This document shows positions 1-64,000 of a stretch of DNA of 64,000 nucleotides, in pieces; position 1 is the first letter of the stretch; every line of letters begins with the position of its first letter. The position numbers and the translations under genes are program-made. The notes beneath the pieces are model-generated. The model had not been told where the DNA came from. It did not search any database and saw only the letters and a list, made by a program, of their open reading frames with translations. Location of the stretch: IMG/VR virus record IMGVR_UViG_3300045988_078288. One strand, 5' to 3'. The stretch is from a virus.

Positions 1-119
1 AGAATCAGCACATAAAGAAACTGAAAGACGCAGGGTTTGACTGCAGCACCAGCAGGTCAATAGACGAAATCATACAGCTCTTGAAGCTATCTTCAGGAGG
101 ACTGGAACAAGGAACATAA
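1..119 (+). CDS. 3' end of an upstream CDS (partial), hypothetical
   Basis: Frame is open from the window edge to TAA at 117-119. Translation is ...KKLKDAGFDCSTSRSIDEIIQLLKLSSGGLEQGT. Confidence 0.4.
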   Translation, partial: NQHIKKLKDAGFDCSTSRSIDEIIQLLKLSSGGLEQGT

Positions 120-131
120 ACAAAAAGGAAT

Positions 132-416
132 ATGCCAAAATACAAATGGATAGTAGTAGCTTTACTTTTGGTTGCGCTTACTATAATAGTAATTCTTTTA
201 AACACCGCTTATGGTGTTATATTAGCTTTAAGCGAATTAATAGCGTTCGGATTATTATATAAAATTGATACAACAATGAAACAGGCAGATTATATCAGAC
301 TGACGGCACAGATTGCCGTGCTGAAAGAAATTGCCGTTGATTACAGCGGCAAGACGATAGACAACATCATACAACAGTTGGAAGCAATTAAGAAGGAGGT
401 GACGGATGAAGATTAG
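132..416 (+). CDS. Small membrane protein, hypothetical
   Basis: 94-aa ORF with an N-terminal hydrophobic helix (WIVVALLLVALTIIVILL) and a second hydrophobic segment. Confidence 0.5.
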   Translation: MPKYKWIVVALLLVALTIIVILLNTAYGVILALSELIAFGLLYKIDTTMKQADYIRLTAQIAVLKEIAVDYSGKTIDNIIQQLEAIKKEVTDED

Positions 417-657
417 AAAAACAAAGAAGCGTTACAAAACCATGTTTCGGACGCAGTATTGCTGCACTAAAGTAAAGTTTAAAAAGGTAAGCACATCAAT
501 CGAAACAGAACCACGCCAATACCCTAAAATGTGCGGCGTGTTTATTACGTACGAGGTGCGTACGTGGTATCGTAAAAGAGAACTAACAACTCGATACGTG
601 CGCATAAGAATTGCGCAGTTAAAAGTAAAACATCACTCAAAATCAAATAACAATTAA
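406..657 (+). CDS. Highly basic small protein, hypothetical
   Basis: 83-aa Lys/Arg-rich ORF. Its ATG overlaps the upstream gene end and is preceded by AAGGAGGTGA 5 nt upstream. Confidence 0.4.
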   Translation: MKIRKTKKRYKTMFRTQYCCTKVKFKKVSTSIETEPRQYPKMCGVFITYEVRTWYRKRELTTRYVRIRIAQLKVKHHSKSNNN

Positions 658-659
658 CA

Positions 660-1670
660 ATGGAAATACTCAAAGAAATCAAAGTTCCTACAGGTGAAAT
701 CTACACCGCAAAAGGAGATAAAGGCGTGTTGGAGTTTCTGACAGTAGCCGACTATGGCAAAGACGCAAATATCAAAGCCGACTTCCTCGGCATAACAAGA
801 GAGCTGAATGGTGTGCCGAACGGAACGCCGATGCCCTTAACCGAAAAATGGGTGATAACAATTTCTACACAGTACGGCTGTTCAATGAACTGCAAGTTCT
901 GCGACGTGCCGAAAGTCGGACCGGGACGCAACGTAACTCTGAACGACCTGCGTAACGAGATAACAACGGCGTTAAGTATGCACCCAGAGGTTAACCATAC
1001 CAAGCGTCTTAACGTACACTATGCGCGCATGGGCGAGCCGACATGGAACGAGGCTGTAATCGAACACGCACGTTTCTTCTTGCGTGATGATATTATTCCT
1101 TACATCGGAAATTCGCTTGTGCATCCTGTAGTAAGCACGATGCTTCCGAAGCATAATCGAGGCTTAAAAGACTTCATTCGTGAATGGGTTAGGGTAAAGA
1201 ATCTCGACTACAACGGAAACGCAGGCTTGCAGTTCTCCATAAACTCTACCGACGACGCACAGCGAGAATACCTATTCTCGGGAAACGCCTTACCATTGAG
1301 AGATATTGCAGAACTTGCTGACACCCTCGTATCTCCGTGGGGTCGCAAGTACGCTCTTAACTTCGCGCTTGCCGACGACTCTATCATTGACGGCAAGGTG
1401 CTTGCTTCGATGTTTGACCCACGCAAGTTCATGTGTAAGATTACACCACTTCACAGAACAAACAGCTGCGAAGCCAACCATATTCAGACAAGCGGAGGTT
1501 ACGACTCGTTTGTGCCGTACAAGAAAGTGGAAGAAGATTTGAAGGCAAACGGATTTGATGTAATCATATTCGTTCCGTCGTATGACGAGGACAACGGGCT
1601 GATTACTTGTGGCAATGCAATCCTGTCCGGCAAGAAGCCGACATCAAGCTACAAGGAGGTAATATTTTAA
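660..1670 (+). CDS. Radical SAM enzyme, RlmN/Cfr-like
   Basis: ISTQYGCSMNCKFCDV contains the CX3CX2C cluster and aligns with E. coli RlmN SSQVGCALECKFCST. MGEPTWN matches MGEPLLN. C-terminal ITCGNA matches AACGQL. Confidence 0.8.
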   Translation: MEILKEIKVPTGEIYTAKGDKGVLEFLTVADYGKDANIKADFLGITRELNGVPNGTPMPLTEKWVITISTQYGCSMNCKFCDVPKVGPGRNVTLNDLRNEITTALSMHPEVNHTKRLNVHYARMGEPTWNEAVIEHARFFLRDDIIPYIGNSLVHPVVSTMLPKHNRGLKDFIREWVRVKNLDYNGNAGLQFSINSTDDAQREYLFSGNALPLRDIAELADTLVSPWGRKYALNFALADDSIIDGKVLASMFDPRKFMCKITPLHRTNSCEANHIQTSGGYDSFVPYKKVEEDLKANGFDVIIFVPSYDEDNGLITCGNAILSGKKPTSSYKEVIF

Positions 1671-1684
1671 TCTGATAAACAAAA

Positions 1685-2020
1685 ATGAGCAAAAAGAAAA
1701 TTTACATATCATCACCGATTACCGGCTACAACCTCAACGAGCGACACAAGTTCTTCGCTCGGATTGAAACAGAACTGACAATTCTCGGCTACAAGGCAGT
1801 CAATCCCATGAGTAAACCTTTATCCGACTCTGCGCCGTACACGGAGCACATGAAAGAGGACTTACGCCTGCTCCTCGGCTGCGACGGCATTGTTGTACCG
1901 AACCGATGGCGGTGCTCGAAAGGCTGTGAAATGGAACGCCGTGTGGCTGACGCTTGCGGAATACCGGTTGTCGGCGTGATAGGCGAGACGCACGATTTGC
2001 AAATCTTAAACGCGATATAA
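1685..2020 (+). CDS. DUF4406 / nucleoside 2-deoxyribosyltransferase-like protein
   Basis: IYISSPITGYN...F...GYKAVNP...LLLGCDGIVV...W..SKGCE.E pattern typical of DUF4406. Confidence 0.65.
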   Translation: MSKKKIYISSPITGYNLNERHKFFARIETELTILGYKAVNPMSKPLSDSAPYTEHMKEDLRLLLGCDGIVVPNRWRCSKGCEMERRVADACGIPVVGVIGETHDLQILNAI

Positions 2021-2022
2021 GC

Positions 2023-2412
2023 ATGAGTGCAAGTCAGTTAATGAGCCGAACCCCCAAAAGGGCGTATATTATCGCGCCAAGTGTAAAGCAGAAAGAGGAA
2101 ATACTAAAGAGCATTGACCGCTATTGTTCGCTGTATTACATCACAATGGGTTCTGCATACAACATTGCCCAAACAGCGATGATAGACGCTTACAACGCAA
2201 TTAAAGATGACAAAAAGCTATACCGTCAGCAGACAAAGCAAAGCATTAACAAGGCTCTTGCTGCATACAACACATGGGATGCGAAGATGCGCTTTGTCCT
2301 CGCCGACCGCTATCAGCTTTGGCTTGACCTATCCGATGCGTCGGATAGCGGAACTGAAACCGCTCGTTACAACGCTCTATTACAGCATCGACAACTACTT
2401 CTTGAAGAATAA
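2023..2412 (+). CDS. Hypothetical protein (possibly the 5' part of a frameshifted gene)
   Basis: ATG at 2023 directly after the previous stop. Overlaps the next ORF in another frame. Confidence 0.5.
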   Translation: MSASQLMSRTPKRAYIIAPSVKQKEEILKSIDRYCSLYYITMGSAYNIAQTAMIDAYNAIKDDKKLYRQQTKQSINKALAAYNTWDAKMRFVLADRYQLWLDLSDASDSGTETARYNALLQHRQLLLEE

Positions 2413-2770
2413 GGTGCCGAAAAGCAAGATAATCGCCCGTATGGAGACGGCAATGGTGCTGATAGATGTTGCTGTAAACCTATTTAAGAACTTGTTTGAT
2501 AACATCCAAAAGAAAATCGGCAAGGACTTGCGACCGATGTTCAGTGATGGTAACGCACTGGAGTTGCAACAAAATTGGAATAATGCCATGCAATCCGTCA
2601 TAAACTCGGTACCAGGAATGCCCGACATTAACATCAACGATGATGCGGACAGCGTTCAGGCAGCAAAGAATATCGTAATGAAGATCTCGAACGAGAACAT
2701 CTACGACCGCGCAGGAGAGTATGCGTTGCAGGTGAACCCCGAATATAAACCAGAGGATTACGGAGAATAG
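2336..2770 (+). CDS. Hypothetical protein (possibly the 3' part of a frameshifted gene)
   Basis: ORF in the +1 frame relative to 2023-2412. ATG at 2336. Ends just before the bidirectional terminator. Confidence 0.5.
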   Translation: MRRIAELKPLVTTLYYSIDNYFLKNKVPKSKIIARMETAMVLIDVAVNLFKNLFDNIQKKIGKDLRPMFSDGNALELQQNWNNAMQSVINSVPGMPDININDDADSVQAAKNIVMKISNENIYDRAGEYALQVNPEYKPEDYGE

Positions 2771-2780
2771 GTTAATACCA

Positions 2781-2832
2781 ACCGCGCACGGACAGCAGGA
2801 GTAAAATCTTGCTGTCCGTGCGCGGTTTTTTG
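2781..2832. terminator. Bidirectional intrinsic terminator between convergent gene blocks
   Basis: Arms ACCGCGCACGGACAGCAGGA and TTGCTGTCCGTGCGCGGT are followed by a T6 run. It sits between the + stop at 2770 and the - stop at 2833. Confidence 0.8.
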
Positions 2833-3240
2833 TTATTTGTCTTGCAACGTAAATGCCCGACCATACAGCAGCATCGTAAGAATAATCAGCGTGTAGTCCG
2901 CAATCTTTGTTGCTTCGGAAATACACAGCGTGCCGTGCCCAAGCCTTATCAGAATAACTCCTGCAAGATACAGGAACGGTATTCGCCACACCCAACCGAA
3001 TTTGAAAAGAAAACTTGCCGGCAGTAAAACGGCTGGCAGTACGACATAAGCAAGTACATATACTGACGCAACCAAAACGGCGTTCTCGTTCAGATCTAAA
3101 CCCATTGACGCAGTGTTATGGTGAAACCAATACACGCCGAACCAGTGTAAAACCATAAGGAGTATAGGTATCACTCTTATGCCGATTCTGTAAAACCAAA
3201 ACAGCTTTTCGGCAAGCGTATTTGTCTGTATTGTTTTCAT
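2833..3240 (-). CDS. Multi-pass membrane protein (paralog of 7838-8344)
   Basis: 135 aa with 4 predicted hydrophobic helices. Shares the ...FGWVWRIPFLYLAGV... motif with ...LCWKYRIPFFYYFGV... in 7838-8344. Confidence 0.6.
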   Translation of the reverse strand: MKTIQTNTLAEKLFWFYRIGIRVIPILLMVLHWFGVYWFHHNTASMGLDLNENAVLVASVYVLAYVVLPAVLLPASFLFKFGWVWRIPFLYLAGVILIRLGHGTLCISEATKIADYTLIILTMLLYGRAFTLQDK

Positions 3241-3250
3241 ATCGCTAAAT

Positions 3251-3631
3251 TTATGTTAGTTTCTTGAATATCCGTTCACATAGTTCTCCCATGATATAGC
3301 AAGCCTGCTCACCGCTCATATCAATATCGTACGCCTCACAGATGTGCGCCGTAACGTGCAGCAGTTCGTGACCGATTGTATTCACCATCTCGCTTTCTTC
3401 TTCTGAGTGTCCGATAGTAACCACGCTCACCTTGTCCTTAACGTTGGAGTAGGTGAGTCCTCTGCTTTCGCCACCGCCTATGAAGTGACGGTAGGCTTTG
3501 CTTGTCGCTTCGCTGCCACACCCAATAGTCATAAGCTCGTTACAGAGATGCACCGCGTCGCCGCTGTCATATCCAATGAAGCAACGCACATCCCAGTCGT
3601 ACTTGTCGAGCCTTATATCACGCCTAATCAT
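3251..3631 (-). CDS. Small putative zinc metallopeptidase (HExxH), paralog of 40406-40837
   Basis: IGHELLHV motif followed by a GEQACYIMG segment. The ATG at 3631 overlaps the upstream TGA (ATGA coupling). The track start at 3646 is TTG. Confidence 0.55.
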   Translation of the reverse strand: MIRRDIRLDKYDWDVRCFIGYDSGDAVHLCNELMTIGCGSEATSKAYRHFIGGGESRGLTYSNVKDKVSVVTIGHSEEESEMVNTIGHELLHVTAHICEAYDIDMSGEQACYIMGELCERIFKKLT

Positions 3632-4056
3632 AACAAGTCCTCCCAAGGTATAGGCATACCGTTGTGGCAGCAGTCGGCATAGAAGCGGTTGAAGATGAAG
3701 CCGTCCTTCTGGTCTGTATCATCAACCATATCTTTTACATACTGCGCCATTTGTTGCTCGTCCTTTATTGACTTGCCCCAGAAGTCTGCCTTGCACATAT
3801 TGGCTACATATACATGGTCGTAGCCGACGAGGTTTTCAAGCTGCAAGCCATTCGTTTGCAACATCTCTTCGACCTTTTCTTTCGATAGCATCTCCAAACG
3901 TTCTTCCTTGCCTGTAGTTGGACTAATCATTCGCATTTGCTTGACAGCCCATTCACACATCTTCTTGTTGAAGTGATAGCCGTTGTATCTTAGATATGCT
4001 ATCATTCCTTCGGGCTTCAAGTCGTACATATCCAAAGGCATCTTACATCTTCCCAT
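3628..4056 (-). CDS. Hypothetical protein
   Basis: 142-aa ORF in an operon with its neighbours. No domain recognised. Confidence 0.6.
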   Translation of the reverse strand: MGRCKMPLDMYDLKPEGMIAYLRYNGYHFNKKMCEWAVKQMRMISPTTGKEERLEMLSKEKVEEMLQTNGLQLENLVGYDHVYVANMCKADFWGKSIKDEQQMAQYVKDMVDDTDQKDGFIFNRFYADCCHNGMPIPWEDLL

Positions 4057-4117
4057 AATATTTAGGTTTTAAGGGACTGGCAGGGAAGCGAACCTCCCCA
4101 CCAGTCGGGTTAATTAC

Positions 4118-4384
4118 TTAGTAGCGTCTGCGACCGCGATAACCGCCGCGTCGTTCTCCGTAGCGACCGTCATCGTCATCATCGTACATATCGCGCTCAC
4201 GGCGTTCGTTCTCGTATCGCCAATCATCGCGATAATCGGGCATAGGTGAACGCTCACCGTATCGACCTTCGCCACGCTGCAAGCTGTCAAGACACGCCAT
4301 TGCCTTGCCGCCATAGCGCAAGCATTTCTCTACGTTCTCAACAAGCTCACCCATCTTGTTCTCTGTGATTTCAATCATATACAT
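4118..4384 (-). CDS. Hypothetical protein with a low-complexity acidic and Arg/Gly/Tyr-rich tail
   Basis: 88 aa. C-terminal half reads ...RDDWRYENERRERDMYDDDDDGRYGERRGGYRGRRRY. Confidence 0.5.
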   Translation of the reverse strand: MYMIEITENKMGELVENVEKCLRYGGKAMACLDSLQRGEGRYGERSPMPDYRDDWRYENERRERDMYDDDDDGRYGERRGGYRGRRRY

Positions 4385-4396
4385 AGCTCAAGCATT

Positions 4397-4915
4397 TTAG
4401 TTATTGCTGTTTGACTTTTTCAGTGCCTTTTGCAACATGCTTTCTATGTTTGACAAAGTACCCTCCATGCCGCAGACCTTGGTTTCGAGCTGAGATATTT
4501 TCTGCTCCTGCTCCTTGTCTTTGGCAATCTGAGGATTGAGAACACACATTATCTTCTCGCAGTTGCACACCACCTTTTCGTGATAGTCCTTGCTTGCAAG
4601 CACCTCTTGCGAGTGTCGTAACATCGCTTCCACTTCGGCAATCATCGCTTCGCGACTTTCGCTTACTACCACGTCGCCAGAGTTGGCAATCTGTCCGTTT
4701 GAAGGCAGTTGCTTGAACTCTGCTTCGCCGTCGGGCAACTTTACTTTCACATCTACAACCGTTTCAATAGGCTGCGCTGAAAACTGCCCTGGTTGATAGG
4801 TAGGGAACTTCGGCTGCGGATTACTTACGCTTACCACCTGTCCGATTTTCAATGTCGGCTCTTCACCTTTCTCAAGCACATAGAATATGCTGTTTGTTCT
4901 TAGTCCACTGAACAT
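4397..4915 (-). CDS. Hypothetical protein (C-terminal coiled-coil-like)
   Basis: 172-aa ORF. No domain recognised. Confidence 0.55.
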   Translation of the reverse strand: MFSGLRTNSIFYVLEKGEEPTLKIGQVVSVSNPQPKFPTYQPGQFSAQPIETVVDVKVKLPDGEAEFKQLPSNGQIANSGDVVVSESREAMIAEVEAMLRHSQEVLASKDYHEKVVCNCEKIMCVLNPQIAKDKEQEQKISQLETKVCGMEGTLSNIESMLQKALKKSNSNN

Positions 4916-4934
4916 ACAATTCGCAATTTAGTTG

Positions 4935-5285
4935 TTAAACAATACCCGTCATTAGCTGAAGGGTGTTAGTATCTCTCTCGAACCAGAGCTGATATACGCC
5001 AGTTCCGGCTACGTCGGCAACCGTAAGAGCTGCACCTCCGAACTTGGTGACAGCCTGCGTTACGCCGTTGGTCTCAAAGAGTATCGGCAGCGTGGTCGTT
5101 GTGCCCGTCGGTATCGCCTGTCGCAGATTTACGAATACCGTACCTCTGTAATTGGCGTTCAAGAAGGCGTGGTTCCTGAATGAGAATACCACACCGTTTG
5201 CGCCTACCGACACACCGGTAGAACCGATAGCTGCCGACCCTCTTCTGTTGACCCAATTGAAAGGGTTATTCCAAATTAATGTCAT
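4935..5285 (-). CDS. Hypothetical beta-rich protein
   Basis: 116-aa Gly/Thr/Val-rich ORF. No domain recognised. Confidence 0.5.
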   Translation of the reverse strand: MTLIWNNPFNWVNRRGSAAIGSTGVSVGANGVVFSFRNHAFLNANYRGTVFVNLRQAIPTGTTTTLPILFETNGVTQAVTKFGGAALTVADVAGTGVYQLWFERDTNTLQLMTGIV

Positions 5286-5409
5286 AATAATTTCTTTATT
5301 TGAAAATTAATTATTAACTTTATATCGGGATAGATGAGAGTAATTAACTCATTGATAAGAGGTATGTCAACGCCTCTTCCCATTTTTCAAGTTGACACGT
5401 TTTGAATAG

Positions 5410-6348
5410 TTGACAGTTATGAACAATCAAGAATTTCTTAAAAGTATCACCTTGGATGGTGAGGAGTGGCGAGATATAATCGGCTTTGAAGGGCTTTACA
5501 AGGTGTCTTCTTATGGTAGAGTTGCGTCTTTGGAACGACACGTAAACAATCGCTATCAGGATGTTTATAAGCAACCACATTTACTCAGAGCGAGTAAAAC
5601 AAAAAGAGAAAAAACACCAAGTGTTACACTCTCTATAGACGGCAAAGATAGTAAAAGACATATTCCTTATCTTGTAGCCCAACATTTTCTTTGTCAACCA
5701 GATAATAATTACGTACTTGAAGCCAAAGATGGTGATTTCTACAACTGCAAGGTTGATAATCTTTATTGGAGAAGAAAGAAACGAGCGCGCAAACTGTACG
5801 ACACTGCTTCACTTGAAGGTGAAGTATGGAAGGCGATACAAGGATATGAAGGCTTATATGAAATATCTTCTTTAGGAAGAATAAAGTCTTCATATAGCAG
5901 AAAGATTTTAAACCCCTCTTCTGTTCATGGCTACAAATACGTTTCTTTAGCAAAAAACTCGACGATTCGTAAGCACTACATTCACCGACTTGTAGCAAAA
6001 GCATTTGTTCCTAATCCTAACAACTATCCCTGTATAGACCACATTAACACAATCAGGACAGATAACACTGCGAGAAATTTAAGATGGTGTACCTATTTGC
6101 AAAATATGTTAAATCCAATAACAAACAGCAAAAGAACTATCAGTGTTTGCAAGTTAAGAAACGGAGTATTAATGCATATCTACGAGTCTATGGCAGAAGC
6201 GCATAAAGATGGTTTTTCCTCAGCCAGCATATTTAAATGTTGCAGAGGTTTGCAGAGTAGCCATAGAGGTTACGAATGGATGTACACCTCCGATTATAAA
6301 TCTCTTATCAATAAGCCAAAGAACTCTCAATCTACCGATATAGATTAG
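5410..6348 (+). CDS. HNH homing endonuclease with duplicated NUMOD4 modules
   Basis: Two NUMOD4-like motifs (EEWRDIIGFEGLYKVSSYGRV and EVWKAIQGYEGLYEISSLGRI). HNH_3-like HRLVAKAFVPNP...IDHIN..RTDN...NLRW. C-terminal NUMOD1-like IYESMAEA...GYEW. It is a lone + strand gene inside a - strand block. Confidence 0.85.
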   Translation: MTVMNNQEFLKSITLDGEEWRDIIGFEGLYKVSSYGRVASLERHVNNRYQDVYKQPHLLRASKTKREKTPSVTLSIDGKDSKRHIPYLVAQHFLCQPDNNYVLEAKDGDFYNCKVDNLYWRRKKRARKLYDTASLEGEVWKAIQGYEGLYEISSLGRIKSSYSRKILNPSSVHGYKYVSLAKNSTIRKHYIHRLVAKAFVPNPNNYPCIDHINTIRTDNTARNLRWCTYLQNMLNPITNSKRTISVCKLRNGVLMHIYESMAEAHKDGFSSASIFKCCRGLQSSHRGYEWMYTSDYKSLINKPKNSQSTDID

Positions 6349-7253
6349 CCCCAGAACCCTCCGTTATTAAGGGCATTAAAGCCGTACAGACCCATCTGTG
6401 CTGCTACACAATTTGGAACGGCGGTTGCTTGTGCGTAATTTAACGTTACCGTCTCGGGCATCTTGCATTTGATACCCGCAACCTCCTGCTGCAAGCCTGC
6501 CAACACCGCATTGATAGGAGCGACCGCCTGACCTACAATCTGACTTGTCATAGCCGACGACTTGAACGTTGAGTTCTCCTCACGCAGATGGTCTAACTTG
6601 TCCTGCATCTCTCGAAGCTCTGCGGCACGCTGTCCGTCAAGAATCTGCTGTGTGCTGTTCTGGATAGTGTTGGCAATACTTGAGAAACCGCGCTCCTGAC
6701 TTGTTGCAACGCCATTGATAGAATTCTGCAAGGTGTTGGTCTGCTGGCATGTGGCAAGTCTGTTCTCGCAGCAACAAGAAGCGAGCTGCTGTGCAATCTG
6801 CATGTTGCCTTGCTGGAGAGCGTTGATAACTTGCATACCGCTCATGCCGATCTGATTGCCCACACCCTGAACCTGCGAGGTAAGAGCCGAGATAGCCGCC
6901 TGTATCTGACCTTCGGTGCAGTTAAGCTGTGTAGCAAGGTTGCTTAGAGCGTTTCTGTTTCCACCGATGGCATCCATGAGGAGCGAGCGACCGTAGTCGT
7001 TGTTGATTTCATTAGCAATACCGCCTGCGCGACCATTGCCGAAACCACCCCAACCATTACCGCCCCAACCCATGAGGAAGAATAGGAAAATTACCCACAT
7101 GAAGCCGTCGCCCCAACCATTGCCGTTCTTGTTCATGGCAAGGAGAAGATTAGGGTCAAGACCTCTCTGTTGAAGCAGAGGAGCGAGCAAACTCATCATG
7201 CCACCCTGTCCGCTACCTTCATTGCCGAATACATAAGTTTTTGACTCAGACAT
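6345..7253 (-). CDS. Hypothetical Gly/Trp-rich membrane-associated protein with a Gln/Asn-rich coiled region
   Basis: 302 aa. Contains WVIFLFFLMGWGGNGWGGFGNG followed by a long Q/N-rich helical region. Confidence 0.6.
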   Translation of the reverse strand: MSESKTYVFGNEGSGQGGMMSLLAPLLQQRGLDPNLLLAMNKNGNGWGDGFMWVIFLFFLMGWGGNGWGGFGNGRAGGIANEINNDYGRSLLMDAIGGNRNALSNLATQLNCTEGQIQAAISALTSQVQGVGNQIGMSGMQVINALQQGNMQIAQQLASCCCENRLATCQQTNTLQNSINGVATSQERGFSSIANTIQNSTQQILDGQRAAELREMQDKLDHLREENSTFKSSAMTSQIVGQAVAPINAVLAGLQQEVAGIKCKMPETVTLNYAQATAVPNCVAAQMGLYGFNALNNGGFWG

Positions 7254-7463
7254 AATACAATCTTTTTTTTAAATTTTACCTTAGTTGACTAAACACTATT
7301 GTAACGTTACACCGCAAAGTTAGCGAGTTACGACGGATAATGTTATAACACGCTCAAAGATTTTATATTACGCTGATAATCAGATATATAAGGTGATAGT
7401 CGGTACTATCACGTTGTAAAATATTCTTTCCAATGTTTGAAGAATTGGAAAGAAATGGAAACA

Positions 7464-7497
7464 AAAAAAAGAGAAGCCTCTTTACTTGCCTCTCTTA
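7464..7497 (-). terminator. Intrinsic terminator after the HTH gene (minus sense)
   Basis: Minus-sense hairpin GAGAGGC/GCUUCUC (one G-U pair) followed by U8 (A8 at 7463-7470 on the + strand). Confidence 0.5.
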
Positions 7498-7826
7498 TGT
7501 TTTAAAAAGTGAAGAATGTCCCACTTCTTCCAGTATCGTGTGTGTCCGCGCTTCTTGCACTCACCGTTTGGTATCTCGCCACGCTTTACCATTCTATTGA
7601 GTGTTGCATCGCTAACGCAAAGTCTGTCCTTCACTTCCTCTGCGCTCATCATCGGGTTGAGCATATTAGGAAGTATGTCCTGGCAGAGTGTTTCTATATC
7701 GTCGTCGCTCATACCGCAAGCCGTCACTTTTTCGCCGTTGCGCTGCTGCTCGTCCGCCTGAAAGCACGAATTGGCAAGCGATTGCAACAACGTGCCGAGC
7801 ATCTTGTATCCGAAAATCTTTCTCAT
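7482..7826 (-). CDS. Helix-turn-helix DNA-binding protein (excisionase/MerR-like HTH_17 type)
   Basis: C-terminal SAEEVKDRLCVSDATLNRMVKRGEIP... resembles Xis/AlpA-type HTH proteins. Confidence 0.55.
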   Translation of the reverse strand: MRKIFGYKMLGTLLQSLANSCFQADEQQRNGEKVTACGMSDDDIETLCQDILPNMLNPMMSAEEVKDRLCVSDATLNRMVKRGEIPNGECKKRGHTRYWKKWDILHFLKHKRGK

Positions 7827-7837
7827 AACATTTCTTT

Positions 7838-8344
7838 TTAACTGAACATTCTTTTGCCGAGCTTTGATTTACAGCAAAACCAGTCGACAGCTCCGTAAAT
7901 ATACAACAACAGCGTAAACGCCATGATTGCAAAGTGTGCCATTACCATCTCGTTGGTCGTGTACCAGTTCCAATATACAAGATGTATGGAGTTGACACCG
8001 AAGTAGTAGAAGAACGGTATGCGATACTTCCAACACAGCCAGAAGAAGCGTGACGCAAGAATTATAACCATTGGCAGTATATAGACCATGATATAGATGA
8101 ACGCATAGCACGCATAGTTCGCCTTGTGTACCTCAAACATCTCCTTTGGATTACGGCTAAAGTCAAACACGCCGTACATGTGCGCCGTCATTATGAGTAT
8201 TGGAACCCACTTGCAGAACCAGCGGAAAAACCGCAATATTCTGCGTGAATACTGATTGCCGGACTCTGCCAGCAAAGACATAATTTCCGATATGTCCTTA
8301 CCCTTCACAAGAGCAAGAAACATCCTTTTATCATCCTCGTTCAT
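7838..8344 (-). CDS. Multi-pass membrane protein (paralog of 2833-3240)
   Basis: 168 aa with the same helix arrangement and the YRIPFFYYFGV motif. Confidence 0.6.
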   Translation of the reverse strand: MNEDDKRMFLALVKGKDISEIMSLLAESGNQYSRRILRFFRWFCKWVPILIMTAHMYGVFDFSRNPKEMFEVHKANYACYAFIYIMVYILPMVIILASRFFWLCWKYRIPFFYYFGVNSIHLVYWNWYTTNEMVMAHFAIMAFTLLLYIYGAVDWFCCKSKLGKRMFS

Positions 8345-8585
8345 ATTGATTTTATTTAATTTAATATAACGTTGATTAGTTTTATTTGATGCAAGTTAGT
8401 CATTTATTTTCAAAGTTGTATGTTTTGTTGTCTTTATTTATATTTATTTAAACACAGTAAAAAACGCAAGTCTTTAGCTCATGGGTAGTTCACTTAAACT
8501 CCTTGCCTATCCATCACGGACGGGCAAGGCTCCTAAAAACAATTTACCTTAAACTAAAAAAACTAATAACTAACCAATCAACATA

Positions 8586-9269
8586 TTATCTTCTTCTGTG
8601 TATCAGCCAAAGCAGCAGCGAGATTAAACATAGTACCACCGCTCCGACCGCTATCTTTCCTGCGAACATCTGCGTCCGCTCCCACCATGTAGCCTTACGC
8701 TCAACTGGCACCGGCACTGGTATCGAGTCTGCTCGCAGGATAGACTTGTATATCGTGTCCGTCTTCACGCTCACTCTGTCACGCCATTTGAATACGTTCT
8801 TTGTCTTGTATATTGTATCACCTACCATGTAGCTCTCGACATATATAGAGTCATGTACGCGGAACGTATCGGCTTTGTAGTTGGTCTTATACAACGTGTC
8901 CGTCTTGTTAATCACTCGCTCCCACACAACAGGCTTCGGAGTTGTGCAGCTCGTTACCACAAGCAGGAGCAGATGCAGCATAGAGCCGACGATGATAGTG
9001 AAGCCGTAGCGACAAATATCGTCCCACTCAATACCCGGTAGCTTATAACGCTTCCATTGATAAACCTCACGCAGCACCATTACGGGCAGCGCGAGAACGC
9101 CCACGAACACCGAAGCCAAAAACCAACCGATTGTGCCCTGTCTGTTGCGCACGTTCTCGTCACAGTCCTCATCGAGCGCATCGAGCTTGTCTGCCTTGTA
9201 GAAAATAAAGAGCGTTGTTGCTCCCAATATGATGCAGTTCAGCAACATCAGTATTCCTCTTATATCCAT
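8586..9269 (-). CDS. Membrane protein; N-terminal 3-TM (holin-like) region plus lipobox/beta-repeat/C-terminal TM (unimolecular-spanin-like) region
   Basis: Three N-terminal hydrophobic helices. Internal Met97 is followed by LHLLLLVVTSC (lipobox-like). DT(L/I)YK(T/S) repeats. C-terminal TM AVGAVVLCLISLLLWLI followed by HRRR. Confidence 0.5.
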   Translation of the reverse strand: MDIRGILMLLNCIILGATTLFIFYKADKLDALDEDCDENVRNRQGTIGWFLASVFVGVLALPVMVLREVYQWKRYKLPGIEWDDICRYGFTIIVGSMLHLLLLVVTSCTTPKPVVWERVINKTDTLYKTNYKADTFRVHDSIYVESYMVGDTIYKTKNVFKWRDRVSVKTDTIYKSILRADSIPVPVPVERKATWWERTQMFAGKIAVGAVVLCLISLLLWLIHRRR

Positions 9270-9293
9270 ACACTTTTACTTTTGACATTATTA

Positions 9294-9677
9294 TTAATCC
9301 GTTTCTTCTCTCCCATAGTCACGTGGTGGTTTTCGCTTCATGCACCCATTTATCGTACACTCGTTCCATTGGAGCTCGCGCATTCTCATAAGAAGCGTGT
9401 TCTTATCGTCTTTGAGCTGACGGATGGTCGCACGCTGCTTACCAATGTCGTCGTAGAGCGAGTCTATTTTGTTATTGAGTCTTGTGCGCTCCTCCATGTG
9501 CTCCTCATGCTCATGGTCGTAAAGGTTGTGCCATTCTTGAGCATAAGCCATTGCGTTCGCGTCTTCGTCTTTCTGCGCAGACGCAGCTTCCTTTCGTTTT
9601 CGAGAGTTGTAGTAGAGGAGTTGTCCGACGATGCCGCTGCTTACAAGCAACGTTATAATCTGCAATACTGTATCCAT
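9294..9677 (-). CDS. Type II membrane protein with coiled coil (holin / i-spanin-like lysis accessory)
   Basis: 127 aa with an N-terminal TM (VLQIITLLVSSGIVGQLLYY) followed by a charged helical region. Lies next to the putative endolysin. Confidence 0.45.
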   Translation of the reverse strand: MDTVLQIITLLVSSGIVGQLLYYNSRKRKEAASAQKDEDANAMAYAQEWHNLYDHEHEEHMEERTRLNNKIDSLYDDIGKQRATIRQLKDDKNTLLMRMRELQWNECTINGCMKRKPPRDYGREETD

Positions 9678-9687
9678 TTCGCCTCCT

Positions 9688-10149
9688 TTATTCTATTGTG
9701 ATATAAATCTGTTCTCCTCTCTCGTCCGCAGCCTTCAGCTTCGCGTACACCTTACGGAACGTCGCCGTTGAGTTAAGTACCTGTCCGACCGCCTTATTCT
9801 CACCGACAAGGATGCAGCCCTCCGTGTCCTTCGCAGTGTTGCCGCAGTGAATAAGTACGCCTTGGTAGCCGGGCGTATTGCACAACCTTGGCAGTCGACC
9901 CTTGCAGAACTGGTACTGCGCCCGACCTCCGAACCTTGGCGATACCGTCTTCATATCGACGAGGTATCTGCCTGTAGGTATGGCGGTTTCGCCTTTAATC
10001 TTCACTCCGCATATCTGCGCAACCGACATATTAGATGTCAGCCCTCTGTCCTTATCCTCGAGCGTGTCGCAGACATACTCGCCGTCGACGTACATCTTGC
10101 CTATTGTGTACGCCTCCTTTCTTGCTATTCGCTTTACTTTTATTTCCAT
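9688..10149 (-). CDS. Putative cell-wall hydrolase / endolysin (DUF5675-like, YkuD-like His...Cys motif)
   Basis: GVLIHCGNTAKDTEGCILVG resembles the H-G-x...-GC catalytic signature of L,D-transpeptidase-fold enzymes. First gene of the putative lysis cassette. Confidence 0.5.
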   Translation of the reverse strand: MEIKVKRIARKEAYTIGKMYVDGEYVCDTLEDKDRGLTSNMSVAQICGVKIKGETAIPTGRYLVDMKTVSPRFGGRAQYQFCKGRLPRLCNTPGYQGVLIHCGNTAKDTEGCILVGENKAVGQVLNSTATFRKVYAKLKAADERGEQIYITIE

Positions 10150-10313
10150 GCTATTTGAATTTTTTGTTAATTAAAGTTATAAAATCACTTTTTATCTCTG
10201 TTTCTTACCAACTACCCTTACAAGTATTATAAAAATGTAGTAATTTTGTGAGTGAAGAGGAGTCCCCGAACCGATGCGATTGCTCGACTAAATGTCGATG
10301 TTACGCGTGCGTT

Positions 10314-11537
10314 TTAGGAGAGCCTCTTTATTTGTTTTCTCTTTATGTTTACGGCATATGTTTGCATATAACAACTTTTCTTTTCATTTTGGTGTTTAGC
10401 CACAATATTACAGATGCCAAACTTGATAAATTTACGTCTCATTTTTTTTACTTTTAAACGCACACCTTGTTTTAACCGTTTGGTTCTGCACCACGTGTAT
10501 TTGTAAAGGTATATCCCTTGCTTGGCGGAGAATTCATCTAACGAACCCGCGTTAAAATTGAGACTTTGTGGCAGACGTTTATTTACTACCATGCCTTTCT
10601 CGAATTTTCTGTAAGGGCTTACGGTATCAAAAGAACTTGGAATGCCTTTGGAATCCAATGTAACCACATAAACACCATCCTTACTAAGTGTTACGTTTTT
10701 TACAAACCAGGCGCCACTGTTCGGAACGTTAATATATAGAGACACTCTAAAACAAGTATAAACATCAGATACTTTAGTGATTTCTATCTCATCATTTCTA
10801 CCAGGTGAAACAGAATAGTAATGTGTTCTCACAGGTTCTACCCAACCCAATAAGGGAATAGGTCCATTAATAATAAATTTCACCTTAATACTATCTCCTT
10901 TCTTTGCCAGAAGACTTGATGTTTTATTGCCAACCAATAAGGAAATCATTTTATCATTGTTGGGCACAATATACCTTACCCTGTCAGATGATGATAAGGT
11001 CAGCAATGAGCATTTTATCGCCCTACCAACTACATATTCTATCTTTGGTTTGCTCTTTTTGACACTCGAGGTTGTTCGCGAAGACACGGGTGGAAGGACA
11101 ACAAGCGCAGTATCCACGGCAAAACCCTCAATCTTCACATCCATGCAGCCTTTGTTGGCATTATCTCCGTTGCCGTCCTCAATGTTGGTGTCGCACTCGA
11201 CAGTACCATCCTCAAACACTGTATCGCTGCTTGCGTTGTTGTCCACGATGGCGAACTGCTCGTATTCATAGCTTCGCCAGTTGGCACCCTCCAGTACGCC
11301 CGTCACCTCCAAGGCGTATGTGCCTAACGACAGTGTCGTGCCGTCAACGTCAGCCAAGAGCACATCATTAGACTCCTTGTCGATGGTGTAGGGGAGTGCG
11401 GTACGCTTGTACTGGCTAACGACGTGCACCGCGATGTCGGTGCAATCAGTCAACGGGAACGATACCTGTTCACCATTGACTATTTTCTTTACTGGTATGC
11501 GCAACGTGAAATCGTTGCCTCTAACTATTTTCTTCAT
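10314..11537 (-). CDS. Tail fibre / receptor-binding-associated protein (hypothetical)
   Basis: The ATG at 11537 (MKKIVRGNDF...) lies after the stop of the 1677-aa tail protein. Position is distal in the tail module. Confidence 0.5.
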   Translation of the reverse strand: MKKIVRGNDFTLRIPVKKIVNGEQVSFPLTDCTDIAVHVVSQYKRTALPYTIDKESNDVLLADVDGTTLSLGTYALEVTGVLEGANWRSYEYEQFAIVDNNASSDTVFEDGTVECDTNIEDGNGDNANKGCMDVKIEGFAVDTALVVLPPVSSRTTSSVKKSKPKIEYVVGRAIKCSLLTLSSSDRVRYIVPNNDKMISLLVGNKTSSLLAKKGDSIKVKFIINGPIPLLGWVEPVRTHYYSVSPGRNDEIEITKVSDVYTCFRVSLYINVPNSGAWFVKNVTLSKDGVYVVTLDSKGIPSSFDTVSPYRKFEKGMVVNKRLPQSLNFNAGSLDEFSAKQGIYLYKYTWCRTKRLKQGVRLKVKKMRRKFIKFGICNIVAKHQNEKKSCYMQTYAVNIKRKQIKRLS

Positions 11538-11569
11538 ATTATTTTGTGTTCTATTGTTGTACTTTATAT

Positions 11570-14500
11570 TTAACCATAAATATTTCCATTCCACCCTACG
11601 GCGGTTAAGCGGTTGGGGTTAGCTCCACTCAAAGAATTGCCAAAAGTAGTCGTAACCTCGCAAGTCGTGATAAGTCTTTCATTTGAGGAAATTTCATTGA
11701 CTTTTAGAGTTCCAGTTGAGGTCGTTGTTCCTCTTTTGTTTATTATACCTCCTCCATGTACAACGAATGCAACGTTTGCGCGATTCTTGATTATTAGTGT
11801 TTGTCCAACATATTGTAACGCTTCGTCGGTTGACACGCCATGAAGACTATTCAAACTATCTTTAGGATTGTTGAATGGCAATACAAGATCAACCTGCGAG
11901 GATTTAAAGTAATTATTGAAATCACCTTGAAACTCCACGAACGAGCCCGCATTAGTAAAGTCGAATAATACAACGCTTAAGGAAGCTGCGGGTATTCGGT
12001 ATTGGTCTATGTTCTCTGGTGTAATAATTGTCTTTTTCTTTTTGACAAAACCGCCAAACAGACCTGCGCCAACCTCTAACAAACCTTTCTCATTAACGCT
12101 TGCCGTTGTCTCGCCGCTATTATTACGTATCTCGAACTTGTCCGCAGTTGCCGTTATCTTGCCATTCTCGATGTCTAAGCCAGTGCGCAGTAGCTTTGCG
12201 GCAATGCCACTGTCCTCGACAAAACCACTCTTGCCCTCTATCCAGTCGGTAGGAGTTGCTCCGACCTCCAGCTTCGGCATTGTCACCCACGCCTTACTGC
12301 CTTGCAAACTACGGATTAAGACATAATTAGGTATGCCAGTGCCCTCAGAACGCCAGTGTACCCAATAACGCTTCCACTCGCTTGTAAGAGAGAAGCGACG
12401 ACCTCCGTCGGCGTTACTTGTCGTTGTATCGCGCTCGCTGTCCTCGGCGAATATGCTTAGATTAGAACCACTCCACATGTATGCGTCGATGCTGCCGGAA
12501 CCTTTTGCCATAAAGGAGAGTATGTAGTCCTCATCTTTTTTGATGATGGTATTCACGCTCCATTGCGCCATCTCAATGTATTTGGAGGCTGCGTTGGCAT
12601 ATATTACCGAGCATCCGTTGTTGTACGACTCGTTAGTGACCACTGACGCATCCATTCGCATCAGATTGCCGGATTTGGCGAACGTGCGCGTGTTGTCGAG
12701 AAGATTGCCCCCGATGTAGTCGTAATCGTCAGGCGATGCGCTCCAACACACAAAGTCCTCCGCAGTACCCTCTATGAGGATAGGGTGGGCGATGTACACC
12801 TGCTGACTCGCAGTAGATGCGTTAGCTTTTAGACACGCCACGGAAATCCACTCATAAGGGGCGTTCGCTGCAACGGTAAAGGTTTTTTGGTAGAGATACC
12901 ATCCGTTGCTTGGCGTTATCGTTACGCCGCCTAAATTCGCACTACCGTTAGGACCGGTATATCCACTTGGTCGCGACGTGTCGGTTGCCGAGCTATGCCA
13001 TATCGTCTCGCCCACAATTTCTACTCTGGCAGACTTCGTGCGTGCCCAGAAAGCCAGCGTGTACGTCTTGCCCTTGGTGACGTGTATGTTGTGAGAGTTC
13101 GCCGCTCCACCCCATTGCACACCGCCTGCTTTAGCTTCTGGTGCGAATATCACATTAGCACCCTCATGCGCCGACGTGCGATATATCTTAGAGCGCAGAA
13201 GAAAGAAACCCTCGCCTTGCTTGCGGAACAACGAGCCGACGAGCAGGTTACGTCGCTCGGCAAGAGTGTAGCCCACCTTCATCGCTATCTGTGTAGCGGT
13301 CTGTGTTATAGAAGAGCTAACAGTTGCTATTTGGTCGTTTACATCCTTCTTGGTAGAGTAGTCTCTCCTAACCTCTGTTCTTATATCATTTGCGGTCTGT
13401 GTTATCTGCGACTGCGTGCTTTTTATCTCGTCGTCAAGCTCTTCTTTGTTTCTGTTGACCGTCAACTTGAGCCCATCTACGGACATTACAAGCTCCGCAA
13501 ACGACTGTGTGCTCTTTATCTCGCCATTAGCCTTGCGCGTAATGAACCTAAACTTATCGGCTATGGCGAACATCTCCTGACGTGACAGGACAAAGACCTC
13601 TCTATTCTCTAACGAGTAGCTATCTACGCCTTCGTACATCTTTAACGATGGCGCATCCGCTCCGTATGCCGACAAAACAACGACCGACTGGCGAGCCGTG
13701 TCCGTCGTATTGCCCATCTGTACAAGCTCGTCACCTGCCTGCGGAATATCGCTACCAGTATCGCAGAAATCAGCAAGCACATCAATGAAATCTTTGCCTA
13801 CCTTGTACACCTTACGCCAGTAGTATCTGTTCTTCACGTTCTCATTCACGCCCTCCTTGACGTTGAACGTCTGACAGCGCACAAGGTCGCCCATCACAAA
13901 TTGGTTCTCAATCTCCTCGTCGCCTTTCTTCTGTGAAAAGTAACAGCGGTAAACATCGTAACGTAGGGGAGAGCCGTCGTATTCGGGAAGAACCGTGAAC
14001 TTCTCGAAATAGACCACATTGCTAATCTTCATGGCAGCAGGCGACAGAACAATCTCACCACCTACGCTTTGAAGCTCTCGGATTACGAGCCTTACGAACT
14101 CCGCAGCCTTGCGCACAAGCAGGCGGTCTACCTCCAAGTAACTGTCACCACTTCCGTTGTAATCACCAAGTTTAAAACCAGAGCCGAGCGCACCCGAACG
14201 GAACGCAGCTGACACAACCTCTTTGAGTGTGGCGATTCCGTCAGAGGAGATGCCGAGAGGGTTATTGTCGCTCTGTTCGCCGAATGCGATACCTTCCCAA
14301 AAGCGGATAAGTTTTTCTGCTACATCTGTCTTGACCTTCGACAGAAAATACTTTGAACCTTCGCTTTGGATGTATTCCTTAACTTGTGCGGGCGTAAAAT
14401 CTCCTGTGCTATTACTTATGGCCGTTATCTTGTCTTGTATTTTTTGTAGTGTACTAACCTCTTTGTTATCGCGCAATGATACTTCATAGGTAGGTATCGC

Positions 14501-16603
14501 CCCTTCTTTCTCTGTTATGGAGAGACTATCAATTACAACGTCTGCACTGATACCAAAATCCTCGTCGCTAAACTGAAATATATCCCCTTCTTTAATAGTG
14601 TCATGTAGACTCTTTGTAGTACCAGTGGTATCCTCCATGGCCTCGTCGTGTTGGCGGGCCATATAAATTTCATCTATTTTCGGAGCATATGTATGCTTGG
14701 TGTGGTCGTTTTCTATAAGCCAAGCGATGGCGTAGCGTAGTAATTTCTCAGATGCAGCATCCACGTATTGTGTCGGGAGGGTTATTCCGGATAATACAAA
14801 ATGGTCTCCAGCGTTAATCTGAAAGTCTTTGTACGGAAAGTATAGCCCAATATCCTCCACGCGCTGCAATGTCAAAACCCACTGCCCGCTTTCTTTTGTA
14901 CTGCCACTCACCTTGAATTTACGTCCTGCACACATTCCGTCGACCATAGTAACGGAGAAGTCACTTTGTTTCAGAGCGTTAATGTCAAAGTTTAATTCTT
15001 TTTTTAGAGTGAGTTTAAACCCAGGAACTGTTGCGCCTTCTTTGAATACACCATTATCTTCGATGTTTGAACCAACTGCAATTTCGTCAATACGCACACC
15101 GTCTACTTCCATTTCCTTGATAGTGGGATATATCTCAACGGTCTTTTCCTTTACATCTTCGGTGTCAAAAAACACGCTACCGGGACGCACACCGATAACG
15201 TCTGCCGCAGGCGACTCTATCCACGGACGGTCTGCACGCTTAGAAAAGCGCAATTTTGCACCTGTTGGGTTTAATTCTTTATGCTTCTCGGGGTGGTTAT
15301 TCCACCAGTCTTGTAAGGATATAGAAGGAAAACCAGGTAGCATTAGGTTAAAGCACGCCATATTGTTTGGCAGATGCGCGCCAGCTGCATAATCCCTCCT
15401 ATTAGAAGGAAAGGCTTCTTTGTTGACACCGCTAACGAAATGTACCCTATCTGCTTCTTGTATCGCAGCAAAGCACGCTTTAGCTTCTTCTATTGTAATA
15501 TCATATCCTTTTCCGCCTAATATCTGTAAACTAATGTGATTATGGTAATAAGGCTCTACGCCAACATTGACCTTGGCTTCAACAACCATTCCACCATCAT
15601 GGATATTCACAGAGTATGTATCATATCCTGGGCCACCGCCAATTCGATACGTAAAATATACGGAAGCACGCTCGATGGGTATGTCGTCGATATAAAATTC
15701 TATATTGCAAATTTCACCATAAACTTCGTTTTGTATTACGCGAGAAGGCTTAGACCAAACCTCCATATTTAGTGTTGCATAGTATCTGTCAGGAATATTT
15801 TTGTCAGAACCGTATGCTCTCATACGTGTAACTATTTGTTGGTCTGCCTCTGCATCTTGATTTACCTCGTACAAGCCGTTGCCCTTTCCGTACTTGAAAA
15901 CGTTACGTGTTGGCAGTCCTGACGTACCAACAAACACTTCTCTGTTGCGCGTTATGAAGTTTACGTCGAACTGGGAATTTACCAACGCAAGGCCTTTCCA
16001 CACCGTCTGCTTGTCGATACTAATGGATGTTGATGTTATTTTGGTATCAGAGACTCCCGTGTTGTCGGGATTTGACGTATCACCTCCATATATCTCCTCC
16101 CATCTTGCTGCATCGCATCCTCTCGTATTGCTTCTGTTCCAGTTGCGCGAATAGAATAGCCATTTGTTTCCGCCAACTTGTTCATTCATACACGCCTGCA
16201 AACGGTCGAGTAAGTCATCCAACGACTCCACGTAGAATTGGAAGACGGGCAGGGCGGTATAATGTAGCTCGTTATCGTTTAAGACTACATCTAAAAATTC
16301 TGCTCTTGCCAGTTCGTCAGATAAAGAATTGAATTTTACAACTTGGTACTTGAACGAATTGCCGAGTGCATTTTTACGGCCTTGTTTCGCCTTGCCTGGG
16401 TCGTAGTTTAATTCAAAACGTTCATTTCGATATATTAGATAATCACCAATTTCAAAGTCTATTGGAGCCTCATTCTCTATAGATACAGATACCGAGCACT
16501 CGCCCATCCACTCGCCGTCGTATTTCAGCGAATGAACGGAAATTTCCTTGCCGTTGGTGTCACGCAGCGGCGTGCCGTCCTTATGATAAAGTTTCCATTC
16601 CAT
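11570..16603 (-). CDS. Large tail tip / host-specificity protein (Tal-like) with C-terminal beta-sandwich (CBM-like) repeats
   Basis: 1677 aa, directly downstream of the tape measure and Dit-like genes. Two similar jelly-roll-like segments (...KGKTYTLAFWARTK... and ...DEDYILSFMAKGSG...). Confidence 0.7.
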   Translation of the reverse strand: MEWKLYHKDGTPLRDTNGKEISVHSLKYDGEWMGECSVSVSIENEAPIDFEIGDYLIYRNERFELNYDPGKAKQGRKNALGNSFKYQVVKFNSLSDELARAEFLDVVLNDNELHYTALPVFQFYVESLDDLLDRLQACMNEQVGGNKWLFYSRNWNRSNTRGCDAARWEEIYGGDTSNPDNTGVSDTKITSTSISIDKQTVWKGLALVNSQFDVNFITRNREVFVGTSGLPTRNVFKYGKGNGLYEVNQDAEADQQIVTRMRAYGSDKNIPDRYYATLNMEVWSKPSRVIQNEVYGEICNIEFYIDDIPIERASVYFTYRIGGGPGYDTYSVNIHDGGMVVEAKVNVGVEPYYHNHISLQILGGKGYDITIEEAKACFAAIQEADRVHFVSGVNKEAFPSNRRDYAAGAHLPNNMACFNLMLPGFPSISLQDWWNNHPEKHKELNPTGAKLRFSKRADRPWIESPAADVIGVRPGSVFFDTEDVKEKTVEIYPTIKEMEVDGVRIDEIAVGSNIEDNGVFKEGATVPGFKLTLKKELNFDINALKQSDFSVTMVDGMCAGRKFKVSGSTKESGQWVLTLQRVEDIGLYFPYKDFQINAGDHFVLSGITLPTQYVDAASEKLLRYAIAWLIENDHTKHTYAPKIDEIYMARQHDEAMEDTTGTTKSLHDTIKEGDIFQFSDEDFGISADVVIDSLSITEKEGAIPTYEVSLRDNKEVSTLQKIQDKITAISNSTGDFTPAQVKEYIQSEGSKYFLSKVKTDVAEKLIRFWEGIAFGEQSDNNPLGISSDGIATLKEVVSAAFRSGALGSGFKLGDYNGSGDSYLEVDRLLVRKAAEFVRLVIRELQSVGGEIVLSPAAMKISNVVYFEKFTVLPEYDGSPLRYDVYRCYFSQKKGDEEIENQFVMGDLVRCQTFNVKEGVNENVKNRYYWRKVYKVGKDFIDVLADFCDTGSDIPQAGDELVQMGNTTDTARQSVVVLSAYGADAPSLKMYEGVDSYSLENREVFVLSRQEMFAIADKFRFITRKANGEIKSTQSFAELVMSVDGLKLTVNRNKEELDDEIKSTQSQITQTANDIRTEVRRDYSTKKDVNDQIATVSSSITQTATQIAMKVGYTLAERRNLLVGSLFRKQGEGFFLLRSKIYRTSAHEGANVIFAPEAKAGGVQWGGAANSHNIHVTKGKTYTLAFWARTKSARVEIVGETIWHSSATDTSRPSGYTGPNGSANLGGVTITPSNGWYLYQKTFTVAANAPYEWISVACLKANASTASQQVYIAHPILIEGTAEDFVCWSASPDDYDYIGGNLLDNTRTFAKSGNLMRMDASVVTNESYNNGCSVIYANAASKYIEMAQWSVNTIIKKDEDYILSFMAKGSGSIDAYMWSGSNLSIFAEDSERDTTTSNADGGRRFSLTSEWKRYWVHWRSEGTGIPNYVLIRSLQGSKAWVTMPKLEVGATPTDWIEGKSGFVEDSGIAAKLLRTGLDIENGKITATADKFEIRNNSGETTASVNEKGLLEVGAGLFGGFVKKKKTIITPENIDQYRIPAASLSVVLFDFTNAGSFVEFQGDFNNYFKSSQVDLVLPFNNPKDSLNSLHGVSTDEALQYVGQTLIIKNRANVAFVVHGGGIINKRGTTTSTGTLKVNEISSNERLITTCEVTTTFGNSLSGANPNRLTAVGWNGNIYG

Positions 16604-16607
16604 ATCT

Positions 16608-17075
16608 CTATTTGATTAATGTTACTTCCGTTACGGGGTCTTCAACTCTCAACACTGTAGAGAACGTTACCACATCTCCCTCGTCGTCGCGGTGCAGGTC
16701 TGCGTCGTCGGATACCTTCTTGAGGCGGATGTGTCTTCTTCCTACCTTAGTCCAGTCGCAGTACATCTTCATCTTCATACCGCTTCCGTCGCGTCCGCTG
16801 AGGTAGTTCAGAAATTTTCTTATTACTGCGTTAGCTGAAAACTTGTCACCCTTGCAGCACCATTTTACGGTCATGTCGTATGCTGCGAATTTAAGGCTGT
16901 CACCGAGGTATGCGTCTTCTCCGTTTTCATCCTTCCAATCCCTTACCACTGGCTCCTTGACCTCCATGCCAATGTCGAACGGTATGGAGGCGCACCACAC
17001 ATCAAAGTCAGCTACGGTTTCTTTTACCACAGCTCCAGTCTGCTCTTTTTGTATAAAGACATTGTAGTGTTGCAT
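16608..17075 (-). CDS. Distal tail protein (Dit-like), by position
   Basis: 155-aa ORF between the tape measure and the tail tip protein. Confidence 0.5.
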   Translation of the reverse strand: MQHYNVFIQKEQTGAVVKETVADFDVWCASIPFDIGMEVKEPVVRDWKDENGEDAYLGDSLKFAAYDMTVKWCCKGDKFSANAVIRKFLNYLSGRDGSGMKMKMYCDWTKVGRRHIRLKKVSDDADLHRDDEGDVVTFSTVLRVEDPVTEVTLIK

Positions 17076-17171
17076 AAATATGCATAATTTTCTCCAAAAA
17101 TAATAAAAAGCGGATAATTATACAAATTAATATATAACTATCCGCGATTTTAACAATAAATATACACTTTG

Positions 17172-20100
17172 TCAGCTAATATAGAGCTTTTTTCTGCCAC
17201 TTGTAGACACCGCGTTCATCCAATCCATCATCCGATCGAGCTTCTCGTTACGAGCTTCCGCGAGCATGACAATCTGCGTGAGCTGCCCGAGCTGCGCTTT
17301 CTGTATCTGACCCATTTCGGGAAGACGCATCTTCAATAGTTCTCCGATGTCCTTGACCTGCGCACGATTAACACTCACGTCAAGACGGATGGCATTGACG
17401 TAACTTGCGAGAATATCCGCAGTTTCCTCAGTGATATTCGTGATGCCGTTGGTCACACTTCCATCGCCATTTTCCGACAAGTCGAGTCCCATATTCTTCA
17501 AGCGTTCGAGGATTGCCGTGATGTTCTCGGCTGCATTGTTGGTGCCATTATACAGGTCATCCGCAACCTTAACAACATCTTCTGGTTCAAGCTTTCCTTT
17601 CTGCTTGATTATTTCCGTCAGATTGTCAAGCGGCCCCTGTAGAGCAACCTCCATTACCTTCTGAGAGACGATGTTTTTGGTAAGGTCTTTTACCATTTCT
17701 TTTGCCTTCTTCTTGTAGGCATCAATAGCGTCCTCACCTTTTGACCATGCGCTTACAACTGCGTCGGTTAATTGGCTTGCCCACGCCTTCATATCTACGC
17801 CATAGATGTCCTTGAGAAAGTCTTTTGCAAAATTGTTAATGGTCGTTTCCATCTCCTTGATTTGCTGTTTGTAGTCGGCAATCTTATCCTTGTCCTTCTT
17901 CTTCTTGCCCTCCTCAGCGTTTAACTGCCTCTGCATTTCATCCTTCTGTGCCATGAGGGAAGCCTGCTCAGCGAGGTAAGCATTGCCTGGGTCGGATAGG
18001 GATTTTTTAGCAGTAGTGTACGTATCAGAGGAATATTGGCTCTTTTTACTCTCTCCTCTTGCTGCTTTTTCGTAAGAATTAGTAACGTTGCCCAATCTTT
18101 TACGTGTATCCGCATCCATTTTGTAGGAATAGACACCGCCAAGGGTATTTTCAATCGCCGTCTTTACATCGTTGCGCAAGCGCTCAAGTTCCGTTATATT
18201 TCGCTCTGCGAGTTTGATTTGGCGTTCTAACTTTGCATCGTGCGCCGCAGCAAATGCCTTAAATGGAGAGGTGAAGATGCCAACAAATCCTTGAAGAACA
18301 CCGCCGACATTGCCAGACATAGCACTTGTGACCATATTTGAAATGGAACTTGAAACACCGCCGAGAGAATTAAAGAATGCCGTTGCATCTTGCCATCCGT
18401 CGTTTTCTGTATCAACGCCAAGAGCACTCGCTGTGTCCTTAATATCATTGAACGTGGCGACAATGCTTTGGATGTTTTCATTGATTTTACTTGCTGCGGC
18501 ACTGACATTCGCCATAGATTCCTTGAACTCATTGGCGGCCTTAGCCTCTTTTTGACCCTGTTTGAGTTTCGCGTCACCCTTTTCTTCCTTTTCATGCCCC
18601 TCAAGCATTTTAGCAACGATTTCATCGACAGCATCAAAATCCAAGTTTGAGAACGCTTCTATTAGCTCCGTGTTAGCCTCCTGCTGCATTCTCTCGCCCT
18701 CCTGCTTCAATGCCGCTCCAGCTGTAATTTTCTCGTTGGCGTTCTTTACTCTCTGTTCGGCGACACCACTAAGACCAGAATTAAAGAAGTTTTTCTTGCC
18801 ACTTGAGAGTTTGTTCAACTGCTCGTCAAGCTGCTGTATCTGCTTGCCGTACTCGCGAGCGTCAATGGTTCCGTCAGCAAGTGCCTGGTTAATGTTCTCG
18901 CGTATCTGCGAAGCAATTTCGGATGCCCTGTCCATGCCGAGCTGCGACACCGCTCCGAAGAACGTGATATAGTCACTACTCTTGTTGAAGGCTTCCGTCT
19001 TAGCAGAGTTCACTTCCTTGTCCCGTTGGCGCGTGTAACGAGAAGCAAGACCATAGTTTCCCGCTTCTTCCGCTTGTGCAATAGGCGTTTCATACTTGGC
19101 GTAGATGGCGGCTATCTTCTCCTGCGTGCTTGCTGTCTGTGCGATGATGTCCGCAGCCTGCTGTAAGCTCTTGACATAATTGTCCTTTACCAAGGTCGTT
19201 ATCTTCTGCCAAGCCTCAAGAGCGAGAGGCGTGTCCTTATACAGAACCTTTGCGTCGGCTTCGGTCATTCCGAGGTTGACATCGTGCCCGAAGTTCTTCT
19301 TGAAGTCCTCCGCCATCTTTCTTGTCTGCTTATCCCACACCGCGCCGTCCTGAAAGGCGAGCTTGGCGAAATCCAGACTGCCGGTCTTCTCGTACAGTTC
19401 CTTCTGCAAGTTCGCCTGCTTCACGCCTTTCTCCAGTGCCTCCTTGAAGTTTGAAGATACGCGCTCCCATTCCACCTTGTCGATTTCAGAGTACTGCCAC
19501 TCTGCCTTTTCGCGGTTGACTTGCGTACGAAACTTCTTGCGGTCGGTGGTATTCCAGAAGCCGCGGCCAGGCATCATTGCCTCAAGACTCTCCATATACT
19601 TGGAAAGGTCTATCTTCTTCCAGTCGAGGTTGGGGAATAGGCTCTTAACCTTTCCTATAGCCTCGCTCTGCGTGTTTCCTATGCCAATGTATTTCTGGTA
19701 CCACTGGCGAGCGGCCTTGAAATCTTCAAACTGCTGACGAAGCGACTTAAGAGCGGAGTCTTTCTTCGGGCCTTTGTTCTTATCTTTCTTTGCGTCGAAC
19801 AGATTTAATTCCTTTGCGGTCTGTTCTGCCAGCTGCCACTCCTTTTTTAATTCATCCTGCCGTTTTGATTTTGCTTTTTTTGCAGCTTCGTATTCCTTCT
19901 TTTTCGCAGCTACATCAGCGTTAGCGGCTTCTCTTGCTTTAGTCCACGACCCCTCCTTTCCCCAAGATTGCGCAAATTTCTGCTTCTTCGCTTGTGTTTC
20001 TGGGTCACCAACGCCAAGTGGCATTTTTGGAAGATTGCCAAGAAGCTCATTTTGAACATCATTAAACTTACTATCTTTAAAAACAAGATTTATAACAGCC

Positions 20101-23100
20101 TCGAAGTTGGACGCATCAAGCAGTGCCTGTAAAGCCTTTTCAAATTCCGGGTATTGCCCCGTAAGCCCTCTTTTTGCATCTTGCATCAACTCTTCAACTT
20201 TCGCCTTTTCGGCTTCGTTGAGAGTTTGCCCCGAGCGTATTTTTGTTGCAATAGTCGGAGCAATACTGTCAAGCAAATCGCTAAGTTTGTTTTTAGCCTC
20301 TTCCTGTAACCATGAGTCTTTATCTCCAATGCCAAATGCTTGTAAGACCGATGCTCTTATCATGTTGGCTCTACTCTCTGGTATTTCCATGGAAGCAAAA
20401 ATGTTGCTCATGGCTTGCATCGCAGCAAGGCGCATAGTTTCGTCTTTAGAAATATCTCCGAATTGTTTAAGTATAACCTTTTTTATCGGATTTACCATGT
20501 CGCCCTTCTGATAAGGCTGTAAACCTTTCCATGCCGCGCTTCTCGCAGATGCAAAGTCCATGCCCTTGTCACTCATATTTTGGGCGGTTGTCTTTTCCAG
20601 TCTTTCATAGTTTCTGTTTGACCGTGTTATCGCCCCGCTAAAGTCCGAATAATTATCGCGATTTCCCATTTTGGACTTAGCAATCATCTCTGCATCACGC
20701 AACCTCTTTAATTCCTCATCAAGATATTTCAGACGCTCCTCATGGCTTTGCTTCTCGTCAGCCTTCATTACAAGATTGTTGTAATTGTAAGGCTCAAGTT
20801 GTTTTAGCTTTTCTTTGTATGCGTCAATTAGGTTATCAACCTCCTTTATATCCCCTCCGGATAATACCTTTGCGGTGTCATTTTCGCGCAAAAAGTCGTT
20901 TAGCTGTTTTATGCGGTCTTCAATTTCGTTCGTTGTTTGATTAATCCTATTCGTTAAATCAGCACTCTTTGTGTACATATAAGATATACCCATCGTAACG
21001 CCAGTAATAATCAGGCCAGGCAATCCGCCGACGGCAGCGAGCAATGTCGCTCCCATAGTCCTTGCGCCAGCTGTGAGTATTGCGAATGCAGACATTCCTT
21101 TAAGTGCGAACGTTCTCCAAAAACCACCTGTAGTGGCGAATTGTATTTTTAGATTTGTAAAGTAAGCGTTCGTTCTTAATTGCAATCCAATAAAAGCGGC
21201 TTTCGCTTTATTCCACCATCCACCATTCTGTCTCGCCTCTACGAGCTTGCGGCGCGAACCAAAGGTTCCAGTACCCGCAAAATCTGTCATGCCGTCTTTG
21301 TATATAGATCTGCTTATCTGCCCATTTATATACATTCTTTCGAGGTCGACCTTTTTAATCGCTTTCGCTAAAGAAAGTGCTTTTATATCCTCTGATGTGA
21401 TAAGCTTCTTTGTAGCAAGCAGACGGAGTTCTTGTGCTGTTGTTTTCTCTCCGAGTAACACCTTCTTTTGGATATCAGAAGCCATACTTGCTTTGCCAGA
21501 CAATAACGCAGCACCGATGCCACCGCCAAGCGAGGTTTGCAGTCTTTTCAATGCAAAACCGCTAAATGCCGCGACAACAACAGGTGCCATCGTGTGCAAC
21601 GCCTGTACAAGATTTGTAACAAGGTCGAGTATATGCTTTAGATTGCTTCCAACGATGTTGCTATCGCTTGCAAACTCTGAAAGCATAATTTCCCACGCAT
21701 CTTTGAGTTTATTGAATCTACCAAGAAGCGTTTCTGAAAGCACAAGCTGCATGTTGTAGAACTGACCTCCCGCATCGGTCATTTCCCAAAAGACGTTCTT
21801 TACGTCCTCGAAATCAACGCCGCGTCCCGATATGCGGGTTTTTACTTCGCTTGTAGACACCTTGCGGCCTTCACGCTTTGAATAGTATTCGGAAAGTTTC
21901 TGTAACAACGGAATACCTGCGTAGGAAATCTGGCGCAGCTCCTTGCCATCAAGCCAACCGCGAGAGCGTACCTGTCCGAACGCCAAAGCTATTCGCTCGA
22001 AGCTGACTCCAAGACCCGATGCCATATCTGCGAGTCGCTTTGTGGTGTCATACAACTGGTCGTACTCTACTCCGTAAGCCGCCAACTGTTTTACATCTCG
22101 GTTTAATTCAGAGAAAGTAAACGGCGACTGTAATGCAAGTTGTTTAACTTGTGAGAACATGGTGTTGGCGTTCTGTACATCACCCAAGATACTCTGTAAT
22201 GCGATATGTTGCTTTTCAAGCTCGCCACCAGTCTTTATCACACTCATGGCAAACTGCTGCATACCATAAACAAGTCCTCCCTGCATAACCAGGGACTTCA
22301 AATCCTGCATTGTAGAGTTAAGACCACCGGCGGAGTTTTTCGCCTGCTCAAAAGCGCGAACAAGGTCGCTACGCACCTTTGCCGCCGAATTTGCAATCTC
22401 CTGCTGGTGCTTTCGCTCTAAATCAATACTCTTTTCTTTCTCGCGGTTTGTCTTTTCTTGCGCCGCATTAATCGCTCTTTGGTCTTGCAGTGCTCGCCCT
22501 GCCTGCGTTGCGTCGTGTCCTGTACCGATACTTCCTATACGGCCAACAACATTCTGACCTTCTACAAGCCAAGTGCGCATCTGTCTAAGATAGCGCATAA
22601 TGTCGATAAGACGATGTATCTCAGCCTCCGCTTTGCTCACGTCGGCTCCCAACGATATGCCGCGGCTAAACTCACGTCTGAGCGATCTCACCTTATTGCC
22701 AAGCGAGTCGTAACGAGCCTCCGCTGCCTTTATTTCAGACAATCTCTGCTTGTTGTCGCGTGCTTCCTGTCTTTCGTTCTTCCTGTCCTGCTTTTTGTTA
22801 GCTCTCGTAATGGCATTGTTCAGCTTGTCCTGCTCCGACTTGGCATTGCCGATTTCGTTTTTGAGTATCTTGTACTCCGAAACCAGTTCCGCCACCGCGT
22901 TCTTGCTGCCAATGTCGGCGTTGTTGAACTTGTCGCGCATTTCAAACAATCGCGAAATGGCACTTCCCACTCTTGATGTGTCAGCACCGACCTTAAAGCC
23001 TCGTTTGGCAGAGTCGTTGAGTTCGCGTATCTTTCTGCTCACCTCGCTCATAAGCTCCTGCAAGCGTCTGTACCTCGCCTCCATTGTTTCGAGGTTGCGG

Positions 23101-24842
23101 TCGGTTGCCACCGCCTTTGCCTTTTCACGACCATAAGCCTGCATTGCCGTTGAAGCCTTGTTGAGTTCGACAGAAATATCGCTAAAGAGTTGCTTCATCT
23201 TGTCGACATTCGCCAGTTCTCCGTTCTTGTTTGACATTGCTGCTTCCATTCGTGCCACAACGCCTCCAAGTCCAGAAATGCGCTCTCCGAACATTGAAGT
23301 ATTATATCCCTTTTGCGTGCCTTCGTTCATAAGGTCGCGTAGCTTGGCGAGTTTTTCACGCACAGCGTCAATGCGCGCATCCAGTTTAGAGAAATTACCG
23401 TCGAGGTCGGACAAAGGATTCGGCTTCTGTAATTTGCCGATAATTGCATCCACATCCTTGAGCGTCATCGCCAAAGTCTTTCCGTACATACCGAGCACAT
23501 GGGCATTATCCGCACCTGTCCCGAACATCTTGTCCTGAAGCGATAATAGTCTGTTTCGGAAATTCTCAATGAGCCTTGTGGCGTTCTCTATATTCTTTGT
23601 GTCAACGTTTGGGTTTGCAGCCTTAACCTCGGAGATGTGCTTTTGGGCGATGTCTATTCTCTGTAACAGGGAGAGGTATTCAAGAGCTTTTTTTAAGCGT
23701 GGGGTAGGGTCGGGAAAATCATTGGGGTTAAAAGCTTTCCCTTGGTCTTTCATCGCCTTCGCTCTTTCTTTGTTTACTTTCTCAATCGCGACATTTGCTG
23801 CGTTCAGAATGTCAACGTATTTGCGCCCACTGTCGTCCTTAACGCCAATAACCGCACTTGCCTTGCCTTTGAAAGCGTCAAGGGCTTCGTTCAGTTTTAA
23901 CTGGTAAGATGTTTGTGCCTGTGTCGCTGCAACGTCCTTTTCTCTTGCGGCTGTTGCCTCGTTGAGCATTTTGTTAAGCCCCTTGTTCTCAACAAACGGC
24001 TGTATCTTAGGTGCAGTCGCAGTCTTGCTTTCTGCTGCACTCTTTTCCTTCTGTGCAGCAGTGGTAGCCTTTAGCTGCTCCTCCTGCTTCTTGAGGGCAT
24101 TGGTCTGCTCATTGACCGCTTCTGCATTTTTCTTGGTCTGTTCCTCTGCTCTCTTTCCTGCATCTGCAACGGCGTTGGTTTCCTTAGATACCCCCTGTGT
24201 AGCTACGATGTATTTGTACTCTATGTCTGTTACCTTGCCATCGAGTGTGTTTAACCACTTGTCGATTTGCATGTAGTTCTTGATGGGGGAGTGAATGAGG
24301 GATGTGCCTTCGTTTATAAGACCTTGGAGCTCTTGCCGAATAGCCTTTAGACCACTGGCTGTCGGTGCGTCGGCAAATTTCAAATGATTTTGCAGCGACG
24401 CAATAGCATCAATAGCTTCTCTACTTTGATATATTGTGCTTTGCAGATTAAAACCAGAGTCAGACAAACCCTTTTTTGACTCAATGTTAGTCAGAGCGAA
24501 CTCAAGTTCCCGCACAAGTTTGGCGTACTGCTGTAATTTTCCTATATTTAAATCTTCCGTTATACCCTTCCAGCCACCTTTGGTTTTCCCAATCACACCT
24601 AATACCGCCTGCAACTCCTTTGCTTCGGCAGACGTATCACCGAGAGCGTTTTGAATTTTTTTCAAAAAACTTATATTCTTCCCCGATACATCCGTATCAG
24701 CAAGTTTTCGCAAATTCTCCTGCGCTTTCCTGGTTTTTGCATCAACGCCAGTCATGCCATCGGCAATCTTGTTCAACTCCTTAGATACTGTTTCTTTGAG
24801 TCCAAGGCTCATCCATAAACTTCCAACGTTTCCGTCTGCCAT
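17172..24842 (-). CDS. Tail tape measure protein (2556 aa)
   Basis: Very long helical, Ala/Lys/Glu-rich ORF with hydrophobic segments. Core region ...QSPFTFSELNRDVKQLAAYGV...FGQVRSRGWLDGKELRQ... resembles the TP901-type TMP core. Sits after the frameshifted chaperones. Confidence 0.9.
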   Translation of the reverse strand: MADGNVGSLWMSLGLKETVSKELNKIADGMTGVDAKTRKAQENLRKLADTDVSGKNISFLKKIQNALGDTSAEAKELQAVLGVIGKTKGGWKGITEDLNIGKLQQYAKLVRELEFALTNIESKKGLSDSGFNLQSTIYQSREAIDAIASLQNHLKFADAPTASGLKAIRQELQGLINEGTSLIHSPIKNYMQIDKWLNTLDGKVTDIEYKYIVATQGVSKETNAVADAGKRAEEQTKKNAEAVNEQTNALKKQEEQLKATTAAQKEKSAAESKTATAPKIQPFVENKGLNKMLNEATAAREKDVAATQAQTSYQLKLNEALDAFKGKASAVIGVKDDSGRKYVDILNAANVAIEKVNKERAKAMKDQGKAFNPNDFPDPTPRLKKALEYLSLLQRIDIAQKHISEVKAANPNVDTKNIENATRLIENFRNRLLSLQDKMFGTGADNAHVLGMYGKTLAMTLKDVDAIIGKLQKPNPLSDLDGNFSKLDARIDAVREKLAKLRDLMNEGTQKGYNTSMFGERISGLGGVVARMEAAMSNKNGELANVDKMKQLFSDISVELNKASTAMQAYGREKAKAVATDRNLETMEARYRRLQELMSEVSRKIRELNDSAKRGFKVGADTSRVGSAISRLFEMRDKFNNADIGSKNAVAELVSEYKILKNEIGNAKSEQDKLNNAITRANKKQDRKNERQEARDNKQRLSEIKAAEARYDSLGNKVRSLRREFSRGISLGADVSKAEAEIHRLIDIMRYLRQMRTWLVEGQNVVGRIGSIGTGHDATQAGRALQDQRAINAAQEKTNREKEKSIDLERKHQQEIANSAAKVRSDLVRAFEQAKNSAGGLNSTMQDLKSLVMQGGLVYGMQQFAMSVIKTGGELEKQHIALQSILGDVQNANTMFSQVKQLALQSPFTFSELNRDVKQLAAYGVEYDQLYDTTKRLADMASGLGVSFERIALAFGQVRSRGWLDGKELRQISYAGIPLLQKLSEYYSKREGRKVSTSEVKTRISGRGVDFEDVKNVFWEMTDAGGQFYNMQLVLSETLLGRFNKLKDAWEIMLSEFASDSNIVGSNLKHILDLVTNLVQALHTMAPVVVAAFSGFALKRLQTSLGGGIGAALLSGKASMASDIQKKVLLGEKTTAQELRLLATKKLITSEDIKALSLAKAIKKVDLERMYINGQISRSIYKDGMTDFAGTGTFGSRRKLVEARQNGGWWNKAKAAFIGLQLRTNAYFTNLKIQFATTGGFWRTFALKGMSAFAILTAGARTMGATLLAAVGGLPGLIITGVTMGISYMYTKSADLTNRINQTTNEIEDRIKQLNDFLRENDTAKVLSGGDIKEVDNLIDAYKEKLKQLEPYNYNNLVMKADEKQSHEERLKYLDEELKRLRDAEMIAKSKMGNRDNYSDFSGAITRSNRNYERLEKTTAQNMSDKGMDFASARSAAWKGLQPYQKGDMVNPIKKVILKQFGDISKDETMRLAAMQAMSNIFASMEIPESRANMIRASVLQAFGIGDKDSWLQEEAKNKLSDLLDSIAPTIATKIRSGQTLNEAEKAKVEELMQDAKRGLTGQYPEFEKALQALLDASNFEAVINLVFKDSKFNDVQNELLGNLPKMPLGVGDPETQAKKQKFAQSWGKEGSWTKAREAANADVAAKKKEYEAAKKAKSKRQDELKKEWQLAEQTAKELNLFDAKKDKNKGPKKDSALKSLRQQFEDFKAARQWYQKYIGIGNTQSEAIGKVKSLFPNLDWKKIDLSKYMESLEAMMPGRGFWNTTDRKKFRTQVNREKAEWQYSEIDKVEWERVSSNFKEALEKGVKQANLQKELYEKTGSLDFAKLAFQDGAVWDKQTRKMAEDFKKNFGHDVNLGMTEADAKVLYKDTPLALEAWQKITTLVKDNYVKSLQQAADIIAQTASTQEKIAAIYAKYETPIAQAEEAGNYGLASRYTRQRDKEVNSAKTEAFNKSSDYITFFGAVSQLGMDRASEIASQIRENINQALADGTIDAREYGKQIQQLDEQLNKLSSGKKNFFNSGLSGVAEQRVKNANEKITAGAALKQEGERMQQEANTELIEAFSNLDFDAVDEIVAKMLEGHEKEEKGDAKLKQGQKEAKAANEFKESMANVSAAASKINENIQSIVATFNDIKDTASALGVDTENDGWQDATAFFNSLGGVSSSISNMVTSAMSGNVGGVLQGFVGIFTSPFKAFAAAHDAKLERQIKLAERNITELERLRNDVKTAIENTLGGVYSYKMDADTRKRLGNVTNSYEKAARGESKKSQYSSDTYTTAKKSLSDPGNAYLAEQASLMAQKDEMQRQLNAEEGKKKKDKDKIADYKQQIKEMETTINNFAKDFLKDIYGVDMKAWASQLTDAVVSAWSKGEDAIDAYKKKAKEMVKDLTKNIVSQKVMEVALQGPLDNLTEIIKQKGKLEPEDVVKVADDLYNGTNNAAENITAILERLKNMGLDLSENGDGSVTNGITNITEETADILASYVNAIRLDVSVNRAQVKDIGELLKMRLPEMGQIQKAQLGQLTQIVMLAEARNEKLDRMMDWMNAVSTSGRKKLYIS

Positions 24843-24861
24843 ATCCTGAAATATTTATCGT

Positions 24862-25592
24862 TTAGATTTTGTTATTTAAATAATCGGAGAGGCTAATCTT
24901 CTTGCCAACAAGACTGCCCTCCTTCTCCTTCTTCTTTACCCAGTTATCCCAAAGGTCGTCCATCTCCTTTGCGGTGTGCTTGACACTACCGTCGGGGTTG
25001 CGCTTCTTGTCTTTCTTGTACACAATAATGGGCTGGTCTGCAACCATGAGGTCTATCTGTACCGAAGTGTAGCCCCACCAGTAGTCGTATGCCTTGATGC
25101 CGTAGCGCGTGGCAAAGAGGAACGGGAACTTTTCGGCTAACGAGAAGGCTGCTCCCCAGCTTGTCCTGCTCGGGTAGCTTTCACTTCTTTCTTCGTCATC
25201 GTCATCGCCAGATCCGTCATCCCTGTCGCTAATATGGTAGTCAGCGAGCACACTACCAATGGTACTTTTTTTTTAGCTGCGTCAACGACCCTCAGAACCT
25301 CGATTGCATCCAAGTCCTTGATGTAGTACAGCCAACGCCAGTAAGCCCAGTAGAAGAAGCGTAGCTTCCAAAAATTATTAAGAAGAACGATGGCGCACAG
25401 CTTTACGCCGCGCTTCCACTCGTCTTTCTCATTCGCTGTGACGTGCGAAAACTTTCTTATCGCACCTCGTTTAAGCCAACCGATTTTGCGCTTCCTGCCC
25501 ATAAAGACAACCGCTTCGGGTTCCGCCTCCAATACGCTGTCAAGAGCTTTCTGCAACTCGTCGCTGGGTTGTTCTATCTTCTTTTCTTCCAT
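24862..25592 (-). CDS. Tail assembly chaperone, -1 frameshift extended product (GT-like)
   Basis: The -1 frame opens at the A9 run and continues as ...STIGSVLADYHISDRDDGSG... to the stop at 24862. Confidence 0.6.
25137..25592 (-). CDS. Tail assembly chaperone (G-like, zero-frame product)
   Basis: 151 aa between the major tail and tape measure genes. Contains the A9 slippery run. Confidence 0.7.
   Translation of the reverse strand: MEEKKIEQPSDELQKALDSVLEAEPEAVVFMGRKRKIGWLKRGAIRKFSHVTANEKDEWKRGVKLCAIVLLNNFWKLRFFYWAYWRWLYYIKDLDAIEVLRVVDAAKKKVPLVVCSLTTILATGMTDLAMTMTKKEVKATRAGQAGEQPSR
25266..25274 (-). other. Slippery sequence for programmed -1 ribosomal frameshift (A9, GCU AAA AAA AAA G)
   Basis: T9 on the + strand at 25266-25274. 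Both frames are open across it. Confidence 0.6.
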
Positions 25593-25627
25593 ACCGTTTT
25601 TCTTGATGTTAAGTCTTGTAAAAACAA

Positions 25628-25671
25628 AAGCGGAAAACCGCGACCCTTGATAAGTCCGCCGCTTTCCGCTT
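25628..25671 (-). terminator. Hairpin and U-tract after the major tail gene (attenuator/terminator)
   Basis: Minus sense: AAGCGGAAAGCGGCGGAC...GTCGCGGTTTTCCGCTT followed by TTGTTTTT. Confidence 0.55.
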
Positions 25672-25702
25672 CATATTCGATTGCGTTACGCCGCTTTTTA
25701 CT

Positions 25703-26290
25703 TTAAGCAGCTGCTGCCTTTGTAAGCCAAGCGATGCTCTTCTTGCCAGCACCCTCGATAGAACCCGAGAACTTGAACGCAACAGGCTTTGTGCCTGTTT
25801 CATCCCACTGCAAGGTAGCGTAGAGGGCGATGTTGGTGATGACCATGACGTTTGTCTTGGTATCGTCAACGATTGCGATTGTGCCCTGAATTTTGAACTT
25901 CTTAAGCTCAAGAGCAACGCCGGTAAAGCCTGTTGTCGCGTCGAGCTCGGTGTCGCCGGTCTTCAAAGTGACCTTTGTAAGTTCGCTCACCGCATCGTTG
26001 CCAAACATCGCAGCGAGCAGATCCTTTGCCTTTGACGGAACAACGAACTCAACGTTGAAGTCGCCAAGCTCGGAGGTTGTCGCCCAGTCGCCTGCAAGAC
26101 CGATAACCTTGTAGTGGTTGATGGTTGGGTCTTCCATTGTCGCCTTCAGTGAGTCAACCTCAACAGGCAGTTCGAGGTCTGCTGTAATGTCGATAGTAGC
26201 CTTGCTGAGGTCTGTGATTGCCTTAGCGTACAAAAGTGTCTTAGGGCCTACAAAGAGGTCCTTCAACTCTTCGATTTTCTTCATTGCCAT
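25703..26290 (-). CDS. Major tail (tube) protein
   Basis: 195-aa beta-rich ORF immediately upstream of the chaperone pair, with a strong downstream hairpin. Confidence 0.7.
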   Translation of the reverse strand: MAMKKIEELKDLFVGPKTLLYAKAITDLSKATIDITADLELPVEVDSLKATMEDPTINHYKVIGLAGDWATTSELGDFNVEFVVPSKAKDLLAAMFGNDAVSELTKVTLKTGDTELDATTGFTGVALELKKFKIQGTIAIVDDTKTNVMVITNIALYATLQWDETGTKPVAFKFSGSIEGAGKKSIAWLTKAAAA

Positions 26291-26328
26291 AATTCAAAAC
26301 TTTTTTAGTTAAACCTTAATTTTTGCGT

Positions 26329-26736
26329 TTATTTGGTTCTTAACGAGCCCTGTATTATCGTTACCGAAAAACCGTCGCCGTCGTCCGTTTGCAGAGTGAC
26401 ACGCGGCTTGGTTACGATGATGTTGTCTGTTGAGATTGGAAACTTTGTCATTACCGCACTGACCTTCTCGGATACCGCAGACACGTTCAACGTATTGGGG
26501 TTCCTGGCGGATGTCTTGTCACGGACATATATCTCTATCTGCGCGGTAGTCGTATAATCGTTGAAACTGCCGTCGTCGTTCATCTCATTGTTGTAGATGC
26601 TCGACGGGAAAGACACAACGATATAGCTGTCGGGCCTGTCGCAGACAGACTTCGGACGGTTTCTTGGATAAACCTTGTCACAGATGCCTTTTACGGCATT
26701 GCCAACATCGTAGTATAGTGTCTTTATGCTTATCAT
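26329..26736 (-). CDS. Tail terminator / tail completion protein (by position)
   Basis: 135 aa. ATGA overlap with the upstream gene. Confidence 0.45.
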   Translation of the reverse strand: MISIKTLYYDVGNAVKGICDKVYPRNRPKSVCDRPDSYIVVSFPSSIYNNEMNDDGSFNDYTTTAQIEIYVRDKTSARNPNTLNVSAVSEKVSAVMTKFPISTDNIIVTKPRVTLQTDDGDGFSVTIIQGSLRTK

Positions 26737-27290
26737 ATAGTTACTATCGTTCCTTCAAATATACCTGGTATTTCATCAGTTAGTCCAGTAAGAACATCGT
26801 GGTTGCGCTTGTTCTGGACATATTTTGCATATTCCATCGCAACGACAGCAATCAACGCATATGTAGCTTTTGGCTTTCTTGCTTTAAGACTTCGCCGTGC
26901 AACACTAATTCCATCCTTTCCTCCGCCTCCATATTCACCAGTGAAAGGTCTTGATACCGTCTTCCCATCTGGCATAACGTGTATTACAGGTTCTCCTGTA
27001 TAGTAGGCGGATAAGTTGTACTTTTCACCTTTTGCAAGTGACCTGCGGGTTGGCGGTTCAAGACCGACATTTGTTGCGTCTGCGATGCTAACAAGTTTAC
27101 TACGATGATATACGCCTACAGCGAATGAGTTCAACAAGTTACCAGTTACGTCATAGTAGTTTTTTGTGCCAGCATAGCGCTGAACCATCTCAATGGCGAC
27201 CAAGTTCAACTTGTCAAGTATCGCTTCCGTCGTTTTCTTTCCTATAACATTCTTCGCCTTAATGGCAAATTGTTCCGCCAAGCTTCCCAT
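26733..27290 (-). CDS. Head-tail joining protein (HK97 gp10-like, by position)
   Basis: 185-aa ORF in the connector block. Confidence 0.45.
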   Translation of the reverse strand: MGSLAEQFAIKAKNVIGKKTTEAILDKLNLVAIEMVQRYAGTKNYYDVTGNLLNSFAVGVYHRSKLVSIADATNVGLEPPTRRSLAKGEKYNLSAYYTGEPVIHVMPDGKTVSRPFTGEYGGGGKDGISVARRSLKARKPKATYALIAVVAMEYAKYVQNKRNHDVLTGLTDEIPGIFEGTIVTI

Positions 27291-27293
27291 ACG

Positions 27294-27671
27294 CTAAACC
27301 CTTGTAAAGTCCCAATAAACAACAGTTCTATTATTGTCAGGCTCGCAGTCCTTCACCATTCCGACCTCGGTGTTGTTGCCGACCGTTGCGTAAATCATGT
27401 CACCATCAAGAGGACATCTGCCGGCATCCCATTCGTCATATCTGACAGGAATTGATACCTTCCTCTTGTTCTCGTCGACATTCTTACCGCCCTCGGTAGT
27501 CGTATCGGTATAGCTGCGGCCCTCGCCTTCGTAGATAACAATCTCTGTGTCATCGCCAACCTTTGCGTCATCATCAGCAAACGGATCGTTCTCGTCCGCC
27601 TTGCCGACAAGCACCCTAACGATTTTTATCGTGTGAGGGTATCTCGGGTTTCTGATATTTGCCTTTCTCAT
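27294..27671 (-). CDS. Head closure / head-tail adaptor protein (by position)
   Basis: 125-aa ORF in the connector block. Confidence 0.45.
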   Translation of the reverse strand: MRKANIRNPRYPHTIKIVRVLVGKADENDPFADDDAKVGDDTEIVIYEGEGRSYTDTTTEGGKNVDENKRKVSIPVRYDEWDAGRCPLDGDMIYATVGNNTEVGMVKDCEPDNNRTVVYWDFTRV

Positions 27672-27677
27672 ACATCC

Positions 27678-28106
27678 TTATTTTATAATGTGAGGAAGCG
27701 GGCATCCGAACGCCGAAATGTCGGCACGTTTCACGCCATGAGAGGTTATTCTAAACGACGATTTCTTCTTTAACATCGAACCTGGCTCAAGCTCCGCATA
27801 GATTGCGTTGGCTTCCGCCTTGAGTTCCGCACGGTCACGCTCCGACATTTCAAAACCGCCTTCCGTATGACTCCATCCGTTATCGGAGTCGGAAGTGTTG
27901 TTCATCTTACTCGGGCCGAGAACAAGCCATTTTAGAATATCGGCATAGGCAAGGCGAACGTCATCACGGTTAGCGTCAGCATACGCCATGCTCCCGTCCA
28001 ACGCCCTTTCAATGAGGATTGTATGCACTGTGTCGTCGGGTATATTGAAACGCACCTTGCTGAACAGAGCATCCTCCAATGTATATATATTATTGCCTTT
28101 CTTCAT
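27678..28106 (-). CDS. Head-tail connector protein (by position)
   Basis: 142-aa ORF directly downstream of the capsid gene. Confidence 0.45.
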   Translation of the reverse strand: MKKGNNIYTLEDALFSKVRFNIPDDTVHTILIERALDGSMAYADANRDDVRLAYADILKWLVLGPSKMNNTSDSDNGWSHTEGGFEMSERDRAELKAEANAIYAELEPGSMLKKKSSFRITSHGVKRADISAFGCPLPHIIK

Positions 28107-28200
28107 GCGCTAATTCGATTCGAGTTAAATCAGAGATTGTTTACGCTATCCGTCCAAATGCAGCCGATTGCAGCTACAGGAGGACGGATAGCTTTTGTGT

Positions 28201-29391
28201 CTAGGCAGCTACGCCTTCGCCCTTCTTGGTGATGTCGATAATCCAACGGTACGGGAAGTCGAGCATCGCCGGTACTGCGGCAAACATGAGGTCGGTATGC
28301 CACTCCATGTAGTCGCCGTTGGCGATTGTAGAGTTGCAGAGCAGGCCGAGACCCTTGTTTGTCTGCGCGAACACCTTCTGAACGATATTGTTTCCGTACT
28401 TCTCGAACATCGGCTTGTCAGCAACCTGCTTGCGCTCGTACTCGAAAGCATTACCGGCAGGACGGAGAACAACGATGTTGTCATCCCAGCCCTTAACCTT
28501 GACAACCGAGCCGTCGAACTTGAGGTTGCGCTCCTCCTCGTCAATAATCTCGATGCGTGAGATACCCTGGATGTCGGCGAACGCCTTGAGGAACATCTCT
28601 GTGTTCACGCCGTAATCCTCAACATAAGCAACGTAGTGGGCCTTGCACCAGTTGATGTACAGCTCCTTAATCTGCTTGTTGCCAAGGAAGGTGTTGTAGA
28701 AGGTGTCGTAGGTCATCTGCCATACGAGGGCAAGGCGGTTCTGACCGAACTCCTTGCGCCACTCGCTCTCAATCTTGCGCATCTGTTCGAGGATGTTGCA
28801 GTCAACGTTAGCCCATTCGAGCTTGCCGCACTTTCTGAAATTCTCCTTTGGAATTGGCACCTTGTGAAGCGGAATCTGAATACCGCGGGCGATGCCTGTA
28901 TAGTCAAGTTCGCCGGTTGTAGCCAGCTTTGCCACCATGTAGTTCATGGTCATGTCGAGAGAGTCCATCAACTCCTGGGTGTCATTGCGCCACTGCTTTA
29001 CGAGGTCACTGTCGTTACCAAACTCCTCAAACTGCTTCTCGCGGTAGTTGCGCTCCTCTGCGGTTTCCTTGAAGCCGTCGGTAATGAAGTCGGGAATAGT
29101 GGCAGAATAAACTGCCAATGCGCCCTTGTCCTTCTGGAACGAACCTGCGAGCGGAGCACGGAGGTTGGCGAGCGTTGCAGCGTGCAAAGCGGATGCCTCC
29201 ACTGAGAATGTAGCCACGCCCTTATGGTTGGTAGGCGTGAGGTCGGGCGCGATAGTACCCTGTGTGAGATACCAGCCGTAGTTTACATGGAAGATGTCCT
29301 TCTTGTCGATAAACTTCTGCAAGTATCTTGTATTCTCTGGGTCGCTGAAGAAACGCGCCTTTCGGGAATTATTAAAATCAAACTTTGGCAT
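28201..29391 (-). CDS. Major capsid protein
   Basis: 396 aa. Follows the scaffold and a 256-aa head protein in a lambda-like scaffold-decoration-capsid order. Confidence 0.7.
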   Translation of the reverse strand: MPKFDFNNSRKARFFSDPENTRYLQKFIDKKDIFHVNYGWYLTQGTIAPDLTPTNHKGVATFSVEASALHAATLANLRAPLAGSFQKDKGALAVYSATIPDFITDGFKETAEERNYREKQFEEFGNDSDLVKQWRNDTQELMDSLDMTMNYMVAKLATTGELDYTGIARGIQIPLHKVPIPKENFRKCGKLEWANVDCNILEQMRKIESEWRKEFGQNRLALVWQMTYDTFYNTFLGNKQIKELYINWCKAHYVAYVEDYGVNTEMFLKAFADIQGISRIEIIDEEERNLKFDGSVVKVKGWDDNIVVLRPAGNAFEYERKQVADKPMFEKYGNNIVQKVFAQTNKGLGLLCNSTIANGDYMEWHTDLMFAAVPAMLDFPYRWIIDITKKGEGVAA

Positions 29392-29424
29392 ATCTTTTCG
29401 TTTTTGTGTTGTATGTTTTTCCGA

Positions 29425-30195
29425 TTAGTTCTCTGCGTACCACCACTCTGCGTAGCGGCTCTTGTTCATCGCCTCTACAGCTGGCGGAATTGGGCTCATG
29501 CGTGACTTCCACATAACCACGTCAGTTCCGAGCAGACAGAAGTCATTGAGGTAGCGCGGAGCATAGAACTTGTCACTGCCAGCCAATGCGTGGAACGGCA
29601 TGTCAACGTCGCATGGAGCAAAGCAGTTCGGGTTAGTAACCATAGCGGAAACAGTTGCGCCTGCCTTTTCCGCCTCCACGAGAACCGTACCGACGGTAAG
29701 GGAGCCGAGAGTTTCTGCGAGTGTAACCTTCCAAACATCCTTGCCGTCATGCACGTCATTTTCAACCGCAGTAACGAGCACACCCTTACCCTTTGTCTTG
29801 AAGTCCTTCGGGCCAACCATGAGATTGTCACCCACAAACGGAATGTGGTGATAGCCGTCGCGTGTGATGTAGATGGCTGTATCCGTAGCAGCAGTGGTAG
29901 CCTTAGCCACCTCATAGCTCTTGAGCACCTTGATTGTGCCGCCGCTGTTGTCCGCAAAACCGAGGCTGTGCTCGATGAGGTCGCCGGCATAAATCTTGGC
30001 TGGGCCAGGGAACGGGTTTTTCAGGACACCGCCAATCGGAGGGCGACGGAACGCTTCCTTAACGGCGCCAGGCAGGTCAACAAACACATGACGCTGACCG
30101 CCGATAGTCATTTCTGACTGCAAGATTACAGCGCCAGTAGCATTGACTGCACCCTGCGCCATCATCTGTCCGTAGTAATCCTTGTTGTTATCCAT
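29425..30195 (-). CDS. Capsid-associated protein (decoration-like, by position)
   Basis: 256-aa Gly/Val/Ala-rich ORF between the scaffold and major capsid genes. Confidence 0.4.
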   Translation of the reverse strand: MDNNKDYYGQMMAQGAVNATGAVILQSEMTIGGQRHVFVDLPGAVKEAFRRPPIGGVLKNPFPGPAKIYAGDLIEHSLGFADNSGGTIKVLKSYEVAKATTAATDTAIYITRDGYHHIPFVGDNLMVGPKDFKTKGKGVLVTAVENDVHDGKDVWKVTLAETLGSLTVGTVLVEAEKAGATVSAMVTNPNCFAPCDVDMPFHALAGSDKFYAPRYLNDFCLLGTDVVMWKSRMSPIPPAVEAMNKSRYAEWWYAEN

Positions 30196-30222
30196 AACTT
30201 TTTACCTTAAAAATTAAAATGT

Positions 30223-30888
30223 TTACTTTTCTTTCGGTTCGATGATGTCATCCCACTCGTCGTCACGGATTGTCTTGCCGCCGCCAGAAGAAGAGCCGCT
30301 GCCCTTGTGCGGTATAGCAGTGTTGCCTGTAGCACGCTTGAAGTCGGTAGTGTAAATACCCTCTGCCTTTGAAACCAGGTCGATTACATCGGCATCATGG
30401 TCGGGAATTTCAAGTTTGGAGATTGCAGTGTCAAGAAAGAAATCGTTAAGTTCGAGCTTTGCCTTGTCAAACTTATCCTTCAAGCCCTTTCTGACCGCTT
30501 CGATTGTAGCGGCTCTTGATGCCTTCTTGTCGCGCTCCTCATTTGCCTTTTCGAGGGCTTCGAGCTTTGCGAGCAGCTTGTCGTACTTGTCGTCGGGCTT
30601 GTCCTCCTCGCTCTTCTTTCCATTGCGCTCCTCCTCTTCCTTCTTCTTGCGTTCGGCTTCCTCTCTGCTTTTCTTAATCTCGTCAGAGACATTCTTGTGC
30701 AGATTGCCGTCCATGCGCTTGAGTCGGTTTGCTACCTTGGTAACTGTCTTGGCGTTCGCAGCCTCGTCGTCACCAAATTCATCCAGTACGTCATTAAGTT
30801 CTTCGTTAATGGTTTTCTGGCTAAGTGCTTTGAACTTGGTGGTATCAACCTCCTTGTTCACCAATGAAAGCAGTTCTTCTACTGTCAT
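30223..30888 (-). CDS. Scaffolding protein
   Basis: 221 aa, highly charged and helical (KKKEEEERNGKKSEEDK...). First gene of the head operon, divergent from the terminase. Confidence 0.65.
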   Translation of the reverse strand: MTVEELLSLVNKEVDTTKFKALSQKTINEELNDVLDEFGDDEAANAKTVTKVANRLKRMDGNLHKNVSDEIKKSREEAERKKKEEEERNGKKSEEDKPDDKYDKLLAKLEALEKANEERDKKASRAATIEAVRKGLKDKFDKAKLELNDFFLDTAISKLEIPDHDADVIDLVSKAEGIYTTDFKRATGNTAIPHKGSGSSSGGGKTIRDDEWDDIIEPKEK

Positions 30889-31000
30889 ATATAAAAGTTT
30901 TAGTGTTGGTTTCCGGTAGTTCTTCTACCATTAATGTATAAATATACGTTTTTCTTTCGCAAAAATATGAATAAATATACAATTAACCAAATATTTTCGA

Positions 31001-31008
31001 TATATTTG
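31001..31008 (+). promoter_or_regulatory. Candidate Bacteroides-type -7 box (TATATTTG) upstream of the terminase
   Basis: TAnnTTTG lies 21 nt before the ATG at 31029. No clear -33 TTTG. An ATTAACCAA copy is at 30982-30990. Confidence 0.3.
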
Positions 31009-31028
31009 CATAAATATTTTGTATATAT

Positions 31029-32666
31029 ATGCAGAAAAGTTGTTTTTCAGGGTTGAAATTGGATAACGGAGAGCCTATTTACACTCAAGAGTACATTCAA
31101 TCACTAAGAGATAAAGACAAGAAGCATCCCGACAGGTTGAAGATTATCGCTCAACGTGGCGGACAGGAGCGTATGCTTGCCATTGATGCTGATATTAAGA
31201 TAGTCGGAGGCTCGCGAGGAGGTAGTAAGAGTTTTAGTTCTCTCATGGAGGTGTTGAAAGACATCAAGAACCCTGAGTTCCATGCAACAATCCTGCGTAA
31301 CGAGAAGGATGACCTTCAATCGCTTGTAACGGACTCGTACAAGCTCTTCTCGCAGTTCGGCACATACAACAAGTCGCAGAATGATATGACGTGGAACTTC
31401 ACCAACGGAGGCTGGCTAAAATTCTCATACTACGCAGGCTCGTACCAGGACTTCAAGACCCGCTTCCAGGGCCGTCAGTTCGCATACGTGTGCATCGACG
31501 AGGGAACCCAGTGTCCGTACAAGAAGTTCAAGTATCTGCTTACCAACAACCGTAACGCCTCGCAAATCCGCAACCGCTTCTGGATAACGTGCAACCCTGA
31601 TCCTGAGTCGTGGGTGCGCAAATTCATAGACTGGTGGGTAGACGAGGATGGATACATTATCCCCGAGCGTGACGGAGTCATACGCTACTGCTTCATGGAC
31701 GGAGATACTCCCGACTCAATCTATTGGGGAGATACGCGAGAGGAGGTTTACGAACAATGCGGAGGTATCATAGATAAGCTGTGGAAAGAAAGCTATGCCG
31801 AACTCGGATATACCAAGCTCGAAATGTTCATCAAATCCGCCACATTCATTCGTGCCGACGTATCGGAAAACATCAAACTTATCTCTACCGACGCATCATA
31901 TCTCGCCAACCTTGCACAACAGGACGAGGAGCAACGTATGCGCGACCTCGAAGCCAACTGGAACTGGAAGTCCGCAGGCGACGACATGATAAAGATGGCA
32001 GACCTCGAAGAAATATTCGACAATGCCGTACAGGTCGGAGATGGAGTGCGGCGTGCATCCGCCGACATTGCCTTCACCGGCGGCGACAACTTTGTGATGT
32101 GGCTGTGGGAGGGATGGCACTGCAAAGACCTTGTAGTAATGCGACTCGACTCTCAAACGCTCGTGTCTGCGGTGCAGGCGAAGCTGCGTGAATGGGGAGT
32201 GGAGGAGTGCAACTTCACTTACGACTTGCAGGGTATCGGTCAGTATTTCAAAGGTTTCTTTGCCGATGCCGTACCGTTCAACAACCAGGCAGCACCTGTC
32301 GCTATGACACACCAGGAAGAAAAGGGCATCAAGTTCCTGTACAAAGACCTTAAATCACAATGCGCCTTCCTGTTCTACAAGATGATAAAGGAAAAACAAA
32401 TCTCGATAGAGTCTTCGCTGCTTGAGCGCAAGTATTCGGGAGACGGATTTGACAAGGTGCCGCTGCGTCAGATTTTACAGAAGGAGAGAAAGATGCTGCG
32501 CCGCGACGACAACAGCGACGACAGAGGCTTCAAGCTACTGCCTAAGAAGATGGCTAAACGGTACGTAGGGCACTCGCCCGACTTCTTCGAGTCATGGCTA
32601 TATATAATGATTTTCAGCTTAACTAAAAAGAAACACAAAAAGATAAAAGGACTATGGATGCTTTGA
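31029..32666 (+). CDS. terL: Terminase large subunit
   Basis: Walker A GGSRGGSKS, Walker B VCIDEGTQ, and a C-terminal nuclease-like half. 545 aa, followed by the portal gene. Confidence 0.9.
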   Translation: MQKSCFSGLKLDNGEPIYTQEYIQSLRDKDKKHPDRLKIIAQRGGQERMLAIDADIKIVGGSRGGSKSFSSLMEVLKDIKNPEFHATILRNEKDDLQSLVTDSYKLFSQFGTYNKSQNDMTWNFTNGGWLKFSYYAGSYQDFKTRFQGRQFAYVCIDEGTQCPYKKFKYLLTNNRNASQIRNRFWITCNPDPESWVRKFIDWWVDEDGYIIPERDGVIRYCFMDGDTPDSIYWGDTREEVYEQCGGIIDKLWKESYAELGYTKLEMFIKSATFIRADVSENIKLISTDASYLANLAQQDEEQRMRDLEANWNWKSAGDDMIKMADLEEIFDNAVQVGDGVRRASADIAFTGGDNFVMWLWEGWHCKDLVVMRLDSQTLVSAVQAKLREWGVEECNFTYDLQGIGQYFKGFFADAVPFNNQAAPVAMTHQEEKGIKFLYKDLKSQCAFLFYKMIKEKQISIESSLLERKYSGDGFDKVPLRQILQKERKMLRRDDNSDDRGFKLLPKKMAKRYVGHSPDFFESWLYIMIFSLTKKKHKKIKGLWML

Positions 32667-34363
32667 ACAATGTAAAGGACGTGCGGGAACTGCTCGTCCG
32701 AAAGCCGTTTTACGAAGTAACCCCGAAGGGTTATATGAAACACGGAATTATAGACCGTGAGTTTTCCGAGAACGAAGACCCTTGTATGCCTGCGGATGTG
32801 CTGTACCGCAACATCAAAACACAGCAGGACTTCTTGCGCGAGTTCTATCCGTCAGGACACAGGATTTGCGACCCGCAGCAATATCCCGACATCTGGAAGA
32901 AGAACCCGGAAACGGGACTTTGGTGCGTGCAGAAAATTCAGCGCACCGCGTTTGCCTTTCAGCAGGTTATTTACACCAAGCACGTTCTTCATGTGACTGG
33001 CAACGATATTCAGTTCGAGCTTGCGGAGGGAACCGAAGAAGGTAGCGAAGAGAAACTACAAGAGCTGCTCACGAAATACAAGAAGGGCTGGCTCATGCAC
33101 GATATGGAGATACGCTTCTTCGAGGCGGTATCTGCATACATGAAGGTTGCAGACTGTGCCATTGTAGGCTATTTCGACGGCGACGGCAAATTCGGAACGA
33201 GAACACTCTCGTTCGACCGTGGCGACACGCTGTTTCCGAGATACGACCCGCTTACCGGCGAACTGATTGCGTTTGCACGCAAGTATGTGGACTATGACGA
33301 GGAAGGAGAGGAGCGCATCGAGTGGGTTGAAGCATGGGACAAGGAAAAGTTCTACCGCTTCAAGAAAGACCTGTCGGGAGGCACTGCGAGAAATGCCTTT
33401 AGAAAGGTCGCGTCTATCTTCGGTGCGTCCGAATATGCCTGCGTCGAAGAGAAACGACACGGCTTCCCGTTCATACCTGTGTCATACGCCCGCAACGAGG
33501 ACGGCCCTTGCTGGTCTGCCGTACAGCGCAATATCGAGGATTATGAGGAGGCGTTCTCGTATCTCTGCGAGAACAACAAGGCGTACGCCTTCCCGATACT
33601 CACGCTTACCGGCGAGGGGGATGAGATAGAGATAAAGGGCGATACGAACGGCGCTGCTAAGACGATTATGATTACCGACACGGACGGCAAGGCGGAGTTC
33701 CTCAATGGCACGGACGCGTCAAACGCCTTCGCTACACAGCTCAACAAGTCTTATGACCTCATCTACGAGCTTTCGTTTACCGTGAAGCCGCCCGAACTCA
33801 AATCGGGAGACCTGCCGGGCGTTGCAATCAAGCTGCTGTATTCTCCAGCCCTCGAAGCTGCCATGAATGACGCACAGAGATTGCAGCCGTTCCTCGACCA
33901 GTTGGTGCGTATAACTAAGTTTGGCATCGGAACGGAGAACAACTGTATGGCCTCAATGGTTGCACTGCCGGTCAATGCGTGGATTGAGAGCTATATCCAT
34001 CAGAACGACACTGAGCTTATCACTAACCTGGCCACTGCGGTTCAGAACAAATTCCTCTCGAAGCAGACTGCTTCTGAGCGCAATTCCAAGTTCTCGAAGA
34101 ACGACGAGTTTACTCGTATCATGCGCGAGCAGAAAGAGGAAGACCAGCAGGACTTGCTCATCGACATCCAACGCCAGGAGGCGCAGGTCGAGAACAACAT
34201 CGAGCAGGAGGAAGCACTTGCAAAAATTAACAATCAGCAGCCTGGCGACGACATCAACACAGGTCGCGGCAAAAAAGGCAGACCGAAGAGGTCTGACAAG
34301 GCATGGGACGAGAACGGCAATTATCCTGGACGCAATAACTGGGATAAGAATCTAAGAAAGTAA
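32654..34363 (+). CDS. Portal protein
   Basis: 569-aa ORF directly after and overlapping terL, with an acidic/basic C-terminal tail. SPP1 gp6-like size and position. Confidence 0.8.
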   Translation: MDALNNVKDVRELLVRKPFYEVTPKGYMKHGIIDREFSENEDPCMPADVLYRNIKTQQDFLREFYPSGHRICDPQQYPDIWKKNPETGLWCVQKIQRTAFAFQQVIYTKHVLHVTGNDIQFELAEGTEEGSEEKLQELLTKYKKGWLMHDMEIRFFEAVSAYMKVADCAIVGYFDGDGKFGTRTLSFDRGDTLFPRYDPLTGELIAFARKYVDYDEEGEERIEWVEAWDKEKFYRFKKDLSGGTARNAFRKVASIFGASEYACVEEKRHGFPFIPVSYARNEDGPCWSAVQRNIEDYEEAFSYLCENNKAYAFPILTLTGEGDEIEIKGDTNGAAKTIMITDTDGKAEFLNGTDASNAFATQLNKSYDLIYELSFTVKPPELKSGDLPGVAIKLLYSPALEAAMNDAQRLQPFLDQLVRITKFGIGTENNCMASMVALPVNAWIESYIHQNDTELITNLATAVQNKFLSKQTASERNSKFSKNDEFTRIMREQKEEDQQDLLIDIQRQEAQVENNIEQEEALAKINNQQPGDDINTGRGKKGRPKRSDKAWDENGNYPGRNNWDKNLRK

Positions 34364-34366
34364 TTC

Positions 34367-35125
34367 ATGGAGTCACAGGAATACGCACTTAATAGAACCA
34401 AAGCGCAGATAGCCTGCGAGTCGCGCGTACAGAAGCGACTGTTTAAAGTTGCCCGTGAGATAGCGTCGCTCGCTTCCAAATATAGGAGGGGAGCGACACT
34501 GACAAACGAGAATGGGTTTATTGCGGCCTCACAGCGCATTGCGTTAGGCGTTGCTGACGGAATAGAAAGTGACATCGCCGTCTGCGCAAAGACCGCGTGC
34601 TCGATATTGAATATCGGCACGGAGAGCACGGAAGCCTTTCTTGTGTCAAAGGTGTTCGGCAGGACATCAATGGAGCGAACCACCAGTTATCTGAAAAACT
34701 TTGCGGAGGACATGGTGCGTATGTGCAAGGCGGGCGTATTGATGAAATACACCGACTCGCAGCTTCTGTCCGCGATACGTACTGGATATAAAGATCCGTA
34801 CACCACATCCGTAATCACGAAGGCAAGAAAGGAGGATATAAACATCGCCACGCCTTCATACGGCAAGGGCATATTTCATTCGGCGTATCAGAACATCGTC
34901 CGCAACGCGCGGCAAATGGTCGCCGTCGCATGGGGCAGAGCCGAACAGCAGTACGGCAAGGAGCACGGGGCGATAGGCTACTACATCTTTCGAGGAAGTT
35001 CGTATCCATGCGCGCACTGCGATGATGAGACGACGTATCTGCACCACTTCGGAGATCCGTTTCCACCGCTGCACTACCGGTGCTTTTGCTATGTTAAATT
35101 TGTTTACGAAAAAGAGGAGGAGTAA
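34367..35125 (+). CDS. Minor head protein, SPP1 gp7 / Mu F-like
   Basis: C-terminal ...CAHCDDETTYLHHFGDPFPPLHYRCFCYV matches the PPxHxxCRC signature of gp7/MuF head morphogenesis proteins. Confidence 0.75.
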   Translation: MESQEYALNRTKAQIACESRVQKRLFKVAREIASLASKYRRGATLTNENGFIAASQRIALGVADGIESDIAVCAKTACSILNIGTESTEAFLVSKVFGRTSMERTTSYLKNFAEDMVRMCKAGVLMKYTDSQLLSAIRTGYKDPYTTSVITKARKEDINIATPSYGKGIFHSAYQNIVRNARQMVAVAWGRAEQQYGKEHGAIGYYIFRGSSYPCAHCDDETTYLHHFGDPFPPLHYRCFCYVKFVYEKEEE

Positions 35126-35127
35126 TT

Positions 35128-35637
35128 ATGTCAGAATACACATTATCAGCCTATATGTACAAGTTGAAAAAGCAGTACAACATGGCGGATATTTCATATC
35201 TTATATATGCCGACCTGCGTGCGGCAGGTTGGGGTAAAGGCGACGCTTGGAATGTAGCTTTCCAAGGCCAGGGCCTAAACTGGGCCAAAGCTGAACTGCT
35301 TCGCGAGATTGAGAAGCTCGAAGCACTCGACTCAGTTCAGGCGCGCATTGCGGATGTACAGGGCACAAACTCGCCGAAGAACGACGAGATAACCGCGGAG
35401 GAACTTGCAAAGGAGACTTCAAAGGAATCCATCCTGCGCAAGCTGGTAGCTGCTGAAAAGAAAGCCAAGAAAGGCTCTCCTGACTGGCTGAAGATTGTGT
35501 CGCTTGAGGCGGACTATAACAAAATCAAGCAGGATGAGATAGATGTGGAGAACAATACGATTCACTTCCATTTACCAGTCAACTATCCAACTTCGTGTAA
35601 AAATTGCCTTCTTTATAAAAACAAGAAAGATAAATAA
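35128..35637 (+). CDS. Hypothetical protein
   Basis: 169-aa ORF, last gene of the + packaging block. GAGGAGGAG lies upstream of the ATG. Confidence 0.55.
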   Translation: MSEYTLSAYMYKLKKQYNMADISYLIYADLRAAGWGKGDAWNVAFQGQGLNWAKAELLREIEKLEALDSVQARIADVQGTNSPKNDEITAEELAKETSKESILRKLVAAEKKAKKGSPDWLKIVSLEADYNKIKQDEIDVENNTIHFHLPVNYPTSCKNCLLYKNKKDK

Positions 35638-35640
35638 ATA

Positions 35641-35685
35641 CAGAAATAGCCTCGCAGTAATTTCTTTGCTGCAAGGCTATTTCTG
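35641..35685. terminator. Bidirectional terminator hairpin between convergent blocks
   Basis: CAGAAATAGCCTCGCAG ... CTGCAAGGCTATTTCTG forms a 17-bp stem with one mismatch. Confidence 0.7.
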
Positions 35686-35688
35686 TTT

Positions 35689-35877
35689 CTACTTGTACTT
35701 CTTGCCGGCAACCTTTTCAAGCGTTGCCACAAACGTTTCTTCAATCAAACTGTCATTGAAGGTCGGCAGAAAAACCTCTTCTGGAAGTGCCTTTCTTTCT
35801 GCCGTCTCCATGATGATACGCAGGCCCATTTCGAGAGCATACTTATCTTCGATGATTTTAATGATACACTCTTCCAT
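35689..35877 (-). CDS. Small hypothetical protein
   Basis: 62-aa ORF between the primase-helicase stop and the terminator. Confidence 0.45.
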   Translation of the reverse strand: MEECIIKIIEDKYALEMGLRIIMETAERKALPEEVFLPTFNDSLIEETFVATLEKVAGKKYK

Positions 35878-35889
35878 AACTATCTCTGT

Positions 35890-37458
35890 TTACTCTTCTT
35901 TCTTTGCAGGCAGGTCGTCCTTGATAAAGCTGTATTCCTGCGTCTCTTCCGCGCTCTTCATGTTGGATATGAGGAAGTGCTCCGCAAGGTCTGCTTCCGT
36001 GATGCCGTATGTCTCGTAGATAACTCCGCTTGGCGTGCGCTTCTTGTAGAACTTGCAGGAGTTCCACATCACTCTGCCAAACTTCTGCTGTGATGGTATC
36101 TCCTTTTCCTCAAGATTGTTATCCTCACAGAACTGTCTGAAGCTGTCATACAGCGTCTTAGCGTTTATCCAAACTGGTATCTCGCCCTTCGTTCCCTTGT
36201 CACAGCGTATCTCATACGCCTTTAGCCATGCCAGCACGGGCTGTGTGCCGAGATATGAAAGAATGAGCTGCTTGCGCGAACCTTCCGCAGACGGAAACTG
36301 AAACTTACGCTCTCTCAACATACGCTCGCCTTTAAGAACCCAGTTGAACACACCTGAAAGCTCCTCCTTGATAATCTCCGCCGCAAGACGCGGATTCTGC
36401 TTCTCCTTGGGGATTGTAACGTCGAAGCTGACATACTGCAAGCGTCTGATAAAGCCGAGCGTGACATCCTCGGGGAACGGAAGCTCGTTGAGATTGAAGA
36501 TGAGGTATGGAAGGCTCTTTGACTCCAGTACGTTCTCGCCCAGCTTTCTGTACGGTACGGGCTCTCCGCTCACAAGCCTCTTGAACATACCAGTATTCTT
36601 GCGTCCGAACTTCTTCGGGTCGGAGTCGGAAGACCAGTTGAAGATGGCGTTACGGATAGGGTAGCGCCCTCTCATGCCCTCGTCACCGTCAGCGGTAAGT
36701 TCCGCATAGTCCATTTTTGATATGCGGTCTTTGCCGAACAGGGCGCACATAACCTCAAATATCACACTCTTTCCGTTTGCTCCGCTACCGATAAGCATAA
36801 GGCACAGCTCTATTTTGTCGGACATTTTACCTTCATACGGATTGTATGCGTCACCGCGCTGCACCAAGCCGAGACCCATGAACATCTGCAAGATGTCACG
36901 CGAGTCCTTGTCTGGCAGCACATCAAGCAGAAATCTCTCCCATTTCTTGCACTTCGCTTTCGGATCGAAGTTGTACGGATGATAGTAAGTCACATGATAA
37001 TGCGGAGAGAACGGCATCGCCGTAGGAGCCACACGCGCAAGGCCGAAGTCAACGACACCGTTGGCGAAAGCCACAACATCGAACTGCGGAACAAGCACGT
37101 TGTAGTTCTTGATGGTGTCGATGAACGACTCCTTTCTGATTGTGGAACGACCGAGCACGGGTGCTATGAACAAGTCCTCCATAAGCAACTGGTAAGCCTG
37201 CTCCACAACAATCGGCTCCACCACCTCGTATATTTTTCCGTTGAACGTATAGAACGCTCCTGCAAAATATTTTACAGGGCAGTCCTTGGCAAGTTCCCTG
37301 ATACTCTTGCAAAAGCCCACCAGGAGCCTGTTCCAGCTCTCGCTGTTCACCTTGCCCCAGTCGGTTCTGTACATACCGAAGCCGTACTTCGCGTCTGCAC
37401 TCAACGCCTTCAACTGCCCGTACAGCGAATCTATCGCCTCACCACTACTTCTTTTCAT
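35890..37458 (-). CDS. DNA primase/helicase, D5/P4-family (SF3 NTPase)
   Basis: Walker A LIGSGANGKS with flanking D5_N-like and P4 C-terminal primase-family features. 522 aa. Confidence 0.8.
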   Translation of the reverse strand: MKRSSGEAIDSLYGQLKALSADAKYGFGMYRTDWGKVNSESWNRLLVGFCKSIRELAKDCPVKYFAGAFYTFNGKIYEVVEPIVVEQAYQLLMEDLFIAPVLGRSTIRKESFIDTIKNYNVLVPQFDVVAFANGVVDFGLARVAPTAMPFSPHYHVTYYHPYNFDPKAKCKKWERFLLDVLPDKDSRDILQMFMGLGLVQRGDAYNPYEGKMSDKIELCLMLIGSGANGKSVIFEVMCALFGKDRISKMDYAELTADGDEGMRGRYPIRNAIFNWSSDSDPKKFGRKNTGMFKRLVSGEPVPYRKLGENVLESKSLPYLIFNLNELPFPEDVTLGFIRRLQYVSFDVTIPKEKQNPRLAAEIIKEELSGVFNWVLKGERMLRERKFQFPSAEGSRKQLILSYLGTQPVLAWLKAYEIRCDKGTKGEIPVWINAKTLYDSFRQFCEDNNLEEKEIPSQQKFGRVMWNSCKFYKKRTPSGVIYETYGITEADLAEHFLISNMKSAEETQEYSFIKDDLPAKKEE

Positions 37459-37973
37459 TCTTCCTTCTCCTTGTGTTTTTCTCTAATTGTGACATCACCT
37501 CGCGTCTTTCTGACCCTGCCGCCGTGCAGATAGACGAAAGCCTTTGCACCCTCTTCGCAATACACTTCCACCTCCGCATTGTCGTACATGTTGATAAACG
37601 CTCTCGCAAGGCCGTTTACAAATACAGTCGCCTCGCAGTCATGCCTTACATATATGTCGCCGCAGCTCTTGCCGGAGTAGGTCAGTCCTGCGACGCACTC
37701 TCCGTTTAATATCACCGTCGGCTTGTCGTCCGCAAGCACGTTCTCGTCCACGTACACGCCGTGGTCGTGAATGACATCTCCGAACTCCTTCCGTATCACT
37801 TCGCATGACGGAAAGTTGTGTTCTATGCAGAAGTCAATGCCTCTGACAAACTTCTCGACAAGCTCGTCTTTCGACGTGCCGTCGGCCCATTCGTCAGTCC
37901 ATTGCTGGCACAGACCCAAGCCGACCGCCTGCGACTTCATCTTAGCCGAAAGCTTCTCTACTTTTCCACCCAT
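37455..37973 (-). CDS. Hypothetical protein
   Basis: 172-aa ORF with an ATGA overlap with the downstream gene. Confidence 0.55.
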   Translation of the reverse strand: MGGKVEKLSAKMKSQAVGLGLCQQWTDEWADGTSKDELVEKFVRGIDFCIEHNFPSCEVIRKEFGDVIHDHGVYVDENVLADDKPTVILNGECVAGLTYSGKSCGDIYVRHDCEATVFVNGLARAFINMYDNAEVEVYCEEGAKAFVYLHGGRVRKTRGDVTIREKHKEKEE

Positions 37974-38389
37974 AGCTGTTCGTTGTCATGCTTTGTGTTT
38001 CGTTCTATATACTCGCTCATGGCTTTCATCTTTGCTGTCTGGTACTCCGCATCACCAACGACGGTAGTATCAACGAACATGCCGGTAAAGATAGCCTCTG
38101 CGTTCTTGCCTTCCATTCCGTGAGTGCGCCAATCGCCTTTCTCGTCACGAACCATGCCAAGCGCGTCGATTGCTTCGAACATCGTCGTGCCGATGCCGAA
38201 CTCCACCTTCCATCCGCCGCCGACCGTTTCGACGCAAATGTACGGAAGCGAGCCTCGTGTCAGATGCTTGCGGACATCCTCACGGATACCTTCCTTGTCG
38301 CGGAGTTCCTTCAACTCCTGCTTGCTCAGACTGCGCGACTTCTTTGTAACTACAAAATTACCGCAATATAACTTCTTTCCAAAATCCAT
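37958..38389 (-). CDS. Hypothetical protein
   Basis: 143-aa ORF in the replication module. Confidence 0.55.
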   Translation of the reverse strand: MDFGKKLYCGNFVVTKKSRSLSKQELKELRDKEGIREDVRKHLTRGSLPYICVETVGGGWKVEFGIGTTMFEAIDALGMVRDEKGDWRTHGMEGKNAEAIFTGMFVDTTVVGDAEYQTAKMKAMSEYIERNTKHDNEQLWVEK

Positions 38390-38427
38390 ATCTATACTTA
38401 TTTAGTTAAACAATGTTTTTATCCTCT

Positions 38428-38937
38428 CTAAAGGCATTTCCTTCGCCCGTATTCGCATATCAGCGTTGCGTCACATTTGTTGTCGTCTACGTTCTTGCAC
38501 TTGCTTGTACGCCTAAAATCTTCGGTCGGGAACAGTCGTCTTGCGGCGTTGATGGATGTCGCCTTGTTGTCAGTGCTTTTCTTTCCGCAATAACTCTTGA
38601 CAACCTTATCGTGACTTATCCAAATCTCCTTCTGCCAAGTCTTCGGAGGTACAAGATGATAGGGTATCTCAAGCGCAATCAACAGACCTTGCAGTACTCC
38701 GAACGTTTCTCCGAACGAGAATGTGGACTTTGCTGACGAACCGAAGATGGCGTGTATCTCCTCCATACAGCACACGCAACTTTCCTCACACACCGTCTTG
38801 ATGTTTTTCAGAAACAGTGCAATATCGTGATAATCGCAGTCCTGCAAGGAGCAATACTCACGCGTATCGTCAGGGTGCATTACTGCTATGAAACCCTTTG
38901 AGCCAGGGTCTATGCCGATGTATGTCTTGTTTGCCAT
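38428..38937 (-). CDS. RuvC-like Holliday junction resolvase
   Basis: N-terminal YIGIDPGSKGFIAV, then ...MEEIH...SFGETFGVLQGLL...VPPKTWQK, typical of the RuvC fold. Confidence 0.75.
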   Translation of the reverse strand: MANKTYIGIDPGSKGFIAVMHPDDTREYCSLQDCDYHDIALFLKNIKTVCEESCVCCMEEIHAIFGSSAKSTFSFGETFGVLQGLLIALEIPYHLVPPKTWQKEIWISHDKVVKSYCGKKSTDNKATSINAARRLFPTEDFRRTSKCKNVDDNKCDATLICEYGRRKCL

Positions 38938-38938
38938 G

Positions 38939-39445
38939 TTATTTTACTCCTGTTGAATTAAAACCGTTGTCGCCACGCTTCTTGTCATCATTTTCTTGAA
39001 TTTTGATGACACCGCTCACAAGTTCCGTGTTTGGTATCTCCACAATGCGCATCTGCGCTATCTTGGTGCCGGCTGGGATAATAATGTTCTTTGACAGATA
39101 GCTGCCTATCCCAAAGGTTTTTACGATTGCGTTCACCTCGCCAGTGTAACCGCTGTCTATCAAGCCGATTTTCACGTCGGCATCAATGCGGACTTCGACA
39201 AACTCTCCTTTGAAGTGCTCTCTTCGGGCGTACAAGCCCTTGGAAGACATACCGCTTCTTGGTTGTATAACTGCTGCGAGGTGTTTGGGCAGTTGCATTT
39301 TGAAGCCGAGCGGTATTGCGTAGCGCTCCCAGTCGAACACTTTTACGTCTTCCTTGGTGAACACATCATACGCCGCGTCGGCATCGTGCGCCTTTTCGGG
39401 CATCCTGCCGCCACAAAGTTCTATTACTATCTTCTCTCTTTCCAT
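38939..39445 (-). CDS. dut: dUTP diphosphatase
   Basis: AAYDV..., PRSG, and GLIDSGYTGEV motifs. Confidence 0.8.
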   Translation of the reverse strand: MEREKIVIELCGGRMPEKAHDADAAYDVFTKEDVKVFDWERYAIPLGFKMQLPKHLAAVIQPRSGMSSKGLYARREHFKGEFVEVRIDADVKIGLIDSGYTGEVNAIVKTFGIGSYLSKNIIIPAGTKIAQMRIVEIPNTELVSGVIKIQENDDKKRGDNGFNSTGVK

Positions 39446-39459
39446 TTTGTTTTTGTTTA

Positions 39460-39633
39460 TTATTTCTTACCGTTCCACTTTACAAACTCCTCACAAGCCT
39501 CATCTTCGCCCATTACGAACGTGTAGAGGTCTTTGGCGAGGCAATAGGGTGCGCTGTCTGCATCCTCGTCCGCAAACATTGCGCAGTCCTTGCACTTATA
39601 ATACTCCTTGCGCTTATCTCCTTTCTTAATCAT
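39460..39633 (-). CDS. Small Cys-containing protein (57 aa), hypothetical
   Basis: Not in the ORF track (below 60 aa). Sequence is MIKKGDKRKEYYKCKDCAMFADEDADSAPYCLAKDLYTFVMGEDEACEEFVKWNGKK. The ATG overlaps the upstream TGA (ATGA). Confidence 0.4.
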   Translation of the reverse strand: MIKKGDKRKEYYKCKDCAMFADEDADSAPYCLAKDLYTFVMGEDEACEEFVKWNGKK

Positions 39634-40058
39634 AAGCTGTTCCTATTTACATGAACATTATAATCTTCCTCACTAATTTTGTAAAATTCCGCACTCTCGG
39701 AGTAATAGCCGTTACTTGTTCCAAACCATCGAATAGTGACATCCCCATGAAACGTTGCTAAATGATAAAATGTCCAAGTATAAGTATCTTCAATACATTC
39801 TTCATCTACAGGATAGTCGTTGTTTAACTCTTCCGCTGTCAGTATTTCCTCATTCAGTAAATCAGCGAAATCGCCGCAAATATCATCTATATATACATTC
39901 TCGCAACAGTCTTGATTGTGCGTCATAATGTAAAATTCTCCATCAGCGGTTTTGAAAAACAAAGCATCGTTTGAGTCATAATGGCTTCTCTCGACCTCAA
40001 CGAGTGTTTTTCCTTTTAGCACATCAATGTCGCGATAGTTTTCAAATCCCAAAAACAT
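39630..40058 (-). CDS. Hypothetical protein (HNQDCCE motif family)
   Basis: 142-aa acidic ORF containing THNQDCCENVYIDDICGD. Confidence 0.55.
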   Translation of the reverse strand: MFLGFENYRDIDVLKGKTLVEVERSHYDSNDALFFKTADGEFYIMTHNQDCCENVYIDDICGDFADLLNEEILTAEELNNDYPVDEECIEDTYTWTFYHLATFHGDVTIRWFGTSNGYYSESAEFYKISEEDYNVHVNRNSL

Positions 40059-40075
40059 AAGCTATTCCTCCTATA

Positions 40076-40402
40076 TTAAACCCCAAAACAAAACCAAAGC
40101 ACACAAGCAACCTTCATTTTTTCTTTAGAAAGTAATTCAAAACAATCAAGGTTATAATCCTTACTGACACAAACCCTAATTTGAGGTGCAAATTGTTTTT
40201 GTTTCACAGCGATTGTATATAATGATTCGTGGGGGAAAACTGAATTTACATCCTCAACAACCGCGCACATAACCCTGCCATCTTTTCTGACTTCCGCATA
40301 ACTTTCTATTTGCTGCTTTAGCTTTCCGACAGAATTATTTAGAAAAAATTCTTTTGGCGCAAGAAAAATGTCACCAAGTTTTAATTTTTCATTTTTATCC
40401 AT
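40076..40402 (-). CDS. Hypothetical protein
   Basis: 108-aa ORF. Confidence 0.5.
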   Translation of the reverse strand: MDKNEKLKLGDIFLAPKEFFLNNSVGKLKQQIESYAEVRKDGRVMCAVVEDVNSVFPHESLYTIAVKQKQFAPQIRVCVSKDYNLDCFELLSKEKMKVACVLWFCFGV

Positions 40403-40405
40403 AAG

Positions 40406-40837
40406 CTATTCCTCCTTGTCTTTAATTTCTATAAAATCACCGACTCCCAAACGAGCGTTGTTGATACAATTACATATCCAACCCATAAGGTATGCCTGGT
40501 GCTCATTTCTGCCGTTATACATCCTTTCCAAGTCGCACGCATCGTTGATAGACGATAGAACATGATATGCCTCATGGCAGATATTTTTCATAGTCATATC
40601 CTTCTTCTTTGGAAAGACAACGAGATTACCGAAGTATTTCCCTGCCTTACTCATACATTCGTCATAAACCATACCTCCGTAGTTTCCTTCACTCATAGGC
40701 TCGCCGTTGTGAACAAGAGGCTCGCCTTTCATGTTGGTAAAGCATTTGTCTATTTCTTCTTCCGACGTATTGTACATCACCCAAAGTTTCCTTGGGTAAA
40801 TCTGCGGTGTATATTCGTAATATCCTTTCTTCTTCAT
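40406..40837 (-). CDS. Small putative zinc metallopeptidase (HExxH), paralog of 3251-3631
   Basis: ICHEAYHV motif followed by NEHQAYLMGWIC, the same layout as IGHELLHV...GEQACYIMGELC. Confidence 0.55.
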   Translation of the reverse strand: MKKKGYYEYTPQIYPRKLWVMYNTSEEEIDKCFTNMKGEPLVHNGEPMSEGNYGGMVYDECMSKAGKYFGNLVVFPKKKDMTMKNICHEAYHVLSSINDACDLERMYNGRNEHQAYLMGWICNCINNARLGVGDFIEIKDKEE

Positions 40838-41187
40838 AATTCACGAATTAGCTTAGTTATACGCTTGTATTCCTTAATGATTGGAGCATCAAACCATTGT
40901 GTTTTAACGATATATGTCCTACCTTGTTTTATAACTCCAACGAGTTGGGCATTACCCCAGACTCCATACAAATCTATACGATACGCTCCCTTATCTGTAG
41001 CCACAAGATAATAGGTCTCTGTACCAAACGATTCTTTGTTACCAGACGTTTCTACGATTTTATCGACAGAGTAAACCGTAATAGTGTCGTACAACTTACG
41101 ATTGCCTCCTTGGAATCTCTGACTCCTGCTACACGATGCCAATAGCGACACCACCGCAACTAATGCAAATAATAAAAACTTCTTCAT
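40834..41187 (-). CDS. Lipoprotein, hypothetical
   Basis: Signal peptide MKKFLLFALVAVVSLLASC with a lipobox Cys. Confidence 0.65.
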   Translation of the reverse strand: MKKFLLFALVAVVSLLASCSRSQRFQGGNRKLYDTITVYSVDKIVETSGNKESFGTETYYLVATDKGAYRIDLYGVWGNAQLVGVIKQGRTYIVKTQWFDAPIIKEYKRITKLIREL

Positions 41188-41194
41188 ATCTCAA

Positions 41195-41566
41195 CTATTT
41201 TATTTTAACTATGTCAACTATTTCTATTGGCGCAATAGATTTGATATAATGATACCCTAACGGATCTGTATAGTTCAAGCTATTCCACCCTCTCCCGACA
41301 CGAACATACGGAACCCTGCATGTACGGATGTTTATGCTATCCGCTTTGTCAGGGTAATGGATAACAATGGTTGCAGAATACCATACCGTATCGTCTTTAA
41401 CAAATCCGCCGTTCTTGTATTTTTCACTTTGCCAAATAACAAAACCAAAGATTAAAACCGCTAAGGCAAAAAGTGATAAAAAACACATTTCTGCACTCCA
41501 GTCATTCAACCATCTTTTCACGTTCATATCCTCAATATTTATTTGTGCAACCTTCCGATATGCCAC
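41195..41566 (-). CDS. Membrane protein, hypothetical
   Basis: 123 aa with one TM (MCFLSLFALAVLIFGFVIW). An alternative start at 41527 is possible. Confidence 0.5.
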   Translation of the reverse strand: MAYRKVAQINIEDMNVKRWLNDWSAEMCFLSLFALAVLIFGFVIWQSEKYKNGGFVKDDTVWYSATIVIHYPDKADSINIRTCRVPYVRVGRGWNSLNYTDPLGYHYIKSIAPIEIVDIVKIK

Positions 41567-41763
41567 TTAGAGCACAGTTCGCAGAAATACGGACGTTCTC
41601 CCATTGTTTTCAGCTTCGGGTTCTGCTCAAGAAACTCCCATGCCTCATCCTCGGTATCGTAGCCAATCTTCTGCTTCCACGAGTTCCCCTTGCGAGTCCA
41701 ATGTCTTGCGTCGGGATGCAGGGTGGAGTAGGGTGCTTTGTTGCGGTATCTGTTTTTGCTCAT
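41539..41763 (-). CDS. Small basic protein with a C-terminal CxxC...H motif, hypothetical
   Basis: The ATG at 41763 overlaps the methyltransferase TGA (ATGA). Ends ...YFCELCSKWHIGRLHK. Confidence 0.5.
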   Translation of the reverse strand: MSKNRYRNKAPYSTLHPDARHWTRKGNSWKQKIGYDTEDEAWEFLEQNPKLKTMGERPYFCELCSKWHIGRLHK

Positions 41764-42365
41764 ATCCATTTTACGGTTGTTTCTCCGTTGTAACCTTTCT
41801 GCCATACAAACCATGCGTAGCTGACTGCACTACCGCCACCATTGCGCATTGCAGCGAACTTGCCGTTCTTTGCGCACAGCACTCTCTTTGAGAATTGCAG
41901 TACATACTTAGGCGGCGTGTTCTTATAGAGACTCTCGTAGCGTTTCTGACCCTCCAGGAATGTTGTCTTGAGAAACATCACACACAAGCCTCCGTTAGGA
42001 AGCAAGCCAAGCGAGTGCAGCACGAACTCCGATGCGTACTTGTAGGGTGGGTTGGTCAGTATGCACTTGCAGCTGTCGGGCATCGTATCCGCTTTAAAGA
42101 AGTCCTGCACATCGCCGTACCCCCGGTCTATAAGGTCGGTGCTCACGACATCGTGCCCGAACTCAATAAGACGCTCTGACAAGCATCCAGTACCACAAGC
42201 GCACTCCCAAATCTTCTTCGGCAGCTCGAAGTTGCGGACAAGTCTGTCAATCGCAACAGGGCTCGTAGCGTAGAAATCGTGCTCCTCACGCTCCTTGTCC
42301 GTGTGATTGCTCGCACCGATTGTTATGAAGGTGCTCTTGCCGTTTCCGCTCCAGTCCTTAGTCAT
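41760..42365 (-). CDS. N6-adenine DNA methyltransferase
   Basis: Motif I ECACGTGCL and motif IV ILTNPPY. Confidence 0.8.
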   Translation of the reverse strand: MTKDWSGNGKSTFITIGASNHTDKEREEHDFYATSPVAIDRLVRNFELPKKIWECACGTGCLSERLIEFGHDVVSTDLIDRGYGDVQDFFKADTMPDSCKCILTNPPYKYASEFVLHSLGLLPNGGLCVMFLKTTFLEGQKRYESLYKNTPPKYVLQFSKRVLCAKNGKFAAMRNGGGSAVSYAWFVWQKGYNGETTVKWI

Positions 42366-43165
42366 TACTCAACTTGTTTGTAACCCAAATTATTAAGTGT
42401 CCTGCGGATAAAATCCATTCCCTTTTGATAGACGAGTGTCTTGATGCTAATTTTCACACCGTCATGCGTCGTGTATTTCTGTTCTATCGTGCGGAAATAT
42501 CCACAGTCAACATACTTCTGATATGGGAGATTGTTCCACATGAGTATTTTCGCGTTGCGCAGAATTTCAAACAACTTGTTTCTGCCGATATTCTTGAAGT
42601 GGAGGGTATTCGCAGCTGCCTTGATGTCGATGGCGGTCTTGCTTTCAGCCACTGCTTCAAAGAACTCTACTTTCGGCTTCTGCACCTCAAGCTGCTTCTG
42701 CTGTGCTTCTATCTGCTCCTGCTGCTTGGCAGCAAGCATAAGAGCCTGGGAAAACGTCTGCGGAACGCCCGAACTCTGACGTATCTGTTGTTCCATGGCG
42801 TTAAAGGCATTCATATACTCCAGCTTGAAAGCCAAAGCCTTCGACCCCGTAAAGCCCATAGCCAACAGAGTAAAGCCGTCCCTGTTCATCACGTAGATAG
42901 GCAGCTTCTTCACACCGCCACCAACAGGCATCGGCTGTTCCACCTCCGTAAGGGAAAACATCTTTGCAAGTTGCTGATTGTCAACGAAAAGTGTTTTTTC
43001 ACTTGTCGTTGACAGTAAATTATTAATAGCCTTTAGAACATTGTGATGTTCCTTGCCAAACTTCTCTGCAACAATCACACTTGTCGTCAGAGCCTGATTA
43101 TCGTTACTTCTAAATACAATCTCTTGCATATTATTAGATTTTAAGTTGCAATTACTTTTTGTCAT
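42365..43165 (-). CDS. Phage antirepressor (Rha N-terminal domain plus KilAC/ANT C-terminal domain)
   Basis: N-terminus ...ALTTSVIVAEKFGKEHHNVLKAINNL is Rha-like. C-terminus ...IGRNKLFEILRNAKILMWNNLPYQKYVDCGYF is KilAC-like. An alternative ATG is at 43129. Confidence 0.75.
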   Translation of the reverse strand: MTKSNCNLKSNNMQEIVFRSNDNQALTTSVIVAEKFGKEHHNVLKAINNLLSTTSEKTLFVDNQQLAKMFSLTEVEQPMPVGGGVKKLPIYVMNRDGFTLLAMGFTGSKALAFKLEYMNAFNAMEQQIRQSSGVPQTFSQALMLAAKQQEQIEAQQKQLEVQKPKVEFFEAVAESKTAIDIKAAANTLHFKNIGRNKLFEILRNAKILMWNNLPYQKYVDCGYFRTIEQKYTTHDGVKISIKTLVYQKGMDFIRRTLNNLGYKQVE

Positions 43166-43376
43166 TTATTGTTTCCACTCGCAGCTTGATATGTTCAGCC
43201 GAACCATACCAGGTGTATCTCTCCACGGCTGAAGCATTTTCTGCTGCTTCAATGGAGTTTTTGAGTGCTTCACACGCCTCTTTGTCCGAAAGCCCCATGT
43301 TTCTTGTAGCACTAAGGAATAGTTTGGCAAATGCTTCTATTCCGCTTTCTTCGGGGTCTAAAACAATCTTCGCCAT
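43152..43376 (-). CDS. Hypothetical protein
   Basis: The ATG at 43376 (MAKIVLDPEES...) lies just after the upstream stop. Confidence 0.5.
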   Translation of the reverse strand: MAKIVLDPEESGIEAFAKLFLSATRNMGLSDKEACEALKNSIEAAENASAVERYTWYGSAEHIKLRVETINDKK

Positions 43377-43377
43377 A

Positions 43378-44169
43378 TTACTTCCTTGTCTTGTCAAGTT
43401 CCATAATCGTAAGTATCGCATAGTTCGCAAGGTCAAGCAATGAGTCTCTCATACTCTCGTCCTTCACCTTCGCCTCGTCAGACATCAGAGACTTCACGCG
43501 CTTTAGCTTCTCGGACAGGTGCCCGTAGGCGTATGTCATACCGCACTCCGCAAACAATTCCGAGAAGCTATTGCCGTAGTCGTGATTCTTCGCCTTGAAG
43601 GTGTCGTACATGCCGTTGGTAATGTCGCGGAACGCATCGGCATCTCCAGTTGGCTGTTCAGTAAACGCGGAAAGCTTTGAAAGAACGTCAATCGGATCAA
43701 GGGAACATCCGTAATGCTCCATACGGTATTTTTTTCCGCCGCTGCGACTGCCACCACAAATAAAGTTGTACGCCCAGTCGTTCTTCGGGTTCTCTGTACT
43801 GAAAATATGGCAGAGATTAGCGTCGATGGCACGTCTTCCGTGTTGCATCACGTCGCCCAGGGATATGTAGAGCGGTTTCTTCCCGAGCGCATCGCTGCGC
43901 ACCTTGATGTACTCGCCGACCCATGCGCAATGCGGGTCTTTCTTGTCAGCGGAGCTTATCAGCTTCGGACCGCCGCACACCTCGAAAAGCGGTACTTTGG
44001 GCGTTACATAGTTTTTGTCTCCGTGCGGAGTTTTCAGCGTTGTCAGATACTGGATGGATTCACACATATCCGTGGCAAGACAAAAGCTCGCCACTTGATA
44101 CTTCCTCCTGATTATATCGTTGGGCATCCTAAACTTCAAGCCCTCCTTTATGTCCTCTCTGTTAATCAT
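43378..44169 (-). CDS. Two-domain protein: N-terminal domain shared with 44203-44553, C-terminal DUF1599-like domain
   Basis: C-terminal ...KNHDYGNSFSE...YGHLSEKLKRVKSLM...LLDLANYAILT resembles DUF1599. The N-terminal EDIKEGLKF... is paralogous to the next gene. Confidence 0.55.
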   Translation of the reverse strand: MINREDIKEGLKFRMPNDIIRRKYQVASFCLATDMCESIQYLTTLKTPHGDKNYVTPKVPLFEVCGGPKLISSADKKDPHCAWVGEYIKVRSDALGKKPLYISLGDVMQHGRRAIDANLCHIFSTENPKNDWAYNFICGGSRSGGKKYRMEHYGCSLDPIDVLSKLSAFTEQPTGDADAFRDITNGMYDTFKAKNHDYGNSFSELFAECGMTYAYGHLSEKLKRVKSLMSDEAKVKDESMRDSLLDLANYAILTIMELDKTRK

Positions 44170-44202
44170 TGTTACTACTCCTTTCTTTGATTCAACCTTT
44201 TT

Positions 44203-44553
44203 CTATATTAATGTCTCACCACGCTCCACAATATCTTTAGTTGAAAGGTAAAATACCTCATTTTCAATCTCGTCACAAGTTACTTTTACAAAGGATCCTA
44301 AATGATGAGGTTTAGAGGAGGTCTCAAAATACTCTCTCGGACTATCTACAACCTTAAAAAAAGGACGACCTACGGTTGCAATGATTTTAAATCCTTCAAG
44401 AGTCTCTAAATCTGTCCTGTACCTCGGTAATACAGGACAGTCTTCGCCCATTATTTGACGATGACGAAATCTTGCCACCTCTTCTTCGTATTCTCTCAAT
44501 CTGATCGGAAGAATGAACTCTAAACCTATCTTAATATCTTCTTTCTCAATCAC
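44203..44553 (-). CDS. Hypothetical protein (paralog of the N-terminal domain of 43378-44169)
   Basis: A GTG start at 44553 is inferred because its leader (AAAGAAAGGAGTAACAGTG) duplicates the leader of 43378-44169 (AAAGAAAGGAGTAGTAACAATG). Confidence 0.5.
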   Translation of the reverse strand: MIEKEDIKIGLEFILPIRLREYEEEVARFRHRQIMGEDCPVLPRYRTDLETLEGFKIIATVGRPFFKVVDSPREYFETSSKPHHLGSFVKVTCDEIENEVFYLSTKDIVERGETLI

Positions 44554-44962
44554 TGTTACTCCTTTCTTTGAACGGCACCCATATCTCCTCCATCTCACGC
44601 ATCGCAAGCTCGTAGGCATCTATATCGCCCTCCGTAGGGTTGTTATTGCTGTGATAAACAACAATGGCAAACACAAAGTAACGAAAGATTATTGCCGCAT
44701 CGTAATATTGACGTGGATGACGCAAAAAATTGCAACAACCATACTTACCACCGTCAGGCAGCGTGCCGTCACCAGATACCACAAGCACATTGAGAGGACG
44801 AGTCACCCATTGTATGTCTATAGGCTCTCCCGATTTTATACGCTCTTTCAACTCCTGCGCCTCGCAGTACCATGCGTGAAGAGCACCATCACCGGCATAC
44901 TGCACCTTTGGTATAGGGCATTTCAGCAGACGCTGCAAATCATCCAATAACTCCTGTTTCAT
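44546..44962 (-). CDS. Hypothetical protein
   Basis: 138-aa ORF. Confidence 0.55.
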   Translation of the reverse strand: MKQELLDDLQRLLKCPIPKVQYAGDGALHAWYCEAQELKERIKSGEPIDIQWVTRPLNVLVVSGDGTLPDGGKYGCCNFLRHPRQYYDAAIIFRYFVFAIVVYHSNNNPTEGDIDAYELAMREMEEIWVPFKERSNSD

Positions 44963-45255
44963 ATCTCGTTCTTGTTTTTACCTTCTTGTTTCTTTGTAAT
45001 GTCTGACATATAACGGTATATATTCCTCGCCATACCGTTACACCAGTCGTCAACAAACGGGTCGCTCTCGAATAGTGGCAGTTTCTTGAAGTCAGTCTTG
45101 AACCAATTAGCGAACTGCAACAACACATAGCGCATCACAGCTACATCATGGGCATTATCCATCGCTCCATCAAGATTTCGCAAAGCTCTTTCCGATAACT
45201 CGCGCAAATTGTGATACCCGTAGAGTATTCGTCTATTTTTATTTTTTTTCTTCAT
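44959..45255 (-). CDS. Hypothetical protein
   Basis: 98-aa ORF with an ATGA overlap with the downstream gene. Confidence 0.5.
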   Translation of the reverse strand: MKKKNKNRRILYGYHNLRELSERALRNLDGAMDNAHDVAVMRYVLLQFANWFKTDFKKLPLFESDPFVDDWCNGMARNIYRYMSDITKKQEGKNKNEI

Positions 45256-45332
45256 TTAAACCATTATTTTAAAATAACCTATAACTTCTTTTATCGGCAT
45301 ACTAAACATGCTATCCTCTGTAATTCCCGACT

Positions 45333-45584
45333 TTATAATTCACATTCGTTATATAATTGATAAAGCGGATATGAGAGCATACATACAAGACCCAGTACCA
45401 TAAATCCAGCTACCAATGACTTGGTGAATGCAGCCGTTACGGCAGAAATAGAAAACATTATCACTCCGAATACCATCAACAACATGAAACGCCTGCGCCA
45501 TCTGCGGCGCTTAATCCTCGCCATCTTTTCCTCCTCCAACTCTTTTTCAAGTCTTTCCATGAGGTTTTCCATTCCGTTTCCCAT
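45333..45584 (-). CDS. Small membrane protein, hypothetical
   Basis: 83 aa with a charged N-terminus and two hydrophobic helices. First gene of the - strand replication block. Confidence 0.5.
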   Translation of the reverse strand: MGNGMENLMERLEKELEEEKMARIKRRRWRRRFMLLMVFGVIMFSISAVTAAFTKSLVAGFMVLGLVCMLSYPLYQLYNECEL

Positions 45585-46543
45585 ACTTTTACAATTAATT
45601 TTACTACTTTTGCATCTGATAAAACCAGTCCGTAGAGACGGTCAATTCCGATTAACAGAAAATGAACGATTAATGTAGGTTCCAAATGCAGCCAAATCCC
45701 CGATAAACACGGGGTTTGTGTAGGTAGTGTATGATAAGGTTCTCAACCCCTATCCTCACATGCCTCTGAAACGAAGGTACAAAATAAGTTCTACAATCAT
45801 ACACAAACTCCCGTAAATACGAGGTTTTTGGTGCATTTTTATCCTACATCGAGTGTATAATAAATATACATAGCTATTCGGCGACAAAGAGATGTTCCAC
45901 TTCCCAGTTTCAACCGCCAGGAAGTTAACAAAACTGAATATACATAAATATACAAGTTTACAGTTTTTAACAAATGGGAACATAAGTTTACACAAAGTCA
46001 AAAATCGGAAGAAAAAATTTTTAAAAGAGGTGACTATGCCGTCAAATAGTCAATTCTCAGGGGGGCGCACCCTGTTTTCTTTATATTATATGCAATAATA
46101 TAACGTTAAAAAGTGCTAAACGTACATTTTATGTTTCACGCTTGCCTTATATTATAAAAAGTTGTAACCGCTTAAAAATCAATACATTATACATTTATAT
46201 TAATTTCTAATGTGTATAAATATAATGTTTCACGATTTGTTAAACATATTTAAATTTTGACAGGTTGTCACTGACAATTAAGATTTATTAAGTTAAAATT
46301 GTCACTTTGTCAGTCTTTATGCATATAATGTATATTTATACACCACAAAAATCTTGTAACACATTGATATATAACAAGTTAGCTATTTGTTAAAATTGTT
46401 AATTCATCTGTCAGTTGCACGCCTTTTGCTTTATATATAGTATAAACATAGGGTGCTGCCTGTCGTACGTCCCACGGCACGGCGCTACACTGATAGAGAT
46501 AGAGACAGGGACGCAATACAATAACATCTAATTATACAAGATT
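45585..46543. promoter_or_regulatory. AT-rich divergent control region (no credible CDS)
   Basis: About 960 bp between divergent operons. Contains repeated hairpins and TGTCA/TGACA half-sites. Confidence 0.6.
46258..46404. promoter_or_regulatory. Cluster of TGTCA/TGACA half-sites (candidate operators)
   Basis: TGACAGGTTGTCACTGACAA (46258-46277, includes the palindrome TTGTCAcTGACAA), TTGTCACTTTGTCAG (46299-46313) and CTGTCAG (46398-46404). Confidence 0.45.
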
Positions 46544-47077
46544 ATGACAAACAAGGAATTGCAAGACGTTTTGAAAGCGTCAGAAACAGTGGTTAACAAT
46601 GTGGCAGTGTGCGAATTGCTTAATACTGAAGTACAACAGCAAGCAAAGAAGGAAACCGAACGCCCAACGGCTTACGACTCCCTGTACTCACTATATAAGG
46701 AGTACACGAGAGCAAAGCAAGAATACGACAACGCCGTAAATTATTGCTTGTGGCTTGATGAAGAATTCAGCGGATGTGCGAACGTCGCCATATCTTTTGC
46801 AGTTGAATCGGTTGCACACACACGGGGTTTGAGTGGTTTTGCCAAGTGGTTTAAAACCAACAGGGAAATAAACACGCCCTTTGTGTCTTCTTTGCCACAA
46901 CTTGCAGCGTATGTGCTCGCAGCAGTTAAGGACTACGAAAAGAGCCTTAAAGCGGTCGAGGATAAGAAGACAGAAAGAAAGAGCCTACAGGAAAGACTCG
47001 CTGCTGCACGTGCTGCACTCGCAGCAGTAGAAGAAGAAGTAGCACAGGCAGACAAGAAACAGGCAGACAAGAAGTAA
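46544..47077 (+). CDS. Hypothetical early protein (C-terminal coiled coil)
   Basis: 177 aa with start context AGATTATG. Followed by a strong terminator. Confidence 0.6.
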   Translation: MTNKELQDVLKASETVVNNVAVCELLNTEVQQQAKKETERPTAYDSLYSLYKEYTRAKQEYDNAVNYCLWLDEEFSGCANVAISFAVESVAHTRGLSGFAKWFKTNREINTPFVSSLPQLAAYVLAAVKDYEKSLKAVEDKKTERKSLQERLAAARAALAAVEEEVAQADKKQADKK

Positions 47078-47105
47078 CACACAACACACAACACACACGA
47101 AACAG

Positions 47106-47134
47106 GGTGCACCGCTATTCGGTGCACCTTTTTT
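47106..47134 (+). terminator. Intrinsic terminator
   Basis: GGTGCACC-GCTATTC-GGTGCACC followed by T6. Confidence 0.8.
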
Positions 47135-47925
47135 CGTGCTCGCTATTTTGGAAATTTCAAGCGGTTCGACTCCGCTTATAGCGTCTAACATACTCGCTAT
47201 TATTACATAATAGCCCTACGGCAGCGACCAGAAGGAAGCCGTTTGTAATTCCGCTAACCTTTGTTTCAGCAATACAAACTCTCTTGTTTGTCACTTGCAC
47301 AGGCACAGGTCGGGTGAATAACCCGACAGGGCGGCGTGTGTCAGGTAGATAGCCACTACCCACACACGGCGGACTTAGCGCAGAGAGCAGCGCAGCCGAC
47401 AAGGCGGCTGCTTGATGTGCGACGACTGAAGGCAGCGAAACGAGAAGAGCGGAAAGACAGACGGCAAACTGAGGAAGCAGTGCGAGTCCGGCGTGAGGAC
47501 TGCGAGAAATTAAAAATAATTCATAATTCATATTCTACGTTTGGCACACATGGACGAGTTCCTAACGTGCTGCGCTTGTTACGGCTGCGCGCTCTGGTTA
47601 AAAAGCAGCCGTCACGGATAGTTATTGCTTATTCCGTGTGAGGTATTACCAAAAAATCTGCAATACGTTCATAAGGTTGTACGTAGAGCCTAACTGCACA
47701 CAATGTGTGTGCGACGTGCGGGATTATCTCGTGAAAACGTGCGAGGAATTGGGCGGTTACTCGCTGCCGTTCTCTATGAGACGGCGACAATGCCCAAAGG
47801 GGTACGCTGTACAATATGGTGCAGCGTTCTGGGACACGCAAAGAGAGCGTGACTCCTTGGCAATGGCTGCGTGCGTGGTGACATTCACGCAGCTCCTATT
47901 ATCAACCAACTAAATTTATTGAATT
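47135..47925 (+). ncRNA. Gene-poor, hairpin-rich 0.8-kb segment (candidate structured RNA; coding status unresolved)
   Basis: No ORF has the operon start context. Stems at 47309-27, 47335-68, 47392-411, 47581-612, 47696-712 and 47866-93. Purine-rich tract at about 47418-47510. Confidence 0.3.
47141..47184 (+). other. tRNA-like T-arm plus acceptor minihelix (tRNA 3' fragment or tRNA-like element)
   Basis: AGCGG-TTCGACT-CCGCT is a canonical T-arm (GTTCGAnTC loop). The following TATAGCG pairs with CGCTAT(T) at 47141-47147. No D or anticodon arm can be folded. Confidence 0.45.
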
Positions 47926-48171
47926 ATGGAAGAGAAAGAAAAAAGCGTAGCAATAGCAATGTACAATTATTTCCTTGAAACGCTGAAGGGCAAGGAAACG
48001 TTCGAGGGCAAGCATCATTTTTTGAAGCCTGCGAACGGATACTCATTTCTTTACATTGAGGACGGCAAACTGATAGTATCAGGCGGAGGCGTTGAAACAC
48101 ACGCTATCAACATTGACAATAAAATGGATATGCTCCTTCTCACCTTTGCGTACTATCGTGTTTTCGTTTAA
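47926..48171 (+). CDS. Hypothetical protein
   Basis: 81 aa with start context GAATTATG. Followed by a GCCTAAA-hairpin module. Confidence 0.55.
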   Translation: MEEKEKSVAIAMYNYFLETLKGKETFEGKHHFLKPANGYSFLYIEDGKLIVSGGGVETHAINIDNKMDMLLLTFAYYRVFV

Positions 48172-48236
48172 CGCCTAAAAGGTAGCCGACAGGCTGCCAC
48201 CATTAACCATTTTATTAACAATTAAAAAAAAGAATT

Positions 48237-48314
48237 ATGAAAGAGTTTATTTATTTCTCAACCATGTGCTATGTAGTATTTTACGCTTTATGTCTTGGTT
48301 ACTCAATCGTATAA
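48237..48314 (+). CDS. Possible 25-aa hydrophobic peptide
   Basis: GAATTATG context. Sequence is MKEFIYFSTMCYVVFYALCLGYSIV. Too short to score. Confidence 0.25.
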   Translation: MKEFIYFSTMCYVVFYALCLGYSIV

Positions 48315-48381
48315 TAGCGAGCGTCCAAAATCATGGCAGCATTGCGCTGCCAACAATACCAACCAATAAAATTATAAGATT

Positions 48382-48624
48382 ATGAAGAAAAGACAGATTA
48401 TCTATTCAAGTACGATAATTGTGCTTGGAATTATCCAGTTGCTCCCGTGTGTGTTGCTTGTAAGCAGTACGATAATTGGGAATGTGCTTGGAATTTTCTA
48501 CGCTCTTCTTGTGACGTTCATCTGGACGAGTACGAAAAATGGTCGATGGTTCTGCGTTGAGCTATACCGCAGTACGCTGCGCTTGGAAAAATTCCTGCTC
48601 GGCTGCAACGTGGAGAGTGATTAG
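48382..48624 (+). CDS. Small membrane protein, hypothetical
   Basis: 80 aa with two hydrophobic helices. Contains two of the 22-nt direct repeats. Confidence 0.5.
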   Translation: MKKRQIIYSSTIIVLGIIQLLPCVLLVSSTIIGNVLGIFYALLVTFIWTSTKNGRWFCVELYRSTLRLEKFLLGCNVESD

Positions 48625-48644
48625 TACGATAATTGTGCTTGGAA
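48409..48644 (+). repeat. Three direct copies of AGTACGATAATTGTGCTTGGAA
   Basis: Exact 22-mers at 48409-48430 and 48623-48644. A copy with a 6-nt insertion is at 48466-48493. The third copy lies outside and out of frame with the CDS. Confidence 0.8.
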
Positions 48645-48706
48645 ACTTTCAGCCTAAATGCTGCCCTGCGATGTGGGGCAGTACGATAAATCAACCTTAC
48701 AGAATT

Positions 48707-48901
48707 ATGAGACAGATAGAAATGCGCAGAGTCAAGCGTGACGAGTTTTTCCGCTTGGCAAATTCGGAGTCCGCTCCCGTTTGGGTGCGTGACGAGTACA
48801 ACAGAAGTTCCAAAAAATTCGAGGCGTACAAGTACGACAATGTGAATTATTGGAGCGAGTTCAAAGGTTCACGCCTTGTTTATGTGGATTTTGTGTTCTG
48901 A
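48707..48901 (+). CDS. Hypothetical protein
   Basis: 64 aa from the ATG at 48707 (GAATTATG context). The longer track ORF upstream runs through the intergenic module. Confidence 0.5.
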   Translation: MRQIEMRRVKRDEFFRLANSESAPVWVRDEYNRSSKKFEAYKYDNVNYWSEFKGSRLVYVDFVF

Positions 48902-48970
48902 AAAATTCAGCCTTAAAAACTGCCTGCAAGTCGGGCAGTACGATAAGTAACCAATTAAAGACAAAGGATT

Positions 48971-49237
48971 ATGAAGTTCAAGACATTTTTATTGATTGAA
49001 GCAATCAGATGTGAAGGACTTGACAATGGTCAGTGGGATATCTATTGGCACGTCATCCCTGTGGACACAAAAGAGTTCTACGGAACGAGAGAAAGTCACA
49101 CGCTTCCTGTGGGAGCGTGGATAGCGGTCTACAAATGGAACCATGAAAGGATGGGTTTAATTGACAAGCTCTCTCCTGACTTACATCTGAGTATCAACGA
49201 CAAAGAAGAAGTTCTTTTCTTCAATGTCAGCGAATAG
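48971..49237 (+). CDS. Hypothetical protein (paralog of 50257-50529)
   Basis: 88 aa. Shares EGLDN.QW...VDTKEFYGT...TLP.G.WIAVYK...LFFNVS with its paralog. Confidence 0.6.
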   Translation: MKFKTFLLIEAIRCEGLDNGQWDIYWHVIPVDTKEFYGTRESHTLPVGAWIAVYKWNHERMGLIDKLSPDLHLSINDKEEVLFFNVSE

Positions 49238-49295
49238 TTCACGCCAAAACGCCACTCTTATTTGGGTGGCTCTATCAACCAAAACCAAAAGAATT

Positions 49296-49472
49296 ATGAC
49301 AAACGGAGACAGAATGTTTCTTGCTGCGATTGTGGCAAGCTACAAGAGAGTTATTTCAGCTGAGTGTGAGAGAAGACACCTTGACGAGCGTGAGTATTCA
49401 CGGAGAGCTGCGAAAGCAGACAGGAAAGCGAAGGAGATAGAACGTCATTGCTCTCGTCCGCGTTGTTTCTAA
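49296..49472 (+). CDS. Hypothetical small basic protein
   Basis: 58 aa from a GAATTATG start. Confidence 0.45.
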   Translation: MTNGDRMFLAAIVASYKRVISAECERRHLDEREYSRRAAKADRKAKEIERHCSRPRCF

Positions 49473-49534
49473 GCCTAAAATGGACGTATCGCAAATGATG
49501 CGTCCGCACATCATTAACAACTAAAATTAGAATT

Positions 49535-49858
49535 ATGGAATACTTTAAGACGCAAGAGTACCACACACGCATCGACGTGTATTTTGATGGTGAGAAATAC
49601 GTTTTTATCAACGCTTTTCACGGAATTGTCGCAGTAGCGAGAAGACAGGGACTTGTTGATTTTTCACAGGACGGAAATATGGCTCACGCCAGTTTTGAGG
49701 TGGAAAAATCTTCCACTATAAGCAGAAGTACAATTACCCGTCTTATTCACAAGCAGGAGAGCAAGTATGTGAGTGCCGTTGTTAACTGCGAATGGAACGA
49801 TGTAAAATGTGAGAGTCTTCCTTATTTCGTCAGTGTAGCCCTCGAAAAACGAGATTAG
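49535..49858 (+). CDS. Hypothetical protein
   Basis: 107 aa with a GAATTATG start. Confidence 0.55.
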   Translation: MEYFKTQEYHTRIDVYFDGEKYVFINAFHGIVAVARRQGLVDFSQDGNMAHASFEVEKSSTISRSTITRLIHKQESKYVSAVVNCEWNDVKCESLPYFVSVALEKRD

Positions 49859-49912
49859 TCTAAAAAGGGTAGCCGTTTGGCTACCTCTACAAACCAATTA
49901 AATTACAAAATT

Positions 49913-50047
49913 ATGAGTACAAGAAGAATTGAGTGCAAAGGTGCAGCGTTTATGGAAAGAGTTTTCGCAAAGATGCAGGAAATCTACACACACGTTGAGT
50001 TCCTTGGTTACGACGGCAAATTTCTGACCGTGGCTTACATTGTCTAA
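49913..50047 (+). CDS. Possible 44-aa protein
   Basis: AAATTATG context. Sequence is MSTRRIECKGAAFMERVFAKMQEIYTHVEFLGYDGKFLTVAYIV. Confidence 0.35.
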   Translation: MSTRRIECKGAAFMERVFAKMQEIYTHVEFLGYDGKFLTVAYIV

Positions 50048-50060
50048 AAACTTTAGGATT

Positions 50061-50204
50061 ATGGAAGAAAGAGAAATGATTATTCTCTGCGACGGCTCGT
50101 CGCTGTACGCAGATGTAGACGTGACGGAGTTGAAAGATGGACGCTGGCACGGAACGTGGAACGGACACAACCTGACGTTTCACGGCGGCACGTGGATGGA
50201 GTGA
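50061..50204 (+). CDS. Possible 47-aa protein
   Basis: GGATTATG context. Sequence is MEEREMIILCDGSSLYADVDVTELKDGRWHGTWNGHNLTFHGGTWME. Confidence 0.35.
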   Translation: MEEREMIILCDGSSLYADVDVTELKDGRWHGTWNGHNLTFHGGTWME

Positions 50205-50256
50205 CTAACGCCTAAAATCCTACGCAGTTGCGTAGGGACTATTAACCAATAAATTT

Positions 50257-50529
50257 ATGATTATGACATTAAAGACATTCAAAGTATTCGACGCAATCAA
50301 TCGTGAGGGATTAGATAACACTCAGTGGCTTATTCATGTGCACTTTGAGTCCGTAGACACAAAGGAGTTTTACGGAACGAACGAAAACCGCACGCTGCCC
50401 GCAGGCGTTTGGATAGCCGTGTACAAGAAGCGTGGCGATACGCTCTATTATTTCTCTTGTCTCAAGCCCGATTTGTGCCTTGATATATTCGAGGACGAGG
50501 AGCTGTTATTCTTCAACGTGAGCGATTAG
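50257..50529 (+). CDS. Hypothetical protein (paralog of 48971-49237)
   Basis: The 90-aa track ORF starts at the ATG at 50257. A second ATG at 50263 has the GATTATG context. Confidence 0.6.
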   Translation: MIMTLKTFKVFDAINREGLDNTQWLIHVHFESVDTKEFYGTNENRTLPAGVWIAVYKKRGDTLYYFSCLKPDLCLDIFEDEELLFFNVSD

Positions 50530-50585
50530 CCTAAACTGGCAGTGTAACGCTGCCAACAATATCTAATCAATTAAATTATAGAATT

Positions 50586-50870
50586 ATGACACAAGAACAA
50601 TTAAGCGAGTTGCAGCACGTAAAAGAGCTGTTTAAAAAATTGCAGGAGTTGCAGTATTCAACGATTGGCGACCCTGCCCTGTCCGTAAGCTTGGGTGCTG
50701 GCGGTTATTTACATTCCATAAGCGTTTTTGTTCACGTCAGCGAGGAGTATTCCAATGGAAAAGCGCTTGGGTCGTTTACTCTGGCTGTATTTCTTTCCTC
50801 TAAAGAGAACGAGGATGCCTGCAACGCCTGCATTGCGTTTGTGAACGCACACCGCACACTCAGAGCCTAA
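50586..50870 (+). CDS. Hypothetical protein
   Basis: 94 aa with a GAATTATG start. The stop lies inside the GCCTAAA box. Confidence 0.55.
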   Translation: MTQEQLSELQHVKELFKKLQELQYSTIGDPALSVSLGAGGYLHSISVFVHVSEEYSNGKALGSFTLAVFLSSKENEDACNACIAFVNAHRTLRA

Positions 50871-50919
50871 ACTGGTAGCCGTTTGGCTGCCAACTATTAA
50901 CCAACCAAATCACATAATT

Positions 50920-51087
50920 ATGAATACAGAGAAAAATTTTGTAGTGCTTGAGTTTTACCCGAGTTTTACACCGAGAGTCGTGCGTGAGTTTACGACCCGT
51001 GAGGACGCAGTGAAGTTTGCCGAGCTTATGAAGAAAAGCGAGACAGGCAGACATACCTACGCAGTATTTTCACGCATTGAGCCGTAG
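50920..51087 (+). CDS. Possible 55-aa protein
   Basis: TAATTATG context. Sequence is MNTEKNFVVLEFYPSFTPRVVREFTTREDAVKFAELMKKSETGRHTYAVFSRIEP. Confidence 0.4.
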   Translation: MNTEKNFVVLEFYPSFTPRVVREFTTREDAVKFAELMKKSETGRHTYAVFSRIEP

Positions 51088-51147
51088 AGCCTAAAATCGG
51101 GCGGTACGATAATTCGTGCCGTCTGCCATTAACCAAACAGAATTTTT

Positions 51148-51312
51148 ATGACACAGAATTATTTCGTGTTCCCTCCTTTCGAGGTGTACACAGGCGAACA
51201 ACTTACAAAAGAAGTCAAACAGAGTTTAATTGCCCGTGGTTTGAAATGCGTTGCGGTTGTCTTCAACTGCGAGAGTTACGAAGATTTCGAGCGCAAATAC
51301 TTCGGCAGATAG
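51148..51312 (+). CDS. Possible 54-aa protein
   Basis: Sequence is MTQNYFVFPPFEVYTGEQLTKEVKQSLIARGLKCVAVVFNCESYEDFERKYFGR. Flanked by modules. Confidence 0.4.
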   Translation: MTQNYFVFPPFEVYTGEQLTKEVKQSLIARGLKCVAVVFNCESYEDFERKYFGR

Positions 51313-51366
51313 CCTAAACAGCGGAGATATTTCTCCGCTACTATTACCCAATGAAATTTTAGAATT

Positions 51367-51732
51367 ATGAAAACAGAAATTCCCTGCCCTATCAACGAGA
51401 AAGACTTATGTAGCGACGTTCTCTTCGACGATCTTTTCGACGATAATACGTATTGCTGCGACGGACACGGCGTGCTGATAGGATTTATCCATCGTCACGT
51501 TGTCAAGATAAGTTACAGATACGGCTCAAGTTCCGTACGCCTCGAAGTTCTCGACCATCCGCTCAGCTCGGACATCAAGTCACGGATTATCCAATGGCTT
51601 GAAATCGTCTGCACCGGTGTCAACGAAAATTCCCTTGATGCTAACACAAAGCTACACACCACTGTCTTTTACTACGAGAACACGCGTATCAGTGATATTA
51701 TCTTCAAGTACAGCACGGACGAACCGACCTAA
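51367..51732 (+). CDS. Hypothetical protein
   Basis: 121 aa with a GAATTATG start. Confidence 0.55.
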   Translation: MKTEIPCPINEKDLCSDVLFDDLFDDNTYCCDGHGVLIGFIHRHVVKISYRYGSSSVRLEVLDHPLSSDIKSRIIQWLEIVCTGVNENSLDANTKLHTTVFYYENTRISDIIFKYSTDEPT

Positions 51733-51781
51733 AAAGCCTCCATCCTCGGAGGCACATACAAACCAATTAAATCATTGAATT

Positions 51782-51964
51782 ATGCTAAGAGACAGAAATT
51801 GCGACAAGAATTTTGAACGTTCGTTGATGTATCAGATAAACAAGGCAAAGATTGCTGCTCGCAAGATGCACAACGCACGTATGACCGACTACAATGATCC
51901 GAAATCTGAGAATGATTTTCACGACGCTATTGTTGAGATTGTAGCCATTGCTTATCACGATTGA
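51782..51964 (+). CDS. Hypothetical small protein
   Basis: 60 aa with a GAATTATG start. Confidence 0.45.
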   Translation: MLRDRNCDKNFERSLMYQINKAKIAARKMHNARMTDYNDPKSENDFHDAIVEIVAIAYHD

Positions 51965-52028
51965 GCCTAAACAACCCGTTACGTTTTGTCACGGGTTCAT
52001 TTTATCAACCATTTAAAATTTTAGGATT

Positions 52029-52421
52029 ATGAAAAAGAACCCACGAGATTACAAAGTGAACGGCAAAATGTATGCTTACATCCTTGACTCCATCTCTTCC
52101 GATGATGTAGATGTAGAGTCTATGTCTGACAAGGAGCGCATTGAGTTTGCGCTTGATATGTTCTACGATGAAATCTACAAAAACGACAGGCGCAGAATGT
52201 CTACTCTGGAGAAACTGACATACTGGATTAGTGGTCTGTGCTCTACTGTGAGTGTTACCTTTGCAGATTACGACATTGCACAGCTTGGCAAGGAGTGGGG
52301 TTATTGCAGAACAGACGCAAGAACCTCGCAGTTTGTACGTACATGGTTTGAGCGCATCGCCAATGGTATTCTGCGCCTTGCAAAGATTTACGGCGTGGAT
52401 ATGAGCCGTTTCCGTCGCTAA
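52029..52421 (+). CDS. Hypothetical protein
   Basis: 130 aa with a GGATTATG start. Confidence 0.55.
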   Translation: MKKNPRDYKVNGKMYAYILDSISSDDVDVESMSDKERIEFALDMFYDEIYKNDRRRMSTLEKLTYWISGLCSTVSVTFADYDIAQLGKEWGYCRTDARTSQFVRTWFERIANGILRLAKIYGVDMSRFRR

Positions 52422-52484
52422 TGCCTTAAAATCCTGCGTGACGATTGCACGCAGGAACAATTACAAACCAACAAAAATAAGATT

Positions 52485-52853
52485 ATGAAGAAAAGAACTT
52501 ACAAGACGCTCGCCGGCTTACTTAGAGCAAACGGCGAGCAGCAGTTTACAATGAGCGACTTTTTAGGCGGACAAATCTACGATAATAAGCATTATAAATG
52601 GCGTCCGTTCGAGCTTACCGACAACGCTCTGTGTGAGCTGTCTGACGGCTTCTGTCAAGCACTGGGCTGTCAGAAAAGAAAGTACGACGAGGTATTCCAC
52701 AACATGAAGTACGGCAGAATCGAGAACTGTGGCATACTTTCCCGTCTGTGGGTTGAGCTGCGTGGCAACAAGCCGAGCTTTACCTACTGCGTAGGACAGG
52801 ACGGAGGTTATGAATATCCGCTTGTCAAGAGAATCCTGTATCGTGGTTATTGA
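52485..52853 (+). CDS. Hypothetical protein
   Basis: 122 aa with an AGATTATG start. Confidence 0.55.
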   Translation: MKKRTYKTLAGLLRANGEQQFTMSDFLGGQIYDNKHYKWRPFELTDNALCELSDGFCQALGCQKRKYDEVFHNMKYGRIENCGILSRLWVELRGNKPSFTYCVGQDGGYEYPLVKRILYRGY

Positions 52854-52911
52854 GCCTCAACAAATCTGTGCAGCCTATCTGCACAGAACGACGTTTAACC
52901 CATTAAATATT

Positions 52912-53265
52912 ATGATTATGATAACAGATTATTACACAGCCGTACACTGGCTTGGAAATGCGTTTATCCTCTGCAACAATATTGTGGAGAATGACGAATC
53001 AGTAATTGAGAATATCGAGTATCCAGAGTGGACAAATGACAATGAAGACGGCAGGGACGGAATCGAGATATTCCAGTGGTTTCTCACTAACATGAGCGGC
53101 GAAGATAAGGAATGGATGCAGAAGAATTTCCCTGACCTTATCTTCTCTTACTCAGACAAGCTCGACTTGTGGATTCTTTGCGTAGATCATTTCGGAACGA
53201 TGTGGAAGGGAGTTTCCACGACTACCAACTGCGAGAATGCAGCAAAAGCAAGCCAGCTGCTGTAG
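52912..53265 (+). CDS. Hypothetical acidic protein
   Basis: Tandem ATGs at 52912 and 52918 (TATGATTATG). About 116 aa. Confidence 0.5.
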   Translation: MIMITDYYTAVHWLGNAFILCNNIVENDESVIENIEYPEWTNDNEDGRDGIEIFQWFLTNMSGEDKEWMQKNFPDLIFSYSDKLDLWILCVDHFGTMWKGVSTTTNCENAAKASQLL

Positions 53266-53315
53266 CCAAACCAATCCTCACTCCCACGGGTGGGGATTTC
53301 TATTAACCAAATTTT

Positions 53316-53597
53316 ATGATTATGACGAGAGAAGAATTTATCGAAAAGTGCAACCATGTTGTTCGCAACTACAGAAACGTAGAGGAGTTTAACAAGTGTA
53401 TCAACCAAATACTCGACTCTGGCTGCATTGACTTGGATAAAGTTCCGCAGGATTACACTCCAGCCTATTGGGCTGTAGGTGCAATGTTTCAGCGGTCAGC
53501 CGACCAGTGCGTCAACGGAAGCGCTTACGAAGAAAGGCGCAGAAGAGACCGCAGAAAAGCTAAAAATATTGCGAAGTTCATTCCGTTGTGGTTTTGA
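53316..53597 (+). CDS. Hypothetical protein
   Basis: 93 aa with tandem ATGs at 53316 and 53322. Confidence 0.5.
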   Translation: MIMTREEFIEKCNHVVRNYRNVEEFNKCINQILDSGCIDLDKVPQDYTPAYWAVGAMFQRSADQCVNGSAYEERRRRDRRKAKNIAKFIPLWF

Positions 53598-53655
53598 TAA
53601 GCCTAAAAGACTCTCCCTTGTGGAGAGTGCAAGTATAACCTAAAAACAAAGAATT

Positions 53656-54195
53656 ATGGAAAAGAATATTGTAGAAGTTGTTATGAACAACAAAGGCGAG
53701 GTTGTCGAGAAGGTAGCCGACTACATCGGTGTTTTCAGTTTCGCTAAAACGATAGAAGCTCTTTATCGTGAGTGTCTTGAAGACTGCGACAATCCAGAGG
53801 ATATAGAGGAATACATTGCCGATTTGTACGGCAAGAATATCCAGTCTCTTGCGCGGGATTTTGCTCTTGAATCAAATAGAGACATGAAGAAATATCTTCA
53901 CATGAACAATCATAGTATGCCTGGAAATTTCGCAGACATCGAGGACGATTATCCCGCTCATATTACGGGTACACGTTGGTCTTCTGAGTATGCCGGAGAT
54001 GATTACTTCCGTCTGTTTCCTCAAATGGTTGCTCGTTTGGATTCCGCAGAAGACAGCGAGCGAGCTAAAGAGGATAGAGCATATCTTGAAGATTGGTTTT
54101 TCGATGCCTTCGGTACATACAACATCAAGTACAATTTCAGCAACTGGCTTTCTGAGATTGTGTACATGCGCGAAGAAGAACAGGCTATCGCCTAA
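53656..54195 (+). CDS. Strongly acidic hypothetical protein
   Basis: 179 aa with a large excess of Asp and Glu. GAATTATG start. Confidence 0.55.
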   Translation: MEKNIVEVVMNNKGEVVEKVADYIGVFSFAKTIEALYRECLEDCDNPEDIEEYIADLYGKNIQSLARDFALESNRDMKKYLHMNNHSMPGNFADIEDDYPAHITGTRWSSEYAGDDYFRLFPQMVARLDSAEDSERAKEDRAYLEDWFFDAFGTYNIKYNFSNWLSEIVYMREEEQAIA

Positions 54196-54242
54196 ACTGC
54201 CTCCCTTTTGGGAGGTACGATTAACCAACAAACAGAAGAATT

Positions 54243-54692
54243 ATGGCATTACAATGGAAATGGACTGACAAGATGGGCAAGGCAATCATCTCTCAGAACG
54301 AGAGAAAGTACGAGATTGGCATCTACGGCGGCAACGCTCTTGCGATATTCATCAGTGAGGACAAAGACTCATACCAGCTCTACAAGGCTGTCGCAGCGTT
54401 CAACCGTGACCGCCACAATCTCCGTTGGCAGACCAAGCAGTCAAAGGCGTTCACCGATGCCTACAAGGGCTCTGGTGCGTACTTCACGATGAAGAACCTC
54501 ATCCTGTTCCACGGCGCACGCTTCAATGGCTGCACCACGGCAAAGCAGTCGCTCGCACGCATGGAAAATCTCGCCTCGAACCTCGAAGGTTGGGAACTCC
54601 TCGGTGCAATGAAGCAGCTTATCAAGGACTCTGGCATCTCTGTCGAAAAGAAGATTGCCGAGTGGAAGAAACAGCCTGCAACTAAGAAGTAG
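54243..54692 (+). CDS. Hypothetical protein
   Basis: 149 aa with a GAATTATG start. Confidence 0.55.
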   Translation: MALQWKWTDKMGKAIISQNERKYEIGIYGGNALAIFISEDKDSYQLYKAVAAFNRDRHNLRWQTKQSKAFTDAYKGSGAYFTMKNLILFHGARFNGCTTAKQSLARMENLASNLEGWELLGAMKQLIKDSGISVEKKIAEWKKQPATKK

Positions 54693-54913
54693 TACGCAGC
54701 CAAGAAGGAATTGCCGTTCCGTCTGCGGTGGCTCGGCATCATTTATGAAAGCTCAGCAGAAGAAGGTTCCTTACCCGCCTATCGGTCAGGAACCTTCCTT
54801 GCAAGCTTTGAAATCACACGCTTACAGACAGACACCCGTCCGTGAGCCGCAGACAAGCCTAAACCTATCCGTTGTTCAGCAGCGGATAGCCTATCAACCA
54901 AAATTTGTTTATT

Positions 54914-55111
54914 ATGAAGTACAGAATTGTTTTCTACACCTTCGAGTACGAGGGTGTGAACGCAGCGTTGGACAAGTCAATGCCTATGTCACGCTATGCC
55001 TGCCGTAAGTATCTCCGCGAAAACGGATGGAAGTACGAGAAATCACGATGGCGCAACGGCTTCGGTTCGTTCGCCGCCATCGTGGAGTACAAGACACGCT
55101 CCGCAGCCTAA
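54914..55111 (+). CDS. Hypothetical small protein upstream of the RT
   Basis: 65 aa from the ATG at 54914 (TTATTATG). The stop lies inside the GCCTAAA box. Confidence 0.45.
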   Translation: MKYRIVFYTFEYEGVNAALDKSMPMSRYACRKYLRENGWKYEKSRWRNGFGSFAAIVEYKTRSAA

Positions 55112-55176
55112 ACCACAAGTGGTTACACATCGTAACCGCTTGACTTATTTACAAACCATTAAATAACAATAGAATT

Positions 55177-56445
55177 ATGAAAGAAGATAAGATTTTAGAG
55201 ATGTTTTTCGCCCCCGAACGCTGGCAGTACGCAATCGCCAAAGGTGTTGTCAAGGACATATCCAAGGGCGTGCTCTACAAGCTCACCAAACCCGAGGCGC
55301 GCGCACTCATGTATCAGCGCATCCGTGACGGCAAGTACAAGATAATGCCGCCACATACAGCGCAGATACCGAAAGATAACGGCGAGTTCCGTACTGTATA
55401 TGTGAACGAGCCTGCCGACCGAGTGTTGCTCTCCATCGCCAACGACCTTCTCTTCGAGCTTATGCCCGAGATGGTTCATCCGAGCTGTCGCTCGTATCAG
55501 AAAGGTATCGGCTGCGGTAAGGTGGTACAGGAGGTTTCACGCCGTATGTGTGCGTTGCAGACTTCCGATGTGCTCGGCTTCAAGTCCGATTTGTCGAAGT
55601 ATTTTGACAGTGTTCCGTTGGAGTTCGTTGACGCAGCTTTTGACAAGGTGGAGGAAAAGTACGGGCACTCGGCTCTGATAGACGTTCTTCGCGACTACTA
55701 TCACTCCGACCTGTACTTCACTCCCGAAGGTGAGCTGCACGAGAAGTACCAGTCGTTGAAGCAGGGTTGCTCCGTTGCCTCGTGGCTCGCAGACGTAATC
55801 CTGTATCATATCGACGAGAAACTATCGCAGCTCGAAGGCTATTACGCTCGATACTCCGACGATATGCTTTATGTCGGTAGTGACTACGTTAAGGCGATGC
55901 ACATTCTTACGGAGGAGCTTGGCAAGATGCAGATGAAGCTCAACCCGAAGAAGGTGGAGTATCTTGACGCAAACCACTGGTTCAAGTTCCTCGGCTATTC
56001 AATCAAGGGCAGTAGCATATCGCTTTCCTCTACACGCATCAAGACGTTTCAGAAGGAGATAGAGTCGCGTTCGTGCTGTAGACGAGGTGCAACGCTTACT
56101 ACATCGGTAAACATGATTAACCGATACCTCTACAAGGGTTATGACGGTCACTCATGGGCTACGCAGGTTCTCCCGATAATCAACGTAAAGGAGGACATCG
56201 ACACGCTGTCTACGTTCATTCTTGACGCTCTGCGTGCTACCGCAACCGGCAAGCGACGCATTGGAGGTCTTGGTTTTGCCAAGGAACAGAAGATGGGATG
56301 TATCTCACGAGGACGAGGAAAGAATGTCACAACTAACAGAGCTAAGACACCCGAGCGTATTGACGGCTTTATGTCACTTGGTCTCATGCGCAACGCATTG
56401 CTGACCTCGCGAGCTGCATACGACACACTTGTAGCCAATCTCTGA
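55177..56445 (+). CDS. Reverse transcriptase (stand-alone, RT domain only; class unassigned)
   Basis: RT motifs present: IPKDNGEFRTVYV, ADRVLLSIA, GFKSDLSKYFDSV (motif A Asp), LKQGCSVASWLADV (motif B), YARYSDDMLYVG (motif C, YSDD) and FKFLGYSI. 422 aa. Confidence 0.9.
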   Translation: MKEDKILEMFFAPERWQYAIAKGVVKDISKGVLYKLTKPEARALMYQRIRDGKYKIMPPHTAQIPKDNGEFRTVYVNEPADRVLLSIANDLLFELMPEMVHPSCRSYQKGIGCGKVVQEVSRRMCALQTSDVLGFKSDLSKYFDSVPLEFVDAAFDKVEEKYGHSALIDVLRDYYHSDLYFTPEGELHEKYQSLKQGCSVASWLADVILYHIDEKLSQLEGYYARYSDDMLYVGSDYVKAMHILTEELGKMQMKLNPKKVEYLDANHWFKFLGYSIKGSSISLSSTRIKTFQKEIESRSCCRRGATLTTSVNMINRYLYKGYDGHSWATQVLPIINVKEDIDTLSTFILDALRATATGKRRIGGLGFAKEQKMGCISRGRGKNVTTNRAKTPERIDGFMSLGLMRNALLTSRAAYDTLVANL

Positions 56446-57461
56446 CAAACGCCTAAAAACGGATGCAGCCCAAACGCTGCATCCACAACCAAAACCAAAT
56501 ATGAATTTCCGAGAACACGGAACTGCGCAACGCAGGATGCCACATTTATATACCCGCCTCAAAGATTCGGGATGTCTCTGGACAATCCAGAGCGTATCCC
56601 GAATCCTAAAGGCTGGTACAATCACGACCATACAGAAATGTTCCACGGCATAATGCCTGTGCAAGGCGGCGCACACCGCCCTCGGCTTGAAGAATGGCAT
56701 CCGTTTAGCGCTCAGGTTGCTAACGATGACGACGTCGATACGAACCTATCGACGTCGTCATCGAGAAACCTGACCTACATCACTCGTTTACATCCATGTG
56801 CCACAGCCATCGTTCAAGCCCACTCACGTCAGCGCAGACGTTCGTCTTCCCCGAAGGAGTACATTTGCTACACCAAGCTTACACGCGGCGCTTGGATGGT
56901 TATCACCATCTCGCTCGCCGCGTGCTTGCTTCAGTTCGACCAAACCCTTACAGCCATGCGCCACGCTCCTTGTGGAAGACAAGCCATTGCAAGCCTAAAT
57001 CGGGCACGATGGGGAGACAACGTTTATATCCCAGTACATAAGGGCTGTGTTAGTGCCGGTTGCAACAACCGGCGCACCCAGCCCCACTACTGGGCTAAAT
57101 CAGATTCTTACAGCAATGTACCCGTCTCCAATCGTGCCCACAATACAACCAACGGAATTTTGCGGTTCCTTATGACGTGCCGTGCAGCCTACTTTAATGA
57201 TACCGGTTTCGTATCATCCGCCGTCCACCAGGTTGACACCTGGCTCCCTGCCGATTTCTCAACCGGTACATATCAAATCCTTACAGTCACGCAACACGGC
57301 TACAGGCACGTCATTACTTTAAAAAGTGCTGCATTTGTTCGTGAAATAGCGATAAAATCACTACCTTTGCATTATAAACCAATCACAAACCAATCAGCAA
57401 TGCTTGCCTTAACGACCTCGTATTGTAGAGGTCGCTATTAACCAATAAATTAGATTAAATT
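56446..57461 (+). ncRNA. Candidate RT-associated structured RNA (1016 nt; coding status unresolved)
   Basis: No ORF has the operon start context except a 50-codon one at 56501. About 33% C versus 21% G over 56761-57300 (hand count). More than 10 hairpins, including a perfect 16-bp stem at 56725-56762 and a 10+7-bp stem at 56564-56605. Bounded by the standard intergenic modules. Confidence 0.4.
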
Positions 57462-58019
57462 ATGGCAGTAACAAAATTTGTAAGAGCGCAGGACATTCTC
57501 AAGGAGAAAGGGTTCAAAGCGCCACCGTTCGATACGGCGGGATTTCAGAACGCAGTCGTGGAGTTCTTTCGCAACAATGATGTATCAGCAAAATTGCCGG
57601 TTATTCCGTTACGCTTTGTGGAATTGCCCGACCCGCCGCAAAGTGGCTTTTCCATGCCAGAAAAAGTAATGTTGCACGCACCCGACTGGCACGTCTACTA
57701 TGAACGTTCCACGGGCGTAACAGTTATTGAAAACAACAAGGCGGCAAAAGCACTGGAAGAACTCGGAGGGGAACTCGAAACCGATGACGGGCGCTATTAT
57801 TTCTTTGAATACAGAAATGCCGGCACAGAACAAGTATATAAGGGCGGACATACGGACGTTAATGGGATTACTTACGCGGAAAAGCCTGTAATTTTCGTGG
57901 ACGAGCCATACGCAGCCAATGCGGTGGCTTTATTGAAGATGGCTGGCTTTATCGTAAGCCGAAAGCACAAATACAGTGGAAGCAAGTATCTATCTTGTTA
58001 CGATGTAACCCTCACCTAA
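57462..58019 (+). CDS. Hypothetical protein
   Basis: 185 aa with an AAATTATG start. First gene after the RT-associated segment. Confidence 0.55.
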   Translation: MAVTKFVRAQDILKEKGFKAPPFDTAGFQNAVVEFFRNNDVSAKLPVIPLRFVELPDPPQSGFSMPEKVMLHAPDWHVYYERSTGVTVIENNKAAKALEELGGELETDDGRYYFFEYRNAGTEQVYKGGHTDVNGITYAEKPVIFVDEPYAANAVALLKMAGFIVSRKHKYSGSKYLSCYDVTLT

Positions 58020-58053
58020 GCCAAACAGTCTCTTCGGAGACTACAACTAACCA

Positions 58054-58077
58054 AGCCCTACGCAACACGGTCAAGCG
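58054..58077 (+). promoter_or_regulatory. Leader motif copy 1 (AGCCCTACGCAACACGGTCAAGCG)
   Basis: One of four related 24-26-nt elements located 2-9 nt upstream of a start codon. Confidence 0.6.
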
Positions 58078-58084
58078 ATATGAA

Positions 58085-58423
58085 ATGCCCAACAACAAGA
58101 AACAGGAGAATGTGGATGACATCCGTAAGGACTTCGCAAAGCGGGTCTACGACCTCTATATCAATGCTGCCAACGGAAAGATTGATACCTACGACAAGTT
58201 TCTGACTCGTTTGGAGTGGCTTGAAATAGACTACTCCGACGCATTGTCCCCATACGGAATATACGAAGACCTGTGTCCTGACGACTTCGATTTGGTGAAA
58301 ATGGCGATAGAGGAGGGTACACCCCTCAAGGACTTCGCCTATCAATGGTTGAACATATACAATATCATTGAGTTCGCCAAAGTGGATACAAGTTCGCTCG
58401 TGCCTCCAACATCCGACAATTAG
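58085..58423 (+). CDS. Hypothetical protein
   Basis: 112 aa from the ATG at 58085 (MPNNKKQENVDD...), preceded by the leader motif. Confidence 0.5.
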   Translation: MPNNKKQENVDDIRKDFAKRVYDLYINAANGKIDTYDKFLTRLEWLEIDYSDALSPYGIYEDLCPDDFDLVKMAIEEGTPLKDFAYQWLNIYNIIEFAKVDTSSLVPPTSDN

Positions 58424-58485
58424 TCAAAACGGCAGGTTTACCCCTGCCACCAATTAAACCCTATTATAAACAAAATAACAGAATT

Positions 58486-59211
58486 ATGAAAAAGAGATTT
58501 TCTATGCTTCCAGTCTTTGCGTTTGTAGCATCCATGTTTATGTTATCTGCGTGTGGTGATGATGATGATAGCGGTAGTACCGTTCCTCAAACCCCGTCCT
58601 ATAAAATAAAAAATGGCAATATTGTAGGAGTGTGGAGAAATGGCAGCGATTGTTTTGTGTCATTCTCGGCAAACGGATATAACTCTGCGCTATTATCTAA
58701 TACGTTTATTGATGATGGCGACTATACAATCAATGGTGACACAATCCTTGTACACAACACTTATTTCGCAAATACAACAAAATATGTTGTAAACGATATA
58801 ACAAATGACGCTCTAACTGTTACCATTACATACAAAGACCGTTGGACGGAAGAGAAAACTGTTAAGGCTAAATTTAATAAGGCTATTGACACTCCGTGCG
58901 TCAAGACTCACGCTTTGGCCGGAAAATCCTATTTGGCGCAATATGCGTTTAAATATGGTGGTCAAATGTGGAGAAAAGACTTTTTTAGCTACAATACGGC
59001 ATCTTGCACAAGACAGGATCTGGCTCAATCAACCCCATCTACCTTTTATTATGTTTATTTAGCCCCCAAAATCTATTTTTATGTTATCCAGTATAGTATG
59101 TTTTATTACGATACGGTAAGATATGGTACGGTTGTTCTTGACGCGAATAATCAAATAGAAAGTATGGGGTCTCTTTACGGAGAAGCGATGTATCCACAAT
59201 CGTTATATTAA
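58486..59211 (+). CDS. Lipoprotein, hypothetical
   Basis: Signal peptide and lipobox MKKRFSMLPVFAFVASMFMLSAC followed by GDDDDSG. 241 aa. Confidence 0.7.
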   Translation: MKKRFSMLPVFAFVASMFMLSACGDDDDSGSTVPQTPSYKIKNGNIVGVWRNGSDCFVSFSANGYNSALLSNTFIDDGDYTINGDTILVHNTYFANTTKYVVNDITNDALTVTITYKDRWTEEKTVKAKFNKAIDTPCVKTHALAGKSYLAQYAFKYGGQMWRKDFFSYNTASCTRQDLAQSTPSTFYYVYLAPKIYFYVIQYSMFYYDTVRYGTVVLDANNQIESMGSLYGEAMYPQSLY

Positions 59212-59356
59212 CCCCGTAAAGGCACATCTTTAACACAAAGGTGTGCCTTTATATCGCCTAAAACAGACCCTCGCCGAGGGTCGCAATTTAACCATTTAAT
59301 TCATTAATTATTGTAAAACCACTGCGCCCATACCGAAGTAATATTATAAATAACAT

Positions 59357-59364
59357 TAACTTTG
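59357..59364 (+). promoter_or_regulatory. Candidate -7 box (TAACTTTG) upstream of the recombinase gene
   Basis: TAnnTTTG lies 30 nt before the ATG at 59394. No clear -33 element. Confidence 0.3.
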
Positions 59365-59393
59365 CGTTGCAGGCGCACTAAATTTCAAGAATT

Positions 59394-60497
59394 ATGACAC
59401 AGCTACTTAGCACAAGACGCTGGATGGACCTGCTCACTCCCGAGCAGCAGAAAACCTACTCCAGCGCAATCCGAAAAGGTTACTTTGCGACTTATGACGG
59501 CTATCGTTGGCGTCACGAGTTCTATGGAGCTTTCATCTGGAAACACCCTGGACGCGTGAAGATCATTGATAAATTCAAGCAGGTTATCGGTCGTGCACCA
59601 TTGTGGGAGGACATCACGGACGACAACCTGCGAGACCTGAAGGAAGAGCTGGACGCTTCCTATGCGCCGAACTCTGTGCGTACAATATGCGCAGAGATTA
59701 ACGCAATCATCCGTGAGAATGCAGAGTCGAAAGACATTCCTTCCATGTCCTATGCCCGTGTGCTGCGTGCAAAGAAGGTGGTGGTACAGTCCGTGTTTCT
59801 CACCGACGAGGAGATACGCAAGATACACGAGTATCGCCCTAAGACAGTACGCAGACGACATGCAAAGCGCATCTTCATGCTTGAATGCCTTTGCGGAGCA
59901 CGTTTCTCCGACTGCCTGCGCCTCTCGCCCGTAAACCTCTCTTCTGATGGTCGCACCCTGACTTATGTATCAAAGAAGACCAACCATGAGGTGACGGTTC
60001 CCGTGCACCCGTGGCTAAGGGAGTATCTCGTTCCGTCTTCACCTATCGAACCGCAGTCACTTGCAGTTCCTTCCTACAACGACGCGATACGTTTCTTCTG
60101 CCAATCATGCGGTATCGACCAGCAGGTTAAGGTGTACCAGGCAGGTCGCGAGCAGACAGGCCCGAAGTGGAAGTTTGTATCAACACATACAGGTAGACGC
60201 TCGTTTGCAACCAACCTGTCGTTGAAGAACGTACCGTTGGAGCAGATAGCGTTGATGATGGGTCACTTCACGGGCAACGCCCCGGATGTTTCCATGACGC
60301 AGCGATACATCGTGACGCGACTCCAGCTGTCGCCCGCAGCGTTCCAGGCGTTCTCGATTCCTGGTTCCGAAAGAGCGGCGGCAGAGAACGAGGCTTACAA
60401 CAACCCGACAAACGATTTTGACGACTTCGACGACTTCGATATTCCCGAGGACGAACAGCTCGTTATACCCGAGAGACCGCAGACCGAAGCATCGTAA
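59394..60497 (+). CDS. Tyrosine recombinase / integrase with an acidic C-terminal tail
   Basis: ARFSD (Arg), HTGRRSFAT (H-x-x-R), MMGH and QRYI (Tyr). The C-terminal extension contains NDFDDFDDFDIPEDE. Confidence 0.8.
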   Translation: MTQLLSTRRWMDLLTPEQQKTYSSAIRKGYFATYDGYRWRHEFYGAFIWKHPGRVKIIDKFKQVIGRAPLWEDITDDNLRDLKEELDASYAPNSVRTICAEINAIIRENAESKDIPSMSYARVLRAKKVVVQSVFLTDEEIRKIHEYRPKTVRRRHAKRIFMLECLCGARFSDCLRLSPVNLSSDGRTLTYVSKKTNHEVTVPVHPWLREYLVPSSPIEPQSLAVPSYNDAIRFFCQSCGIDQQVKVYQAGREQTGPKWKFVSTHTGRRSFATNLSLKNVPLEQIALMMGHFTGNAPDVSMTQRYIVTRLQLSPAAFQAFSIPGSERAAAENEAYNNPTNDFDDFDDFDIPEDEQLVIPERPQTEAS

Positions 60498-60514
60498 ACT
60501 ATTAACACAACCTC

Positions 60515-60540
60515 AGCCCTACCGCAACACGGACAAGCGG
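60515..60540 (+). promoter_or_regulatory. Leader motif copy 2 (AGCCCTACCGCAACACGGACAAGCGG)
   Basis: Upstream of the ATG at 60547. Confidence 0.6.
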
Positions 60541-60546
60541 AAAATT

Positions 60547-60792
60547 ATGAAGATTAAGACCTCAAAGTACAATGAAGTAAGATTATCTGATGTTGCTCAA
60601 TACATCAAAGTTCCTGCACAGATAGTAAAGCCATCTACACCAACAAACGGAGTGTTGATTGGTGAAGTTCAATACGAAGACGGAAAGAAAGAACGAGTAT
60701 ATTCAGACTACGACGTCCGTATCAATAACATTCAGTTGCCATTTGCAGCTGGAAAGGAAAGCTACTTCGATAGCGAGATAGAAATAAACTAA
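60547..60792 (+). CDS. Hypothetical protein
   Basis: 81 aa from the ATG at 60547 (AAATTATG). Confidence 0.5.
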   Translation: MKIKTSKYNEVRLSDVAQYIKVPAQIVKPSTPTNGVLIGEVQYEDGKKERVYSDYDVRINNIQLPFAAGKESYFDSEIEIN

Positions 60793-60799
60793 CAGATTC

Positions 60800-60823
60800 A
60801 GCCCTACGCATCACGGTTAAGCG
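60800..60823 (+). promoter_or_regulatory. Leader motif copy 3 (AGCCCTACGCATCACGGTTAAGCG)
   Basis: Upstream of the ATG at 60831. Confidence 0.6.
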
Positions 60824-60830
60824 AAATATT

Positions 60831-61106
60831 ATGAAGAAGTTAAGCAAAGAAGAAGCTATTGATAAGTTTGGCGAGGATACCGTCAACAAGGCGATGAAAA
60901 CAAACGCAGAGCCTACCAGTAGAGTCATGTATCCATCTTACGAGGTTCCTTCACATATTGGCAAGGCTGAGTATGCAGGTGACCCGGTAAAGGTTGGCGG
61001 TTGGAAACTGACGGCATACTATTATCTTTCTCCTGAGGATGAAGAGAACACGGATTCCTTCGACTGGGATGGTAACGTGGAGTTTGAAGCAGAAGAAATT
61101 TGGTAA
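60831..61106 (+). CDS. Hypothetical protein
   Basis: 91-aa ORF. Confidence 0.5.
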   Translation: MKKLSKEEAIDKFGEDTVNKAMKTNAEPTSRVMYPSYEVPSHIGKAEYAGDPVKVGGWKLTAYYYLSPEDEENTDSFDWDGNVEFEAEEIW

Positions 61107-61113
61107 ACACCTA

Positions 61114-61137
61114 AGCCCTCGGCATCACGGTTAAGTC
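61114..61137 (+). promoter_or_regulatory. Leader motif copy 4 (AGCCCTCGGCATCACGGTTAAGTC)
   Basis: Upstream of the ATG at 61144. Confidence 0.55.
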
Positions 61138-61143
61138 AATATT

Positions 61144-61413
61144 ATGAAGAAATACAGCGTATATTACAATAACAACGTTGAGTGCAACAAGGTTGCGGAG
61201 TTCGCCACATTGGACGAAGCCAAAGCCTATTGTACGGAGAACACAAAGGGCTACGACGAGGTTTGCGCAGGCGACAACTGTTATGAAGGTCGCAGCAACA
61301 ATTTCCGTTACGAAGTCTACGAAGGCGACAGCTGCTTTGTTCTTGACGAGGATGGCGACGTTGCGGAGTTCAAGAATACCGTCTACGAAACCGAACAGTT
61401 TTATTGCAATTAA
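61144..61413 (+). CDS. Hypothetical protein
   Basis: 89-aa acidic ORF. Confidence 0.5.
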   Translation: MKKYSVYYNNNVECNKVAEFATLDEAKAYCTENTKGYDEVCAGDNCYEGRSNNFRYEVYEGDSCFVLDEDGDVAEFKNTVYETEQFYCN

Positions 61414-61441
61414 CAGACCTATAATATAAACAAAGAAAGAT

Positions 61442-61942
61442 ATGAAGAAGATTTTATCTATTTTGGCAATTATGATTGCCGTGGTCGTGCAAGCAAATGC
61501 ACAGAAAGTTTTTGGTATTGATATTACCACGACTTGCAAACGATATTGCTATCAGCTTGCAGCAAAGAAAGGTTACAAGCCTTACGAAAGTGTTGCTGGC
61601 GATAAGCGATTCAAAGTTACATACGCAGGGTACAAAGGTACTGAAATGCACGTAAAATATGACCAATCAAATGATTCTATAACCGAAGTAGCTTTTTACT
61701 TTCCAAATAGAACCAAAGAAGAAAAGTCGGATATATATAACGATTTAGTCCGTCAGTTTAAACAGATAGACCCAAATGGAAGTGATTCAAGAATGGATAT
61801 ACCACTTATAAACACGCATAACAGAATGTGGGCAGGTAAGGCTGCTATGATATTTGATGAAGTAAGCGGCAAACTATTCGTTTCATATAAATCTAAATAT
61901 GAGAGAAAGGGTAATACCACAAAGGCAAGTCCAGATATTTAG
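61442..61942 (+). CDS. Secreted protein, hypothetical
   Basis: Signal peptide MKKILSILAIMIAVVVQANA. 166 aa. Last gene of the + operon. Confidence 0.6.
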   Translation: MKKILSILAIMIAVVVQANAQKVFGIDITTTCKRYCYQLAAKKGYKPYESVAGDKRFKVTYAGYKGTEMHVKYDQSNDSITEVAFYFPNRTKEEKSDIYNDLVRQFKQIDPNGSDSRMDIPLINTHNRMWAGKAAMIFDEVSGKLFVSYKSKYERKGNTTKASPDI

Positions 61943-62219
61943 TTGGTAATTATTCACCAATATATATAATATCATGTTTTTAAAACTTATGATTTTGCTC
62001 ATGTTTTATGGGGCTTATTGCCTCTTCAAGGGCAAGTAAAAAGTTGGCTGGCTCATTTGTTTGGGTCAGCCTATTTTGTAGAATATGGTGTAAAAAACAA
62101 ATTAATCGAATAGTTAATAACTGCCAAATGTTAAAGTTTGGTTAAAGGTTACTTCTTAGGCACGCAGATAGGAATATTTTTCGTATCTTTCTCTGTGAAG
62201 TCCGAAGCCCATGAGTAGT

Positions 62220-62441
62220 TTATGCGGTCGCATAACACGCATTTTATATTGCCAGAATAAGCATGAAATCCCGTCTGTACAGCGATGTGCAGGCGGGATT
62301 TTTTGCGCTCCAAAAACCACCGAAAATATGCCAAATTATGCGATCGCATAAGTCGCATAAAACATGGCATTTTATATATAATTTTTATCGTTGTAAACAC
62401 TTGGTTATCAATGTGTTATTATATGTTTATGCGACCGCATA
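62220..62441. repeat. Three copies of the palindrome TTATGCGnnCGCATAA (candidate recombinase/regulator sites, possible att region)
   Basis: TTATGCGGTCGCATAA at 62220-62235, TTATGCGATCGCATAA at 62336-62351 and TTATGCGACCGCATA at 62427-62441. Each is followed by (C)GCAT...TTATAT(A)T. The surrounding sequence is AT-rich. Confidence 0.7.
62266..62304 (+). terminator. Intrinsic terminator (plus sense)
   Basis: AAATCCCGTCTG ... CAGGCGGGATTT forms a 12-bp stem with one G-U pair, followed by a T-run. Confidence 0.6.
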
Positions 62442-62589
62442 CAATCGCATCTATTATATATTATATATATAGTATATATTCATACTAACGTATTCATATA
62501 TCCTATACACATAATATATAATTTTTTCTCTTCAAAGAGAAAGCGATTTTTGGGGGTTGGAATTGGGTGTTGGAACGGTCGTTGAGGGG

Positions 62590-63783
62590 CTACGCCTTGT
62601 CGCCGTTCACGTAGTCGATAATCTTGCGCACGGCATCGTCAATTCGTTTCGTGCCGTAGGCGATATAATGGTCTGTTACGTCCGCCCAGGAGTGCCCGAG
62701 GCAGAGGGCAATCGTTTCTCGGGGTATCTCAAGCTCCGCGCCGATTGAGGCGAACGTGTAACGTGCGGTGTACACCGTAAGGTTGTCAACGATGGGTTTG
62801 TATCGAGCTGAAGGTCTGCCAGGCCCGTGCGCACGCTTAATAACCTCCCTCGTGCCGATTTGCTTTAGTCCTGCACACCAATGGTGGTAATAATGGCGGT
62901 ACGAAGCATCTGTGTCGAGCGGTGAGAGCAGCCAGTTTTTACCTCGGTATCGTCTTATGATCTCCATTGCCTCTGAGGGTATCGGTATGTCGTAGAGCTT
63001 GCCTGTCTTTCTGCGTCGGTATCTTATGCGCCCATTGTACACGTTCTCGTCTTTGAGCGTCAGAAGGTCGGCAGGGTTTATTCCGCACAGATAGAATGTC
63101 AGCATGAACAGGTCTCGACATACGCATCTCCGCTTGTCAAGCGGACAATCACGGATAGCTCGAAGCTGCTCCACGCTGATGTTGTTGATAGGTGTTTTCT
63201 CTGTTTTGATTTTATACCTCCTGAACGGATAGTTGCTCGTCCACTCGTTATCGAGTGCCCAATTAAAAACGGCTCGAACGTTTTTAATGACGAATGCCTT
63301 GTAATTTGTGCTTATCCCGTCGCCCATTGAGCGTGCGAAATTATCAAGCCATGCTTTGTCAACAGAGGCGAATGTAGCCTTGTCGTCAAACTTTTCAACC
63401 ATAACGGCGGTTCTCAAGTAGCCGTCTCTTGTATTTCCCCTTTTTTGCTCTGCGCACTTGCGGATGTAGTCAACGAGTGTTTCCTTCGGTTTGGGTTCCC
63501 TGCCCGTGATGAGAGTGCGCAGACCTTCTTTCAGTCGTTCGTGCTTCATGCCTTCATGTTCGAGGAGAAATTTGTCGATGCCGTCTATGATACGCACAAG
63601 CCGTTTTGTCTTCGCCTTTGAGTTCGGCTCGTTCTGTGCGAACGAAACGCCGTTTACAGGGTACTTCGCCATGATGCCTGTGCTCACGGCAAACTCCTTT
63701 CGGTTGTCGCGGAAAATGACGGACACGGGTATAAGTCCGTTTTCATTCCGTTTGCTTTCTTTCGTGCTGATGAAATATTTCAT
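62590..63783 (-). CDS. int: Tyrosine integrase (Bacteroides-type, with an N-terminal arm-binding/SAM-like region)
   Basis: C-terminal ...YTARYTFAS...LCLGHSWADVTDHYIAY (R, H, Y). The ATG at 63783 (MKYFISTKESKRNENGLIPV...) is preferred over the track start at 63846. Confidence 0.8.
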   Translation of the reverse strand: MKYFISTKESKRNENGLIPVSVIFRDNRKEFAVSTGIMAKYPVNGVSFAQNEPNSKAKTKRLVRIIDGIDKFLLEHEGMKHERLKEGLRTLITGREPKPKETLVDYIRKCAEQKRGNTRDGYLRTAVMVEKFDDKATFASVDKAWLDNFARSMGDGISTNYKAFVIKNVRAVFNWALDNEWTSNYPFRRYKIKTEKTPINNISVEQLRAIRDCPLDKRRCVCRDLFMLTFYLCGINPADLLTLKDENVYNGRIRYRRRKTGKLYDIPIPSEAMEIIRRYRGKNWLLSPLDTDASYRHYYHHWCAGLKQIGTREVIKRAHGPGRPSARYKPIVDNLTVYTARYTFASIGAELEIPRETIALCLGHSWADVTDHYIAYGTKRIDDAVRKIIDYVNGDKA

Positions 63784-63919
63784 AATAACGCTTGTTTTGT
63801 TCGAAATTCGCTTAAAAAGTCCACTAAAAAGTCCACCTAACACCACCTAAAAACCCCTAAAAACACATCTTGGGAATTTTTTTTAAACGCTGATGCTGAT
63901 GTTTTGTACTTGGTTTTTA

Positions 63920-63951
63920 TTTGCGTAATGCGTTGTTAATCAATACATTTG
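63920..63951 (+). promoter_or_regulatory. Bacteroides-type promoter (TTTG-N20-TACATTTG)
   Basis: TTTG at 63920-63923 and TAcaTTTG at 63944-63951, a 20-nt spacer. An ATG at 63998 lies at the window edge. Confidence 0.5.
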
Positions 63952-64000
63952 CGGTACAAATAGGGCTGTTGAAACACTTTTGCACAAACATTTCAAGATG

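Follow-up and report, generated by a model that had tools for sequence, protein, structure and literature searches.

The locus described here raises the question of what a phage reverse transcriptase (RT) gene works with when it is followed by about 1 kb of sequence in which no gene has the start context usual for the operon, and whether this segment encodes a protein, acts as DNA or is itself an RNA. It lies in a 64,000-nucleotide stretch of viral DNA (IMGVR_UViG_3300045988_078288), which as a whole is referred to below as the window and which also contains an integrase gene (59394-60497, identified with Pfam). An RT 99% identical to that of the window is encoded on a 51.8-kb Leyella stercorea contig, related prophages occur in Segatella, Alistipes and Bacteroides, and the same layout is found in an isolate, Bacteroides phage BS-TP1 (on B. 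salyersiae BG8). The carrier is probably a temperate phage whose host is a gut member of the Prevotellaceae, presumably Leyella stercorea.

Classification of the 422-aa RT against the curated PADLOC profiles assigned it to UG27, with E = 7.6e-213 and with residues 3-422 aligned to positions 2-420 of the 420-position profile; UG26 (1e-31), Drt9 (5.8e-25) and UG17 (1.2e-24) came next, and the best retron RT profile gave E = 3.8e-11. RVT_1 (residues 64-276, E = 1.2e-18) was the sole Pfam domain, no fused domain being found beyond it with Pfam, and NCBIfam returned sub-threshold RT families only. Judged by these profile matches, the enzyme is a stand-alone, full-length UG27 RT belonging to the Class 2 UG/Abi group. 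Its variable sites are distributed over the three codon positions as 14/9/82, the pattern of a gene on which strong purifying selection acts, and its C-terminal tail is conserved (...RAAY(D/N)TLV..L), with Y415 invariant in alignment A5.

The earlier note, made from the same DNA, had described a phage-borne, stand-alone RT without any other domain, which agrees with these results, but it also pointed to the likeness of motif C to DGR RTs, and here the evidence went the other way. No DGR family was present among all 7 NCBIfam families matched up to E = 1, nor among the best 25 of 70 PADLOC matches, and a TR/VR pair, sought within the 64-kb window as a sign of a DGR, was absent (blastn, word size 7), the 13-mers common to the locus and the rest of the 64 kb being hairpin self-matches only. 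Apart from motif C, the reading of the locus as a DGR, a group II intron or a retron could appeal to the best NCBIfam match, a group II RT/maturase family (E = 2e-25, below cut-off), and to the best structural neighbour of the AF2 model (pLDDT 73.8), which is also a group II intron RT (TM 0.61-0.65). The structural neighbours of this model are, however, generic RTs, including DRT9 (TM 0.54-0.57), with a DGR RT structure ranking 20th and a DRT2 structure 48th among the fold matches, and the profile scores are far below their cut-offs: 89.7 bits against 300 for group II introns (TIGR04416) and 36.7 bits against 235 for retrons (NF038233), whose RNA, moreover, is neither downstream, nor repeated, nor folded as it is here. 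There was no match to a group II, retron or other relevant Rfam family, whether at gathering thresholds or at E <= 10, and Avd, maturase and endonuclease domains were missing from the Pfam and PHROG scans, so that we regard this reading as extremely improbable. No tRNA or tmRNA was found.

The UG27 class is already known: it was described as a Class 2 UG/Abi RT of human-gut phages and counted in 1,447 dereplicated viral genomes, and the intergenic stretch adjoining the RT was reported to hold a putative, conserved ncRNA "with three long stem-loops" (Mestre et al. 2022, NAR 50:6084, PMC9226505). The proposal that the present locus differs from all described classes can therefore not be maintained. 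In the same study UG27 showed no enrichment in defence islands, and its authors suggested that it serves the phage, for instance as an addiction module or in anti-defence; the "complete system" as they define it requires protein clusters 337 and 346 (PMC9226505). The window resembles the published UG27 loci in the full-length profile match, the lack of a fused domain, the gut Bacteroidota phage context and the structured RNA in a large RT-adjacent intergenic region; it differs in the organisation of that RNA and, apparently, in its neighbouring genes, both of which are described below.

The RT gene is separated by 1016 nt from the following gene that has the AATTATG start context, which begins at 57462, and no terminator-like site was found by a terminator scan between the RT stop and the repeated part of this segment. 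Over positions 56761-57300 we counted 32.2% C and 20.7% G, as opposed to 25.0% C and 26.0% G in the RT gene, and on the + strand the region 56446-57320 folds at -329.5 kcal/mol, compared with -236.9 +/- 6.1 for dinucleotide shuffles (z = -15.1). These figures bear out what had been noted from inspection, namely the gap, a composition of about 33% C versus 21% G and a series of stems, all of which, including those at 56725-56762 and between 57002-57010 and 57131-57139, are present in the minimum-free-energy fold. An ATG-initiated ORF of 289 aa (56572-57441) does run through the segment, so that a protein product had to be considered, but it lacks the start context of the operon (gattcgggATG) and has no Pfam or PHROG match. 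Its frame does not stay intact in relatives at 93-96% identity, the length of only 1 in 79 pairwise indels is divisible by 3, its variable sites show no third-position excess (71/58/71), and the longest open frames in the group of relatives at 70% identity reach about 110-160 codons. That the segment encodes this protein is almost certainly wrong. When RNA covariation was set against codon-level conservation, the helices covaried and no codon-like signal appeared; on this comparative evidence the 1016 nt are non-coding and evolve as an RNA with compensatory changes, not as a protein, and the structured RNA on the RT strand that the earlier note had suggested as cognate to the enzyme is indeed there. 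It is not, however, the single RNA of about 1 kb that had been supposed, being made up of five tandem hairpin units of about 140 nt with a period of about 160 nt, while a sixth copy is found upstream of the RT (Table 1).

Table 1. Features of the RT locus, with positions counted from the first nucleotide of the window
Feature	Position	Strand	Evidence or contents
up2, 149-aa chimeric gene	54243..54692	+	tblastn, alignment A4
Module U0	54707..54856	+	small hairpin 54707-54720 (GGAA-UUGCCG-UUCC); hairpin unit 54720-54856; motif 54813-54836; R1 E = 8.4e-4, R2 E = 1.3e-11
Insertion, some relatives only	54905..55142	+	68-aa TTG-start ORF 54905-55111; terminator-like hairpin 55116-55142
UG27 reverse transcriptase, 422 aa, YSDD active site	55177..56445	+	profile match, Pfam, codon-position variation
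Array leader	56446..56523	+	9-bp hairpin 56461-56484 without U-tract; small hairpin H0 56507-56522
Unit U1	56524..56664	+	motif AUCACGACCAUACAGAAAUGUUCC at 56621-56644; pseudoknot of H0 loop GAACA 56513-56517 with UGUUC 56639-56643; R1 E = 1.8e-4, R2 E = 3.1e-13
H1 and unit U2	56665..56825	+	H1 56665-56680, loop CGCACA; U2 56682-56825, motif 56779-56802; pseudoknot GCACA 56671-56675 with UGUGC 56797-56801
H2 and unit U3	56826..56982	+	H2 56826-56841, loop AGCGCA; U3 56843-56982, motif 56939-56962; pseudoknot GCGCA 56832-56836 with UGCGC 56957-56961
Linker and unit U4	56981..57143	+	linker 56981-56995 (AAGCCAUUGCAAGCC); U4 57001-57143, motif 57099-57122; R1 116.6 bits
H4 and unit U5	57154..57319	+	H4 57154-57169; U5 57172-57319, motif 57272-57295; pseudoknot UUGCG 57160-57164 with CGCAA 57290-57294; R1 E = 8.5e-6
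AT-rich spacer and 5' region of next gene	57320..57461	+	not counted within the array

The array was recognised through a 24-nt motif which occurs five times in 56621-57295 at a spacing of 158-173 nt; the units have diverged too far for Tandem Repeats Finder to see the period of about 160 nt, and an 11-nt repeat was all that it reported. A covariance model trained on orthologs of U4 only (R1) matches U1-U5 and U0 in the 64-kb window and no other site there, and the unit matches of a second model (R2) range from E = 3e-22 to 5e-8. Each module comprises a small hairpin with a loop of about 6 nt and a long hairpin, the base of which is formed by stems P1 and P2 and which also has a further stem P3 and a variable apical hairpin. 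The internal loop of the long hairpin is asymmetric, its 5' side carrying UU(U) and its 3' side the motif AYCA-N6-UAYAG-N2-AYGYRMC, and the 3' end of this motif pairs with the loop of the small hairpin in a 5-bp pseudoknot. The pseudoknot sequence is unique to each module of the array, and neighbouring modules would therefore not mispair. In U4 a register-shifted pseudoknot is tentatively placed between AUUGC (56986-56990) and GCAAU (57113-57117). The long-range pair 57002-57010 with 57131-57139 is the basal stem of U4, whose basal helices covary in alignment A1, and the perfect stem at 56725-56762 falls inside U2. The array ends with U5, a unit type conserved in every lineage examined.

Covariance models were needed for detecting this fold, as MAFFT and RNAalifold gave no consensus for pooled paralogous units and recovered only the basal helices for U4 orthologs. 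Across 141 distinct units, 80% of the cells of P1-P3 were paired against 50% in shuffles, pair counts being inflated by the fitting of the alignment (A2) to the covariance model; the covariation score was 0.59 against 0.18, a value reached by 0 of 500 shuffles, with slid controls at or below 0.15 and with 22 of 22 pairs changing on both sides. G-U pairs are frequent in P1-P3, which places the fold on the + strand. For the pseudoknot, a register-free permutation test gave 4.67 versus 3.85 +/- 0.065, and the formal count gave 83% pairing with double changes in 5 of 5 pairs and a score of 0.53 versus 0.18 (0/500). Covariation can be followed in individual elements as well, for example in the pseudoknot between H0 and U1 and in the stem of H1, which appears as GGCGG/CCGCC, GGUGG/CCACC, GGAGG/CCUCC and GGCAG/CUGCC. 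Within the modules, sequence varies most in the apical hairpins, which nevertheless keep their pairing; searched as possible guides or targets, their sequences had no 13-mer match elsewhere in the 64-kb window. These comparisons demonstrate that the array has a modular fold, supported by covariation and lying on the + strand.

Among UG27 loci, for which 396 IMG/VR stretches encoding relatives and 4,579 protein clusters at E <= 1e-10 were found, arrays contain 3-8 units, all on the strand of the RT. The covariance search yielded 176 matches in 35 sources, all on the + strand, and in held-out loci, among them prophages of Alistipes, Bacteroides and Muribaculaceae whose RT identities are 56-66%, there were 89 matches at E <= 1e-3 in 26 loci, again all on the + strand. 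The exact motif is present in at least 120 IMG/VR loci, as opposed to 10 for a wrong-spacing control (N3 for N2), and in 99 of 106 testable motif loci a UG27 RT is encoded on the same strand 123-1011 nt upstream. Each array position is conserved even between phages with no more than about 60-70% RT identity, and entire modules have been exchanged between phages with 100%-identical RT genes. The array and the UG27 RT are thus, on the evidence of these genome comparisons, tightly associated throughout the family.

Lone units are also found in other intergenic regions, in four loci (L001, L005, L027 and L036) some 2 kb upstream of the RT and, elsewhere, after the gene of the ~350-aa protein described below in the 70%-identity group. 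This, together with the orientation of all units with transcription, would suit a reading in which the units are general phage RNA elements, serving for transcript stabilisation, processing or anti-termination and lying near the RT through operon position only. Such a role is distinctly unlikely in view of the close RT linkage in nearly all testable motif loci and of the window itself, where units are found beside the RT only; besides, 3-8 elaborate pseudoknotted modules with position-specific conservation exceed the needs of stabilising hairpins, and all characterised Class 2 UG RTs need an adjacent ncRNA.

A further possibility is that the array acts as DNA, i.e., as a replication origin, a packaging site or a recombination hotspot. 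Phage origins commonly hold dense, regularly spaced inverted repeats, and the array is of just this appearance; its minus strand also folds beyond chance (z = -11.9 for 56446-57320). The frequent G-U pairs would, however, be A-C mismatches on the opposite strand, the matches are all on the coding strand except for one with E = 0.8, the pseudoknot joining a loop to an internal loop covaries, and the conserved single-stranded motifs fit a folded RNA, all of which makes a function at the DNA level very improbable.

In most UG27 loci the array is flanked by proteins of about 150 aa and about 350 aa, which we used as proxies for clusters 337 and 346 of PMC9226505 and presume to be those clusters. 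Profile HMMs found neither the ~150-aa protein nor the N-terminal part of the ~350-aa protein in the 64-kb window (best E = 1.9 and 0.085, respectively). What remains of the latter is a C-terminal fragment of about 100 aa inside up2, homologous to the C-terminus of the companion protein; the N-terminal ~47 aa of up2 come from an unrelated family of ~105-aa proteins. The tblastn hits of up2 have 56% identity to residues 241-344 of the 350-aa protein of locus L043 and 43% identity to BS-TP1 gp82. Neither up2, nor the accessory proteins, nor the neighbours belong to a Pfam or PHROG family. U0 follows directly after up2 and is separated from the RT by the insertion, which 9 of the 20 closest loci share with 97-99% identity; the pseudoknot of U0 has one mismatch and is weaker than in the relative L001. 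With the accessory proteins absent from this lineage, the system may have undergone reduction or lost part of its function, yet the RT is under strong purifying selection.

Taken together, we consider it rather probable that the locus is a UG27 RT system of a temperate phage with a cognate array RNA, the modules of which would act as scaffold and template. The array follows the RT, in the same orientation and not separated from it by a terminator, and by analogy with DRT2, DRT9 and DRT10 each module may be an RT-binding scaffold which also carries a template, with the RT making cDNA from the module, possibly primed by the invariant C-terminal Tyr415. By the same kind of analogy, the array might assemble several RT protomers on one transcript or else supply several distinct templates, and candidate roles for the phage would be counter-defence, exclusion of rival phages or phage DNA metabolism. 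Counting against this explanation are the lone units at other intergenic sites, which may have a role beyond templating, the mismatched pseudoknot of U0 and the register shift in that of U4, and a lineage without the ~150-aa and full-length ~350-aa proteins.

The closest solved structure from the UG families is that of DRT9 (UG28), likewise a Class 2 UG RT, in which poly-dA synthesis is protein-primed from conserved C-terminal tyrosines and a roughly 150-nt ncRNA serves as scaffold as well as template in a hexameric RNP (PMC12483538). The tyrosine primers have a possible counterpart in the invariant Y415 of the UG27 tail. The universally conserved U-tract template of DRT9 can be compared with the conserved U-run that faces the loop in each UG27 unit, although here it is a UU(U) in the 5' internal loop with a putative template role. 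The two also differ in that DRT9 has a single ncRNA upstream of the RT, as against 5-8 copies downstream here; DRT9 is a bacterial defence system with a YADD active site, whereas UG27 is phage-borne, not enriched in defence islands (PMC9226505) and has YSDD in this locus, where the Drt9 profile match is also weak. DRT10 (UG17), also a Class 2 UG RT with a C-terminal priming residue, combines the RT with an ncRNA and a SLATT protein and makes telomerase-like tandem-repeat cDNA (PMC12632851); in DRT9 and DRT10 a C-terminal Tyr or Ser primes and an ncRNA loop is the template (PMC12483538, PMC12632851). The template loop of DRT10 lies directly 3' of a boundary-setting stem, just as the 3' internal-loop motif of UG27 lies directly 3' of P3, but its ncRNA is single-copy and has a SLATT partner, while UG27 has neither SLATT nor a defence-island context, and the UG17 profile score is low here. 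A telomerase-like A-B-A' template in the internal loop of the UG27 units was considered and set aside, the pattern being inconsistent across units. For DRT2 (UG2), PMC12039810 and PMC11100668 describe a Class 2 UG RT bound to a neighbouring pseudoknotted ncRNA which is scaffold and template for rolling-circle reverse transcription. In DRT2 there is a single upstream ncRNA, priming takes place from its 3' end and the product encodes a protein, whereas the apical regions in UG27 are hairpin-shaped, variable in length and unlikely to code.

The apical hairpins invite another comparison, with the msr-msd of retrons, where an RT also adjoins a structured RNA, a long hairpin varies while keeping its pairing and a basal stem joins the ends. 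If the variable apical hairpin were the template in such an msd-like manner, the product would be a set of small hairpin ssDNAs, one per module, diversified in an arms race; P3, which joins both ends of the apical region, the variability with preserved pairing and the swapping of modules between phages with identical RT genes are in keeping with this. Retrons, however, have an msr/msd junction, while the UG27 module is a hairpin with an internal loop and a pseudoknot, repeated and downstream; neither a retron nor any other Rfam family matched, the retron RT profile score is far below its cut-off as given above, and structural spacer helices vary with compensatory change in the same way. A template of this kind is unlikely, and a module serving as scaffold and template remains our preferred interpretation.

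Compared with the three long stem-loops published for UG27, the arrangement found here, with 3-8 tandem pseudoknotted modules and dispersed single ones, is of a different organisation, and the anatomy of the modules is, as far as the literature covered goes, undescribed; a bioRxiv preprint of September 2026 on the UG27 ncRNA (10.64898/2026.09.22.753630) may overlap with it or contradict the mechanism. We tentatively put forward, as a somewhat unlikely idea, a new organisational principle in which one scaffold/template RNA per RT gene gives way to 3-8 pseudoknotted modules, arrayed in tandem and orthogonally addressed, which on one transcript would build a defined multi-RT particle or programme several different cDNA products, serving the phage and not the host; if true, the RT could also dock at the single modules that lie dispersed in the operon. 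UG27 is among the most abundant RT groups of human-gut phages, with no function or product reported in the literature covered. DRT2, DRT9 and DRT10 are bacterial defences, each making an unusual DNA from a single ncRNA (PMC12039810, PMC11100668, PMC12483538, PMC12632851), and a relative on the side of the phage, built around a multi-module RNA, would reveal what viruses do with such machinery. For experiments, the locus offers exact module boundaries, the internal-loop motif, five pseudoknots for mutate-and-rescue designs and Y415 as the candidate priming residue, in a naturally minimal variant consisting of the RT and array without the two accessory proteins, and BS-TP1 on B. salyersiae BG8 provides a cultured model with a matching layout.

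Two minor observations concern the sequence itself. Past about position 57310 conservation falls and gaps increase, and the spacer beyond U5 contains a TAnnTTTG-like motif (57362-57369), which may be a Bacteroides-type -7 element, the 11-nt repeat (57376-57396) and a hairpin (57412-57435). Within U2, the sequence UACAUC is present twice, 13 nt apart, an example of the A-B-A' pattern considered above.

The RT belongs to a family that already has a name. RVT_1 is the sole Pfam domain in its ORF (E = 1.2e-18), and when the protein was classified against curated profile sets, as an earlier note on this DNA had advised, it was covered end to end by the PADLOC RT_UG27 profile (E = 7.6e-213), with UG26 (1e-31), Drt9 (6e-25) and UG17 (1e-24) as runners-up; against the NCBIfam profiles for group II RT/maturase, Drt3a, Drt2 and retron RTs it scored far under every cut-off. 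Mestre et al. 2022 (PMC9226505) described UG27 as a Class 2 UG/Abi group whose members are mostly encoded by human-gut phages of Bacteroidetes and Firmicutes, show no enrichment in defence islands and associate with two protein clusters of unknown function; its RT-adjacent intergenic region contains "a putative conserved ncRNA with three long stem-loops", which is at times a target of host CRISPR spacers. The note's reading of the locus as an RT with a cognate RNA therefore stands only in part: the pairing itself holds, but the claim that it differs from all described classes is incorrect, since UG27 had been named and its ncRNA reported. A bioRxiv preprint of 24 September 2026 (10.64898/2026.09.22.753630) mentions UG27 74 times and "UG27 ncRNA" 11 times; with that preprint left aside, the modular pseudoknotted array presented here is a substantive refinement over the descriptions found, and the locus is a new, reduced UG27 member. 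A search of the PDB found no UG27 structure, and an AF2 model of the RT (pLDDT 73.8) has its nearest matches in a group II intron RT (TM 0.61-0.65) and in DRT9 (TM 0.54-0.57).

Between the RT gene and the next gene with the start context of the operon, (a/g)AATTATG, which begins at 57462, lie 1016 nt, as the note had observed; a 289-aa ORF inside this stretch lacks that context. The composition reported there for 56761-57300 (about 33% C versus 21% G) was measured as 32.2% C and 20.7% G, the RT gene having 25.0% C and 26.0% G, and every stem it listed was found in the minimum-free-energy fold. On the plus strand, 56446-57320 folds at -329.5 kcal/mol, compared with -236.9 +/- 6.1 in dinucleotide shuffles (z = -15.1; minus strand, z = -11.9). 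The structure of the segment far exceeds chance, and the observation made at this locus is confirmed.

Codon-level conservation, a further check proposed in the note, was followed with a collection of 80 IMG/VR loci whose RTs range from 100% to 70% in identity. Among relatives with 93-96% identity over the segment, the 289-aa frame is disrupted in differing ways; just one of the 79 indels counted pairwise has a length divisible by three, and variable sites are distributed 71/58/71 over the codon positions, versus 14/9/82 for the RT genes of these loci. These patterns mark the 1-kb segment as non-coding; the RT is under strong purifying selection. The segment is homologous and collinear family-wide (nhmmer E down to 1e-19), and the RT is followed in every case by a gap of 0.66-1.35 kb.

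A 24-nt motif, AYCA-N6-UAYAG-N2-AYGYRMC, occurs five times in the segment (starts 56621, 56779, 56939, 57099 and 57272), at spacings of 158-173 nt. The unit of about 140 nt around each copy, folded alone, gives one common long hairpin, in which basal stems P1 and P2 lead to an asymmetric internal loop (motif in the 3' strand, conserved UU(U) in the 5' strand), followed by stem P3 and a variable apical hairpin. A covariance model (R1) built solely from orthologs of the fourth unit, U4, matched all five array units in the whole window, together with one upstream of the RT (U0), and nothing besides these six; a second model (R2), built from 150 units, matched the same six with E-values of 3e-22 to 5e-8 and had no match outside them over 64 kb on both strands. 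A scan for terminator-like sites between the RT stop and the array found none, which fits co-transcription.

Features of the UG27 locus, with the pseudoknot pairings between the small hairpins (H) and the units (U) that follow them
Feature	Position	Strand	Remarks
up2	54243-54692	+	chimeric gene, by homology
U0	54720-54856	+	unit (R1, R2); directly after up2, upstream of RT
Insertion	54905-55142		upstream of RT; 68-aa TTG-start ORF and terminator-like hairpin (55116-55142)
RT ORF	55177-56445	+	422 aa
U1	56524-56664	+	unit (R1, R2)
289-aa ORF	56572-57441		without operon start context
U2	56682-56825	+	unit (R1, R2)
U3	56843-56982	+	unit (R1, R2)
U4	57001-57143	+	unit (R1, R2)
U5	57172-57319	+	unit (R1, R2)
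Pseudoknot H0-U1			GAACA / UGUUC
Pseudoknot H1-U2			GCACA / UGUGC
Pseudoknot H2-U3			GCGCA / UGCGC
Pseudoknot linker-U4	56981-56995 (linker)		AUUGC / GCAAU; register-shifted, tentative
Pseudoknot H4-U5			UUGCG / CGCAA

The same units recur throughout the family. In 35 sources, 176 unit matches were obtained, on the RT strand in every case, and 26 loci that had been held out, the most distant prophages among them, gave 89 matches at E <= 1e-3, again on the RT strand only; behind the RT these form arrays of 3-8 units, and a solitary unit follows the accessory genes. The exact motif was present in at least 120 IMG/VR loci (a control pattern with the wrong spacing, in 10), and a UG27 RT lies 123-1011 nt upstream of it on the same strand in 99 of the 106 testable loci.

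The covariation that the note had suggested looking for supports the helices. The 22 pairs of P1-P3, examined in 141 distinct units, reach 80% pairing versus 50% in shuffles, with both sides changing in every pair, and their covariation score is 0.59 versus 0.18 in shuffles (reached in 0/500; slid controls <= 0.15). The alignment used had been fitted to the model and is thereby biased towards the structure, but the same compensatory changes were seen by eye and with RNAalifold in orthologous MAFFT alignments. G-U pairs are frequent, which puts the fold on the plus strand, that is, in RNA of the RT sense. Ahead of every unit lies a short hairpin whose loop of about 6 nt is complementary to the motif's 3' end; loop and motif end co-vary, with pairs at other loci including UUGCA/UGCAA, UUGCC/GGCAA, UCGCA/UGCGA, UUGUG/CACAA and AUUAU/AUAAU. 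In a register-free permutation test of loop against motif, the mean longest complement was 4.67 versus 3.85 +/- 0.065 when randomly re-paired. A formal count, in which RNAfold hairpins were picked blind to the motif and each joined to the model-anchored motif tail, gave 83% pairing over the five pseudoknot pairs, both-side changes in 5/5 and a score of 0.53 versus 0.18 (0/500 shuffles; slid controls <= 0.17). The five pseudoknot sequences of the window array are mutually distinct, so that neighbouring modules, each a small hairpin plus its unit, would not be expected to mispair.

With R1, the U4 orthologs of every lineage score 60-120 bits and paralogous units only 15-50; the array positions are therefore old and individually conserved. 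In one relative (L001) the RT gene is 100% identical in nucleotide sequence, yet the segment is merely 88.8% identical because U2 and U3 have been replaced; whole modules are exchanged between phages. Array copy number ranges from 3 (the group of locus L027) to about 8 (Segatella copri HDD04), and related phages have extra single or paired units at further intergenic sites of this operon: some 2 kb before the RT, immediately before it, or right behind the gene for a ~350-aa protein, in each case on the transcribed strand (L036, 2658-2974 and 4636-4944; L027, 2880-3195; L001, 3014-3158; L043, 9464-9606).

Most loci continue from the array into genes for a ~150-aa and this ~350-aa protein, for which Pfam and PHROG searches gave no family, followed by one more single unit. 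Profile HMMs of the 150-aa protein (181 homologs) and of the N-terminal part of the 350-aa protein (174 homologs) found nothing in the window, and up2, the gene preceding U0, keeps a fragment of the 350-aa protein: over its final ~100 aa it matches that protein's C-terminus, and over its first ~47 aa an unrelated family of ~95-110-aa proteins. A protein identical to that of up2 is recorded from 7 contigs (P0121). By these homologies, the window lineage is a reduced variant consisting of the RT, the array and a fragment of one accessory gene.

The window, a phage genome, encodes an integrase at 59394-60497. Leyella (Prevotella) stercorea has a 99%-identical RT on a contig of 51.8 kb, and more distant copies, at 56-72% identity, occur in Segatella, Prevotella, Muribaculaceae, Alistipes, Bacteroides and Butyricimonas genomes. 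The layout is shared by the cultured Bacteroides phage BS-TP1 (host B. salyersiae BG8; PQ571274, 4854-7465), whose UG27 RT, gp79, is annotated as "tail protein" and is followed by an unannotated 1349-nt gap with R2 units at 7005-7151 and 7306-7448. Four UG27 loci on genome contigs (L212, L215, L219 and L237) come from bins labelled Firmicutes, Bacilli, Acutalibacteraceae or Faecalimonas, labels that either match the reported Firmicutes hosts or reflect phage contigs mis-binned into MAGs.

The adjacent ncRNA is both scaffold and template in all characterised Class 2 relatives (DRT2, DRT9 and DRT10), the pseudoknotted RNA of DRT2 being copied by a rolling circle (PMC12039810, PMC11100668). The DRT9 particle is a hexamer that uses a template of four U (U4) in an RNA of ~150 nt and primes from C-terminal tyrosines (PMC12483538), and DRT10 has a stem-bounded loop template with a C-terminal Ser or Tyr primer (PMC12632851). 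By analogy, the UG27 module most likely is an RT-binding scaffold carrying a template, and Y415, invariant in the C-terminal tail of the RT, is a candidate cDNA primer. Modules are self-contained, occur singly as well as in arrays and vary in number, which indicates that the working unit is the module and not the whole kilobase; the array may build a multi-RT particle or else supply several templates. This modular anatomy makes the function of the UG27 family directly testable.

Several smaller features were seen around the array. In U2, the hexamer UACAUC occurs twice (56776-56781 and 56789-56794), 13 nt apart, in the conserved internal loop directly 3' of P3, an arrangement that resembles the A-B-A' template layout of DRT10 but is inconsistent across units. 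A 9-bp hairpin without a U-tract, GGAUGCAGC/GCUGCAUCC, at 56461-56484, 16 nt past the RT stop codon, is kept in the close group and missing or replaced in other loci. About half of the closest relatives carry the insertion upstream of the RT, and in those free of it (e.g., L001) a unit lies immediately before the start of the RT. The gene that follows the array has in its leader 1.9 copies of an 11-nt tandem repeat, AAACCAATCAC (57376-57396), the number of which is polymorphic, since most close relatives have one more copy (AAACCAATCGC). The gene itself (57462-58019) is a mosaic with a constant N-terminus, its first ~45 aa being 84-100% identical in relatives, even in the L027 group, and the remainder swapped for unrelated sequence.

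What the first reader, a model, noticed from the sequence alone, without database searches (positions are those of the whole stretch)
56443..57441. The RT stop codon is followed, in the same frame, by 332 consecutive sense codons
Seen: the RT ends at TGA 56443-56445. The next in-frame stop is TAA at 57439-57441, so the frame stays open for 332 codons (the track's 289-aa ORF 56572-57441 is its ATG-delimited part). With the local composition (T about 22%, A about 27%, G about 19-21%) I estimate one stop per roughly 25-30 codons by chance. On that basis a 332-codon open run has a probability on the order of 1e-5. The other two forward frames have ordinary stop density.

Three things argue against a normal gene. 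The product is rich in His, Cys, Thr, Arg and Pro and poor in Lys and Glu, unlike every other protein here. G is only weakly enriched at codon position 1 (about 26%). The frame also runs straight through the standard post-gene module (GCCTAAA plus hairpin at 56451-56484) and through the terminal module hairpin at 57414-57433.

Possibilities to separate are: (i) chance; (ii) UGA readthrough or recoding giving an RT fusion; (iii) a decayed or unusual gene; (iv) selection for a stop-free template, as in DRT2, where a stop-free repeat copied by the RT becomes a translated 'neo' ORF. Option (iv) is speculation.
Basis: partly seen in the sequence, partly recalled or inferred. Interest (0 to 1): 0.7.

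Follow-up and report, generated by a model that had tools for sequence, protein, structure and literature searches.

The report
Chance open frame across phage RT non-coding RNA
The long stop-free stretch after the phage reverse-transcriptase gene is real but is not a gene or a recoding signal: it is a chance by-product of a C-rich, non-coding array of five structured RNA modules that accompanies this known family of phage reverse transcriptases (UG27).

Summary
The sequence facts hold. The RT ends at TGA 56443-56445 and the same frame stays open for 331 sense codons to TAA 57439-57441. No composition-matched shuffle reached that length (0 of 20,000).

The frame shows no sign of selection. In 15 of 17 phages with at least 98% identical RT it is broken or phase-shifted by indels. 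About 21 of 22 indel events are not multiples of three. Variants fall evenly on the three codon positions (79/69/75, against 14/9/84 in the RT). More distant lineages have stops in every frame. The RT stop itself alternates between TGA, TAA and TAG at one position.

The RT is a full-length UG27 enzyme (class 2 UG/Abi). The "ORF" lies on the UG27-associated non-coding region. Here that region resolves into five tandem modules of about 120 nt, spaced about 160 nt apart. Each module has an outer stem, a long variable hairpin and a conserved single-stranded motif, AUCA-N6-UACAG-NN-AYG. Covariation is strong, and arrays of 3-8 such modules follow the RT in every lineage examined.

Stop triplets are only about half as frequent as base composition predicts on the sense strand of these arrays. 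With the stop density of independent related arrays, a 332-codon open frame has a probability of about 1e-3 to 4e-3, not 1e-5. Verdict: ordinary.

The parts
55177..56445 (+). Reverse transcriptase gene (422 aa, UG27 group of class 2 UG/Abi RTs), stop TGA 56443-56445
   Evidence: PADLOC RT_UG27 E=7.6e-213 over residues 3-422 of a 420-position profile. Pfam RVT_1 E=1.2e-18. The stop position is conserved as TGA, TAA or TAG in 80 related loci. Variants are 85 synonymous, 22 non-synonymous and 0 stops.
56446..57441 (+). The reported open frame: 331 sense codons plus TAA, in phase with the RT stop. Judged non-coding and a chance feature.
   Evidence: establish the observation. Searches show that the frame is not conserved and evolves without coding constraint.
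56451..56484 (+). Gene-end motif GCCTAAA (56451-56457) followed by a hairpin (56461-56484)
   Evidence: Read directly from the sequence. GCCTAAA occurs 20 times in the window, 19 of them on the + strand and 16 between 48173 and 56999.
56533..56654 (+). ncRNA module 1
   Evidence: Covariance model R1, 67.9 bits, E=2.5e-18. Folding z-score -6.2.
56692..56812 (+). ncRNA module 2. It contains the perfect 17-bp hairpin 56724-56763, and its inner hairpin is hypervariable among close relatives.
   Evidence: R1 49.0 bits, E=1.2e-12. Folding z-score -8.7. Eight hairpin alleles that keep pairing. Nucleotide diversity up to 0.21, against 0.024 in the RT.
56853..56972 (+). ncRNA module 3 (hypervariable inner hairpin)
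   Evidence: R1 67.1 bits, E=4.1e-18. Nine hairpin alleles.
57011..57131 (+). ncRNA module 4
   Evidence: R1 53.9 bits, E=3.8e-14. Folding z-score -8.0.
57182..57305 (+). ncRNA module 5
   Evidence: R1 89.5 bits, E=7.7e-25. Folding z-score -4.4.
57410..57437 (+). Terminal hairpin, followed by AACCAA and the start of the next gene
   Evidence: Inverted repeat I12 and the sequence itself.
54730..54846 (+). Degenerate sixth module upstream of the RT, in the gap after the 149-aa gene
   Evidence: R1 11.8 bits, E=0.17 in the window. The same position scores E=2e-4 to 3e-5 in relatives, for example L004 3546-3669 and L015 3548-3669.
57462..58019 (+). Downstream gene (185 aa, no family match), conserved neighbour of the RT-array unit
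   Evidence: ORF list. Homologues lie next to the array in many loci. No Pfam or PHROGs match.

Best explanation
The 1-kb gap after the RT gene is not translated. It is the non-coding RNA region of a phage UG27 reverse-transcriptase system.

The region is built from five tandem structured modules on the sense strand. Each module has an outer stem P1, a 5' loop with UUYA, a long variable hairpin P2, and a 3' single-stranded motif AUCA-N6-UACAG-NN-AYG-YNCCAC.

The stop-free frame is an accident. The array is C-rich and T-poor, and TAA and TAG are under-represented, so stop triplets occur at about half the frequency expected from base composition, in all three frames. In this one shallow clade none happens to fall in the frame that continues from the RT stop.

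Shown here: the family of the RT, the modular conserved structure, and the absence of coding or stop-avoidance constraint.

Inferred by analogy with the class 2 UG RTs whose mechanism is known (DRT2, DRT9, DRT10): the array is transcribed with or after the RT gene, the RT binds the conserved motif of each module, and it reverse-transcribes a neighbouring segment into cDNA.
For: Not coding, and no selection on the frame:
- RT_UG27 matches full length, E=7.6e-213.
- In relatives with at least 98% RT identity, the in-phase open run after the RT stop is 18, 108 or 183 codons in 15 of 17.
- About 22 indel events were found; only one (+3) is a multiple of three, and the RT gene has none.
- The 223 variants fall 79/69/75 on codon positions, with 53 synonymous against 51.8 expected. 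The RT gives 14/9/84, with 85 synonymous and 22 non-synonymous.
- Window against L004, both with the frame intact: 5 synonymous and 18 non-synonymous in the gap, against 29 and 3 in the RT.
- New stop sites among relatives number 2, 5 and 8 in frames 0, 1 and 2.
- Lineages with 70-93% RT identity have 3-25 stops in every frame.
- The RT stop is TGA, TAA or TAG at the same position.
- The 43 database proteins that match the ORF are all fragments (21-88% coverage, at least 56% identity, no domains). There are no Pfam, PADLOC or PHROGs matches.
- Codon-usage score is -0.03, against 0.32 +/- 0.15 for 21 genes.

A structured module array:
- Five modules are found by the covariance model, E=1e-12 to 8e-25, all on the + strand.
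- There are 211 hits in 39 sources, all on the + strand, in arrays of 3-8 modules directly after the RT.
- 76.3% of cells are paired, against 47.1% when shuffled. The covariation score is 0.664, against 0.195 shuffled (0 of 500 shuffles reach it) and 0.13-0.16 with slid partners.
- Hairpin alleles keep pairing.

Why chance is enough:
- Sense-strand stop triplets are at 0.22-0.60 of expectation in C-rich arrays, against about 1.0 on the antisense strand.
- With the stop density of independent related arrays, P = 1.4e-3 for a given frame.

Literature:
- Mestre et al. 2022 (PMC9226505) describe a putative ncRNA with three long stem-loops between the UG27 RT and the next gene in 1,447 dereplicated gut phage genomes.
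Against: - No dinucleotide shuffle reached the observed length (0 of 20,000).
- Conditional on the 24 stop triplets present, none falling in one given frame has P = (2/3)^24, about 6e-5 (my calculation). The event is therefore still rare.
- Frame 0 has the best codon-usage score of the three frames and the fewest new stops among relatives (2 against 5 and 8), although neither difference is significant.
- TAA and TAG are somewhat more depleted than their permutations in related arrays (0.44 and 0.39 against 0.6-1.0), which I cannot fully explain.
- G-U pairs are not more frequent than A-C mismatches in the fitted alignment (205 against 217), so the data do not prove that the structure forms in RNA of this strand.
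- No transcription, cDNA or translation data were available.
Confidence: 0.86

Rival explanations
1. A young or decaying lineage-specific gene. The 289-aa ORF 56572-57441 (or a shorter version) would be translated in this clade and overprinted on the ncRNA array.
For: - The open frame is long: 0 of 20,000 shuffles reach it.
- Many close relatives keep 196-325 open codons in the homologous frame.
- One called ORF of 261 aa has 652 member sequences.
- +1 and -1 indels 33 nt apart, at 56575 and 56608, compensate each other.
- Frame 0 has the highest codon score of the three frames.
Against: - Variants show no third-position bias, and the synonymous fraction equals the random expectation.
- Most indels are uncompensated and not multiples of three.
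- The ATG lies inside a module stem and lacks the AACCAA...A/T-rich start context of the neighbouring genes.
- There is no full-length homologue, no domain and no distant relative.
- The frame is absent from lineages with 93% RT identity or less.
- The long open runs in relatives are explained by shared ancestry at about 95% identity.
Confidence: 0.06
2. UGA readthrough or recoding produces an RT fusion protein with a 331-residue C-terminal extension.
For: The frame is in phase with the RT stop. A second lineage (L029) also has an in-phase open run, 221 codons after TAA, that fills its gap.
Against: - The stop is TGA, TAA or TAG at the same position in different lineages.
- A 2-nt deletion at 56494 shifts the phase in 12 of 17 close relatives.
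- Close relatives of L029 (L027, L028, L030, L036) do not keep the phase.
- There is no tRNA gene, and so no suppressor, in the 64-kb window.
- The UG27 profile ends at the RT stop (residues 3-422 of a 420-position profile).
- The frame runs through the gene-end hairpin and five stable stem-loops.
Confidence: 0.02
3. Selection for a stop-free template, as in DRT2. The RT would copy the region and the product would be expressed as a new ORF.
For: - Class 2 UG RTs do copy neighbouring ncRNAs, and DRT2 makes a gene that way (PMC12632851).
- Sense-strand stop triplets are depleted in all frames in C-rich arrays.
- Long open runs recur: 331 codons in the window clade, 228 in L019 and 221 in L029.
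Against: - The stop-free property is not conserved. The 70%-identity lineages have 10-25 stops in each frame of the array.
- Close relatives carry frameshifts and new stops at about the same rate in this frame as in the others.
- The RT is UG27, not UG2 (the Drt2 profile gives only a partial match, E=6.9e-11).
- TAG depletion is genome-wide (observed/expected 0.56 in the rest of the window).
- The depletion is frame-independent, which is not what a defined ORF would produce.
Confidence: 0.02
4. The modules act as DNA rather than RNA, for example as an origin, recombination sites or protein-binding repeats. The region would still be non-coding, but not an RT template or scaffold.
For: The repeats are tandem with a period of about 160 nt. 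G-U pairs are not more frequent than A-C mismatches. There are no expression data.
Against: - All 211 hits are strictly co-oriented with the RT gene and its transcription direction.
- The arrays start about 30-90 nt after the RT stop in every lineage.
- The conserved motif is asymmetric and lies in a single-stranded loop between covarying stems.
- The related RT groups DRT2, DRT9 and DRT10 all use adjacent ncRNAs.
- Mestre et al. reached the same ncRNA reading.
Confidence: 0.05

Closest known systems
UG27 reverse-transcriptase systems of human-gut Bacteroidetes/Firmicutes phages (Mestre et al. 2022, NAR, PMC9226505)
   Same: The RT matches the UG27 profile over its full length. It is encoded in a phage with an integrase. 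A gap of about 1 kb with conserved structured elements lies between the RT and the next conserved gene. That paper reports a putative ncRNA there with three long stem-loops, and CRISPR spacers that target the gap.
   Different: Here the region resolves into five tandem copies, plus one upstream copy, of one module type. Each carries a conserved single-stranded AUCA-N6-UACAG-NN-AYG motif and an inner hairpin that is swapped between near-identical phages. I could not check how much of this is already described. The 2022 supplement is not held. A September 2026 preprint that mentions UG27 74 times and "UG27 ncRNA" 11 times could not be read.
DRT2 (UG2): ncRNA-templated rolling-circle synthesis of the stop-free neo gene
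   Same: It is a class 2 UG RT with an adjacent structured ncRNA, and a stop-free frame in the template is the hallmark of the system.
   Different: The RT group differs (UG27). The open frame here is not conserved even among near-identical phages. No single looped template is evident; instead there are 3-8 similar modules. In DRT2 the ncRNA lies 5' of the RT gene, whereas here the array lies 3' of it.
DRT9 (UG28) and DRT10 (UG17): ncRNAs with a short template loop bounded by stem-loops, giving protein-primed repetitive cDNA
   Same: These are among the nearest characterised RT groups by profile score (Drt9 5.8e-25, UG17 1.2e-24). As in DRT10, there is a single-stranded loop flanked by structure.
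   Different: Those systems have one ncRNA per RT and are bacterial defence systems. Here there is a multi-copy array in a phage. No poly-U tract and no A-B-A' template pattern was identified. The cDNA product is unknown.
Retron msr-msd ncRNA
   Same: Both have an outer stem formed by the two ends, a long variable hairpin with compensatory changes, a conserved unpaired segment next to the outer stem, and an adjacent RT gene on the same strand (my own knowledge of retrons).
   Different: The RT is not of the retron type (best retron profile E=3.8e-11, against 7.6e-213 for UG27). No Rfam family matches. The modules are tandemly repeated. No branching-G context was identified.

Membership tests
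UG27 phage RT system (class 2 UG/Abi) | The RT belongs to the UG27 sequence group | tested here: met
   PADLOC RT_UG27 E=7.6e-213, residues 3-422 against profile positions 2-420 of 420. The next best profile is UG26 at 9.7e-32.
UG27 phage RT system (class 2 UG/Abi) | Intact RT catalytic core (RVT_1 domain, YxDD) | tested here: met
   Pfam RVT_1 E=1.2e-18 over residues 64-276. The motif Y-S-D-D is read directly in '...YYARYSDDMLYVG...'.
UG27 phage RT system (class 2 UG/Abi) | Encoded in a phage genome of the gut Bacteroidetes/Firmicutes virome | tested here: met
   396 relatives were found in IMG/VR viral contigs. A tyrosine integrase lies at 59394-60497. A cultured relative exists, Bacteroides phage BS-TP1.
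UG27 phage RT system (class 2 UG/Abi) | A sizeable non-coding region with conserved RNA structure between the RT and the next conserved gene | tested here: met
   Five covariance-model hits in the window, 211 hits in 39 sources, and covariation score 0.664 against 0.195 shuffled.
UG27 phage RT system (class 2 UG/Abi) | Association with the accessory protein clusters 337, 346 and 336 of Mestre et al. | not testable with these tools
   The cluster profiles are not available. Homologues of the 149-aa and 185-aa neighbours co-occur with the RT in most loci, but I cannot equate them with those clusters.
Ordinary protein-coding gene | Substitutions concentrated at third codon positions, with an excess of synonymous changes | tested here: not met
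   Codon positions 79/69/75, and 53 synonymous against 51.8 expected. The RT control gives 14/9/84, with 85 synonymous and 22 non-synonymous. Window against L004 gives 5 synonymous and 18 non-synonymous.
Ordinary protein-coding gene | Indels in multiples of three, with the frame kept in relatives | tested here: not met
   About 21 of 22 indel events are not multiples of three, and 15 of 17 close relatives lose the frame or the phase.
Ordinary protein-coding gene | Full-length homologues or a family match | tested here: not met
   Only fragmentary near-identical ORF calls were found. There are no Pfam, PADLOC or PHROGs matches. tblastn finds nothing beyond nucleotide-level similarity in lineages with 93% RT identity or less.
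Programmed stop-codon readthrough / recoding | A conserved leaky stop, with the downstream frame conserved in phase | tested here: not met
   The stop alternates between TGA, TAA and TAG. The in-phase open run is 1-90 codons in most lineages. A 2-nt deletion at 56494 is present in 12 close relatives.
Programmed stop-codon readthrough / recoding | A suppressor tRNA or an alternative genetic code | tested here: inconclusive
   No tRNA gene is present in the 64-kb window. The rest of the phage genome and the host were not available.
DRT2-type de novo gene template | RT of group UG2 | tested here: not met
   The Drt2 profile gives only a partial match, E=6.9e-11 over residues 193-323.
DRT2-type de novo gene template | A stop-free frame of the template conserved across homologues | tested here: not met
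   Other lineages have 3-25 stops in each frame. New stops arise in this frame among close relatives.
DRT2-type de novo gene template | Concatemeric cDNA with a promoter formed across the repeat junction | not testable with these tools
   This needs cDNA sequencing from infected cells.

The most novel reading that the evidence does not exclude
The general depletion of stop triplets on the sense strand of the C-rich UG27 arrays, together with the recurrence of gap-filling open frames, might reflect selection. The open frames are 331 codons here, 221 codons in phase with the RT stop in L029, and 228 codons in L019. On this reading the array RNA, or a cDNA copy made by the RT, would have to stay translatable in some lineages. 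That would be a phage-borne, DRT2-like way of creating protein-coding sequence from a non-coding template.
Probability: 0.03. Interest if true: 0.85.

Novelty: already known. Interest (0 to 1): 0.2.

Why it matters
For the finding as stated, the result is a caution. In C-rich, TA-poor structured RNA regions, kilobase-long open frames arise by chance much more often than base composition suggests, and gene callers do call them: 43 fragmentary ORF clusters, one with 652 member sequences. Comparing close relatives for indel lengths and codon-position bias settles such cases quickly.

The element underneath is more interesting than the ORF. A phage-encoded class 2 UG reverse transcriptase sits next to an array of 3-8 copies of one structured module. 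The inner hairpins of the modules are exchanged between otherwise identical phages. The function of UG27 in phages is unknown. The cultured Bacteroides phage BS-TP1 carries the same arrangement and offers a direct way to test it.

Tried and rejected
- Rfam scan of 54000-58500 at E<=1: only three chance-level matches (mir-598, chrB-b, PhotoRC-I), all far below their gathering scores.
- My first count of stop-creating variants (8 against 9.4 expected) treated each substitution alone on the window background. Re-reading the real codons in the relatives leaves only 2 substitution-derived stop sites in frame 0, against 5 and 8 in the other frames. I use the corrected numbers.
- RNAalifold on a MAFFT alignment of 40 module representatives gave no structure, because the variable hairpins were misaligned. 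I replaced it with a covariance model built from per-sequence constrained folds.
- The G-U against A-C test, meant to show that pairing is in RNA of the + strand, was not informative (205 against 217).
- A search for copies of the hairpin sequences elsewhere in the window, as possible targets or guides, found none. The only 13-mer matches were the AACCAA gene-start motifs.
- No suppressor tRNA was found.
- The promoter and terminator scans showed nothing specific in the gap.
- PDB sequence search: the nearest solved RTs are distant, with a group II intron RT at E=5e-9.
- The INPHARED phage collection has only two distant matches, both to the RT gene.
- The September 2026 preprint on UG27 ncRNA and the 2022 supplement could not be read.
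Full report
**Observation**

The RT ORF runs from 55177 to 56445 and ends in TGA. The same frame then continues for 331 sense codons to TAA 57439-57441.

- The other two forward frames carry 8 and 16 stops. The three reverse frames carry 13, 17 and 19.
- Composition is A 27%, C 30%, G 20%, T 22%.
- In 20,000 dinucleotide-preserving shuffles of the RT-to-next-gene interval, the longest open run averaged 108 codons and never exceeded 318.

**What the RT is**

The protein matches the PADLOC profile RT_UG27 end to end (E=7.6e-213). The next best profiles are UG26, Drt9 (UG28) and UG17 (DRT10). It has an RVT_1 domain and a YSDD motif.

Mestre et al. 2022 (PMC9226505) describe UG27 as a class 2 UG/Abi RT. 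It is common in human-gut phages of Bacteroidetes and Firmicutes, with 1,447 dereplicated genomes, and is not enriched in defence islands. They report a putative ncRNA with three long stem-loops in the intergenic region between the RT and the next conserved gene. That region is also targeted by CRISPR spacers.

The window carries a phage integrase at 59394-60497.

**Is the frame conserved?**

A scan of IMG/VR gave 396 relatives, of which 80 loci were kept.

Seventeen of them have at least 98% identical RT protein. In these, the open run in phase with the RT stop is:
- 18 codons in eleven loci,
- 108 codons in three,
- 183 codons in two,
- 325 codons in one.

Aligned to the window, these relatives differ by about 22 indel events inside the gap: -2, +1, -1, -1, +2, -46, +11 and so on. 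Only one (+3) is a multiple of three. The RT gene has no indels at all.

Lineages with 93%, 87%, 82% and 70-73% RT identity have stops in all three frames. They show no protein-level similarity to the ORF beyond what nucleotide similarity explains.

The RT stop sits at the same position everywhere but is TGA, TAA or TAG depending on the lineage. It is therefore a genuine, conserved terminator.

No tRNA gene is present in the window.

**How does the region evolve?**

- Among the close relatives, the 223 distinct substitutions in the gap fall 79/69/75 on the three codon positions of the open frame. 53 are synonymous, against 51.8 expected at random. The RT gene gives 14/9/84, with 85 synonymous, 22 non-synonymous and no stops.
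- For the one relative that keeps the frame (L004), the gap has 5 synonymous and 18 non-synonymous changes. The RT has 29 and 3.
- Reading real codons in the relatives, new stops arise at 2 sites in frame 0, 5 in frame 1 and 8 in frame 2. This is not a significant difference, especially as several of the frame-2 sites belong to one replaced hairpin.
- A search of 5.8 billion predicted proteins found 43 matches. All are fragments (21-88% coverage, 56-99% identity) without domains or names. This is the expected pattern when gene callers pick variable pieces of a broken frame.
- Codon usage in the frame scores -0.03. The 21 long genes of the window score 0.32 +/- 0.15, and off-frame sequence scores -0.39 +/- 0.12.

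The frame is therefore under neither coding selection nor detectable stop-avoidance.

**What is really there**

Repeat finding showed a 25-nt motif recurring every 160 nt or so, and long inverted repeats around each copy. Each of the five units folds far better than shuffles, with z-scores of -6.2, -8.7, -2.6, -8.0 and -4.4.

The motif TCA-N6-TACAG-NN-AYG occurs in 2-6 copies after the RT in nearly every locus and never on the opposite strand.

I built a covariance model from 24 diverse units. It finds exactly five modules in the gap:
- 56533-56654
- 56692-56812
- 56853-56972
- 57011-57131
- 57182-57305

Their E-values are 1e-12 to 8e-25. There is also a weak sixth module upstream at 54730-54846.

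In 39 sources the model gives 211 hits, all on the sense strand. They are tiled every 155-175 nt in arrays of 3-8 modules that begin just after the RT stop, with a few solitary copies elsewhere.

On the 132 distinct sequences:
- 76.3% of cells are paired, against 47.1% when shuffled.
- All 24 pairs show changes on both sides.
- The covariation score is 0.664, against 0.195 in shuffles (0 of 500 reach it) and 0.13-0.16 when partners are slid.
- The alignment is fitted to the model, which favours the structure.

Independent support comes from the close relatives. The inner hairpins of modules 2-4 exist as 8-9 alleles each, including complete replacements, and all of them still fold. Nucleotide diversity there reaches 0.17-0.21, against 0.024 in the RT. 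L001 has an RT gene identical to the window at every nucleotide, yet its array has 101 substitutions and 9 indels.

The cultured Bacteroides phage BS-TP1 has the same layout. Its RT homologue, annotated "tail protein", is followed by a 1,349-nt unannotated gap that contains modules.

No Rfam family matches.

**Why the frame is open**

Stop triplets on the sense strand of the arrays are rarer than base composition predicts, in all frames.
- Observed/expected is 0.51 in the window array and 0.22-0.60 in the other C-rich lineages, against about 1.0 on the antisense strand.
- Part of this is the genome-wide avoidance of TAG and CTA (0.56 and 0.47 in the rest of the window) and of TA dinucleotides.
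- The stop density measured in independent C-rich arrays, excluding the window clade, is 0.0196 per codon. With it, a 332-codon open run has P = 1.4e-3 in a given frame and about 4e-3 in any frame.
- Runs of 150-228 codons do occur in other C-rich lineages, in non-homologous frames.
- With more than a thousand distinct UG27 phage genomes known, one clade with a fully open frame is expected by chance.

Some points remain unexplained. The shuffle and conditional tests still give 1e-4 to 1e-5 (and my calculation). TAA and TAG are also more depleted than their permutations.

**How it most likely works**

Shown here:
- The RT belongs to UG27.
- A conserved, covarying, strand-specific module is repeated in tandem.
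- The region is not coding.

Inferred:
- The array is transcribed in the sense direction with or after the RT gene.
- The RT recognises the conserved single-stranded motif that sits between the outer stem and the variable hairpin.
- It uses a neighbouring segment as a template for cDNA.

This would follow the class 2 UG RTs whose mechanisms are known. DRT2 uses a looped template for rolling-circle synthesis. DRT9 copies a poly-U tract. DRT10 copies a loop template bounded by a stem-loop, with protein priming (PMC12632851).

Which segment is copied, what primes synthesis, and what the product does for the phage are all unknown. Mestre et al. suggest an anti-defence or addiction role. The rapid exchange of the inner hairpins suggests that they carry specificity, but this is speculation.

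**Comparison and novelty**

The element is a member of the UG27 phage system already described in 2022. Every defining feature I could test is met. It is not a DRT2-type template, not a recoding site and not an ordinary gene; in each case a defining feature was tested and failed.

The resolution into tandem copies of one module, with a defined motif and swappable hairpins, goes beyond the "three long stem-loops" in the text I could read. However, a September 2026 preprint that mentions UG27 74 times, "UG27 ncRNA" 11 times and cDNA 24 times could not be opened. I therefore make no novelty claim for it.

**Verdict**

The open frame is real as a string of letters and ordinary as biology: a chance feature of a known non-coding region.

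Noticed in passing
window 57600-57950 (inside the 185-aa gene 57462-58019): The middle of the gene just downstream of the array differs by 38-52% at nucleotide level among phages whose flanks are about 97% identical. Only L008 and L011 carry the window's allele; the other relatives are 44-50% identical at protein level. This looks like allelic replacement of a variable protein next to the RT-array unit.
   Followed up: partly
window 54730-54846; L004 3546-3669; L005 1794-1914; L018 1200-1319; L043 8475-8593: Solitary copies of the same RNA module lie outside the main array. One degenerate copy sits upstream of the RT in the window. Others lie about 2 kb upstream of the RT in relatives. In the 70%-identity group, another sits next to the homologue of the 149-aa gene.
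   Followed up: partly
window 56712-56775, 56868-56940, 57036-57090 and the same places in L001-L020: The inner hairpins of modules 2-4 are hypervariable or replaced outright between phages with identical or near-identical RT, and they always keep pairing. L001 has 0 nucleotide differences in the RT but 101 substitutions and 9 indels in the array. L011 lacks the apex of the module 4 hairpin (-46 nt).
   Followed up: partly
window 48173-56999, + strand: GCCTAAA occurs 20 times in the window (8.2 expected). Nineteen copies are on the + strand and 16 lie in this 9-kb cluster of small genes. The TAA is usually the stop codon of the preceding gene and is followed by a hairpin and AACCAA before the next ATG. 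After the RT the motif is out of frame with the gene's TGA, and one copy (56993) lies inside the array.
   Followed up: partly
arrays of L017, L018, L019, L021, L022, L027, L029, L030: Stop triplets on the sense strand are at 0.22-0.64 of the mononucleotide expectation, against about 1.0 on the antisense strand. TAA (0.44) and TAG (0.39) are more depleted than permutations of the same bases (0.6-1.0). TA avoidance explains this only in part.
   Followed up: partly
L029 3514-4186: In a second lineage (72% RT identity), the RT stop (TAA) is followed in phase by 221 open codons that fill the whole 673-nt gap; an ATG-started 207-aa ORF lies at 3556-4179. Its close relatives L027, L028, L030 and L036 do not keep this.
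   Followed up: partly
L081 (Bacteroides phage BS-TP1, PQ571274.1) 3854-6465: In a cultured phage, the UG27 RT homologue gp79 is annotated as "tail protein". It is followed by a 1,349-nt stretch with no annotated gene that contains at least three modules.
   Followed up: yes
L054 4001-5266: This RT homologue has an in-frame TAG after 299 codons, and the frame then continues for another 121 codons. It may be a pseudogene, an assembly error or TAG recoding in that phage.
   Followed up: no
window 56501-56653: A 50-aa ORF in another frame starts at an ATG right after the RT's gene-end hairpin, in the usual AACCAA...ATG gene-start context. It runs into module 1. A 2-nt deletion at 56494 lies just upstream of it in 12 relatives.
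   Followed up: no
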